This document shows, piece by piece, positions 1-64,000 of a stretch of 64,000 nucleotides of DNA (positions are counted from its first letter, which is position 1; each line of letters begins with the position of its first letter). The notes beneath the pieces are model-generated. The model was not told the DNA's origin. It was given only the letters and a program-made list of their open reading frames with translations, and did not search any database. Position numbers and translations under genes: made by a program. Origin of the DNA: Nemertoderma westbladi (Eukaryota; Animalia; Xenacoelomorpha); contig JAUCBJ010005712.1 of assembly GCA_032718475.1 (NCBI GenBank), forward strand, positions 1 through 64,000. Direction: 5' to 3'.

Positions 1-3
1 ACG

Positions 4-55
4 AGTACTCTGCGTTGATACCACTGCTTTAAGCAGTGTATCAACGCAGAGTACT
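4..55. other. Head-to-head amplification adapter dimer (SMART-type / PacBio ultra-low-input oligo); library artefact
   Basis: AGTACTCTGCGTTGATACCACTGCTT (4-29) followed by AAGCAGTG-TATCAACGCAGAGTACT (31-55). These are the reverse complement and the forward copy of AAGCAGTGGTATCAACGCAGAGTAC(T), the forward copy lacking one G. Confidence 0.97.
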
Positions 56-911
56 CCACCGAGTCAGTGTGTGTTGTTTTCCTATGCCAGAACATCGGCT
101 TGGAATCATTCTGTTTTCAGACTTTAGCCGAACAACATTAGGCTTTGATTATAGAAACGTATAACTGTTATCAGTACAGCCTAACGGCACACAAATCAGT
201 GTGTGTACTTTTCACCGCATTATTTTACTGCTATTTACTGTCGGTTATTAATTGTGTCAGTTGATGAATATTGTTATACTTGGAGAATATCGATAAATAA
301 CCCAAAAATCCCAATCTTCTTGATACACTAAAGGTTAGAGAGACCGGTTACATATAGCAATTGCGACTTATATTATCGTGGTTTGTAGTGAATCTAATGC
401 TATTTCATAGATACTACATGAGTCCATTGCTGTTCCCTTTATGTATGGTCAAGGTCAGTGACTGTCGGCAGATCAGTGTGCAGTATTGTGCGATACCGGT
501 AGTGTGCATGATTGTGACTGATAACTAAGCATCTCCTAAAGAATGCGCCTTATACGTGAATCATAAGCCGTACCGTTGTGTTTAGTATAAGTCATAACTC
601 TGTTTACATATTTAGAGCGCCACGTCCTAAAGGAACTGTTAATATTTCCCGAAAGTGAATAATATTTGTCAGAGATTATATATTAACGATCAATCGAATA
701 ATACAGTAGGCTTACACCGCAATAAGGTCAGAGCATCCGAATCCAGTCTCCCAGGTATATCCAGTGGGTGAATGATCGCGCATCGGCTGGCTTCGGCTAA
801 TGTAGTGTTTATTTGTATCAAATACTTGTCATAGGCTAAAGTCGATTTATAAACTAAAAGACATATAAATTTTGGCAGGTTAAACTGCTAAAGGTCTTAA
901 AAGCGCGAACA
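56..911 (+). repeat. Partial 5' LTR of copy 1
   Basis: Near-identical to about 19038-19907; ends ...GCGCGAACA at 911. Confidence 0.93.
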
Positions 912-923
912 ATAACAGTTATA
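912..923 (+). promoter_or_regulatory. Non-tRNA primer-binding-site position (ATAACAGTTATA), complementary to LTR nt 160-171
   Basis: Lies immediately after the LTR end and lacks the TGG expected for a tRNA 3'-CCA. Its reverse complement TATAACTGTTAT is at 160-171. The function is inferred. Confidence 0.6.
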
Positions 924-977
924 GCTTTCTTTATTGCAGTAAGCAATAAAGCTGAAGTACTGGTCGACCGGTAACTT

Positions 978-1080
978 GTAGGCCCAACTGCCCGAACCGG
1001 TACTGCTGTAGGCCTGTAGGCCCAACTGCCCGAACCGGTACTGCTGTAGGCCTGTAGGCCCAACTGCCCTAACCGGTACT
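978..1080 (+). repeat. 38-bp tandem repeat (about 2.7 units) in the retrotransposon leader
   Basis: GTAGGCCCAACTGCCCGAACCGGTACTGCTGTAGGCCT at 978, 1016 and 1054 (partial); repeated at about 4253-4355. Confidence 0.85.
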
Positions 1081-1256
1081 TCCAGTACAGGTACATCAGT
1101 ATTATTCGATTTGAGAATTATATACCGGTAGGTCTGATATTTAATCAGGGAGGGCCCGCCCTGGTTTTTTATTGAGATTTTACTTATTTCTGTCGGTTTT
1201 ATTTACATGTAAGTTAATATTGAGCAGAAGACGTGTAAGTCTGCTCAGATTGTTCA

Positions 1257-1777
1257 GATAATTGTAGGCTGGATTGTTGTCTGACTGTTGTTAGGTCTGA
1301 AGAGATTGCGGTGTGTGTAGAGTCTGTCCGATAAAGTACCAGTTGGGAACGTAGGGGCATCTTGAGTTGTAAGGTAAACCCCCTCCGAAAGAATAAGTCG
1401 TCCTACTCGGTTAGAACGCATACTAACTAACCATTTCGGAATCTGCATATACTGTAGTTTATTTAGGCTTGATAGTAGTCTGCCAGCGTTTAGTCTGTAT
1501 TTGTTTGTGTAGTCTGTTCAGGTACCGTAAGTATTATTCGGATAATTTGTAGGCTGGATTGTTGTCTGGCTGTTGTTAGGTCTGAAGAGATTGCGGCGTG
1601 TGTAGAGTATCTGTCCGATAAAGTACTAGTTAGGAACGTAGGGGCATCTTGAGTTGTAAGGTAAACCCCCTCCGAAAGAATAAGTCGTACTACTAGGTTA
1701 GAACGCATACTAACTAACAATTTCGGAATCTGCACATACTGTAGTTTATTTAGGCTTGATAGTAGTCTGCCAGCGTT
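1257..1777 (+). repeat. Two direct repeats with 287-bp period in the leader of copy 1
   Basis: About 1257-1490 matches about 1541-1777; the antisense ORFs ending at 1448 and 1735 mirror this period. Confidence 0.9.
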
Positions 1778-2972
1778 TGGTTTGTATTTTGTTTGAGTAT
1801 TCTGTACGGGTAGCGTAATATTTATTATTCAGAGTTTATGCGATTATTCGCAACATTCATATCCCCAAGTTTATTCCTACAGTAATTGTGCTTGTTATAC
1901 ATACCGTTATAGTTAAATTAACCCCTGTACTACACGGGCTGCTTGGCATAGGTAAAGACTGGTGATTTTGTGCCTCGGTCACTCCAGCAGATACCGTGGT
2001 TCTTTTAGCTGTACAAGTATTTTTAACTGCTGGTTATCTGTTTTACAAGTACTTGTACCTAATTTAGGGTTTAGTGTACAGTGCTTTCCGAAAGTAATTA
2101 GTGTGTAGGCAGTATATTTGTGTTGTAAAGTGGTTAATAGGCACGTTGGTTCTGGTAGACCGCGGTAATTAACTTCTAGGTAGGAACACTCCATGAAACA
2201 TAACGTAGTACTTATAGCGAGCGATACGGCTATAAGTCGTCAGACGGTGGTATTTTTCCTATCTGGACAACGCAGTATATTTACTACTGCTTTATTATTC
2301 TCAAATACCATATTATCCTGTCCGTTGTAATAACCAGATATTCTAACCCTTTGTTAGGCTGGTTTGTAGATTCCCTGTAAAATTAACCGTAAAAATTCGT
2401 ACGTGTAATTTTGTGTGTTTATTTAGAGATTGTAATCTCACCCTATATTGTACGTAATTCGTAGATAAGTAACTTAGGCCAGTAGAATTATTTGTTTTAG
2501 TGTCCAATAAGTAGCACTTCACTGAGAGCGCACAGCTTCTGTGTAGTGACTCCTTCCCAGAAATAATAACATTTATTTCAAATATTGTAACAAAACCCAT
2601 TAAACGGGTATATATATATTATAAAACAACTCGAATAGATTTATAAACTAGTAGGCCTGTCATGCAACAATTAGGTCTTAATATCAGTTGGACTACTGCT
2701 TAAATAACGGTAATAAAGTAAAGTAAAGTAACTAATTTATATATATTTATATATTTGTGCTGAAATTATACCGGTATTCTGTGACAAATCTAGTCTGCAA
2801 TAATACTTATATATACTATAAGTGTATACCGGTATTCTATTATATTGCGTATATATCACGTTACATAGAGTAACGATATCGGTAATTAATCACTAGGCTT
2901 ACAGTGATACTGAATTACTAGACTTGCTTTAACTGTATTTATAGCAGTAGGCATTCAGCTGTATAAACAAAT

Positions 2973-3637
2973 ATGTCTGACACAAAGCAAAACCTGTCAG
3001 ACAGTCTATTAGATGTAACCATCTGTGACCCGGAAAGGAGTGTGGAGCGTTTAAGACCGAAGTTCAGCTCACCTCCTAATGTAAGAAAAGTCATCCCTCC
3101 AGTAGTAGTATCAGACCCTAGGCTAATCCAACACCGTAGGTCTATCATCGGCACTCGGGCCCAGGTCAAGCGGAATCAAGAAGCAGCTGTCCAACAGCAG
3201 CAACATCCTAGCCAAGAACTTAGTTCCCAGCAGCCCGATAGCTCCAGTAGTTCGGATACTGTAGAGCTGACCCCCGAACACGGAGTGAAGATGGCGGATA
3301 CGGTTTATTCGGATCCCCTTCTCACTCTTCCTGCAGCAGTACTAACTACGGTATTGATTGCGGTGGAGGAACACCAAGTCGATTGGGCGAGAAGTAAGCA
3401 ATCGACTCAAGACAGTTATGCGGGATACGCAAGGGAACAATTCATGTCTATTGTCGAGTCGCAATGGAACTTCCCCGGACCCGGACTCCCGTTAGACTTA
3501 TCCGAAGCTACCTGGGAAGACATACACAGGATGGGAGTGACAAAAGATACAATGGATCCAGCTGTTTTGAAGAGGTCGGCAGCAGGATATGTGCAGGGAT
3601 TCTTCGGCTCTTTAGAGCGATTAGAAGAACAACTGTT
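2973..3637 (+). pseudogene. Bel/Pao gag N-terminal segment, broken by an insertion
   Basis: MSDTKQNLSD...LERLEEQL matches the first ~222 aa of ORF 30480..32558. The rest of ORF 2973..3803 is read-through into LTR sequence. Confidence 0.9.
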
Positions 3638-6612
3638 GCGACTTATATTATCGTGGTTTGTAGTGTATCTAATGCTATTTCATAGATACTACATGAGTCC
3701 ATTGCTGTTCCCTTTATGTATGGTCAAGGTCAGTGACTGTCGGCAGATCAGTGTGCAGTATTGTGCGATACCGGTAGTGTGCATGATTGTGACTGATAAC
3801 TAAGCATCTCCTAAAGAATGCGCCTTATACGTGAATCATAAGCCGTACCGTTGTGTTTAGTATAAGTCATAACTCTGTTTACATATTTAGAGCGCCACGT
3901 CCTAAAGGAACTGTTAATATTTCCCGAAAGTGAATAATATTTGTCAGAGATTATATATTAACGATCAATCGAATAATACAGTAGGCTTACACCGCAATAA
4001 GGTCAGAGCATCCGAATCCAGTCTCCCGGGTATATCCAGCGGGTGAATGATCGCGCATCGGCTGGCTTTGGCTAATGTAGTGTTTATTTGTATCAAATAC
4101 TTGTCATAGGCTAAAGTCGATTTATAAACTAAAAGACATATAAATTTTGGCAGGTTAAACTGCTAAAGGTCTTAAAAGCACGAACAATAACAGTTATAGC
4201 TTTCTTTATTGCAGTAAGTTATAAAGCTGAAGTACTGGTCGACCGGTAACCTGTAGGCCCAACTGCCCGAACCGGTACTGCTGTAGGCCTGTAGGCCCAA
4301 CTGCCCGAACCGGTACTGCTGTAGGCCTGTAGGCCCAACTGCCCTAACCGGTACTTCCAGTACAGGTACATCAGTATTATTCGATTTGAGAATTATATAC
4401 CGGTAGGTCTGATATTTAATCAGGGAGGGCCCGCCCTGGTTTTTTATTAAGATTTTACTTATTTCTGTCGGTTTTATTTACATGTAAGTTAATATTGAGC
4501 AGAAGACATATAAGTCTGCTCAGATTGTTCAGATAATTGTAGGCTGGATTGTTGTCTGACTGTTGTTAGGTCTGAAGAGATTGCGGTGTGTGTAGAGTCT
4601 GTCCGATAAAGTACCAGTTGGGAATGTAGGGGCATCTTGAGTTGTAAGGTAAACCCCCTCCGAAAGAATAAGTCGTCCTACTCGGTTAGAACGCATACTA
4701 ACTAACCATTTCGGAATCTGCATATACTGTAGTTTATTTAGGCTTGATAGTAGTCTGCCAGTGTTTAGTCTGTATTTGTTTGTGTAGTCTGTTCAGGTAC
4801 CGTAAGAATTATTCGGATAATTTGTAGGCTGGATTGTTGTCTGGCTGTTATTAGGTCTGAAGAGATTGCGGCGTGTGTAGAGTATCTGTCCGATAAAGTA
4901 CTAGTTAGGAATGTAGGGGCATCTTGAGTTGTAAGGTAAACCCCCTCCGAAAGAATAAGTCGTACTACTAGGTTAGAACGCATACTAACTAACAATTTCG
5001 GAATCTGCACATACTGTAGTTTATTTAGGCTTGATAGTAGTCTGCCAGCGTTTGGTTTGTATTTTGTTTGAGTATTCTGTACGGGTAGCGTAATATTTAT
5101 TATTCAGAGTTTATGCGATTATTCGCAACATTCATATCCCCAAGTTTATTCCTACAGTAATTGTGCTTGTTATACATACCGTTATAGTTAAATTAACCCC
5201 TGTACTACACGGGCTGCTTGGCATAGGTAAAGACTGGTGATTTTGTGCCTCGGTCACTCCAGCAGATACCGTGGTTCTTTTAGCTGTACAAGTATTTTTA
5301 ACTGCTGGTTATCTGTTTTACAAGTACTTGTACCTAATTTAGGGTTTAGTGTACAGTGCTTTCCGAAAGTAATTAGTGTGTAGGCAGTATATTTGTGTTG
5401 TAAAGTGGTTAATAGGCACGTTGGTTCTGGTAGACCGCGGTAATTAACTTCTAGGTAGGAACACTCCGTGAAACATAACGTAGTACTTATAGCGAGCGAT
5501 ACGGCTATAAGTCGTCAGACGGTGGTATTTTTCCTATCTGGACAACGCAGTATATTTACTACTGCTTTATTATTCTCAAATACCATATTATCCTGTCCGT
5601 TGTAATAACCAGATATTCTAACCCTTTGTTAGGCTGGTTTGTAGATTCCCTGTAAAATTAACCGTAAAAATTCGTACGTGTAATTTTGTGTGTTTATTTA
5701 GAGATTGTAATCTCACCCTATATTGTACGTAATTCGTAGATAAGTAACTTAGGCCAGTAGAATTATTTGTTTTAGTGTCCAATAAGTAGCACTTCACTGA
5801 GAGCGCACAGCTTCTGTGTAGTGACTCCTTCCCAGAAATAATAACATTTATTTAAAATATTGTAACAAAACCCATTAAACGGGTATATATATATTATAAA
5901 ACAACTCGAATAGATTTATAAACTAGTAGGCCTGTCATGCAACAATTAGGTCTTAATATCAGTTGGACTACTGCTTAAATAACGGTAATAAAGTAAAGTA
6001 AAGTAACTAATTTATATATATTTATATATTTGTGCTGAAATTATACCGGTATTCTGTGACAAATCTAGTCTGCAATAATACTTATATATACTATAAGTGT
6101 ATACCAGTATTCTATTATATTGCGTATATATCACGTTACATAGAGTAACGATATCGGTAATTAATCACTAGGCTTACAGTGATACTGAATCACTAGACTT
6201 GCTTTAACTGTATTTATAGCAGTAGGCATTCAGCTGTATAAACAAATATGTCTGACACAAAGCAAAACCTGTCAGACAGTCTATTAGATGTAACCATCTG
6301 TGACCCGGAAAGGAGTGTGGAGCGTTTAAGACCGAAGTTCAGCTCACCTCCTAATGTAAGAAAAGTCATCCCTCCAGTAGTAGTATCAGACCCTAGGCTA
6401 ATCCAACACCGTAGGTCTATCATCGGCACTCGGGCCCAGGTCAAGCGGAATCAAGAAGCAGCTGTCCAACAGCAGCAACATCCTAGCCAAGAACTTAGTT
6501 CCCAGCGGCCCGATAGCTCCAGTAGTTCGGATACTGTAGAGCTGACCCCCGAACACGGAGTGAAGATGGCGGATACGGTTTATTCGGATCCCCTTCTCAC
6601 TCTTCCTGCAGC
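3636..6612 (+). repeat. 2977-bp duplicate of 361-3337 (3' part of LTR, leader and gag start) inserted into gag
   Basis: Constant offset of 3275 bp with only scattered substitutions. LTR end repeated at 4186. Gag resumes at about 6613, where it was broken at 3637. Confidence 0.92.
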
Positions 6613-9600
6613 CCCGACAACCCCAAGGACCTCAAGAGCAGGAAGAGCTGCTTTATCAAGTACGCGAAAGAACTCTATGCATTAGACTAATCCTATCGGC
6701 CTTTGAGGAAGCTTCCAAAAGAAGACAGGACACGTCGTTGCAAGTTGCTGTCAAGACTTGGTTCCAGCGGGTGGGTCTCAAGGTTCAAGAAACGGCCCAG
6801 TGGAAATTTCAGCTGGCTGAGCGACCAATCTATGAAGAATCAACCGATGCCAACTTTTCTCAAGTGGAAAGCAAAGTGACAGCAGAGAGACCGCGAACGA
6901 GAGACGCTATCGACATCTATCTGTCAGACTATCAGCGGTTCCTGGGTGATGAAGAGTTGAGGAGATGGCTGTCTGGACTTCGCCCTAATAGTGAAGGAAC
7001 CAAGCTTGTGTTGGACTCAATCGATGCGGAAATGTTAGCTGCAAACCAAGCTCAATTTGATGAACGACTCCAACAAGAACAAGTAAAGAAAAAACGAATA
7101 GAAGACAGAAAGACAGCAGCAGTAGCAGCGGCAATGGCAACGGCCGAAGCGGAAAGAAAAGCGGCAGTGGCAGAAGCAGCGGTCGAAGCGGAAAAAAAGG
7201 CGGCAGTAGCAGCGGCAGCAGCCGAAGCGGAAAGAAAAGCGGCAGTGGCAGAAGCAGCGGTTGAAGCGGAAAGAAAGGTGGCAGTAGCAGCGGCAGCGGC
7301 CGAAGCGGAAAGAAAAGCAGCAGTAACAGCAGCAGTAGCAGTGGCAGAAGCAGAACGGAGAGCGTCTGAAGAGACCACCCAACTGGAGTTGGAAAATCTT
7401 CAAGAGACGCAAGACTGCATAAATAAACAGTTAACAGCTAGTCAAATGCAGATGATAAGTAGATCTACTCCCAAAAGACAGGGATATACATCATCTGAGG
7501 AAGGCGATACCACCGATCCTGAAGGCGGAGAAAATAGATCTCGTCTAAGCAGGCGTAGAAGAATGTCCCACCATTAGAAATTGCCTGATTTGCCTCCAGC
7601 TGTTAGAAGACAACTAGCTAGCACAGACTTAGGTAGTACAGAACCCACAGACCTAAATATCACTGTAAAAAGACTCCCTACTATAGTAGATGAGCCTGAA
7701 ATAATTAAGCCTGTTCTAGAAGCCACCCCTTCGGTGAGAGAGACCCCTGTACTCCCCGAACCTACCACCAAATTCCCTTTGCACAGTACTAAATTGCCTG
7801 TACCCGGTAGAACAGCCCAAGAGAATATCCCGGTCCTGGACGCCGAGAGAGCAATCCAAGATTTGTCTCCCGTCGTCCCGCGTCTGCCCGCTACTATGTT
7901 GGCGACTCCCGCTTCGGCGGTCGAGTGGGTAGATGAGGGACGGCGGGAGATGGGTCTCTTGCTCGGGCAGCTGAGGGAACACCGAGAATGTTCCTCCCGG
8001 CAGGTCCGAGATTTAGAAGGGACTGTCCACCAACTCAAGGGAACAGTAAGGGAAAGTAGGTTAGAGTTGCAAGAAGTGCAGCAAAGTATCGCGCTGGAAC
8101 GCGACAAATTAGTAAATATACAAAAGGGTATACCAACCCCCCCTGTAACCATGTGTCAACCTGTTAAGTCTGAAGTATTTCATGCGCAAGGTATGGAGCC
8201 TACACGCATCTATACTGCTAGTGAGGTAGAAACTCCTATAGTAAACCCTATTAAGGGTGATTATAAACCTGTTGATAATAATATTCCATATAGACCTGAT
8301 AATAATCCGAGAAATTTATATACCGATAATTTGATATTAAATAACACAATGGCCCAAGAAAGCTTTACGCGTCAAATGGCTAGAACCGAAGCCCGGCAAG
8401 CGGTCAAAGTGGGAGAGATAGTCAAGTTCAACGGAGATGAGATGAAATGGTTACCTTTTAATGAATATTACAAAGATAACATACAGAACTCTGTACTATC
8501 CAATGGAGAGAAACTTAGATACCTCATCGAATGCTTGGAAGGACCTCCCAAGTTAATGGCGTTAAAGTTTATTGGACATATTGGACATATACATTAAACA
8601 TCGGGTATGGTAATAGGAATAACATAGCTAAGTATTTGTATGCGAAATTGGTAGCCCCCCGAAAGTTCATTAGTAGCGGGATTATAGAGTTTTCCGATGA
8701 GATTCAGGAGGTCTGTAGACAATTGGATTGGCTAGGTAAGTCTCATGAATATCAGAGTTCCATGGTTATTGGAGCCGTGGCCTCTACTTTACCAAAGGGT
8801 GGAGTAGGTACACGCTGGGACAAGAAAGTGTTGTATATGATGGAACAACAACGACGAGACCCTACCATGGCTGATCTCATGTCATTCTTAGATGGAGAAG
8901 TAAAATTACAACTCCTAAAGCAGTCCAGAGAGAAAACACCGGAAAATAAGGTAAGTGAGAAACCCGTTTCTAGGAGAAAAATAATACCAGTGTGTTATAC
9001 AGACGAGGGCGAAAGCCAGACCTCCCATGAGGAGAACAGCGGGAAAGACACAGCAAGATCTTACTATGACCACAAAACCCCTAAAGACGTAAGTAAATTC
9101 AAGTCTCGAACCAATGACAGGAGAGAACAGGTTACCAAAACTCCTCATACGTCTCCTAACAGAATTCACGGAAGAAAGCCTGAGGCAAGAACGAGAGTGC
9201 ATAACGTTACCCATGGTAAGGTGAGTAACATCAAACCAAAATGTGCGCTGTGCGACGGGCCCCACCGTTTGAGTGTGTGTGCTGAATTCCTAAAGAAATC
9301 ATTAAAGGATCGACGTGAAGTCATGTGCGATAAGTGGTTGTGTTATAATTGTCTCAGACGCGGACACCAACGGCGAACCTGTTACTCTGGCGCAAGGTGT
9401 GCGAAGTGCGGCGCGAAACATCATATCTTGTTGCACGCGGAATTCGAACAAAACAGCCCGAGTCAGGTAAGTGAGCCCGAATTACATGTCCAATTCAGTG
9501 ATGTGAACGACACTGACCAAAGTTCTGAGATGGAAGGATTCTATACGGACGAATTCTCCGACGAAAACGAATCCTGTTACCTAATAAATACCGCAGTGTA

Positions 9601-12600
9601 TCGAGCACTTACGTACGAGAAGGAAACTGACAAAGAGCTCCCCTTCACTACTCCTGACCGACAACCGTCTTGGAAAGCACCAACCTCCAACGTAGGAATC
9701 CGAGAGTTTCCTGTAGTGCAGGTAAGAGTCCACGGTCCTGACAAAAGTTACATAGTGAACGCCCTCCTTGATTCCGGCAGCACAGGAACATTCATTGACC
9801 AAGAACTAGCCGAAGACATCTTTGCTGGACAACCCAAATTCCGAACTAAGTTAAACATGTCAGGAATTATGCAGGTTTGGAAATCTACCATAATGGCAGA
9901 TTATTATGTAGGTGCGTTGTCCACCCCCCAGGATAAATTAGGAGAACAAAGTATAAGGTCAGTAAAAATGGTGGCGATAAAGAACTTCGCTACTACCCAA
10001 GTAGAACCTTATAACTGGGACGAGGACGAGTGCATCCAGCAGCTTAAGATACCTCGATTCCACACAGATTATCCTGGAGTGCAAATACTCATTGGCCAAA
10101 ACGCGCATGAGGCGCTAGAGACATTGGAGAAACGGCCTGCTCAACCGCAGCCACTACAAACCTATGTGGTAAGAACTCGAGTAGGTTGGTACTTTACTGG
10201 CCCTTCCCGTAGAACTCTCAAAGAGAGATTACCCCAAGAACAGGTATACCAAGTAAATGAATGGGAAGTGGAGAGCAGTGAGGTGGACGACCCAACTGAG
10301 GGAACACCATACTCCTCAGATAATGACGACATCTACCAACTCTTCGACGAAGAGAATGCAATCGACCTACTTACGGAAAACGAAACTTGGCAAAACCAGG
10401 TGAACCTATGTCAACTCGTTCGCCCATCCGGACAAATTAACTACGATGACGAACTGAACGATGTGATAGATCGCTACAACGCGAGGACTCGGGACGAACT
10501 CGCCATACGATTCTTTACTCAAGAGGCTGTAGAGCCCAATTCCTACGATAAGGCCCTATCGGTAGAAGAAGAAAGAGCCAAGCAGATCCAGGAGACAACT
10601 ACACGTTTTCTAAAAGATCAAGGTAGATATGAAATAGGTCTGCCGTTTCGAAAACAAGAACCTAGATTTATAAACAACCGACCCTTGGCGGAGAAAAGAA
10701 TCACTCAATTACATCGACGCCTTACGGCAAATGCTTCAGCTAAAGAAATGTACCAAACGCAGTTGAAGAAATTTATTAACAAAGGATATGCGGAGCGAGT
10801 ACCGGAAGATACATCCATAACTGAAAGAACGTACTATCTAACACATCATTACGTTCCCAAACCCGGTAAACCCCATGAAGTACGGGTCGTATTTGATGGC
10901 TCCGCCCTATATATGGGCCAATCCCTCAATTCCGAGTTGTTACCAGGACCCAACTTACTCCAATCCTTGTTGGGAATACTTTTAAGATTAAGACAATATT
11001 CCATCGCGTTCGCCTCCGATATAGAAGGAATGTTCTTACAAGTCAAGGCGCTGGATAGGGATAGAGACAGCCTAAGATTTCTGTGGTGGCCTGAAGGAGA
11101 TCTCAACCAGAAACCGGTGGAGTACTGGATGACCATCCAGGCTTTTGGGATCATATCAAGCCCTTCAAACGCCTGCAAGTGGTGCGGACCACTGCTGATG
11201 ACAACTGGGACGCCTTCTCTAAAGAGGTGATTGACAACATCAAACGGGATATATACATGGACGACAATTTAAAGTCCCTTCCCTCAGTAGAAGAAGCCAT
11301 TGATGTCGCGAAAGGAACGGTTGAGTGCTTGAAAAGAGGTGGATTTCGATTGACTAAATTCACCAGCAACTCCCGTGAGTTTCTGGAATCGATACCGGTA
11401 GAAGACCGAGGAGCGAAAGACCTAGACCTAATAAAAGACGATCTTCCAGAAACCAAGACGCTTGGCTTGAAATGGGACACTGAGAGAGATATCCTGTTTT
11501 TTCAGCTAAAACAGCGAGATAATCCAGTTCGGACCAAACGGATTTGTTTAAGTATCCTGAGCACTTATTTCGATCCATTGGGATTTATTAGCCCAGTTAT
11601 ATTGATTGCTTGGAGTTTAGTACAACAAATGTGGCTCGAAAACCACTCATGGGACGATCCACTTAAGGGAGAACTATTAAAGAGGTGGATGAAATGGGAA
11701 GATTCTCTACCTGCCATCGAGAACTTTATAATTTCCCATTCATATTTTGGTCATGTTCTCCCTACGTATTCCTATCAACTCCATGTGTTTGGAGACGCCA
11801 GCGATATGGGAATAGGAATAGTAGCATACCTGCGAGTCGAAACTCCGGATGGAATCAAAGTCGCCTTGGTTACCTCTAAGGCATTGATTAACAACAAGTT
11901 GAAGGTTCCTCGAGCGGAGTTAAAAGCGGCTCTATACGCTACAGCCATCGGCCGGAACGTAACAGAACAGATCGACTATCCACTGGAGAAAACTGTTTAT
12001 TGGACCGATGCTTTACTCGTGTTGGAGTATATAACCAATGAAGTCTGTCAGTTCAGCGTCTTTGTTACCAACAGAGTAGCCATTATTCTTAGCCGCACAG
12101 AGATAGATCAATGGAGACATTGCCCTGGTACGATTAATCCAGCCGACATCGCCTCCAGGGGAGCAACTCCACAGGAACTGATAGATACTCCAGATTGGTT
12201 GGGTGGACCCGACTTCCTGAGCAAGGAAGAGGATGAATGGCCTCCTCACCTTACTACGGCTGAGATTAGACAAGCCAAGGGAGCGGAGAAAGTCAAACCT
12301 AAAACCCGGGCGAGTAAATCGAAGTTATTTAAACCGGTGATAGATCTATCTGTATTACATACTTCCGGAAACGACGCTTCGGATCCACAATCCCTCGCCA
12401 CAAATAAGTCTGTTGTGGAAATTAGAGATAGAGATTGGAAATCTGGAATACCAGACGTCTCGCAAGGACTCTCACCCCTGCTGCAGAGAGCGATACATCA
12501 CTATAGTTCCTGGAATCGGCTCTGTAAGGCCGTCACATATTTAAAGCGATGTTTTCATCATCATTACTCCAGGACGAAGACCACTAGTGATACCGCTCCA

Positions 12601-14138
12601 TTGACATCTGCGCAAGTTCATGTTGTTAAAGATCTTCCCAAATATAAGATATCCGACCGGTTTCTTAAAGAGAAGATCAGTTACCAGGAGCATGAAGAAA
12701 CCAACAAGCAGATACTGAGACTCCTGCAATGCTATGAAGATTCCGATAAGTATTTCCTGTTGTTGAGAAATCCACAGATGCGCTTAAGGGATCGTTTCTC
12801 TAGCACAATGATAGATGGGTTAATACGTGTTGGAGGAAGACTCACTAATGCTCCATTATCCTTTGACACTAAATTTCCCATACTCATTAGAAATCTTGAA
12901 ATACAAATCAAGATGATTGTAGATGTTCACAGTAAACTTTACCATGCTGGTAGAGAACGAGTTCTTAGCGAAATCCGAACTTGCTATTATTTTTATAAAC
13001 CCCGTAGAGCTCTGAACCAAGTTCTTAGGAACTGCATACCCTGTAGAAAAGCATTCAGTAGGCCTTTAACACAGCGAGAGGCAGAATTACCTAGGGAACG
13101 AGTAAGCTTCTATGAACCACCCTTTACTAATACCGGTGTGGATTTATTTGGCCCTATTGAGTATATCGTGCTAGGACTCTAGTCAAGAGATGGTGTGTCA
13201 TCTTTGTCTGCATGACTTGCAGAGCTATCCATCTCGATATGGTGAACGATCTATCTACCAACAGCTTCGTATTAAGTTTACGCCGACAGATCGCTCGCTT
13301 CGGAACTAGTAACACGATGAGATCTGATAAGGGAACGAACTTCATTGGTGCCAACAACGAAATTCAGGCTTACGTAAAGGAATGGAACCAAAGACAGGTG
13401 GACGATCAGCTAAGGATCACAGAGTCTAGCTGGACCTTCAACGCTGCCGACGCCCCTTGGTGGGGAGGAAGTTGGGAGAGATTAATTAGAAGTGTAAAGA
13501 CCGCATTTCACTTTATAGTGCCGTGTCGCGCGTATCTCACCGATAAACTTTTGCGGACGTTAATGGAGGAAATCGCCGCCTATCTCAATGAGAGACCGCT
13601 TATGCCAGTCTCATCGAGTCCCGATTCCCTGGAAGCGCTAACACCCACGCACTTCCTACTGAAGAAACCTGTAGCCATGCTCCCACGATCGGAGATCACC
13701 GACGGAGACGAATACTGCCGTCAAACTTGGCAACTTATGCAGTTGCTATCCCGTCGTTTTGCTGACCATTTCGAAAAACATTATCTGCCCACGCTACAAC
13801 TTCGAACTAAGTGGTTTGCGCAGCAAGAAAACGTTAGCGCCGGAGACATGGTGCTTATTGTGGATTCAGACCTTCCACGTAAGCGGTGGCAGACAGGTCG
13901 TATCATCGAGACTCACATCTCGGATGATGGTTTGGTGCGCTCGGTAGAACTCGTCGTCATGCGGCGTAACTTCATGAAACCGGGCATAATCTTCGATACG
14001 CAACAGCTCAACCGCCCAGTTGGTCGTTTATGTTTACTGGAAAGAGACCGAGAACTCTCCGGAAACTATGGAAGGCAAGATACTCTTCCCACGACCACCT
14101 CCCTAATTCCTCAAACATCTAGGGGCTCCCCAACGTAA
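6248..14138 (+). pseudogene. Bel/Pao gag-pol polyprotein, copy 1 (stops and frameshifts)
   Basis: Bel/Pao triple Cys-His motifs CALCDGPHRLSVC, CYNCLRRGHQRRTC and CAKCGAKHHILLH. Protease ALLDSGSTGTF. RT RVVFDGS..DIEGMFLQV..YMDD. RNase H LHVFGDAS, PRAELKAA, YWTDA, NPADIASRG. Integrase HAGR..CIPC, TGVDLFGP, SDKGTNF, PWWGGSWERLIRSVK. Lesions near 6612, 7575, 8580, 11177 and 13160. Confidence 0.96.
7117..7356 (+). repeat. Coding tandem repeat giving an Ala/Glu/Lys-rich helix (AEAERKAAVA-type) in Gag
   Basis: Repeated GCGGCAGTGGCAGAAGCAGCGG..GAAGCGGAAAGAAAA units; a shorter version is in copy 2 at about 31660-31790. Confidence 0.85.
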
Positions 14139-15609
14139 TACGTTTGGAGTGGGTGTGTGACTATATTATTTTATCTATTTTATTATATTTTTATATCTCT
14201 CTATGTATGTATTATTATGTACTTTATTATAATCGTTTTATTTAATTTTATTAAGTAGAATGTTATTTTAGAGATTATTTAGTAGATTAGTGCAATGTAT
14301 ATATATGTTTAATACTTAATTACATGTCTATTAGATATTTAGTGCGACGGCGAGAAATAATTCTTTTTTTCTTTCCTTACTGTCTGTATTATATTATAAA
14401 TGCGAGACTACAGTAAGATGACATGTCCGTACTTATTAAAGTACAATAAAGCTCCTACTATATTCAAGTATTATTGGTAGGCAGAGTATTAGGAATGCAA
14501 AGTTCAGATCCTCATGTCTCGGCTAAACCAAGCTCTGGGTAGACCTTGGAAACGACTTGCCTCTTCACACTGACATTGCTTCGTGCGATATTGCTCTTCT
14601 ACCTTATATTAAATAATACATATAGTAGCGTGATGTCCCTTTAACAGTAGCGTAAAACGCAAAATAAACCTGTTAAAACTTTGACCATCCGTAATTCTAG
14701 TCGATTAAGATATCGCGGTACCCACCGATATACTTGAAAGACAATAATCTAGAATCAGTGGTTAACGTCCCCAGACATGCTCTGGAATAAAATTGTTTCA
14801 ATTTTACCATCAAATAATAAAATTTTCGGGAATAAATTTAAATTCATATCTTTAATGAATTCAATAAATTGTCATTTTATGCAATTTATAACATTCCCAA
14901 AATTCCATTAATTAATAGATCACGGGAGCGGAGATTCACCCTATTGAGTATATTAGAGTGCGAGAATCTCCAATATATAGTCAATAGCCGATAAAATTCA
15001 TAAAATCATGCATAAAGAGGATATTGACAATCAAAGAATTACTATTAAATAGCATCCCAGATCTGTATGCCTGAGAATTACCCTAATTCTACCGCTAGCT
15101 TTCCATAATGTCACCATAGCAACACCCACGCTAGAATTAGAAGCAAGTTAAAAAGAACAATAGAAAGCTTGCCCCATTGCATAGCATAGAGAATACATAG
15201 CACACTGTTAGTATCCAAGGATACATAGTAATAACGTGGCATTCTGGAAGGCATTGACTAACGGACAAATGGCCTGTATGTGTACAATTGGTGACAGTTG
15301 TGTGGAATTTGTGCGTTTATAGGTGAATGTTACTACTAAAGTGTGTTTACAGTAGCGAGTCGCAATTGTGAAAGTAGCCCTAACTCTACCGAAAGAACCT
15401 GAAGTGGATCCAAGCCTTTGGGACGGACAGTGGAGTGACTTGTGCTGGTTATCGTTGTCGTGGTGTAGCTACACGTTGGCGAAAACACCGCGACGACGGT
15501 ACATCGGCGCTGAGAATCCCACTGTCCGGGGGCAGAGAGGGGTAGGCAGCGACGCCCGCTCGCCTAAAATATAAACTCATTATAATATTAATAAACTCAT
15601 ATAGCAGAT

Positions 15610-16008
15610 ATGACGGAGTTGATAGAAGATGATCTTGGTATCAGGGAGCGATATACTCTACCTTTACAAGCGTTTGTGGATAGCTTGATACGCGGCGAAG
15701 CCGATCCAACTACTACGGAGGATGATGGTCGTTATATCGAACCGCCTATGTCCCAGAAGCAACTTACGCGTGAATTGGACTATAGAAAATACACCGCTCG
15801 CTATACGCATCGTAATGGTACATATATGGACTTCTTAACTACCGGCCATCCTATCGATTTACACAATACGGATGATGTAGACACCGAAAGGGAAATGGTT
15901 TTATTTAAATATCATACCCAGTGGAGTCGTAACGATAAACCTAGAGTCGAACGCGAGAGCTTCATTCGAGGCCGACTCGATGGATATAATGTGAAAAGGG
16001 TCTTGTAA
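15610..16008 (+). CDS. Extra ORF region downstream of pol, N-terminal part (unknown function)
   Basis: 132-aa ATG ORF conserved with 40133..40519 in copy 2 over about 115 aa; preceded by an acceptor-like TAGCAG|AT ATG. Confidence 0.6.
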   Translation: MTELIEDDLGIRERYTLPLQAFVDSLIRGEADPTTTEDDGRYIEPPMSQKQLTRELDYRKYTARYTHRNGTYMDFLTTGHPIDLHNTDDVDTEREMVLFKYHTQWSRNDKPRVERESFIRGRLDGYNVKRVL

Positions 16009-16913
16009 AGATAATGGGAGGAGAATCATTGGAGAAAAGGCATACGTTGATGTCCAGGGTCCATAATGTGAATAGTTTTCCCCGGGGCACGGGTGCTCGC
16101 GGGCGGTCTCCTTCGGGATGCTGTAATTTTCTCTTACTTCATAGTATTCCTGTAATTATTGTGATCAGTGTCACAATTAAAGAGCAAGAATGCAGGATGA
16201 CGTAACGGAGAACATGTCCATCGTGGTATCTTATAGATACTACCATACATCTTTCCTCCTCCTCCTCCTTACTACTATTATCCCCATCCATACATCGCCA
16301 TCAAGGAAACCACCCGTTGATGAAGAAACCCTCTTCATCCCATATTCTCTACCCAAAGCGCTCGGAGCTTTTGGGAGACGATCGACCAATCATAGTGGTA
16401 TCTTGGTATCGATCGTGCCACCTCCTACTAAACCTCCCCCCCTTGCTGTTTATCTGGATGCTTATATTGGTGTCCTCACCTCCTGTCCATATACCATTGT
16501 GTTGGTATTTGCAATATCAACTTCCATCCCTCTTGTCGTTGATTAGATAACCAACCACCAATAATTTCCTTAAGTCCACGACCGTGATACAAGGACTGAA
16601 AGGACACGTGGATAGTCTGTGAACAACTGGTACCATTATGTGTCATAAATCTGGTTGTTCACCTCCCTTAATAATTGGGGATAACCTTGTTTGGAGATCG
16701 TCCTCGAATGTTCCAATTCTCCTACTGAGATCGTATTTCGGAATATTGCTGAATTCGACATAGGCCTTCTCCTGCTCTCTACCATCAATGGAAGACATAT
16801 TAGAATGTCACATGAGTTTTCCCCTGCTCCCTACCATCAATGACGGAAAAACATATTAGGCATACGACAAAACATGGAGAACATTCCATATCCTTTCGTG
16901 GATACTCAGCTGA

Positions 16914-18632
16914 TTGCTCCCTGGGCAGAAGGCCGAGGTTTCTTCCGTACCATGTATGCTAATATGTCCAGCAACATCACCAAAGTGCAACGAACTTCCA
17001 TCGGAATACGGATGGAATTTCAAAGTCGGAAATCCTATCAACTATCAACAAATATATGGTGACCATTATTCTCGATTATACTTTGACGGACCATTGACCG
17101 CACCTGGCGCCGTGTATAGCTTCATGAGTGTTCCACTTCGTCCCTCCTTAGCTATATACACGATCTTTGAAAACACCGCACTTGCCGGTTGGGTAGCCGA
17201 TGTGTGCAGTCGTACTATACGCGCCCATCCATTAATACTTGGAACCAAACTCGCCAAGTTAGATGAACATAATAAATTCATCCGCTTTGAATGTTTCAGG
17301 CGCTTTTTAACCCCGTTCCGTAACGTGGATAGCCAATTCAAGGACCGCGCTTTGACCAAGCTCAGCCTAAGAGAATCAGCTGCGGAGAAGTTAGATAGCG
17401 CCGGATTTGCAATTTTCAAAGATATTTGTATACAGAACTTACACTCCTCTGTTATACAAAGACCTCGAATCCCCACAGGTTATTCTGTCGTGGAAATTCA
17501 GACAGTGGGTTCACTTGAGGAGACAGCCACACCTACCTCGGCTATGCACTTGGAAGACGAACCAATATGCTTAGAATCCGAGGAGATACAGCCTACCGCC
17601 CCCCGGAGCAGCGACCACGACTACATCTTAGAATGGTATCAAGGTCCCCAGTGTCTCACCGCATACGACTATCGGCATGCCAACTATGTTTCTCGACAAC
17701 GTTGTCGGTTATGCGCATCGAGAGACCATATTACGCCCATGGACACAAACGTCCCCTGCTCCTATTTACACAAACAACCGTCGATGGAAATCTATTGTGC
17801 ATATTGCCGACTCAATAATTTGCACATTTTTGCGGTCTGCCCCCAATTTATGACTCAATGCCACCATTGTCAACTAAAAGGACATGCCAGTTTTGATTGC
17901 CCTTTTAATCACGATTTAGAGGGCGTAGATGAAATGATTACACTACGTTACATCCGAGCTTGGGAAGCGAACGCTGATTTACATTGTGATTCACGCCATC
18001 GCTATTACCCTAGACGCGCTTACGAAGGAGTTTATGCGTTCCATCCTTATCTATTCGCGTCTGTCAAACAGAAATCACGCATACCGAGCTACAAACTAAT
18101 GAAGCTCGTCGGAGAATGTATTTCAACCAAATTCGTACGCAAATTTCTTAGGAGCGTTAATCCCAACGATATTTATTCCTATAACTTAATCAATTTTATC
18201 CGTCAAGATCCGGAATATGGAGATTTATTTGTCAACTCACATCCCGAGTTACAGGAAGTATATCGACGGCCTTACAAATACCGAGCCCGAGAACGCGAGT
18301 TGGAAAGAACCATTAAACCGAGGAGGTTTCTCACTGCCTATGGTCCGCCCACGGCTCTCGTTCAGACCACTCGTAAAGGACCTGTAAGAGCGGCTGTCCT
18401 AAAATGCGCTCTATAGGCCGTTAGACCTCTCTCCCCCGAAGTTGACGTCGACCAACCAGGCACTTTGACCGGCGGATGCACCGACCATAATCCTACACCC
18501 TCTGATGCAATCGTATTGCACCCTTCACCCAGGAGTTATAGCCCTCCTCGTAAAGTGGCTGGCCCCAAAGAGAAAAAGACTCTGGCTAGCTTTATAAAAC
18601 TGCGTAAACGCCGTCCACGCAAGAAAGACTAA
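16914..18632 (+). pseudogene. Extra ORF (ORF3) encoding a triple zinc-knuckle protein with a basic C-terminal tail; one internal TAG at 18414
   Basis: 500-aa open frame with CRLCASRDH..C, CAYCRLNNLHIFAVC and CHHCQLKGHASFDC (canonical CX2CX4HX4C). The frame stays open after the TAG for 71 more codons and ends KLRKRRPRKKD* at 18632, just before the PPT and LTR. Confidence 0.75.
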
Positions 18633-18702
18633 CTGTTTAGAGTATTTTTGTATTTTAGAAACTGTGATTTTTTATATTTTATAAAATTAAATCCCATTTT
18701 CT

Positions 18703-18710
18703 GGGAGCGG
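18703..18710 (+). promoter_or_regulatory. Short polypurine-tract-like sequence GGGAGCGG before the 3' LTR
   Basis: Abuts the LTR start TGT; identical in copy 2 at 41562-41569. Confidence 0.6.
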
Positions 18711-19907
18711 TGTAAAAGCTTTTGTGGGATATAACTGGCCCTTTTACTTCGTAATCCAGTTTCCCCCCAGGCGCTCAAATACTCTAAAAGGCTCCCTAAC
18801 TCAAATGATGCAAGCTACCGGCTGATTGGCTGATTTGCTGTACGCAGGGCCTCTTTGTTCTGTTCGATCAACCAACCAGAGCAAGATCAACCAACCAGAG
18901 TGATTCATCCTGTGTGTTGGCCAAGGGCTGCAAAAACCCTGATAGTTCGGCATTTAGACATTCGTGGAATCTGTGGAATCTGGAGCTTTGCCAATGAGAG
19001 CTATTCCTCTCTGTGTTGAAAGCTACCTACAACAACCCACTGAGTCAGTGTGTGTTGTTTTGCTATGCCAGAACATCGGCTTGGAATCATTCTGTTTTCA
19101 GACTTTAGCCGAACAACATTAGGCTTTGATTATAGAAACGTATAACTGTTATCAGTACAGCCTAACCTCACACAAATCAGTGTGTGTACTTTTCACCGCA
19201 TTATTTTACTGCTATTTACTGTCGGTTATTAATTGTATCAGTTGATGAATATTGTTATACTTGGAGAATATCGATAAATAACCCAAAAATCCCAATCTTC
19301 TTGATACACTAAAGGTTAGAGAGACCGGTTACATATAGTTATGGTTATATAGTTATAGGTTATATATATTATCGTGGTTTGTAGTGAATCTAATGCTATT
19401 TCATAGATACTACATGAGTCCATTGCTGTTCCCTTTATGTATGGTCAAAGTCAGTGACTGTCGGCAGATCAGTGTGCAGTATTGTGCGATACCGGTAGTG
19501 TGCATGATTGTGACTGATAACTAAGCATCTCCTAAAGAATGCGCCTCATACGTGAATCATAAGCCGTACCGTTGCGTTTAGTATAAGTCATAACTCTGTT
19601 TACATATTTAGAGCGCCACGTCCTAAAGGAACTGTTAATATTTCCCGAAAGTGAATAATATTTGTCAGAGATTATATATTAACGATCAATCGAATAATAC
19701 AGTAGGCTTACACCGCAATAAGGTCAGAGCATCCGAATCCAGTCTCCCGGGTATATCCAGCGGGTGAATGATCGCGCATCGGCTGGCTTCGGCTAATGTA
19801 GTGTTTATTTGTATCAAATACTTGTCATAGGCTAAAGTCGATTTATAAACTAAAAGACATATAAATTTTGGCAGGTTAAACTGCTAAAGGTCTTAAAAGC
19901 GCGAACA
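18711..19907 (+). repeat. 3' LTR of copy 1 (1197 bp)
   Basis: Starts TGTAAAAGC and ends GCGAACA; homologous to the LTRs of copy 2; contains CCAAT-like boxes. Confidence 0.95.
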
Positions 19908-20101
19908 CAGTCGCACAATTTTAATTTGTATCTCATAACTGGGCCTCGTGCTGCGCGAAGGCCCCACGAACGTGTAATTCTGCTTTCTCAATCATTGGCT
20001 GCATGGAAGGAGAGGTTTATAACATTTTTGTTATACTGTTATGAATATTAAAAGTAAAATAATTATTTCTGTAGGCCTATACTTACTGTATTATTATTTT
20101 A

Positions 20102-21612
20102 TCTAATATTATACATCTAATCTCGATGAAATCTCGCTTACTATAGCTCGTTAGATAGGTCTCGCCCTAACTCGTTGCAACGTAATACTCAGAGCCGTCT
20201 GAAGTTCCCCCATCTGCCGCTAGAGGGCGAATTGTCCGATAGTGAAAACCTGATCTCATTGGGTTGTTTTTAAGGCTTTTGAGCTGAAACTTGGTAGCTA
20301 CAGTATATACTGCAGCATAGGCTGTATATTTCCGGAGTCACTGAGTTGTCCACAGTTCCCCAGTCTACCGTTAGAGGGCTAAATGTCTGAGAGTTAACAT
20401 CTTCTCCAACTTTGTTATTTACAATCCGTTTAGACTGAAACTTGGTAGGCATCTACTACAGCATAGGCTGTATCTTTACTGAGTCGCAGAGTCGTCTACA
20501 ATTCCCCAATCTACCGCTAGAGGGCGAAATGTCTGAAAGTTAACATCTTCTCCAACTTTGTTATTTATAATCCATTTAGACTGAACTTGGTAGGCATCTA
20601 CTACAGCATGGGCTATATCTTTACAGAGTCGCCCAGAGTTGTCTACATTACCCGCGTCTGCCGCTAGAGGGCGAAATGTATGAAAGTTAACATCTCCTCC
20701 AACTTTGTTATTTACAATCCTTTTAGACTGAAACTTGGTAGGCATCTACTATAGCATAGGCTATATCTTTGCGGAGTAGTAGAGACGTCTACAGTTCCAC
20801 AGTCAGCCGCTAGAGGGCGAATTGTCTGACAGTGAAAACCTCATCCCATTTGGTTCTTTTTAATCATTTTGAGCTGAAACTTGGTTGGTATCTACTACAT
20901 CATAGGCTGTATCTTTACGGGGTTGCAAAATCCTATTCACTTCCCCAGTCTACCGCTAGAGGGTGAAATGTCTGAAAGTTAACATCTTCTCCAACTTTTT
21001 TATTTACTAACGGTTTAGACTGAAACTTGGTAGGCATCTACTACAGCATAGGCTGTACCTTTGCGGAGTTACAGAGTTGTATACAGTCCCCCCATCTGCC
21101 GCTAGAGGGCGACATATCTGATAGTGAACACCTCATCCCATTTGGTTCTTTTTAATCCTATTGAGCTGAAACTTGGCAGGAATCTACTACAGCATATTCT
21201 GTATCTTTACGGAGTCCCAGAATCGTCTACAGTTCTTCAGTCTACCGCTAGAGGGTGAAATGTCTGAATGTGAACATCTACACCAATTTTGTTATTTACA
21301 ATCTGTTTAAGCTGAAACTTGAAAGGCAGGCATTATACTTCACCATAAACCCCATCTTTACCAAACTGCTGCGCCGTCTGCATTTCACCAGTCCGCAGGT
21401 CGAGGGTGGATCTGAAAGTGATCATTTTCTGGAAATTTTGTTATTTACAATCTGCCTAAAGTTGAAACTTGACAGTTATCTCTTATGGGGGTGGTGTTTT
21501 ATTTAATGATGGTGTCTGTTCCGTATGCAGTTCTCAAATCTCCCACACATATTCATATATCATCTGCACGTGCACTAGAAAGCTGTGGCCCAAAGGGCCA
21601 CAGGCTTTCTAG
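20102..21612 (+). mobile_element. Non-autonomous Helitron
   Basis: 5' A|TCTAATATT. 3' hairpin CTGTGGCCC-AAA-GGGCCACAG (21583-21603) followed by CTAG|T (21609-21612). The 5' ~110 bp are shared with the adjacent RepHel-bearing Helitron. Confidence 0.85.
20200..21320 (+). repeat. About 146-bp tandem array (8 units), each with a CCGCTAGAGGGC-type motif
   Basis: Motif starts at 20217, 20368, 20514, 20661, 20807, 20953, 21099 and 21245. Confidence 0.9.
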
Positions 21613-22357
21613 TCTAATATACATAAATATCGATTGTCTGTCTGTAATCATCTATACAATCGAACCCATATCGATGAAATCTCGCATGCTATAGCTCGTT
21701 AATTAGAAAGGTCTCGCCCTAACTCGTTGCAACGTAATACTCAGAGCCGTCTGAAGTTCCCCCGTCTGCCGCTAGAGGGCGATTTCGAGATTTTCGGGCG
21801 AAATTTATCGAATTATTTCGGTTCTTCTATCGGTAATTAATTATTTAGAGGGGAAAAATTTATCCCATCAGGTATAAAATTAACATGGGTAGATTCGCCG
21901 TGTCCCATTCTCACAAAGTTTTTATTTTATTCGAGTGTGTTTAATATAAATATGTATAATTATTTATTGATTAAAAATCAAATAGTGTATAAATATGTCA
22001 TATTCGCCAAGCACGATCGAATTCGCCTATAATATTGAATGGGGAAGGATTTTTATCTGTATCATAGCAACGTTAGGTAATTATCAGTACCAGTCAGCCA
22101 GTACCAGTATCTCCTGATATCACCTACCAGCAGATCACTAACACTGAACAGCAGACAGAACAGCTGAACACCTAGGCCTAGATCTGTAGGTCAGTAAGTA
22201 GGTCCATCTGTCTGTCTGTCTGTACCCTATACCAGTAGTCTACCGGCAGATTGGTAGGCCTACTGCGGAACTGCGGTATCTAGATTACCAGTCTACCAGG
22301 AACCAGTCTGCCAGTGCAACAGTGCGGTGCGGTAGCGGTACTGAGGTACGGTACCTT

Positions 22358-25255
22358 ATGCCACCTAAAAAGCGATACCGCTTGACTCAAAGAAAGGGAC
22401 AACACTACACTGCGGAACGTCAAGCATAAATTCGGGCCACCCAAGTAGCTTTTCGTAGGAGGGAAACCATAGAACAAAGGAAGTCTAGGATTGTCTCCGA
22501 CCGTGTTGCCACAGCACAAACTCGGTCGATCGAAACACCCGCCGCGCGAGATACTCGAAGAGCTGTAGACCGTGCGAGAAGGGCCATAGTTCGACAATGG
22601 CGTATTCCTCCGAGCAAATTTGTAGGCCGGAATGCGGAAAATATTATGAGTGGCGAGTTGTTTGTCCCTTATAAGAGTGAAGGTACCCTTCTTACTGCTG
22701 TACTGGTGGTGTGAGACCTGGAGGCCAACAAATACGCATTCGATTTGTTCCCACTGCCATGCTGTTCGGTGGCCACAAGAGGTATCTCGAAAAGCGATGT
22801 GCTGTCATGGTGGCAAAGTGCAAAGTCACCCTACCAGATATATTTTTAAATACTCCCGAGGTATTTAAAAATCTATGGAAAGGTCAAGATGGTAGATCAG
22901 ATGTGTTTAAGAAGACGATCCAACCACTTAATAATGCGCTTTCTCTGGCATCGCTGAAGGTTCAAGCTCGTAAACAACCTGTGGTTAGTTTCGTATAATT
23001 TTATTTATAATTACTGCTACCGTTACTACAGTCTGACAGTACCGGTACCTGGTATCAATTAAATAACTAACTAAGTAACTAACTAAGTACCGCTAATCAC
23101 AATCATTGCAATCAAATAAAATCTTAGAATGAATGGCCTTTTCCCATTTCAGCATAGCGTACTGGTACCGCAGTTGAGAACCGTTGTAACATAAAATTTT
23201 CACTCCCTATGCAAAATCATCTCCTGGTTAAAATTCCCTAGTGTATTCTCACTCCCGGGGTGTATTTTCCCTAGTGGATTTTAACCCCTTCCAGTGAAAA
23301 CTGTCTGTGCAAATCCAATCCCGGTTAAATTCCCCTCTCACTCCTGGTGTATTTTTTTGTATCTTCTCTTCTCTGCTTCTACATATATACAAATCTCTTT
23401 CGTGTGTTTGTGTGCTAGAGGTATCTGTGGTCGTCTGTCAGTCTGTTCGCTTAACTGTCAGACTGTAGGCTTAGAGTTAGAAATTTATAATATCGTGGGG
23501 GTAAGAATATATTGAGGGGGGTTAAATTTCACTAAAAAACACCCAGTATAGTTTAACCCACGGTTAAAATACCCCAGTGAATTCTAACCGGGGGGTGATA
23601 ATACACTAGTGAATTTTAACCGGGGGTGGAAATTCTCTGCTACACCTCTACCGTTAACATACCAGTACCATGGCTATCGTCGCTGTAGGGCCCGAGTAGG
23701 TATACACCCAGTACCTTACAAGGGTACCAACTACCAACCATTACAGCAATAACTGAATGAAATATGTTATCTAGCTGTCATGTAGTACACTATAAAGAGT
23801 ATCGAGACAGCCACACTCCCTATAGACACCAAACTGTGGTGTCTGCATGTTTTATAGCTTGGTTTTAGTTAGGTTAGTTTATCAGCCTTTGAACTCAATT
23901 AAAAGTTGTATTTCCTTTAAACCAATGTTACCGGTACGTAATTTACCAGATTATTTGTTCTCGTTAGAGTTACACATGCCACTTAATTATAATTTAGGCC
24001 GCCACTATAATCACCCAGCAAACTTGGCAGCCCGGCCGCCTGCATTATAATTACTAAAGTTGAAGCTGGTATCACCATTTAAATGCTAGCGGCAGACCGC
24101 GACATATATATATATTATATACCGGTAATATAGCCATTAGCCTACCGCACCATAAAGTGAAAGAGCTTGTTACCAGTTACTGAAGTAAATAGTGATTGAT
24201 GAATTTCATTTTTTCATACAACAATCAATTTAATTTAATTACAGGTTTTAATCCAGCGTTGGTCATCCAAGGAAGGGTAGCCATTTTAATGGGACCAGTC
24301 CAGCCAGCAGGTGACACTCCGCCTGTCTTCTGTCAGCTGTACTTGTTAGACGCTGACTTAGCCGACAGGGAGACTGAATTGCGATATAAGAACATGGTGC
24401 TTCCTGCGGGTGTATCGCAAACTGATAAGAACACCATCCGCACTCTCCTAACTGAGCTTCAGTCTGAGCTTGTGAAGTGTAATCCTTACGTTAAAGATTT
24501 CAAGTTTGCATCGGAGATAGTGGAAGAGCTGGCCCCACAGTCTCTGCGACTAATGATCGACGGCAGCAAGCGTCCTGAAGAAGAACATGAGAGGCGCTTT
24601 AACGTACCTGGTGGACTCAAGGAAATCGCAGGTTGGTATCACTTGCCTTGACTTTTATATTAGGTTTATTAAGTTCCAAATTGATTATATACTTCCAGTC
24701 TTCCACAATTTAATTGTATTGTTATAGATTTTTGTTTTTGGGTTAGAGTCAGTTGGTGAAGACTTTCAGGCCATACAATTTATTCAATATTGATCATACG
24801 GCATTATGGGACGCGGTTTCATGACAGCTTTAATTTATTTTGAGATGGGGTTGAGATAGAGCTCTGCATTTAGTTTGTTAAATCTATATTAATTTGGGAA
24901 CTCACTACCATTTGGCCTATGAATTATGATCTACTTTTTAATAGAAATTTGTGATAATCCGAAATGTGTTAACTTAATTAATTGATCGCCTTACAATCGC
25001 TTTTATTACAGTTGTATCAGAAGACACTGTGTTTCGAAAACGCGATTTCGTTCTAACACTCAGAGGTCCAGGTAATCAAGTCCGCAAGATTTCTGACACA
25101 AACCGGGCCGCGGATGCACTGCATTTCATTATGTTCTTTCCTACTGGGACAGATAGTTGGCACTCTGGGCTGGATGTAACCTGCAGGCGGTTCTATCAGT
25201 TTCACATGCATATTCGGTACAAGGCCGACGCCATGCTATTTAATTCTTTGCACTG
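22358..25255 (+). pseudogene. Helitron RepHel N-terminal region, spliced and decayed (exons about 22358-22983, 24245-24631, 25012-25255)
   Basis: MPPKKR start. ETIEQRKSRIVSDR/ETPAARDTRRAVDR repeats. CSHCHAVRWPQE..CCHGGKV zinc motif. NNALSLAS, FNPALVIQGRV, LQSELVKCNPYVKDFK, HERRFNVP..EIA, RDFVL, DALHFIMFFPTGTDSW and FYQFHMHIR. GT-AG borders. No HUH catalytic or PIF1 helicase motifs are present. Confidence 0.85.
23183..23646. mobile_element. Degenerate MITE-like insert in a Helitron intron
   Basis: GTTGTAACATAAAATTTTCACTCCC versus the reverse complement of GGGGGTGGAAATTCTCTGCTACACC; C-rich left and G-rich right subterminal repeats. Confidence 0.4.
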
Positions 25256-25767
25256 GTGAGTATTATTTAAAATAATAATCTTCGTTTTGGGGTTATTGTA
25301 TGTAAGATGGGCCGTTATAAATTAATATATCTTTATAAAGTAAAAACATTTTTGTGTTTATAACTACACTGAAACCCCGGCGTTAAAGAATTTAGTAATT
25401 TTTTGTTGTACCAAAAGTCACAGTTCTTAATTTTATTCAACTCATTCATTGGAAAAAAAATTTAACTAAATTAAAATTATTTTTTTTTATATTATTTTTA
25501 TTAAATGTTATGCTAATTATTTTAAATTATTAATCACTATAATTTCCCCTATAATAAATCATTAAATCAAGATAAAAACTAAGGAGCTAACCTTATTACA
25601 GGTACACATTGAATTGCGCTTTGCCGTAACTCAAGGTTGAGTTGAGTGAGCCGCAATTCCGGTTCACGATGTCCGGTTGTGGTATGTTGATTTTAAACTG
25701 GCCTTATATAGTATGTTTTAAATAGGGCTCAAATGTATGAATTATTAAAGAGGTGTGTCTTCATTAA

Positions 25768-27140
25768 CCCGCCGAAGACCGTTTGATTCAGGTTGCACCA
25801 AGGACCGTTTTCGGTCAAATTGACCCACAGTACAGTATATTATTGATAAATATATCATTCAAAATGACCAAAAGTGAGGCTTTATCAGTGTGGAACCTGA
25901 TATATGATCGGAAACTCATTTGCGACTTATATATGATTGATTTCAATAACGAGCGTAGCGAGTGACACAACAAAACGTTTCTCAAAAAGTTTCTCATTTT
26001 TTTCAGATATGTAGGTTACTGCATTATGAAAATCGCCCACGCCATGTAAAATTTGAAGGAGTAACGCGCCAATCTGTACTGTTACGATACTGACGGTATC
26101 TGGTACAATCTGTACGCGTTACTGTACAGTACTATTGTACATATAAATGTTGACGACTCCACCTGAACAAGCCTGTGTATAAGATGAGTTTCATAATATC
26201 ATTAACGTAACTACTCAGACTATTTACTTCAAACTGCGATTGATTAATGAGCGAAGCGAGTGACACAAAAGCCGAGGACCTAAAGCTATGGGACCTAAAC
26301 GATACGTGACCTGATGACCTACTGCTACTGACCTAACTCAGTAACTGCCTAAAGTATACAGATGTGTGGACCTAACGCTACCAGACTGCCAGGCTACATT
26401 GTCCACAAAAGAGATTCTCAAAAATGTTTCCATTTAAAGCACACCTTTTATATATTAGCCCAATTTATTAATTTATAGGCCTATAGGCTAATGACAGATA
26501 CATACTGTAATGACTACTGGTTGCCAATCTACCAATAGGTGGTAGGCCTAGATAGCTAGATGATATGTTTATGGCTATTATAGTCAGCCAGTCCCGGTAG
26601 CTTTATGTCCTGGTGGCCTGGTAGCTTTTAGGTCCTGGTAGTACAGTAGCATTAGGTCCTAGGCGTTAGGTCCTGGCATCCTAGCGTTAGTGCCGTGCCA
26701 TTCGGTCAGTAAGTCCAGTCTGCCTACATAACCAGGCAGGTTAGTAAAGGAGCAGGTTACATAGACGAGTTGAAAGGAACCCAAACTTAAACGAGAGTTA
26801 GGAATAATTTAATTGAGAATTAGGACCGATTTGGACCTAACGCTACATTACCACTGACTAGGCCTACACTTTGCAGTTTGTAGGGCCTAATTAAGACGTT
26901 CCATACATGAAATATGGTTCATGGACAATATTTCCATGTGTTTCCATATTACACATACCATCATACGCACCGAAATACAAACAGACATACAAACAGACGA
27001 ATTGACTTTTCAATGTTGATTAAGCATCGCCCTGACTTGGAAAATTGACGTGTTTACATAATTCGACTTTGCACAATTGTTTATTATGAGTAAAACTATA
27101 ATGGGTCATTTTGACCCAAACGGCCCTTGGCGTTGCCTAA
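25768..27140. mobile_element. piggyBac-like non-autonomous element remnant
   Basis: TTAA|CCC left end. Subterminal inverted repeat CACCAAGGACCGTTTTCGGTCAAATTGACCCA (about 25796) versus TGGGTCATTTTGACCCAAACGGCCCTTGGCG (about 27102-27132). The right terminus is missing. Confidence 0.4.
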
Positions 27141-27171
27141 ATGATAAAAGTCAAATTAAAAAAAAAGTGTT

Positions 27172-28395
27172 TGTAAAAGCTTTTGTGGGATATAACTGGC
27201 CCTTTTGCTTTGCAATCCAGTTCCCCCCAAGGCGCTGGAATACTCTAAAAAGTAACTCGAATGATGTAAGCGACCGGCTGATTGGCTGATTTGCTGTACG
27301 AGGGGCTCTTTGCTATGTTCTATCGGCCAACCAGAGCTATAGCAGCAGAGTATGCAACCAGGGCAACCGAGCGGAGTGACTCATTTTGTGTGCTGGCCAA
27401 GGGCTGCAAAAATCCTGATAGTTCGGCATTTAGACATTCGTGGAACCTGTGGAATCTGGTGTTCTGCCAATGAGAGCTTGTCCTCTCTGTGTAAAAGATG
27501 CCTGCAACGGTGTTAGTGTCACTCTTACTCTTACAGTGTTACAGTGTTGTGTTGTTCCTCCTAGGCCAAGAACACCGGCTCTGGAATCATTTTGTTTCAG
27601 ACTTTAGAAGAAACATTAGTAGGCTTAGATTATAGAACGTATAACTGTTATCAACTCAATCAACACAACTTAACAACTCATATCACAACTTACATAACAC
27701 CGCATTATTTTACTGCTATTTGCTGTCGGTTATTATATGTATCAGTTGATTGAATATTGTTATTTGGAGAATATCGATAAATAACCCAAAATCCCAATCT
27801 TCTTGATACACTACAGGTTAGAGAGACCGGTTACATATAACAATTGCGACTTATATTATCGTGGTTTGTAGTGAATCTAATGCTATTTGATGGCTCTACA
27901 TGAGTCAATTGCTGTTCTCTTTATGTATGATCAAAATCATTGACGGTCGGCAGATTAGTGTGCAGTATTGTGCGGTACCGGTAGTGTGCATGATTGTGGC
28001 TGATAACTAAGCATTTCCTAAAGAATGCGCCTTATACGTGAATCATAAGCCTTACCGTTGTGTTTAGTATAAGTCATAGCTCTGTTTACATAGATAGAGC
28101 GCCACGTCCTAAAGGAACTGTTAATATTTCCCGAAAGTGAATAATATTCGTCAGAGATTATTTATTAACGATCAATCGAATAATACAGTAGGCTACACTG
28201 CAATAAAATCTAAGCCATCCGAATCCAGTCTCCCGGGTATATCCAGCGGGTGAATGGACGCGCACTAGGCTGGCTTCGGCTAATGTTGTGTTTATTGGTA
28301 TTAAATACTTGTCATATGCTAAAGTCGATTTATAAACCAAAAGACATATAAATTTTGGCAGGTTAAACTGCTAAAGGTCTTCAAAAGCGCGTACA
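27172..28395 (+). repeat. 5' LTR of copy 2
   Basis: TGTAAAAGC...GCGCGTACA; matches 41570-42799. Confidence 0.96.
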
Positions 28396-28406
28396 ATAAC
28401 AGTTAT
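28396..28406 (+). promoter_or_regulatory. Non-tRNA primer-binding-site position (ATAACAGTTAT), complementary to LTR nt 27641-27651
   Basis: Directly after the LTR with no TGG; the exact reverse complement ATAACTGTTAT is at 27641-27651. Confidence 0.6.
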
Positions 28407-28722
28407 CTTCTTTATTGCAGTAAGCAATAAAGTTGAAAGTACCGGTCGACCGGTAAACCTGAACCGGTACTGATGTAGGTCCGTAGGCCCAACTGCCAGA
28501 ACCGGTACTGCTGTAGGTCCGTAGGCCCAACTGTCCTAACCAGTACTTCCAGTGCAAGTACATTAGTATTATTTCGATTGTGATATATTATATATTGTAG
28601 GCTGCCAGGGGATTAGGGATTGATCACCCCTCATTCTTTTGTATAGTTTACTTATTTCTGTCAGTTTTATTTACGTGTAAGTTAATATTGAGCAGAAGAC
28701 GTATAAGTCTGCTCAGATTGTT

Positions 28723-29246
28723 CAGATAATTGTAGGCTGGACTGTTATCTGACTGTTGTTGGGTCTGGAGAGATTGCGGCGTGTGTAGAGTCTGTCCGAT
28801 AAAGTGCCAGTTAGTAAGTTGGGGCATCTTAAGTTGTAAGGTCAACCCCCTCCTAAAGAATAAGTCGTACTACCGTGTTAGAACGCATGCTAACTAACCA
28901 TTTTGGAATCTGCATATACTGTAGTTTATTTAGGCTTGATAGTAGTCTGCCAGCGTTTTAGCCTGTGTTTGTTTGTGTGGTCTGTTCAGGTACCGTAATA
29001 GTTATTACTCAGATATTTTGTAGGCTGGATTGTTGTCTGGCTGTTGTTGGATCTGGAGAGATTGCGGCGTGTGTAGAGTCTGTCCGATAAAGTGCCAGTT
29101 AGTAAGTTGGGGCATCTTAAGTTGTAAGGTCAACCCCCTCCTAAAGAATAAGTCGTACTACCATGTTAGAACGCATTCTAACTAACCATTTTGGAATCTG
29201 CACATACTGTAGTTTATTTAGGCTTGATAGTAGTCTGCCAGCGTTT
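28723..29246 (+). repeat. Two direct repeats with 288-bp period in the leader of copy 2
   Basis: TGTAGGCTGG at 28731 and 29019, each followed by about 225 near-identical bases. Confidence 0.9.
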
Positions 29247-30479
29247 GGTTTGTATTTTGTTTGAGTATTCTGTACGGGTAGCGTAATATTTATTATTCAG
29301 AGTTTATGCGATTATTCGCAACATTCATGTCCCCAAGTTTATTCCTACAGTAATTGTGCTTGTTACACATAACGTTATAGTTAAATTAACCCCGGTACTA
29401 CACGGGCTGCTTGGCGTAGGTAAAGACTGGTGACTTTGTGCTCTGGTCACTCCAGCAGATGCCGTGGTTCTTTTAACTGTTCAAGTATATTTAACTGCTA
29501 GTTATCTGTTTTATAAGTACTTGTACCTAATTTAGGGTTTGGTGTACAGTGCTTTCCGAAAGTAATTAGTGTGTAGGCAGTATATTGTGTTGTAAAGTGG
29601 TTAATAGGCACGTTGGATCTGGTAGTCCGCGGTAACACGGACGGTAGGAACACTCCGTGATACATAACGTAGTACCTATAGCGATACGGCTATAGGTCGT
29701 CAGACGGTGGCATTTTTCCTATCTGGACAACGCAGTATATTGACTACTGGTTTATTATTCTCAAATACCGTAGTATCCTGTCTGTTGTAATAACCAGAAG
29801 TTCTAACCCTTTGTTAGACTGGTTTGTAGTTTCCCTGTAAAATTAACCCTAAAATTTCGTACGTAATATTTTTGTTGTGTTTAGTTAGAGATTTAATCTC
29901 ACCCGTATCGTAAGTAATTTGTAGATAAGTAACTTAGGAAGTAGAATTATATATTTGTTTTAGTGTCCAATAAGTAGCACTTCACTGAGAGCAACAGCTT
30001 CTGTGTAGTGATTATTTCCCAGAAATAGTAACATCTATTTCAATATTGTAACAAAACCCCTCATACGGGTATATATATATATATATCTATTATAAATCAA
30101 CTCAAAGGTTTATAAGCGGGTAGGCCTGTCATACAACAATTAGGTCTTAATATCAGTTGGACTTACTGCTTGAATAACGGTAATAGAGTAAACTAAAGTA
30201 ACTAAGTAACCCTATAATTTCAGAAATTCAATTACTCTAAATAATTGATATACCGGTATCTATAATAGGCTTATTATCTATTTGTATATATTTGCACTGA
30301 AATTATATACCGGTATTCTGTGACAAACATAGTCTGCCATACTTATATATACTATAAGTGTATACCGGTATTCTAATATATTGTAATTAATTACCGGTAC
30401 TAGGCCAACAGTCATACTGAATTACTAGGCTTGCTTTAACTGTAACTATAGCGGTAGGCATTCAACTGTATAGCTAAGC

Positions 30480-33400
30480 ATGTCTGACACAAAGCAAAAC
30501 CTGTCGGACAGTCTAATCGATACAACCATCTGTGACACAGATAGGAGTGTGGAACGATTAAGAAAAGGGTTCAGCTCACCTCCTACTGAAAGAAAAGTCA
30601 TCCCTCCAGTAGTAGTATCAGACCCTAGGCTAATCCAACACCGTAGGTCTATCATCGGCACTCGGGCCCAGGTCAAACGGAACCAAGAAACAGCTGTCCT
30701 ACAGCAGCAATATCCTAGTCAAGAACCTAGTTCCCAGCGACCCGATAGCTCCAGTAGTTCAGATACTGTAGAGCTGACCCCCGAATGCGGAGTGAAGATG
30801 GCGGATACAGCTTATTCGGATCCCCTTCTCACTCTTCCTGCCACAGTACTAACTACGATATTGATTGCGGTGGAGGAACACCAAGTCGATTGGTCGAGAA
30901 GTAAGCGAGCGACCCAAGATAGTTATGCGGGATACGCAAGGGAAGAATTGATGTCTATTGTCGAGTCACAATGGAACTTTCCCGGACCCGGACTCCCGTT
31001 AGATTTGTCCGAAGCTACTTGGGAAGACATACACAGGATGGGAGTGACTAAAGATACGATGGATCCAGCTGTTTGGAAGAGGTCGGCAGCAGGATATGTG
31101 CAGGGATTCTTCGGCTCCTTAGAGCGATTAGAAGAACAACTGTTTCGACAACCTCAAGGACCTCAAGAGCAGGAAGAGCTGCTTTATCAAGTACGCGAAA
31201 GAACCCTACGCATTAGACTAATTCTATCAGCCTTTGAGGAAACTTCCAAAAGAAGACAGGACACGTCGCTGCAAGTTGCTGTCAAGACTTGGTTCCAGCG
31301 GGTAGGTCTCAAAGTTCAAGAAACGGCCCAGTGGAAATCCCAGCTGGCTGAGCGACCAACCTATGAAGAATCAACCAATGCCACTTTTTCTCAAGTGGAA
31401 AGCGAAGTGACAGCAGAGAGACCGCGAACGAGAGACGCCATCGACATCTATCTGTCAGACTATCAGCGATTCCTAGGAGACGAAGAGTTGAGGAGACGAC
31501 TGTCTGGACTTTGCCCTAATAGTGAAGGAACCAAGCTTGTGTTGGACGCAATCGATGCGGAAATGTTAGCTGCGAACCAAGCTAAATTTGATGAACAACT
31601 CCGCATCACTAGAGTACAAGGAGAACAAATAAAGAAAAAAAGGATAGAAGACAGAAAGAAAGCGGCAGCAGCAGCAGCAATGGCAGCGGCAGAAGCAGAA
31701 AGAAAGGCGGCAGTGGCAGAGGCAGAAAGAAAGGCTGCAGTGGCAGAGGCAGAAAGAAAAGCGGCGGAGGCATTGGCAGAAGCAGAACGGAGAGCGTCTG
31801 AAGAGACCACCCAACTCGAGTTGGAAAATCTTCAAGAGACGCAGGACTGCATAAATAAACAGTTAACTGCTAGTCAAATGCAGATGATGAGTCGATCTAC
31901 TCCCAAACGCCAAGGATACACATCATCGGAGGAAGGCGAGACCACCGATCCTGAAAGCGGAGGAAATAGATCTCGTCTAAGCAGGCGTAGAAAAACATCT
32001 CACCGTCACAAATTGCCTGATTTGCCCCCAGCTGTTAGAAGACAACTAGCTAGCACAGACTTAGGTAGTACAGAACCCACAGACCAAATTATTAAGGTCA
32101 AAAGACTCCCTACGATAGTCGATGAGCCTGAAATAATTAGGCCTGTCGTTCCCAAAGCCACTCCTGTGCTAGAGACACCTGTACTTCCAGAGCTTAACTC
32201 TAAATTCCCTTTACACAGTACTACACTGCCTGTACCCGGTAGAACAGTCCATGAGAATATCCCTGTCCTGGACGCCGAGAGAGAAATCAAAGATTTGTCT
32301 CCCGTCGTCCCTACAATGTTGGCGACTCCCGATTCGGCGGTCGAGTGGGTAGAGGAGGGACGGCGGGGGATGAATCTCCTGCTCGGACAGATGCAGGAGA
32401 CTGTCCACCAACTCAAGGGAACAGTAAGGGAAAGTAAGTTAGAATTGCAAGAAGTGCAGCAAAGTATCGCGCTAGAACGCGACAAATTAGCCAATATACA
32501 AAAGGGTATACCAATACCCCCTGTAACATTGTGTCAACCTGTTAGGTCTGAAGTATAACATGCGCAAGGTGTGGAGCCTACACGCATCTATACTGCTAGT
32601 GAAATAGAAACTCCTATAGCAAACCCTATTAAGGGTGATTATAAACCTGTTGTTAATGATATTCCCTATAGACCTGATAATAATCCGAGAAATTTATATA
32701 CCGATAATTCGATATTAAATAACACGATGGCCCAAGAAAGCTTTACGCGTCAGATGGCTAGAACAGAAGCCCACCAAGCGGTCAAAGTGGGGGAAATCGT
32801 CAAATTCAATGGAGATGAGATGAAATGGTTACCTTTCAATGAATATTACAAAGATAGCATACAGAACTCTGTACTATCTAACGGAGAGAAACTTAGATTC
32901 CTCATCAAGTGCTTGGAAGGACCTCCCAAGTTAATGGCGTTAAAGTTTATTGGACATCCAGATGGATTAAGACAAGTTTGGGATACATTAAACATCAGGT
33001 ATGGTAACCAGGATAACATAGCTAAGTATTTGTATGCAAAATTAGTAGCCCCCCGAAAGTTCCTTGGTAGCGGGATTATAGAGTTTTCCGATGAGATTCA
33101 GGAGATCTGTAGACAATTGGATTGGTTAGGTAAGTCTCATGAATATCAGAGTTCCATGGTTATTGGAGCCATAGTCTCTACTTTACCAAAGGGTGGAGTA
33201 TGTACACGCTGGGACAAGAAAGTGTTGTATATGAATAAGCAACAACGACGGAGCCCTACCATGGCCGATCTCATGTCCTTCTTAGATGGTGAAGTAAAAT
33301 TACAACTCATAAAGCAGTCCAGAGAGAAAACATCGGAAAATCAGGTAAGTGAGAAACCCGTTTCTAGGAGAAGGGTAACACCCGTGTGTTATACTGACGA

Positions 33401-36400
33401 CGGCGAAAGCCAAGCTTCTCAAGGAGAGGACAGCGGGAAGGACACTGACCAATCTTACTATGTTAACAAAACCTCAAAGGACGTAAGTAAATATAAGGCT
33501 CGAACCCATGACAGGAGAGAACAGGTTGCTAAGACTCCTCCTCAGTCTCCTAACAGAATGCACGGAAGAAAGCCCGAAGAAAGAACGAGAGTGCATAATG
33601 TTACCCAAGGTAAAGTGAGTAACATCAAACCAAACTGTGCGCTGTGCGACGGGCCCCACCGTTTGAGTGCGTGTGCTGAATTCCTAAAGAAATCCCTGGT
33701 AGACAGACATGAAGTCATGTGGGATAAGCGGTTATGCTATAATTGCCTCAGACAAGGACACCAACGGCGAACCTGTTACTCCGACGTGAGGTGTGCAAAG
33801 TGCGGTGCGAAACATCACATCTTGTTACACAGTGAATTCGAACGAAACAACCCGAGTCAGGTAAGTGAGCCCGAACTACATGTCCAATTCAGTGATGTAA
33901 ATGACACTGATCAAGAATCTGAGATGGAAGGATTCTATACTGACGAATTCTCCGACGCCAACGAATCCTGTTACCTAATAAATACCGCAGTGTATCGAGC
34001 ACTTACTTACGAAAGGGACACCGACAATGAGTTCCCCCCAACTACTTTTGACAGACAACCATCTTGGAAAGCTCCAACTTCCAATGTAGGAATCAGAGAA
34101 TTTCCTGTAGTGCAGGTAAGAGTTCACGGTCCTAATAAATTGACTCCGGCAGCACAGGAACATTCATCGATCAAGAACTAGCCGAAGACATCTTTGCTGG
34201 ACAACCCAAATTCCAAACTAAGTTAAATATGTCAGGAATTATACAGGTTTGGAAATCTACCATAACGGCAGATTACTATGTAGGTGCGTTGTCCACACCC
34301 CAGGATAAATTAGGAGAACAAAGTATAAGGTCAGTAAAAATGGTGGCTATAAGGAACTTCGCTACTACCCAAGTAGAACCTTATAACTGGGACGAGGACG
34401 AGAGCATCCAACAACTTAAGATACCTCGATTCCAGACAGATTATCCTGGAGTGCAAATACTCATCGGCCAAAACGCGCATGAGGCGCTCGAGACATTGGA
34501 GAAATGGCCTGCTCAACCGCAGCCACTACAAACCTATGCGGTAAGAACTAGAGTAGGTTGGTACTTTACTGGCCCTTCCCGCAGAACTCTCGAAGAGAGA
34601 CTACCACAAGAACGAATATACCAAGTAAATGATTGGGAAGTGGAGAGCAGTGAGGTGGACGAACTAACTGAGGGAACACCATACTCCTCAGATAATGACG
34701 ACATCTACCAACTCTTCGATGAAGAGAACACAATCGACCTACTTACAGAAAACAAAATTTGGAAAAACCAGGTGAACCTATGTCAACTGATTCGCCCATC
34801 GGGACCCATTGATTACAATGACGAACTCAATGATGAGATAGAGCGCTACAACGCTAGAACTCGGGACGAACTCACCGTACGATTCTTTACTCAAGAATTG
34901 GTAGAGCCCAATTCATACGATAAGGCCCTATCGATAGAAGAAGAAAGAGCCAAGCAAATCCAGGAAACAACTACACGTTTTTTAAAAGATCAAGGTAGAT
35001 ATGAAATCGGCCTACCATTTCGAAAACGAGAACCTAGATTTATAAATAACAGACCCTTGGCAGAGAAAAGAATCACTCAATTACATCGACGCCTTACGGC
35101 AAATGCTTCAGCTAAAGAAATGTACCAAACTCAGTTGAAGAAATTTATCACACAGGGATACGCAGAGCGAGTACCGGAAGGAACACCAATAACTGAGAAA
35201 ACGTATTACTTAACACATCATTACGTTCCCAAACCCGGTAAACCCCATGAAGTACGAGTCGTATTCGATGGCTCCGCTCTATATATGGGCCAATCCCTCA
35301 ATTCCGAGTTGTTACCAGGACCCAACTTACTCCAATCCTTGTTGGGAATACTTTTAAGATTAAGACAATATTCCATCGCGTTCGCCTCCGATATAGAAGG
35401 AATGTTCTTACAAGTCAAGGCGCTGGATAGAGATAGAGACAGCCTAAGATTTCTGTGGTGGCCTGAAGGAGATCTCAACCAGAAACCGGTAGAGTACTGG
35501 ATGACTATCCAGGCTTTTGGGATCATATCAAGCCCTTCCAATGCCTGCTCCGTGGTGCGGACCACTGCGAATGACAACCGGGACACCTTCTCAAAAGAGG
35601 TGATAGATAACATCAAACGTGATATATACATGGACGACAATTTAAAGTCCCTTCCATCAGTAGAAGAAGCCATTGATGTCGCGAAAGGAACGGTAGAGTG
35701 TTTGAAAAGAGGTGGATTTCGACTGACGAAATTCACCAGCAACTCCCATGAGTTTCTGGAAGCGATACCGGTAGAAGACCGAGGAACGAAAGACCTAGAC
35801 TTAATAAAGGACAATCTTCCAGAAACCAAGACGCTTGGCTTGAAGTGGGACACAGAAAGAGATATCCTGTTTTTTCAGCTAAAACAGCAAGATAATCCAG
35901 TTCGGACCAAACGGATTTGTTTAAGTATCCTGAGCACTTATTTCGACCCATTGGGATTTATTAGCCCAGTTATATTGATTGCTCGGAGTTTAGTACAACA
36001 AATGTGGCTTGAAAACCACTCCTGGGACGATCCACTTAACGGAGAACTGTTAAAGAAGTGGATGAAATGGGAAGATTCTCTACCTGCCATCGAGAGCTTT
36101 GTAATTTCCCGTGCATATTTTGGTCATGTTCTCCCTACGTATTCCTATCAACTCCATGTGTTTGGAGACGCCAGCGATATGGGAATAGGTATAGTAGCAT
36201 ATCTGCGAGTCGAAACTCCGGATGGAATCAAAGTTGCCTTGGTTACCTCTAAGGCATTGATTAACAACAAGTTAAAGGTTCCTCGAGCGGAGTTAAAAGC
36301 GGCTTTACACGCTACAGCCATCGGCCGGAACGTAACAGAACAAATTGACTATCCACTGGAGAAAACTGTTTATTGGACCGACGCTTTACTCGTGTTGGAG

Positions 36401-38508
36401 TATATAACCAATGAAGTCTGTCAGTTCAGCGTCTTTGTTACCAACAGAGTGGCCATTATTCTTAGTCGCACAACGATAGATCAATGGAGACATTGCCCTG
36501 GTACGATTAATCCAGCCGATATCGCCTCCAGGGGAGCAACTCCACAGGAACTGATAGATACTCCAGACTGGTTGGGTGGACCCGACTTCCTGAGCAAGGA
36601 AGAGGATGAATGGCCTCCTCACCTTACTACGGCGGAGATTAGACAAGCCAAGGGAGCGGAGAAAGTCAAACCTAAAACCCGGGCGAGTAAATCGAAGTTA
36701 TTTAAACCGACGATCGATCTATCTGTATTACATACTTCCGGAAACGATGCTTCGGATCCACAATCCCTCGCCACAAATAAGTCTGTTGTGGAAATTAGAG
36801 ATAGAGATTGGAAATCTGGAATACCAGACGTCTCGCAAGGAATCTCACCCCTGCTGCAGAGAGCAATGCATCACTACAGTTCCTGGAATCGGCTCTGTAA
36901 GGCCGTCACATATTTAAGGCGATGTTTTCATCATCACTACTCCAGGACGAAGACCATTAGTGATACCGCTCCATTGACATCTGCGCAAGTTCATGTTATT
37001 AAAGATCTCCCCAATTATAAGACATCAGACCGGTTTCTAAAGGAGAAAATCAGTTACCAGGAGCATGAAGAAACCAATAAGCAGATACTGAGACTCCTGC
37101 AATGCTATGAGGATTCCGATAAGTATTTCCTGTTGTTGAGAAATCCGCAGATGCGCTTAAGGGATCGCTTCTCTAGCACAATGATGGATGGGTTAATACG
37201 TGTTGGAGGAAGGCTCACCAATGCGCCATTATCCTTTGACACTAAATTCCCCATACTCATTAGAAATCTTGAAGTACAAATCAAAATGATTGTAGATGTT
37301 CACAGTAAACTTTATCATGCTGGTAGAGAACGAGTTCTTAGCGAAATCCGAACTCGCTATTATTTTTATAAACCCCGTAGAGCTCTGAACCAAGTTCTTA
37401 GGAACTGCATACCCTGTAGAAAAGCATTCAGTAGGCCTTTAACACAGCGAGAGGCAGAATTACCTAGGGAACGAGTAAACTTCTATGACCACCCTTTACT
37501 AATACCGGTGTGGATTTATTTGGCCTTATAGTATATCGTGCTAGGACTATAGTCAAGAGATGGTGTGTCATCTTCGTATGCATGACTTGTAGAGCCATCC
37601 ATCTCGATATGGTGAACGATCTATCTACCAACAGCTTCGTCTTAAGTTTACGCCGACAGATCGCTCGCTTCGGGACTAGTAATACCATGGGATCGGATAA
37701 GGGAACGAACTTCATTGGTGCCAACAACGAAATCCAGGCTTACGTGAAGGACTGGAACCAAAGACAGGTGGACGATCAGCTAAAGATAACAGCGTCTAGC
37801 TGGACCTTCAACGCCGCCGACGCCCCTTGGTGGGGAGGAAGTTGGGAGAGATTAATTAGAAGTGTCAAGACCGCATTTCACTTTATAGTGCCGTGCCGCG
37901 CGTATCTCACCGACGAACTTTTGCGGACGTTAATGGAGGAAATCGCTGCCTATCTCAACGAGAGACCGCTTATGCCAGTCTCATCGAGTCCCGATTCCCT
38001 GGAAGCGCTAACACCCGCGCACTTCCTACTGAAGAAACCTGTAGCCATGCTCCCACGATCGGAGATTGCCGACGGAGACGAATACTGCCGTCGAACTTGG
38101 CAACTTATGCAGTTGCTATCCCGTCGTTTTGCTGACCATTTCGAGAAACATTATCTGCCCACGCTACAACTTCGAACTAAGTGGTTTGCGCAGCAAGAAA
38201 ACGTCAGCGCCGGAGACATGGTGCTCATTGTAGATTCAGACCTTCCACGTAAACGGTGGCAGACAGGTCGTATCATCGAGACTCACATCTCGGATGATGG
38301 TTTAGTGCGCTCGGTAGAACTCGTCGTCATGCGGCGTAACTTCAAGAAGCCAGGCATAATCTTCGAGACGCAACAGCTCAACCGCCCAGTTGGTCGTTTA
38401 TGTTTACTGGAAAGAGACCGAGAACTCTCCGGAAACTATGGAAGGCAAGACACTCTTCCCACGACCACCTCCCTAATTCCTCAAACATCTAGGGACTCCC
38501 TAACGTAA
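30480..38508 (+). pseudogene. Bel/Pao gag-pol polyprotein, copy 2
   Basis: Same motifs as copy 1. Stop at 32556-32558, a frameshifting deletion of about 22 nt just before the protease DSG (about 34138), and frameshift(s) at about 37490-37530. Confidence 0.96.
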
Positions 38509-40132
38509 TACGTCTGGAGTGGGTGCATGACTATATTATTTTATCTATTTTATTATATTTTTATATGCGAACATTATTATGTACTTTATTATAATCGTTT
38601 TATTTAATTTTATTTAGTAGAATGTTATTTTAGATTATTTAGTAGAGTAGTGCAATATATTAGTGTTTATTACGTAATTACACATAATATATTTAGTGTG
38701 ACGGCGAGAAATAATTCTTTTCCTCTTTCCTTACTGTCCGTATTATATTATAAATACGAGACTACAGTAAGATGACATGTCAGTACTTATTAAAGTACAA
38801 TAAAGCTCCTACTATATTTAAGTATTATTGGTAGGCAGAGTATTAGGAATGCAAAGTTCAGATCCTCGTGTCTCGGCTAAACCAAGCTCTGGGTAGACCT
38901 TGGAAACGACTTGCCTCTTCACACTGACATTGCTTCGTGCGATATTGCTCTTCTACCTTATATTAAATAATACATATAGTAGCGTGATGTCCCTCTAACA
39001 GTAGCGTAAAACGCAAATAAATCTGTTAAACCTTTTGACCATCTGTAATTCTAGTCGATTAAGATATCGCGGCACCCACCGATATACTTGAAAGACAAAT
39101 TCTAGAATCAGTGGTTAACGTCCCCAGACATGCTCTGGAATAAATCGGTGCCCATCTTAAATATTAATTTAATATTTATTAAAATCTGTAAAATTCAGAT
39201 CCTTTAAAATTTCAAGTCAATTAAGATATCGCAGCACTTACCGATACTCTTAAAAGACAATTTTATAGAATTAAGGATCCTAGGTCCCCAGACATGCTCT
39301 GGAATAAAATTGTGTCAATTTTACCATCAAATAATAAAATTCGCGGGAATAAATTTAAATTCATATCTTTAATTCTTTAATGAATTTAATAAATTGTCAT
39401 TTTATACAATTTATAACATTCCCAAAATTCCATTAATTAATAGATCACGGGAGCGGAGATTCATCCTATTGAGTGTATTAGAGTGCGAGAATCTCCAACA
39501 TATAGTCAATAGCCGATAAAAATTAATAAAATCATGCATAGAGAGGATATTGACAATTAAAGAATTACTATTAAATAGCATTCCAGATCTGTATGCATGA
39601 GAATTACCCTAATTCTACCGCTAGCTTTCCATAATGTCACCATAGCAACACCCACGCTAGAATTAGAAGCAAGTTAAAAGAACAATAGAAAGCTTGTCCC
39701 ATTGCATAGCATAGAGAATACATAGCACACTGTTAGTATCCAAGGATACATAGTAATAACGTGACATTCTGGAAGGCACTGACTAACGGACAAATGGCCT
39801 GTATGTGTACAATTGGTAACGGTTGTGTGGAATTTGTGCGTTTGTAGGTGAATGTTACTACTAAAGTGTGTTTACAGTAGCGAGTCGCAATTGTGAAAGT
39901 AGCCCTAACTCTACCGAAAGAACCTGAAGTGGATCCAAGACTTTGGGACGGACAGTGGAGTGACTTGTGCCGGTCATTGTTGTCGTGGTGTAGCTACACG
40001 TTGGCGAAAACACCGCGACGACGATACATCGGCGCTGAGAATCCCACTGTCCGGGGGCAGAGAGGGTAGGCAGCGACGCCCGTTCGCCTAAAGATAAACT
40101 CATTATAATATTAATAAACTCATATAGCAGAT

Positions 40133-41491
40133 ATGACGGAGTTGATAGAAGATGATCTTGGTATTAGAGAGCGACATACTCTACCTTTACAAGCGTTTGT
40201 GGATAGCTTGATACGCGGTGAAGCTAATCCAACTACTACGGAGGACGATGGTTGTTATATCAAACCGCCTATGTCCCAGGAGCAACTTACGCGTGAATTG
40301 GGCTATAGAAAATTCACCGCTCGCTATACGCATCGTAATGGTACGTATATAGACTTCTTAACCACTGACCATCCTATCGATTTACACGATACGGGCGATG
40401 TAGACACCGAAAGGGAAATGGGTTTATTTAAATATCATACCCAGCGGAGTCGTAACGATAAACCGAGAATGGAACACGAGAATTCTATTCGTAAATCGAC
40501 TCGAAAGAAAAGACGTTAAAGAAGCTGATAAACGCGGTAACTCCAACGTATATTTGGAATTCTTGAGAGAAGCATTGTAACACCAAATAAATATCACCCG
40601 TTTCCTCTACAAGGCGTGCGTCTTTGGTATTATTACGATGAATGCCCAAGACCCAATCAACAAACGGAAAGACATAAATACCAGCGAAGACGTTGCTTTA
40701 AACACGGTTTACTCGCTATATTCACGGAATTTTGAGCGAAACTTATTCGATGTATCACCTACGCTCTCTCGACTTGAACGCTCTTTAAGTAAACCTATGA
40801 TCAGAGTTCCGGAATACTCGATCAGACCTCCTCATTCCTTGGTTGGACCTTGGACTTTTGGTCCTAATAGTATCACGGATCCTCACGAACTGTACTCACC
40901 GTTCAGAGATCCAATGTTACCCGAACCGTTAGTCGGTGGCACTCAGGTTGTGGGCTCCCTAAATATCCGCCCATCTTACCTGGCCGGATTGGGGCACGGG
41001 CACCTGATATCGCCATTCAACCGTATAATCGGATTTTTCCCCGTTTAACACGATACAACCCGTCATCAAGGTGGAGGAGAGCGTTGTACGAAACGAGTTA
41101 GACGCTATTCTACAAAGATCAGAAAAGAAACCTACGTTTGTTCAGATAAACTTAAATTATAACAGCAAGTCCAAGCGGTAAACGGATTGGCTTTATCCCA
41201 GTTCGATTTGGAAATCCAGAATCTCTAAGACAATATTGAACTTGGACGACCCTATTCTCGGCGAGAGTTTTGGACGAAAGTATCCAACGATGAGCGAAGA
41301 AAAATCAGCTCGAGGAGAAGCATATCGAAACGGCGGATACCCCGACTATAACGCTACACCTTCTGATGCAATCATATTGCACCCTTCATCCAGGAGTTAT
41401 AACCTCCTTGTAAAGTGGCTCGCCCCAAAGAGAAAAGGACTCTGGCTAGCTTTAAAAACTGCGTAAACGCCGTCCGCGCAAGAAAGACTAA
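40133..41491 (+). pseudogene. Extra ORF region (ORF3) of copy 2, decayed, with a different central segment
   Basis: MTELIEDDLG N-terminus and GGYPDYNATPSDAIILHPS...RKKD C-terminal sequence shared with copy 1. The centre (about 40490-41330) is unrelated to copy 1 and reads largely in one frame with several TAA stops. Confidence 0.65.
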
Positions 41492-41569
41492 CTGTTTAGA
41501 GTATTTATGTATATTAGAAACTGTGATTTTGTATATTTTATAGACTTAAATCCCATTTTCTGGGAGCGG

Positions 41570-42799
41570 TGTAAAAGCTTTTGTGGGATATACCTGGCCC
41601 TTTTGCTTTGCAATCCAGTTCCCCCCAAGGCGCTGGAATACTCTAAAAAGCTCCCTAACTCGAATGATGTAAGCGACCGGCTGATTGGCTGATTTGCTGT
41701 ACGAGGGGCTCTTTGCTATGTTCTATCGGCCAACCAGAGCTATAGCAGCAGAGTATGCAACCAGGGCAACCGAGCGGAGTGACTCATGTTGTGTGCTGGC
41801 CAAGGGCTGCAAAAATCCTGATAGTTCGGCATTTAGACATTCGTGGAACCTGTGGAATCTGGTGTTCTGCCAATGAGAGCTTGTCCTCTCTGTGTAAAAG
41901 ATGCCTGCAACGGTGTTAGTGTCACTCTTACTCTTACAGTGTTACAGTGTTGTGTTGTTCCTCCTAGGCCAAGAACACCGGCTCTGGAATCATTTTGTTT
42001 CAGACTTTAGAAGAAACATTAGTAGGCTTAGATTATAGAACGTATAACTGTTATCAACTCAATCAACACAACTTAACAACTCATATCACAACTTACATAA
42101 CACCGCATTATTTTACTGCTATTTGCTGTCGGTTATTATATGTATCAGTTGATTGAATATTGTTATTTGGAGAATATCGATAAATAACCCAAAATCCCAA
42201 TCTTCTTGATACACTACAGGTTAGAGAGACCGGTTACATATAACAATTGCGACTTATATTATCGTGGTTTGTAGTGAATCTAATGCTATTTGATAGGCAC
42301 TACATGAGTCAATTGCTGTTCTCTTTATGTATGATCAAAATCATTGACGGTCGGCAGATTAGTGTGCAGTATTGTGCGGTACCGGTAGTGTGCATGATTG
42401 TGGCTGATAACTAAGCATTTCCTAAAGAATGCGCCTTATACGTGAATCATAAGCCTTACCGTTGTGTTTAGTATAAGTCATAGCTCTGTTTACATAGATA
42501 GAGCGCCACGTCCTAAAGGAACTGTTAATATTTCCCGAAAGTGAATAATATTCGTCAGAGATTATTTATTAACGATCAATCGAATAATACAGTAGGCTAC
42601 ACTGCAATAAAATCTAAGCCATCCGAATCCAGTTTCCCGGATATATCCAGCGGGTGAATGGACGCGCACTAGGCTGGCTTTGGCTAATGTTGTGTTTATT
42701 GGTATTAAATACTTGTCATATGCTAAAGTCGATTTATAAACCAAAAGACATATAAATTTTGGCCGGGTAAACTGCTAAAGGTCTTCAAAAGCGCGTACA
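41570..42799 (+). repeat. 3' LTR of copy 2
   Basis: TGT...ACA followed by the TSD GTGTT. Confidence 0.96.
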
Positions 42800-43029
42800 G
42801 TGTTAAAGTAAAAGTTGTGACACCGTTACATTTGGATAGAGTATAAAAAAGTAGGAGAGGTAATGAAATATTGTGACCTCAATAATTATATTGAATTTTG
42901 TACAGTACATGTAAACTTAGAACTCGCAACAGTGGGCGTAAGGCGGACTCCGAGTGGAAGATAATTCCAAATATTGGGCGCAGCTACAGCGAAATATCGA
43001 TACAGTAGCTCTCTAGATTAAATCGTGGG

Positions 43030-43235
43030 ATGATGGGGAGACCCTGGTCATTGGAGCGCAGTGGGCGTGGTTGATAGTGTGGATGCAAGAGATCAGTAAG
43101 ATAGGCCGGACCCATATTACTGTATTTAAGGCATACTTTACTGTATATTTCAAAAGTGCAAATTTATTATCAATACGGCGCAGAATAGGCAGCCAATGAA
43201 GATCACACAACACTGGTGTAATGTGCTCTGTTTTA
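43030..43235 (-). mobile_element. L2/CR1-group LINE ORF2 C-terminal fragment
   Basis: Minus strand reads EHITPVLCDLHWLPILRRIDNKFALL..., matching the HITPVL..LHWLP..RI motif of these LINEs. Confidence 0.7.
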
Positions 43236-43329
43236 CCGAAACGTAACTTTATTTCCGAATTACGACTCTTGCCGAACGTGATAGTTGCCGAAACGCGATG
43301 TAACCACTGCGCTGCGACGTACCTGTACA

Positions 43330-43885
43330 GTATGTAAGTGGTCGCCAGGCACCCGCAGTCTGTCTGTAACTGGTCGCCAGGCGTTAGCAGTTGCCTGTAT
43401 CTGGTAGCCAGGCGCTAGCAGTCTGCCTGTAACTGGTATCCAGACGCCCGCATTCTGTCTGTAACTGGTAGCCAGGCACCAGCAGTCTGTCTGTATCTTA
43501 TGGTAGGCAGGCGCTAGCAGTCTGCCTTATCTGGTATTCAGATGCCCGCAGTCTGTCTGTAACTGGTAGCCAGGCGCCAGCAGTCTGTCTGTATCTGGTA
43601 GCCAGGCGCTAGCAGTCTGCCTGTAACTGATATCCAGACGCCCGCAGTCTGTCTGTAACTGATAGCCAGGCGCCAGCAGTTTGTCTGTATCTGGTAGCCA
43701 GGGGCCAGCAGTCTGCCTGTAACATGGTAGCCAGGTGCCAGGATTCTGTCTGTAACTGGTTGCAAGGCGCCAGCAGTCTGCCTGTAAGTGGTAGCCAGGC
43801 CCCAGCAGTCTGCCTTTAACTGGTATCCAGACGCCCACAGTCTGTCTGTAAATGGTAGCCAGTCGGCAGCAGTCTTTCTGTGACA
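43330..43885. repeat. 32-bp minisatellite (about 17 units)
   Basis: Consensus CAGCAGTCTGTCTGTA(A/T)CTGGTAGCCAGGCGC. Confidence 0.9.
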
Positions 43886-44043
43886 GTTAATCATAAGAAT
43901 GTAATTTAAAGTGATAACTAACACACAGTGGTATCTATACTAAGGTACTAATAATTATTCTATAAAGGTCTTAATACTTGCCGCCTTTGATTGCCTTTAT
44001 GAGACGTTATTCATTGCATAAGTAATTGCCTTTGTTAAAAGTG

Positions 44044-44049
44044 TATAAA
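44044..44049 (+). promoter_or_regulatory. Candidate TATA box of the FReD gene
   Basis: TATAAA about 90 bp upstream of the signal-peptide ATG at 44136. Confidence 0.45.
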
Positions 44050-45221
44050 TAGGAGGAGTTTTAGGCATTAAAACCATTCTCTCTCAGAAAATTATCATAA
44101 CTTTAGTTACAAAGTTATTTACAAATACTGTAAAAATGTTACCCGTAAGTCTTAAACTATTTTCTCTGCTGTCAGCTCTTTTCCTACTCCAGGTAAGTTT
44201 ATATAATGCATAAAGTATTCATTTAGCGTTGTTATCTGAATTATTCATTTAATGATTTGCTCACGTGAATAAAGAAACCCTTTATTAAGGATGTTAGATT
44301 TATTCATCAAAACAAAAAAAAATGTTTTCTCACAGAATTATTCCACAAACAGAAATTGTATTTAAACGGTTAGCATCCTATAGAGAGTGACAACGCATAC
44401 ATGACTGTGGCCAACAGCTGTTTGACTGTCTCACAAACTGTCTGTTAGTTATTCAGTTCACATTTATTTTGGTTTTTGTCCGAGTATTGCAGACTGGTTT
44501 GCTATTATTATGACCTCCCCCAGTCTGATGTGTCCGGATATCAATATTGGTTGTCCAGTTGTCCTTTTTAGTTGTCTAGTTGTCCGTATAGGTTATCCCC
44601 GTCACCACCATTTGGTCTCCCCATGTCGCGTTGGATATCCGTCTGTCCACGTCTGTTTCCCTGGCCACGTCTTATTCCCATGTCGACATTTGTTGTCCCG
44701 TTGTTCCCACACCAATTGTACCCCAACTCATGTCAGTTTTCTTGTAATATTGTAATATGTGGTGGATTTTTCAACATTTTCTAACGCAATAATTTTTATT
44801 ATCCGTTTAAATCACTCATGATGTCCTTTTTTTTTACTTTTTATGTCCTCCAGAAATTTACCGTTAGGTTCCATGCTACCGGTTTCTCTACTGCTGTTGT
44901 CCCAGGCTGCTATCAGTACCGGTATTAGTATATAGAGCACTATTTTGCAGTATTATAGCTGTATTGTTTGTACAGATGTAGGTATTAAACAGGTATTTTC
45001 GGTATTTTAGTACCGGCACCGGTACTGCTGTAGGCCTACTGTGTAGCCTTACCATTAGAATACGGTATTGGTAGGGCTACCGGCTGACCGGTTGTGCTAA
45101 TAAATTTTAAATAATTGATACAGTAGGCCAAACTGGATTGTGGAAAATGTGGATATACCTTTCAGTAAAAACTACTTATACATGTTATACCCCGTTACCG
45201 TTTCCATTTGATACCGTTACC

Positions 45222-45800
45222 GTTGGTTGGAAAATCCCGCCTCTGAAACATGCTCCTTTCCCTCAATTAGTTAAGTGATCGTTTATTGTTTTGGTTAGAA
45301 AATCCCGCCTCTGTAACCTGCTCCTTTCCCTTGAATAGTTAAGTGATCGTTTATTGTTTTGGTTAGAAAATCCCGCCTCTGTAACCTGCTCCTTTCCCTC
45401 AATTAGTAAAGAGATCGTTTATTGTTTTGGTTAGGAAATCCCGCCTCTGTAACCTTCTCCTTTCTCTCAATTGGTAATGTTATCGTTTATTGTTTTGGTT
45501 AGAAAATCCCGCCTCTGTAACCTGCTCATTTCCCTCAATTAGTTAAGTGATCGTTTATTGTTTTGGTTAGAAAATCCCGCCTCTGTAACCTGCTCCTTTC
45601 CCTAAATTAGTTAAGAGATTGTTTATTGTTTTGATTAGAAAATCCCGCTTCTGTAACCTGCTCCTTTCCCTAATTTAGTAAAGTGACCGTTTATTGTTTA
45701 GGTTAGAAAGGCTAACCTGTGTAACCTGCTCCTTTCCTTAATTTGGTAAAGTGACTGTTTATTGTTTTGGTTAGAAAATCCGGCCTTAACCTGCTCCAAC
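45222..45800. repeat. 68-bp tandem repeat (about 8 units) in a FReD intron
   Basis: TTGGTTAGAAAATCCCGCCTCTGTAACCTGCTCCTTTCCC... at 45291, 45359, 45427 and onward. Confidence 0.9.
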
Positions 45801-46037
45801 CAACCTTAACCAGAAACAGTGAATTTTGAAAAAATGCGACTTATGGTCTTTTTACATTGCACGGCAGAGTTATTTATAATTTATTTATTATTACAGGCAA
45901 ATATGGACAATGTGGAGCCATTAATGTAAGTTTGTTAGTTATTTTAAATTATTATTTTAAATGTAGTTTCATGCGATTTCATAGATATTGTAAGTGGTGA
46001 CAAGTTGAGATAAATTCATAAAAGTTATAAAATAATT

Positions 46038-46218
46038 GAGTTGAGATAATGTCTGTGAGACCTCTGGTGACCAAAAAAGAAAGGGTAACAACAGTTACGA
46101 GCTTTCACCCGACAGGGCTTGATAAATGGCTTGAGAAGCCCTGTTGGGTGAAAGCTCGTAACTGTTGTTACCCTTTCTTTTTTGGTCACCAGAGGTCTCC
46201 CAGACATTATCTCAACTC
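46038..46218. mobile_element. Fold-back MITE (Sola-like termini)
   Basis: Near-perfect palindrome with about 83-bp arms and a 15-nt loop; GAG...CTC termini flanked by AATT on both sides. Confidence 0.75.
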
Positions 46219-47513
46219 AATTATGATTACTACGGTGACGAGAGCGCGACAATTTCTTAAAAGTTATAATAATATTTCCTAACAGGTTACAGAGCTGGAA
46301 GAACAGAATACAGAGTTGAAAGAAAATATCAATGGGTTTAGTGACCAAGTAAAAGATATAAATACAAACCTAACTATCCAAGTCGATGTAAATAATGAGC
46401 TAAAGAACGATGTTAGTTTCTTAACCAGTAATCATTTGTAACATAATTATTTGTTAAATTTAACTTCATACGATTTCATAGATATTGTAAGCGAGTTGAA
46501 TTAATAAAAATTTATAAAAATATTTCCTAACAGGTTACAGATTTGGAACAACAGAATACAGAGTTGGAAGGAAATATTACACGGTTGAATGACCAAGTAA
46601 AAGATATAAATACAAACCTAACTGACCAAGTCGATGTAAATAATGAGCTAAAGAACGATGTTAGTTTCTTAACCAGTAATTATTTGTAACATAATTATTT
46701 GCCGTGTTGAAGTCCTTCAGTTTTATTATTATGTTTTTATTTATTTGTATGGAATTAATTTCTCACTACCAAATCGCCAGGCCGACATATTTCCTAACTT
46801 TATATCGCAGTACGACATTATTTCTCAGTATGTCCCTACGCCATATATTTACTATGTATTTCAGTATATCCAGTATGTCACAGCGTCATTATTAGGTTGT
46901 TCTAGAAAGTTTAAGTGCAAAACTACAAATAATTCCCCACAAATAAATAAAATTAGATTCGCCGTTGTTCCTAATTACCACATTAAATCTTTTACGTCCC
47001 TCGTTTTATTATTTCACTAAACAAAATCACTCGTGCCGTAACGCTATAATGTGCTATTTTATTAGCAACGACGTAATATAGTTAGTATTTAATTGCTCTA
47101 AATGTTGGGTCGAAATGCCGGCGTTTAATGATTTCCCTAGAGAAATCCAACCCAACCACTGATCAGATGTGTGCAGAGGATTTACAGAATTTAATAAACA
47201 ATTTCAATTAATAATATTTCCTAACAGGTTACAGAGTTGAAAGAGTTCGTTTCCATGTTACATGATACAGAGATAGTGAATTCATCCATTACATTGTATC
47301 AGCTAATGGCTCCTCGGCTAATAAAGCAGAAAGATGAGTTGAAGATTCAACAAAGAGTTGATGGATCTGTTGACTTCTATCGAAACTGGGATGAATATGT
47401 TGAAGGATTTGGCGTCCCGAATACCAACTTTTGGTTGGGATTGGAGACGATCCACAAGCTGAGTAAAAACGGGGTGAAGTTGAGAGTCGATTTGTGGTTC
47501 ACTGGAAGGGGGT

Positions 47514-49337
47514 CACCCTGGGGCTGAATACAGATTTAGTCGAAAAAATTAGCCCAAGAATTTGGGTTATATTTTGTGACTCTTTGACCCAAAACGATCC
47601 GATTTCGCGAAAAATAAAAAAAAATTATCGAAGAAAATTTTATTTATAAGTAATTTAATATTTATTTAATACTTATAAATATTAGTGACCAATCACTTAA
47701 TTAACCCATGGATATATCATGGAAATTTGGAGTCTGTGTGTTAAAGTAATGCAAAAAAACAAAAATGTAAAAAAATTTATCGATATATATTTTAGTTATT
47801 AATAATTTATTAATTATTTAATACTAAAAAGTATTAATTTCTGAAAATGAATTAGCCCATGGATAAAACAAAATAAAATTGAGTCTATGTGTTAAAGTAA
47901 TTCAAAAAATCGAAAAAGTTTAAAAAAACATCGATATATATTTTAGTTATTGATGTTTAATAATTATAAATATTAATAATTAATTATTAGTAGTGTTATT
48001 TAGGTGTGTATGGGATGTGTGGGTGGTTGGTTGCATTATAAGAAATTGAAACGAAATAATTAAAACATAAATCTGGCATATAGTAACTTTCATACATTCT
48101 CAAATTATAAATAGTATGATGATATGCTGAATGCCAACCAAGTATGTTGTGTAGAACAAATACTCCCCCCCCCAGACAATCACTACCTGCTTTATTATTT
48201 ATCAAACACAATTACATATATTAAATCCCACCCACTCCAGATGCCCAGCAACAGCAGGGCAAACATACAATAGCTGCCTCTACTCCTGTCTACCTATCAG
48301 TATTAATTTACAATGTATCTGGCAGGCAGGAGGCCATTGGCATTTTGGTCATAAATCATTATTGTTTTGAGTTTAAATTTAATCAATTATTTCTTTATTT
48401 TGTATGTCTCCACGTCTCCATTAGAGATTACATAACAGGTGTGGGTGTGCGTGCATGGTTTTTACAAAATTATAAATATACAATAGTGATGTTTAATACT
48501 TGTAAAAATTATTCCAATTAATGTAATGTTTCCTTTAATATTTAATATATATATTCCTTTACTATCGATACATTCAGACTTTCAGACTAGTTCCTGGTAA
48601 AAATACAAGGTACCCTTGATACACCCAAAGTACTCTGAACATCTGTTACGAGCCGTTCAAGAATATAACTCTAAACATTTGTAAATAAACTAAAGTATTA
48701 TTAATAATGTACAATAAATATTAATATTGTTAAATAAATATAAATCAATTTTATAATATATGTATATTTTTAATAAACTTCAGTTTTCTGCATTAGTATA
48801 ATGATATTCCATGTACACATATTTTAATAATTATTGAAAATAATGATTATTAAAATACTAATTTATATTTATAATTATTTATAATAAGTAAATATCAATA
48901 CTTAAAATATATTATATCGTTATTTTTTTTTAATTTTTGGATTTTTCGCATTACTTTAACATATAGACACCATTTTTTCTTTCCAAATCCATGGGCTAAT
49001 TTATTTTTGAAAACTAATATTTGTTAGTATTAAATAATTATTAAATTACTAATAACTAAAATATATATCGATAAATTTTTTTACATTTTTGTTTTTTCGC
49101 ATTACTTTAACACATAGACTCCAAATTTCCATGATATATCCATGGGCTAATTAATTTATTGGTGACTAATATTTATAATTATTAAATAAATATTAAATTA
49201 CTTATAAATAAAATTTTCTACGATAATTTTTTTTAATTTTTCGCGAAATCGGATCGTTTTGGGTCAAAGAGTCACAAAATATAACCCAAATTCTTGGGCT
49301 AATTTTTTCGACTAAATCTGTATTCAGCCCCAGGGTG
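47514..49337. mobile_element. Non-autonomous DNA transposon, Chapaev-like (CAC..GTG termini, 4-bp TSD GGGT)
   Basis: TIR CACCCTGGGGCTGAATACAGATTTAGTCG... is perfect for about 100 bp and imperfect for about 400 bp. GGGT at 47510-47513 and 49338-49341. Excision restores the FReD frame (FTGRG-YVDP). Confidence 0.9.
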
Positions 49338-50358
49338 GGGTATGTAGATCCCAATGATTGGGACAATTATGATACAAAGATTTACACCAACGAACACCGA
49401 TACGCGGAATACGACAACTTCTCTATCGGATCAGCTGCAACTAATTACACCCTACATGTATCCGGTTACCATGGTACTGCTGGTGACTCATTGGAGATGA
49501 ACAACGGGTCTCCATTCTCTACCAAAGACCGCGATAATGACGGGTGGGGCTCCGTCAACTGCGCCGTACAACGTACTGGGGCGTGGTGGTACAAGGACTG
49601 CGGGGGCAGTAACTTGAACGGAGAATATGGTGGGGGGGATTGGAAAGGACCTCATTGGGCTCATTTTACTGGAGGGAGTCCGGCTTCTCGAGTTGAAATG
49701 AAGATTTGGATTTAGTAAAACTGTAAGTTTTATATAAAATTACTAAATAATTTCAATAGAGTTGCGTTGGAAACTAACTTTTATATTTAATTACAAATAA
49801 TATAAAAAATTAATTATAAAAAATAATAATAAACAATATTATAATATAATATAAATATAAATGAAATATATGATATAATATATTTTGCTGAATAGTTAAT
49901 AATAATAATTAATAATAATGAGTTCCGGAATAAATATCGTTTTTTACTATAAAATTATTGACTTTAACGTTTTTATTATTTATTTTGCAGTTTGAATTCC
50001 CAATGAGTTTTAGAAGAGACTGAATCTTGGCTATTCTGCTATATGTTACCAGTTTATATGTGTGATGGTTATGGGTTATTGGTTTATGTTGGTTAATATT
50101 TACAATATATTAATAAATTATAGTTGCAATAACTTAACTTTATTTACTTAACTTGCTGTTAGACCAGGAGGGGCCGGTTGCATATAAATCAACCTTAGCT
50201 AAGGTGCACCTTAACTCATAAGTGTTGCCTTAAATATTTCAACATCCGTATCAGTTGTCTGCCTAATATTACCTAATATATTTTATAGAAACATTTTGAG
50301 AACGTCGGAGGAGGTCCGATAGCAAAATTAGTACTTTTCAAAATCTAATTGGTTACAA

Positions 50359-50490
50359 TTTACTGGATATAATCCGGCTTCTCGAGTTGAAATGAAAATT
50401 TGGATTTAGTAAAACTGTAAGTTTTATATAAACTTACTGAATAATTTCAATAGAGTTGCGTTGGAAACTAACTTTTACATTTAATTATAA
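50359..50490 (+). pseudogene. Duplicate of the FReD 3' end (last codons, stop and 3' UTR intron donor)
   Basis: CCGGCTTCTCGAGTTGAAATGAAAATTTGGATTTAGTAAAACTGTAAG matches 49680-49727; about 51180-51260 resembles about 49860-49995. Confidence 0.8.
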
Positions 50491-51689
50491 AATTAATTTT
50501 TATTCTACCTAAACTAACTAAGGCTAACTAAAAGCCAGTAGTGTAGCCAGTAGTGTAGTTGGGTCCCTCCCCATTGAGCGAACAGCTTTGCTTACAGTCT
50601 GAGAGAGAGAAATTCCAGCCCCTAAATGTCATTATTATTAACCTATAAAACATTTGAACGGCCCAGTGCTTATAATTCAATCAGCTTGTGTCCCACCTAA
50701 CATAGCAGTGAGTACGGTAACCCTTTAGATATTCCCATAGATTTCACTGGAAAGAGCTATTCAGCTGTCGGTCTAATACATTACTATGTTTGCTTTCTTT
50801 CTGGGATTGATTGAGATAGTGATAAACTTATTGGCAAGTAATGGACTTCTGTGCAGTTTGGGCTTAACCATTCAATCAATAGTAGTAGCTTACTAGGCCA
50901 TCATGAGCAATCAAAGCAGATGTTTCTATCATTGAGTCTATGGCAATTTTCGGGCTTTAAGGCTATTTTTCGAAATAAAAAAAAAGATAGATAAAGATAG
51001 ATTGGAAAATATAATTTTTTTCGAAACTTTTTTGTCCACATCCTGGGGTTGAGCTGCGTCGATTGATATAACTTTCATTGACGGACGAGCTATAGCTTCT
51101 GAGGAGTTCACCCGATATACATACGTACATACATAGTGAAAACTTTTACAGTAATAATTCCTAACGGTCTTCTAATAACAAATATGATATGATAACTTTT
51201 GCTGAAAAGTTACATTTTTATTACTTCAACATTTTTCTTATTTATTTTGCAGTTTGATGTCGGATATTTCCAGCTATTAACTCAATGTATCAATATGTGT
51301 TAAATATAAATCTTGGTCTATTTATCTATTATTATTATACATTGCCACGGTGAGGGGTTTATTGTGACAGCTATTTGGTTCAATACAGTATTATATTACT
51401 TTCTAGTGCTGGATATAGGTACGATCTAGGATGAGGTTTATTGTTTTGATTATACTCAGTTCGATTACTATTACTTGTTTATATACATTGTTGCCACAAT
51501 TGACGCATGGCGTCCTGATATGGTAACTCGAGTGGGATACCCGACCAATTCTTAGAATTTATTATTTTTTGTACATTTGATATTGGAATTATTTATTCTA
51601 CCCTCTTAAGATGCGTATTTTTGCTTACGGCCACACAATGTCCAATACATTCCATACTATTCCTTTACACTTACCGGTATTGACTCATG

Positions 51690-51862
51690 TCCTGTAGGAA
51701 TAACATCTGCGAACGTAAACAAATCTACAAACGACCCAATCCCTATATTATCTCTAGTCAAATTAGCTGCTGAACCTTTAGCATTTTACCTGTCTGAATA
51801 TTTCAATGCATTTATATCAGCCCAGTCCTTCCCTGACTCAATGAAAATCATGAACGTGACGA
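51690..51862 (+). mobile_element. LINE reverse-transcriptase N-terminal fragment
   Basis: VNKSTNDPIPILSLVKLAAEPLAFYLSEYFNAFISAQSFPDSMKIMNVT resembles the KS.G.D.IP..LLK..PL..IFN..FP..K.A.V.P region of non-LTR RTs. Confidence 0.6.
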
Positions 51863-52546
51863 TTGGAACGAACAAATTGGTGTCTGGGTACCCGTTGAGT
51901 GACCCTACCCTGCGGGGGGAAGGTGAGCTCTGTTCCCGGGCGACAGCAGGAGGTCCCTAAAGGGGGGGAGTGGGGTTAAAACTCGACCTCCACTTCCCAG
52001 AGCCTCTGACTCCATCGGTGGATCGAGTCTACCTCCTAAATTCATGAAGAGACTACCATCGACTACGATGACACGATCCTTAACCACACCAGGCCCCAGA
52101 AGGAGAACGAGGACGAGATTTTCAAGGGTCTGAGAGAAGACATCAAAAAGATGTTCGGGAAGTCTCAAACGATGAAACCAGGAGAGATAAGTAGATATTT
52201 GAGTAAAATAAACTACCATTTATACATGGTAACTCAAATAAGTGAACCACATAAAATCTCAACCATGAGACAATATATTAAGGGTAAAATAGGGAAGGTG
52301 AACTCGATTTAAAGTTAACAGTAGGAGGTCAGTTGATACGCAGTCCTACCCAGGTGGAAACGGAAGGATTAAATCCTGAAGATTCCATCAGCAAAGTGGA
52401 AGAATGTAAGATTGAGGGGAGTATCTGTGAGTCAATAGCATCATCAGTTGTGGCTCGAAAAAATAAATCCATAGAGGAACGTGAGAAAGGAAAGAATAAG
52501 TAAAGAAGTAAAGAAGAGTAAAGAGAATTAATGAGAAACAAAAAAC

Positions 52547-52745
52547 GAACGTGAATGGGAGGAACGTGAATGTGAATGGGAGGAACGTGAACGTGAATGG
52601 AAGGAGCGCGAATGTGAATGGGAGGAACGTGAACGTGAATGGAAGGAGCGCGAATGTGAATGGGAGGAACGTGAATGTGAATGGGAGGAACGTGAATGTG
52701 AATGGGAAGAGCGTGAACGTAAACGTGAACGTGAGCGTGAACAGC
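52547..52745 (+). repeat. 21-bp tandem repeat, probably a decayed EREWEER coiled-coil coding repeat
   Basis: GAACGTGAATGTGAATGGGAG units translating as EREWEERECEWEERE within a purine-rich, stop-ridden frame. Confidence 0.7.
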
Positions 52746-53708
52746 AGGAATATGAAGTAAGGAAGTAGAAGTCAAGAGGGAAGAACTAATAGCATTAGAG
52801 GAACAGATGCATAAAACAGGGAGAGCCAGCGTGTAGGGAAGAATATATGGCGATCCTAGCAGCAACCAAAATTAAAAAAAAATCATAAGTAAATCTAGAG
52901 AGGCGCCAATATTATAAACCAGACCGGGTAATAGTCCCATAAAAAGAGACGGTGAGTTATTACCTGGGGTTAATTACCTAACAGGTGGAGACATATTAAC
53001 TGGAAAAACGACCAATAACGAAAAGGCGACGAATATTAATGACCACATTATATTACACCAAAATAATTATTTTAAAGAACCTAATAATAATATAAACAGT
53101 TAGGAATACTCAAAAAATTTAAAGTACACGCAATAGCAGGGTTGTCACCAATACAGTAGGAGGGACATATGTCAACTGTAGAACAAACCCTCTAACGGTA
53201 CGTACACGTACAGTAAGTGATTCTATAATTAGTTGGATGGCAGCTGCAGCACAAGCTGATACATGTATACAAATGGGAACACGTCCAGAGTACTCGCGGC
53301 AAACTATGGGAAGGCAACCTAACCAGGATGTTGGACCATATCAGGCCGAAAATTATGTTTCCAGTGGACGATAGAGTCACCAGCATTCTATGGGAATCCA
53401 ACGGGAGAACCACCCCAGATAGAGTGTAATCGGGTTGTACACACAGAAGTCGCGGCACAACACGGGCATACAACAGTAAACCCAAATTGCAATGTGTATA
53501 TGAGTATTACCCCGGAACTGTAAGGAGGGCAGACATCCCATAGCAGCCCTTATATGTGCACGATGGGAGCAGAGCACACCAATATAACGCAGTATAACAT
53601 TTTTTATTATTGATAGTAACAATGTGTTGGCTAGCTGCATTTTTCGAGGTGTTTGTTTTTATACATTTATTATAGGAAGGGATCTAGGGGTCTTAACCTC
53701 GAATGTTT

Positions 53709-54037
53709 TATTGGCGCAATTGTAGGACTAATCCCATCACATGCGTACTTTTTAACCGGGTAGTGTACAAATTTAGGAATCGCGTAATTTTCTTGAAATT
53801 AATATCTCATATCTTTCCCAACGTCTGACATATCATTCCGTACGCGTTTCGACCTTACTGGGTCTCATCAGCGTGGTGTCGGATTCGAACCTGGGACCTC
53901 GAGGTAGAAGCCGATACTACAACCACTAGGCCACAGGTTCTTGAGATATGGAGTATTAATTTCAAAGCCAGCTGCCATTTTAACTTTTACTTAAAAAGTA
54001 CGCATGTGATGTGATTAGTCCTACAATTGCGCCAATA
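53709..54037 (-). mobile_element. Small element: tRNA-derived Pol III head plus hammerhead motif inside nested inverted repeats
   Basis: A box (plus 53923-53933) and B box GGTTCGAATCC (plus 53881-53891). Inverted repeats 53709-53755/53991-54037 (one mismatch) and about 53793-53814/53944-53965. Confidence 0.75.
53824..53883 (-). ncRNA. Minimal type I hammerhead ribozyme motif
   Basis: Minus strand CUGAUGA-GACC cagtaa GGUC-GAAA-CGC-GUA: intact core, 4-bp stem II, palindromic ACGCGU minimal stem III and GUA cleavage triplet. Stem I is weak. Confidence 0.7.
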
Positions 54038-54290
54038 GTATAACATGGCACACGGAGAGCAACAACATAACCAACAACCAGAAGCCGTTATATAGCGGCG
54101 GTGAACCAAGAGGCCCTTTTAGTGGCAAGTGAAAGAAACTACCCAGTGGGAGCCCTAGAAGTGGCACAGAATGAATAATTATTCGAAATAAATAGGATTA
54201 ACCAACAAACCCATCAGCAACCACAGCAGATTTATAATAGGAATCAGATACACATTAAGACAACATTAAGACAACATTAAGATACATAAT

Positions 54291-55452
54291 TTACCAATTC
54301 AAAATGTAAATACCACAAAATTTCTAGGAATCTGGATAGATAAAAAATTAACTTGGAAAAGCCACTGCGCGTATGTTCTAAAGAAAATTTCAAAATCTTC
54401 AGGTATATTCTTCAAATTACGTCATATTTTACCACAACATATACTAAAACTTCTCTACTGCTCATTGATACAGCCATATATTAACTACGGGATAGTGATC
54501 TGGGGGAACGCCAAAACAACTCATATTAAACCTATCAAACCCAAAATTAATAAATTGTTGAGAGAGATCCCCTTCAGTCACTACCGTAAACATGCACCAC
54601 CACTCTACAGACAACTTAATATACTCCCTATTGAACAACTACACTTCCTAGAAACAGCTAAATTAATGTGGGAAATACACAACAACAAAAAACAAGATTT
54701 TATCACCTCCCTATTCCATCAAACATCTACAGTACACACACACAATACACGATCAACTGCAATTCAAAATTACTACTTAAAACGGACCCGACTGACACAG
54801 ACACACAAATCACTCAAATATCACGGTGCCATTGTCTGGAACGCGTTAGATAATAATATTAAAAAGAGTTTATCGAAAAAATCACTGGGAAATAAATTAA
54901 AAAAAATATTATTACATGAACTAAAATAACATCGAAACAAAAAACTTATTAAAATAATGACAAATAATAAAAGTCAATTCATAAAAAAAAAAAAAAAATA
55001 AAGAATAAATCTCATATAAAACGAAATTTAAAAATAATAATAACAATAACAATTGCTAAGCATTATTAATGTTAAAATAATATAACAAATAAATATGGTA
55101 AAAATCAGGCTAATATATCTATTTTATATCAAAACAAAGTTATAAGAATAAAAATGGCATACTTGGTTGGAAAGACGAGCCATAAACCCCTTACCCCACC
55201 GTAACCCCCCCCCCCCCCCCCCCCCCCCATCCAATTGGATGATGAAAGGAGTTGGCTACACTAGCCCGCGCTACAGCCAACTCTTCTCAAAGCTCAACCC
55301 CCAAAATCAAAAAAAAAAAACATCACATCAACATTATCCATAAAAATTAAAAAAACTTACTTACCCACTAGTAGTGATTGTATGATTATAAATGTTAATG
55401 TTCTTTGAGTCAACCAATTGCGATAAATAAATAGAAATAAAAAAAAAAAAAA
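54291..55452 (+). mobile_element. 5'-truncated CR1/L2-group LINE (ORF2 C-terminus 54291-54929, 3' UTR, poly-A)
   Basis: TTKFLGIWIDKKLTWKSH...LLYCSLIQPYINYGIVIWG...HAPPLYRQLNIL...HTHNTR..G..VWN; AATAAA and an A-tail at about 55426-55452. Confidence 0.85.
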
Positions 55453-55459
55453 TACAGGA

Positions 55460-56930
55460 AGAATGGATAGATTACAGCCATAGAAAAGAACAAAGACATA
55501 CAGCAACATTTAGGAGTAGCACACCAATTTCCGAAACGACAAGAGATTAATCAGAATATAACAGGAGCTGGCACAATTAGATATCCAACCATAGGAGAAT
55601 GGAAAGTGGACCAGAAAATACCAATTTTGGAAAAGAGCAATCAACGGCAGGAAAAACAGCCACAGTCATTGAATATCAACGAACATGTAGGCACACTGGC
55701 AGGAATTACCCGACGAGAAACCTTTCGAGTTCACTTTGAACGCTCATATCTCAGCTATTTTTCAACGAAATTCAAATTATATTACCTATTTGGAATCCTA
55801 TTGGAACCAACAAATCACTATAAGGTTGAAGAATAACTGGAGTATAACTGGAGACACCTTTTTTAAACGCTTGTAGCTAAAGATTGAAAGCAAAAATAAA
55901 AATTCTGGCTCACCCAGGAAGGAGGTGAAACTATCTTTGTTTAAAATTTCATGCAATCTCATTAAGATTTGTAGAAAAAAAAATTTTTTTTTGGGGGGGG
56001 GGGGGGGGGGCAGGTACCTGAATCTGAATAACGAAATTATATTCCAGGACATGGTGTAGGCCTATATGGAGAAGAATAATTACCAAGTGATAATAAGACC
56101 AAGGAAGCAAAGAAGGAGGAGAAATAAAAAGATAGGGAATTAGCAATACGTGTATAGTTACCACAGTTAGTAGTCGTACAAGTGAGATGCGAACAGAAAC
56201 AGTATAAAACCCCGCAAGCGCATTCAGAATAAAGCGAATTCATGTCAGATGCTATCGACACCCGACGACAGACAGCCATACGCTGAGAGAATGTATAGCC
56301 TGGAAATAGTTTTCACCCAGTGACGACGATTGGGATTATATATTCCGACATGGGCATTTAGCCAAAGGATGTAGAGAGAAAGGGAACAACAACTTTAGAA
56401 ATAATACAATTAGAATGCAGACATCTACTGGAATTACAGAGGAGACCGATTATATGTCGGTAATAATGAACAGAGAGGAAGATCTAGAGAAAGAGACTAC
56501 AGCGGAAGAAATAATTATTCAGACTATAATATCAATTATTCGAACAACAGGATAAATTATTCAGATGCTAGGAGTTACTCAAATGACAGAAGTAATTATT
56601 CAGATTATATGAGAGATTATTCATGTGACTATAGACGGGACTATGTTAACGAACAGAGGAGAGATTATTGGAGTAGAGAGATGCAAAGGGAAGACGAACC
56701 ATCACGGCAAAACCCACAGAACAGAGATACTTATTGTGAAACAATTACGAAACGAGTGGGAACATGTACTTCAGTAACCAAGCGAACTGTGTACTTAAAA
56801 ATAGTACCAGTATTATTAATTTCGGATAGAAATAAACGAGGAATAACAACCTACGCGTTATTAACTCGAGGGGGCGTCATCGACACGACAGAAATTAGTG
56901 ATAGACTCCGACTTCAGGGAAAATAAATTA
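55460..56930 (+). pseudogene. Highly decayed gag-like coding remnant (possibly Ty3/gypsy)
   Basis: Purine-rich frames with ETFRVHFER, an R/N/D/Y/S low-complexity stretch and a QGK* end; many stops. Confidence 0.3.
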
Positions 56931-57282
56931 TAATGAATTTAGAAGTAGTAGGAAATAGAATAGAAAAAGTTCCTCACGATTGGTTGACGTTAATATATCG
57001 AGTGTTTTGAGACAATGGAAGAACGAAGAAGCCTTAGGAAGGGTCCATGGGCGAAATAAACCGAATAATATAATTAATTATTATAATAATTCATTTACTA
57101 TTCATTCATGTAAATAGAGAGTAGAGAACATGTCAAATATACAGAATATATAATTATTTACAAATAAAAAAATAAATATTGACGCTAAATAAACATATAT
57201 TATCTAAAATTATTGATATACTATAAATTATTTTATACCGATCTACTGTACTGTATTCCTATAAATTATTTTATACCGATCT

Positions 57283-57334
57283 AGTACTCTGCGTTGATAC
57301 CACTGCTTAAGCAGTGGTATCAACGCAGAGTACT
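57283..57334. other. Internal head-to-head amplification adapter dimer; chimeric junction
   Basis: Perfect 52-bp palindrome AGTACTCTGCGTTGATACCACTGCTT-AAGCAGTGGTATCAACGCAGAGTACT. Confidence 0.98.
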
Positions 57335-57685
57335 TCCATTGTAAAGCTTTCGTCCACATTCAACGTATCTATGCCAACAGTGTTTACGGAAGTAGTTTAT
57401 AGGACATTTTTGGTGCTAGTTGTCCTAAACTGTTGTCTATTTGGAATGTTAATTTTCGATTATCGAGGTATTTACCGTATAATCTACCCCGATTCTTTGT
57501 GGAGGGACTACTGGATTTCCCGTATCCTATATCAATGTTAGGTAGCCGTTTTGTTAAATACTATATGTAATTTCTATTTGTAATTGTGCTAAACCTAGTA
57601 TTTTTCTTTCAAATTTAATTTTATTTGACTAAATAACTATTACCACTACTTTGTTTAACTCTATTTGACTTTATTTGACTGTATC

Positions 57686-60002
57686 CGGGATCCGGTGGAG
57701 GAGACGCCTGTAGGTCTGGATCCGGTGGAGGAGACGCCTGTAAGCTGGGATCCGGTAGAGGAGAGGTCTGTAGGTCGGGATCTGGTGGAGGGGAGGTCTG
57801 TAGGCCGGAATCCGGTGTATGAGAGGTCTGTAGGCCGGGATCCGGTGGAGGTGAGGTCTGTAGGTCGGGATCCGGTGGAGGAGACGCCTGTAAGCTGGGA
57901 TCCGGTGTATGAGAGGTCTGTAGGCCGGGATCCGGTGGAGGTGAGGTCTGTAGGTCGGGATCCGGTGGAGGAGACGCCTGTAAGCTGGGATCCGGTAGAG
58001 GAGAGGTCTGTAGGCCGGGATCTGGTGGAGGAGAGGTCTGTAGGCCGGGATCCGGTGGAGGTGAGGACTGTAGGCCAAGATCCGGTGGAGGGGAGGCCTG
58101 TATGCCGGGATCCGGTGGAGGAGACGCCTGTAAGCCGGGATCCGGTAGAGGAGAGGTCTGTAGGCCGGGATCTGGTGGAGGGGAGGTCTGTAGGCCGGAA
58201 TCCGGTGAAGGATAGGTCTGTAGGTCAAGATCCGGTGGAGGGGAGGCCTGTATGCCGGGATCCGGTGGAGGGGAGGCCTGTATGCCGGGATCCGGTGGAG
58301 GGGAGGACTGTAGGCCGGGACCCGGTGGAGGAGACGCCTGTAAGCTGGGATCCGGTTGAGGATACGTCTGTAGGCCGGGATCCGGTGGAGGAGACGTCTG
58401 TAGGCCGGGATCCGGTGGAGGATAGGCCTGTAGGCCGGGATCCGGTGGAGGGGAGGTCTGTAGGTCGGGATCTGGTGGAGGGGAGGTCTGTAGGCCGGAA
58501 TCCGGTGTATGAGAGGTCTGTAGGGCAGAATCCGGTTGAGGATACGTCTGTAGGCCGGGATCCGGTGGAGGAGACGTCTGTAGGCCGGGATCCGGTGGAG
58601 GATAGGCCTGTAGGCCGGGATCCGGTGGAGGGGAGGTCTGTAGGTCGGGATCCGGTGGAGGAGAGGTCTGTAGGCCGGGATCCGGTGGAGGGGAGGTCTG
58701 TAGGTCGGGATCTGGTGGAGGAGACGCCTGTAGGCCGGGATCCGGTGGAGGAGAGGCCTAGACCAGGACCCGGTGGAGGAGAGGTATGTAAGCCGGGATC
58801 CGGTGAAGGATAGGTCTGTATCCCGGGATCCGGTGAAGGATAGGACTGTATGCCGGGATCCGGTGGATGATAGGTCTGTATGCCGGGATCCGGTGAAGGA
58901 GAGGTCTGTAGGCCGGGATCCGGTGGAGGGGAGGTCTGTAGGCCGGGATCCGGTGGAGGGGAGGCCTGTAGGCCGGGATCCGGTGGAGGAGAGGCCTAGA
59001 CCAGGACCCGGTGGAGGAGAGGTATGTAAGCCGGGATCCGGTGAAGGATAGGTCTGTATGCCGGGATCCGGTGAAGGATAGGACTGTATGCCGGGATCCG
59101 GTGGAGGAGAGGTCTGTAGGCCGGGATCCGGTGAAGGATAGGTCTGTATGCCGGGATCCGGTGAAGGATAGGACTGTATGCCGGGATCCGGTGGAGGAGA
59201 GGTCTGTAGGCCGGGATCCGGTGGAGGAGAGGTCTGTAGGCCGGGATCCGGTGGAGGTGAGGTCTGTAGGCCGGGATCCGGTGGAGGATAGGTCTGTAGG
59301 TCAAGATCCGGTGGAGGGGAGGCCTGTATGCCGGGATCCGGTGGAGGGGAGGCCTGTATGAGGGAACCGGTGGAGGGGAGGACTGTAGGCCGGGACCCGG
59401 TGGAGGAGACGCCTGTAAGCTGGGATCCGGTAGAGGAGAGGTCTGTAGGCCGGGATCTGGTGGAGGTGAGGTCTGTAGGCCGGGATCCGGTGGAGGATAG
59501 GTCTGTAGGCCGGGATCCGGTGGAGGGGAGGCCTGTAGGCCGGGATCCGGTGGAGGAGAGGTCTGTAGGCCAGAATCCGGTTGAGGAGACGTCTGTAAGC
59601 TGGGATCCGGTAGAGGAGAGGTCTGTAGGCCGGGATCTGGTGGAGGTGAGGTCTGTAGGCCGGGATCCGGTGGAGGATAGGTCTGTAGGCCGGGATCCGG
59701 TGGAGGGGAGGCCTGTATGCCGGGATCCGGTGGAGGGGAGGACTGTAGGCCGGGACCCGGTGGAGGAGAAGCCTGTAAGCTGGGATCCGGTAGAGGAGAG
59801 GTCTGTAGGCCGGGATCTGGTGGAGGTGAGGTCTGTAGGCCGGGATCCGGTGGAGGATAGGTCTGTATGCCGGGATCCGGTGGAGGGGAGGTCTGAAGGC
59901 CGCGATCCGGTGAAGGTTAGGTCTGTATGCCGGGATCCGGTGGCGGATAGGTCTGTATGCCGGGATCCGGTGGAGGAGAGGTCTGTAGGCCGCGATCCGG
60001 TG
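57686..60002. repeat. 30-bp G-rich minisatellite (about 77 units)
   Basis: Consensus CGGGATCCGGTGGAGGAGAGGTCTGTAGGC with higher-order variant blocks; GGATCCAA sub-repeats follow to about 60150. Confidence 0.97.
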
Positions 60003-61153
60003 AATTCCGGATTCGGTGACACCGGCGGATCCAAAGTCCACGGTGGATCCATTGGACGTGGATCCAATGGTGATGGATCCAAATTCCAGACAGGGCGAGG
60101 GGGTGGATCCAAAGGTGATGGATCCAAAGTGCAGACAGGGCGAGGGCGGCATTTACCAAACCGTAGAAAACACGGATATCCAGTATATCTCTCAATCGGA
60201 ACATTTCCAACTGCTGTGGTGCTAATAACTCGCTTTGTTTATGTTTATGTATGTATCTCTATCTATATTGCATAGTCCTGGATATATACTGTATATACTT
60301 TTCGAATACGAATACATACAGCCCATGCTCCATTGTACTTGCACAAACTCGCATTGCAATACATAATTGATGAGATGTAATGATAGTCCAAGTCCAGCAC
60401 AGTATGTATGTTTAAGGTCACTGTCATCTTTTGCTATGCGACTCTGCATATCGGCCACTTATTATGTTTAAAGATTAGTAGTTATATAGTTAGTTATATA
60501 ATGGACTTTGTATTGCTCTATTTGATTGTCCTGTAGAACCCATCTGTGTCGCTTATTCCCTACAGGGTGGTCCCATATGGTAAGATTATCTTAGTAATTT
60601 GGATTTGTGTACTGAAACGTATATCATTTAATCCAAAAGAAATAATCCATCCCCCATATTTAAGACTAATGTAAAACTCCCGTAACAATGGTAACATAAA
60701 TCTTTGTAATTAATGATGACCCGTATTTAACTTTATCTTATTCTAAATGTAAGCTGTTCATTAAATGAAAACATTCGATTTAACATAATCTTAGTTAGTA
60801 GGTTTAGACATTATGTCGCGGGTCGTTGGTTTTACTATTTTTAAAATTATAAAGGCAAACGAAGTAGAAAAATCGAAGAGGTCACTTATGGTGACCCCAC
60901 CCCCTTTAAAAGTTTTGTTCAACTCTGGGGAAGGGCTTTTTAATTAAAATTTCGGAACACGTGGGCGATGGCCCCTTGTCACCTTTTTAATAATCTACAC
61001 CCAACCCTTGGAAGGGTTCAAGGGTTGTTAAAATATCATATAAATTGACTGTATTAAAGGGCGAACAAAATTATTACATAATTAAATAGGAAATAATTAA
61101 ACCTTATATACCAGGCTTGGTATATATCGATCTGTCCGTATGTCAAAACTTAC

Positions 61154-61361
61154 TAATTCGGGATCGGAAGGTATTCTAGAAAGATAATCGAAGAACTCGT
61201 TATTGTCAACGGCGTTGGGTTTCCTCAACTTCTTTGTAAATTTATTGATACCCCAGGCGAGAACAAGGTACCTCAAGGGAATAACATACAGCACAATGGT
61301 CGCAAGTGTTAGCACAAACAGAGCCAGCCAGGCGGAGAAGGAAACACTCCAGTTTACAGAA
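61154..61361 (-). CDS. MCTP: Exon of a multiple C2 and transmembrane domain protein (C-terminal transmembrane region)
   Basis: AG/GT-bounded; NSVNWSVSFSAWLALFVLTLATIVLYVIPLRYLVLAWGINKFTKKLRKPNAVDNNEFFDYLSRIPSDPEL matches the MCTP1/2 signature IPLRY..L.WGINKFTKKLR.P..IDNNE.LDFLSR.PSD. Confidence 0.9.
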
Positions 61362-61951
61362 CTATAACAAAAAAATCATAATTATATAAAAAGATAGTTT
61401 GTTGTGGCATTGCTTGCTTTCCATCAGTCAATCATGATTACATTTAATGATGAACAATTTTGATATAATAATAATAATATAATCTTTCCATACAAACTTG
61501 TTTGCTAAGAGGTATGTTGGGATGTTGTTGATTCAAATTGATGATTAACTTAATTAACAATGTGAATAAAAGATGGTCCAATTGTATTTCAGTGAATCAA
61601 CTATGGTCCAATTGTATTTCAGCTCATTATTTATTCTGGAAGTCAGATTATAATAAAAACTATATCAGAAAAAGAAAGGATGAATAAATAACTAAATTAA
61701 TCGGGCCTTCAGGGACAAAGCATCTTTATATCACATCAAATATTACATGAACTGTGCTCATTAATGTTTCAATACAATAACCATTGTTAGCCAGCTTCGC
61801 TCAGTTGGAAAGTCAGTGTACAGTTGACAAAATACATAAAGTGATAGGAGTACTATAACGATAAAACAAACTGAAATGTTTGATAATTGTATTGAACTTT
61901 GAAGGTAATAACAAAAACTTGATTTGAATAGCACATAAATGCTTTACTTAC

Positions 61952-62100
61952 TTTTTCATTTGTTCAAAGAAAGACGCGGCGGAATCCAGTCCTTCCTGCA
62001 CCTGCAGACAGATTTCGGAAATTGTCTTCAACTTTTGGGAAATACTTTGCTTGTCTTGAGATCCGTCGTCGTCCTCATCGTCTTCCTCTTCAACATACAT
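61952..62100 (-). CDS. MCTP: Preceding exon of the MCTP-family gene
   Basis: TTTTATTTAG|...|GTAAGT; MYVEEEDDEDDDGSQDKQSISQKLKTISEICLQVQEGLDSAASFFEQMK; the phase-2 junction is compatible with the next exon. Confidence 0.85.
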
Positions 62101-62107
62101 CTAAATA

Positions 62108-63185
62108 AAATTAGTATAATCAGCAGATAATTAGTATAATTAACAGATAATTAGTATAATTAGCAGATAATTAGTATAATTAGCAAATAATTAGTATAAT
62201 TAGCAGATAATTAGTATAATTAGCGGAGTATAATCAGCAGATAATTAGTATAATTAACAGATAATTAGTATAATTAGCAGATAATTAGTATAATTAGCAG
62301 ATAATTAGTATAATTAGCAGATAATTAGTATAATCAGCAGATAATTAGTATAATTAACAGATAATTAGTATAATTAGCAGATAATTAGTATAATCAGCAG
62401 ATAATTAGTATAATTAGCAGATAATTAGTATAATTAGCAGATAATTAGTATAATTAGCAGATAATTAGTATAATTAGCGGAGTATAATCAGCAGATAATT
62501 AGTATAATTAACAGATAATTAGTATAAATAGCAGATAATTAGTATAATTAACAGATAATTAGTATAATTAGCAGATAATTAGTATAATTAGCAGATAATT
62601 AGTATAATTAGCGGAGTATAATCAGCAGATAATTAGTATAATTAACAGATAATTAGTATAATTAGCAGATAATTAGTATAATTAGCGGAGTATAATCAGC
62701 AGATAATTAGTATAATTAACAGATAATTAGTATAATTACCAGATAAAAAGTATAATTTGAGAATAATTAGTAAAATTAGCAGATAATTAGTATAATTGGC
62801 AGATAATTAGTATAATTAGCAGATAATTAGTATAATTAACAGATAATTAGTATAATTAGCAGATAATTAGTATAATTAGCAGATTATTAGTATAATTAGC
62901 AGATAAAAAGTATAATTAGCAGATAATTAGTATAATTAGCAGATAATTAGTATAATTAGCAGATAATTAGTATAATTAGCAGATAATTAGTATAATTAGC
63001 AAATAATTAGTATAAATAGCAGATAATTAGTATAAATAGCAGATAATTAGTATAATTAGCATATAATTAGTATAATTAGAAGACAATTAGTATAATCAAC
63101 AAATAATTAGTATAATTAGCAAATAATTAGTATAATTAATTTGCAAAAAATTAGTTTAATTAGCAAATCTTATAATTAGTAAAAT
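62108..63185. repeat. 20-bp AT-rich minisatellite (about 50 units) in the MCTP intron
   Basis: ATAATTAGTATAATTAGCAG tandem units. Confidence 0.96.
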
Positions 63186-63397
63186 TTGCACAGCAAAAAC
63201 GAGGTGTTGAAAAACAACCGAGCTCAGGCCCTCAGGATCTCGTTACTAGGGAATATATCACTCTGATGAATTATTTCACTATAAGGTAGCATTTGTAGTT
63301 TAACTTTAACGTAAAAACTTTTGAAAATCCGACGTATTTTGATTAAGTTACAGTAATGTAATATGCCTATTCATATTTGTACACATAAAACCCTTAG

Positions 63398-63480
63398 GTA
63401 CTCTCGTGGCGTAGTGGTCAGATGGTTAAGGCGTTGGTTACATTACGTAGGTTACGAGTTCGAATCCCAGTCGGGAAATT
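63398..63480 (+). mobile_element. tRNA-derived SINE head
   Basis: A box TGGCGTAGTGG (about 63407) and B box GAGTTCGAATCC (63456-63467); no clean cloverleaf. Confidence 0.55.
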
Positions 63481-63504
63481 TGTATTTTGGGGCCATTTAT
63501 TTTC

Positions 63505-63930
63505 GTGTGGTGCTAATTGGTAGGCCAATGAGAAGCGTACAACGTAGCGAATAATGAGCCAGGCCAATCATAGGGCATAAATTATCTTATTGCTCAAATG
63601 TGAGGCAGTGGAAAATTCTGTTAGGATTCCATGTCCCAGATTTAGTGTAAGGGCCGGACTGCGTTGAACGATGAGCTGGGCCAATCATAGGGCACGAAGC
63701 ACTTCATTGCTCAATTGTGAAGCTGTGGAAATTTCTGTTTAGTTTCCATGTGCAATTTCTAGTATAAAAAGGCCGGTTTGCCTTCGGTTATCACCTCAGT
63801 ACCAAACCTCATACCTTGTGTTACACTCTCTTATTCTTGTAAAATTTAGTTTATTCGGTTTCTTGTTGAAACTTCGTTTTGATAAATCCTTTGTAAAACT
63901 GTAAATATACTGCAATTTCCTGACATGTTT
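63505..63930 (+). repeat. LTR-like sequence with two ~118-bp direct repeats, CCAAT boxes and a TATA box
   Basis: ATGAGC..GGCCAATCATAGGGCA..TTGCTCAA..GTGGAAA..CCATGT at about 63554 and 63672; TATAAAA at about 63764. No partner LTR in the window. Confidence 0.35.
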
Positions 63931-64000
63931 TCTTTTGGTCCGACTTCGGGACAGCCGAACACCAGGGAGATGGCAGCCTAGACCGTTAGGCCGTAAGCAA

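Follow-up and report, generated by a model that had tools for sequence, protein, structure and literature searches.

The window analysed here, 64,000 nucleotides of animal DNA (Nemertoderma westbladi, contig JAUCBJ010005712.1, positions 1 to 64,000), contains two copies of one Bel/Pao retrotransposon family, both on the forward strand. Copy 2 occupies positions 27172-42799 (15.6 kb) and is flanked by the 5-bp target-site duplication GTGTT (27167-27171, second copy at 42800-42804). Its 5' LTR (27172-28395, 1224 bp, TG...CA) and 3' LTR (41570-42799, 1230 bp), the ends of which were fixed by LTR-LTR alignment, are 98.9% identical, and the 3' LTR is preceded by a purine-rich tract (41560-41569) that is found with identical sequence before position 18711. 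The gag-pol region (30474-38508), interrupted by one stop and two frame changes and hence present as four open pieces, encodes DUF1759, three Cys/His knuckle motifs, a reverse transcriptase (RT) with the YMDD motif, Peptidase_A17, an integrase zinc domain (Integrase_H2C2), and DUF5641. The Pao-type domains stand in the PR-RT-RH-IN order, and the LTRs begin with TG, end with CA and are bordered by a short target-site duplication, all of which is characteristic of Bel/Pao elements. A homologue search with residues 200-850 against longer proteins yielded 225 matches; the 120 matches listed were all Bel/Pao polyproteins (31-44% identity), the named homologues among them coming from fish, sea urchin, starfish, ascidian, oyster, and pseudoscorpion. 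The leader ahead of gag (28396-30473, about 2 kb) carries two copies of a 290-bp repeat and short repeats of 30-40 bp.

Copy 1 extends from the start of the window to position 19907. Its 5' LTR (56-911) is cut at the window start, the first part being absent, and its 3' LTR is located at 18711-19907. The leader, together with a portion of the LTR and the beginning of gag, is tandemly duplicated in this copy (361-3337 and 3636-6612, 99.3% identity), which may be real or an amplification artefact. Between the integrase and the 3' LTR there is a 500-aa open frame (16914-18416, forward strand) with three Cys/His knuckle-like motifs; it has no Pfam match and no counterpart in copy 2 or in the 78 metagenome loci described below. 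Head-to-head amplification-adapter sequence, which we take to be of the SMART/ultra-low-input type, is present within the assembly at 1-55 and 57283-57334, and chimeric joins are therefore possible near these positions. Among the other features of the window there are an exon of a host gene encoding a fibrinogen C-terminal domain (49227-49715, forward strand), and tandem arrays of 30-, 20- and 68-bp units together with a pair of 484-bp inverted repeats (57570-60270, 62050-63200, 45150-45900, and 47514-49337).

The sequence ATAACAGTTAT occurs at positions 912, 4187, and 28396, each time directly 3' of the terminal CA of an LTR, and no TGG, the mark of a tRNA-type site, follows the LTR at any of the three LTR/leader junctions of the window (911, 4186, 28395). 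A primer-binding site (PBS) complementary to a host tRNA 3' end, which is a described trait of Bel/Pao elements rather than a phylogenetic criterion, was thus not found in the window. The exact complement of the primer site, ATAACTGTTAT, is located at 161, 19142, 27641, and 42044, that is, once in each LTR holding that part; the copies at 19142-19152 and 42044-42054 belong to the 3' LTRs. The PBS of Tf1 begins ATAAC. In copy 2, the candidate self-primer (27641-27651) lies 470 nt into the LTR, its 3' end being 744 nt before the LTR end, and the primer-binding position (28396-28406) is flush with that end. The predicted duplex (offset 0) is 11 nt long in copy 2; in copy 1, it joins 160/161-171 to 912-922/923 and has a length of 12 nt. 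The Tf1-type arrangement, a PBS complementary to at least 10 nt of the element's own LTR and ending at the LTR edge, is thus present here. Direct reading of the alignment gave 12 of 12 identical positions for the motif including its end. Just 3' of the candidate primer starts a hypervariable C/A-rich segment (27653-27700), which differs between the copies and forms the predicted seam of cutting and strand transfer. The primer site is followed by a 9-bp leader hairpin (28410-28432; 929-951 in copy 1, where site and hairpin together span 912-951), which is present in the predicted fold; in a variant contig from one sequencing run (X3), the stem is retained, with different pairs and a single bulge. 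The third primer site (4187-4197) lies inside the tandem duplication, and the 3' arm of its hairpin is changed.

An earlier note on this DNA had reported the absence of TGG, the exact LTR complement flush with the LTR edge in both copies, the hairpin after the primer site, and the divergence of the LTR just 3' of the motif; all four observations were borne out by the positions and the alignments. The note had also extended the pairing past an internal loop (AGAA(A)/TT(T)CT) and read it as a compensatory indel. The extension is indeed found in the sequence, but the compensatory indel was not established, because the extension amounts to only 4-5 pairs rich in A-U, and one of its positions, 27637, is variable in about 35-50% of the family depth. 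Dinucleotide shuffles of the LTR produced a complement of at least 11 nt at offset 0 in 9 of 5000 cases (p ~0.002), and at offsets 0-5 in 22 of 5000; such an LTR complement was found for 7 of 13,050 internal positions. A complement split by an LTR intron was also considered for the window element and rejected, as the best spliced duplex has 7 nt, no strong donor is common to both copies, and the complement is contiguous. Rfam gave no matches at E up to 1 in 27100-30600; hence nothing here hints at a tRNA-like primer encoded by the element itself, such as the C. elegans element Cer7 is said to possess. No tRNA genes were predicted in the window by ARAGORN.

Parts of the stretch were found, as assembled contigs, in five sequencing runs, none recorded as RNA, of which four are DNA runs from three studies. 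In these four, 11-253 contigs per run of this high-copy family cover 27590-27690. The LTR is common to the family contigs up to 27652 and branches right after it: many contigs end at 27652-27653, and the summed depth is about tenfold lower by 27654. The family variants listed are indels at 27602-27635 and a substitution at 27637, with none in 27641-27652; since differences near contig ends are not listed, the branch point is a firmer fact than the variant-free motif. Within the primer site (28396-28406), no substitution occurs among the 40 best-supported variants listed (192 further rows follow), which do include the common variants at 28407 and 28408. Cutting and subsequent strand transfer would be expected to produce such a seam one base 3' of the duplex. 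In run X4, taken for RNA by guess only (share 0.11), positions 27586-27693 are uncovered and no GT-AG joint was found, a result that is neutral between the readings.

Relatives of the element were collected by a metagenome scan with a 46-protein alignment, in which 514 of 671 matched stretches were confirmed and the best 78 loci were taken; no relatives were found in viral contigs. For seven families, LTR-LTR homology had already defined the LTR ends when the search for pairing began. None of these families has a TGG at the junction, and contiguous complements reach 6-9 nt only. In all seven, however, an exact complement of 10-15 nt at offsets 0-4 is formed by the pre-donor end and the post-acceptor start of a predicted intron with a GTAAG or GTACGT donor and a pyrimidine-rich AG acceptor. 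When the seven families and the window were compared in an 8 x 8 cross table, each primer site scored 10-15 nt with its own LTR, while the 56 cross scores were 4-9 nt with one exception of 11 (a tie). Placing the primer of the relatives at an initiator-like TCAGT yielded 6-9 contiguous nt only, and this candidate was abandoned in favour of the splice junction.

In a blind test, every ACA or ATA upstream of the coding region was treated as a possible LTR end. The set comprised 58 loci (65 of the 78 with enough upstream DNA, minus 7 same-family duplicates), many of them without a full LTR. Own pairing of at least 11 nt was observed in 19 of the 58 loci, compared with 166 of 3306 cross-locus pairs; 2.9 loci were expected, and the binomial p of about 3e-11 is too small because related families remain in the set. 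In addition, LTR/leader junctions were curated at 36 of the 78 loci, seven being fixed by homology and 29 placed by eye, with related families non-independent. TGG is absent from the first 6 nt at all 36. The splice test required an intron of at least 40 nt and allowed a contribution of 3-10 nt from exon 1. Of the 28 junctions whose contig contains the LTR, 27 pair with that LTR over 10-16 nt; in 24 of them the pairing depends on removal of a predicted GT-AG intron (71-426 nt), and in three (L031, L035, and L063) it is contiguous over 11-12 nt. The one that fails, L040, attains a 10-nt pairing only with a 37-nt intron (by eye; head 170-356), which is under the 40-nt rule. Among the eight junctions with a partial LTR, L077 pairs contiguously over 10 nt and the other seven reach 4-8 nt. 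The predicted split duplexes draw 4-10 nt from exon 1 and 4-7 nt from exon 2.

The 28 loci pairing over at least 10 nt have 24 different first 10-mers of the primer site, each matched by its own LTR, and the duplex starts with GT in 24, AT in three, and AG in one of them; the window element has AT at offset 0. The covariation across diverged relatives that the earlier note had put forward as a check thus turned out favourable, as it did in the cross table. The LTRs of L019 (7096-7636) and L013 (to 2153) end in TA rather than CA, and the splice-junction pairing is still seen there. In L033 (head 80-112), AATAAA lies within the exon-2 part of the predicted primer, which means that primer and poly(A) signal overlap.

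The phylogenetic position of the element was assessed with the RT-RNase H region. In an 83-row FastTree, from which nine duplicate loci and two short pieces were left out, the window protein is unplaced, at the tip of a long branch (1.16-1.23). A 29-row IQ-TREE built from the labelled rows groups it with the spliced L002 (SH-aLRT 96), which is weak given the long window branch. The five contiguous forms, window included, need five changes on this unrooted tree, and their union in one clade is rejected (p-AU 1.6e-46); L035 is sister to the spliced L043, and L077 to the spliced L049. This scattering of contiguous forms among spliced ones suggests repeated intron loss, which is the simpler reading, although the tree is unrooted and the direction unproven. 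The window element would most simply represent one of several such losses.

Taken together, the junctions point to a Bel/Pao element without a tRNA-type site, in which the element's own RNA likely serves, in cis, as the primer of minus-strand DNA synthesis; from the sequence comparisons, we give this reading a probability of about 0.8. The self-priming proposed in the earlier note is thereby supported by the pairing and its covariation and is also refined, as the complement of most relatives spans a predicted LTR intron and the window element is an intron-less form. In the proposed scheme, the element RNA would start in the LTR at or upstream of 27641, and LTR positions 27641-27651 would pair with 28396-28406. 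A cut at about 27651/27652, made probably by the element's RNase H by analogy with Tf1, would free a 3' OH, from which RT would copy 744 nt back to the cut and then transfer to the 3' end of the RNA. In most relatives, the same duplex would require removal of the predicted GT-AG LTR intron. Being located 5' of the cut, this intron would be heritable, as the copy of it would be made from the 3' LTR end of the RNA in its unspliced state; if the 3' LTR end were spliced as well, an intron-less LTR would result.

On a wider scale, we consider it moderately probable that the Bel/Pao elements of a large aquatic branch have given up tRNA priming altogether and build their primer by splicing an LTR intron, so that host splicing licenses replication, and that reverse transcription of doubly spliced RNA repeatedly deletes the intron, giving rise to Tf1-like contiguous self-primers as in the window.

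Several observations weigh against self-priming or limit its form. The promoter motifs are ambiguous. In both copies, the start of a TATA-like TATAGAA precedes the motif by 10-11 nt; as a promoter it would place the RNA start just after the motif, and this counts against self-priming. The primer need not be the first 11 nt of the RNA: in the 5 of 20 relatives that have a TATA-like box, it is located 36-207 nt before the donor. An acceptor-like TTTCAG (27595-27600), about 40 nt upstream of the candidate primer, is common to both copies with no shared strong donor upstream; it could possibly be a trans-splice (spliced-leader) site. The predicted pairing probability (central pair, over 750 nt) is 0.97-1.0 in copy 2 if the RNA starts 0-15 nt upstream of the motif, and 0.59-1.0 in copy 1 for starts 0-35 nt upstream. 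With at least 20 nt (copy 2) or 40 nt (copy 1) of upstream LTR, the fold prefers local hairpins and the probability of the duplex falls to 0-0.04.

This preference of RNAs with longer 5' ends would suit a self-derived primer that acts in trans or is produced by another cut, be it from a partner genome, from transcripts of solo or 3' LTRs, or by host processing of a 3' end, instead of an intramolecular fold cut by RNase H. The loop of the window element is also large for a cis duplex: the primer ends 744 nt before the LTR end, three or more times the 46-222 nt found in 24 relatives, which was counted against self-priming, and complementarity alone is compatible with cis as well as trans. On the other hand, no AATAAA or ATTAAA is found near the motif, those downstream (28202 and 28300 in copy 2) being absent in copy 1, and the Tf1 precedent is intramolecular according to the accessible part of PMC7175516. 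We regard a primer supplied in trans or by another cut as improbable.

Somewhat less probable still is that the pairing serves as a structural or dimerisation signal or as a splicing sensor for packaging, priming being left to an internal tRNA fragment or another host RNA. The caveat in the earlier note that the 11-mer is nearly palindromic and AT-rich holds, since it is a spaced, A/T-rich palindrome, and this was counted against the self-priming reading; half-tRNA primers are known in Copia (PMC6317226, in its available sections), and the palindromic non-tRNA sites of fungal GalEa elements were left unexplained in the portions available of PMC5445492. Yet the palindrome has T as its central base in the LTR but A in the primer site, in keeping with hetero-pairing; the variety of primer-site 10-mers among the 28 loci is unlike a small set of host tRNA fragments; and all 28 duplexes end at a distance of 0-6 nt from the LTR edge, where the 3' end of a primer must be. 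Chance or an assembly artefact, which the adapter sequence and the near-identical duplication in copy 1 might suggest, is very improbable and largely refuted by the blind test, the curated junctions and the family's presence in independent DNA runs, copy 2 having two LTRs and a target-site duplication, the shuffles giving p ~0.002, and the same geometry recurring in 27 of 28 relatives.

Self-priming, if the reading is correct, would be the usual mode across a wide aquatic branch of a third superfamily of LTR elements, independently of Tf1, and would explain primer sites missing in annotation. Such Bel/Pao elements would presumably escape control by tRNA fragments, and a splice-made primer would couple the copying of the genome to RNA processing by the host. 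The window element is a high-copy case of the intron-less form, and its predicted cut site is sharp. The present analysis contributes a test with metagenome loci, the scatter of intron-less forms among spliced ones, and a seam of the family where the cut is predicted. In the literature covered, which takes in few subscription papers, no publication on Bel/Pao self-priming or splice-built primers was found; an earlier mention may exist. The accessible text of PMC3601003, PMC5445492 and PMC13524379 contains nothing on Bel/Pao self-priming, and the words "PBS" and "tRNA" are absent from the main texts, as available, of PMC554778, PMC3118150, and PMC6238403.

According to the ICTV profile, Bel/Pao elements are tRNA-primed, with an 18-nt PBS for tRNA-Arg or tRNA-Gly, their genomes measure 4-10 kb, and their replication is poorly understood (PMC8742986). 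The window element shares with the Belpaoviridae of this profile the LTRs, the purine tract, the Gag knuckles, the PR-RT-RH-IN order, Peptidase_A17, DUF1759, and DUF5641, but differs in having no TGG site and a length of 15.6 kb. Self-priming is described for Tf1 and Tj1, and in Tf1 the RNA's first 11 bases pair with the PBS and RNase H cuts between bases 11 and 12 (PMC7175516; PMC4600332, both in their accessible parts). As in Tf1/Tf2 (Schizosaccharomyces pombe), Tj1 (S. japonicus) and the Tf1/sushi group as the same sections present them, the site beside the 5' LTR has its complement in 11 nt of LTR-derived RNA of the element itself and is not a tRNA site. Unlike in Tf1, the loop in the window measures about 750 nt, and a primer at the 5' end of the RNA is a candidate only. 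In most relatives, moreover, the primer spans a predicted exon-exon junction, a feature not seen in the available descriptions of Tf1/sushi. Self-priming has also been predicted, apart from Tf1/sushi, in the plant Tcn1 (gypsy) and TAR (copia) lineages, on the criterion that at least 10 nt of the LTR find their complement in a region that begins 0-5 nt after it (PMC6317226, as far as its accessible text goes). The same arrangement is found in the window, although Tcn1 and TAR are, in that text, plant elements of other superfamilies; the blastn screen described there seeks contiguous complements and would miss intron-split ones. The Conserved Hairpin Site of the fungal GalEa copia elements is similar in the absence of a tRNA PBS and in the palindromic motif and hairpin at the LTR edge, but its authors found no LTR complement, which the window element has (PMC5445492, in the part available). 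Finally, unlike Tf1/sushi, which belongs to Ty3/gypsy (Metaviridae), the element encodes proteins that are Bel/Pao, not chromovirus, by Pfam and homologues. The feature in the window is real; the element is Bel/Pao by structure and proteins, probably Tf1-like in its working and not a member of Tf1/sushi.
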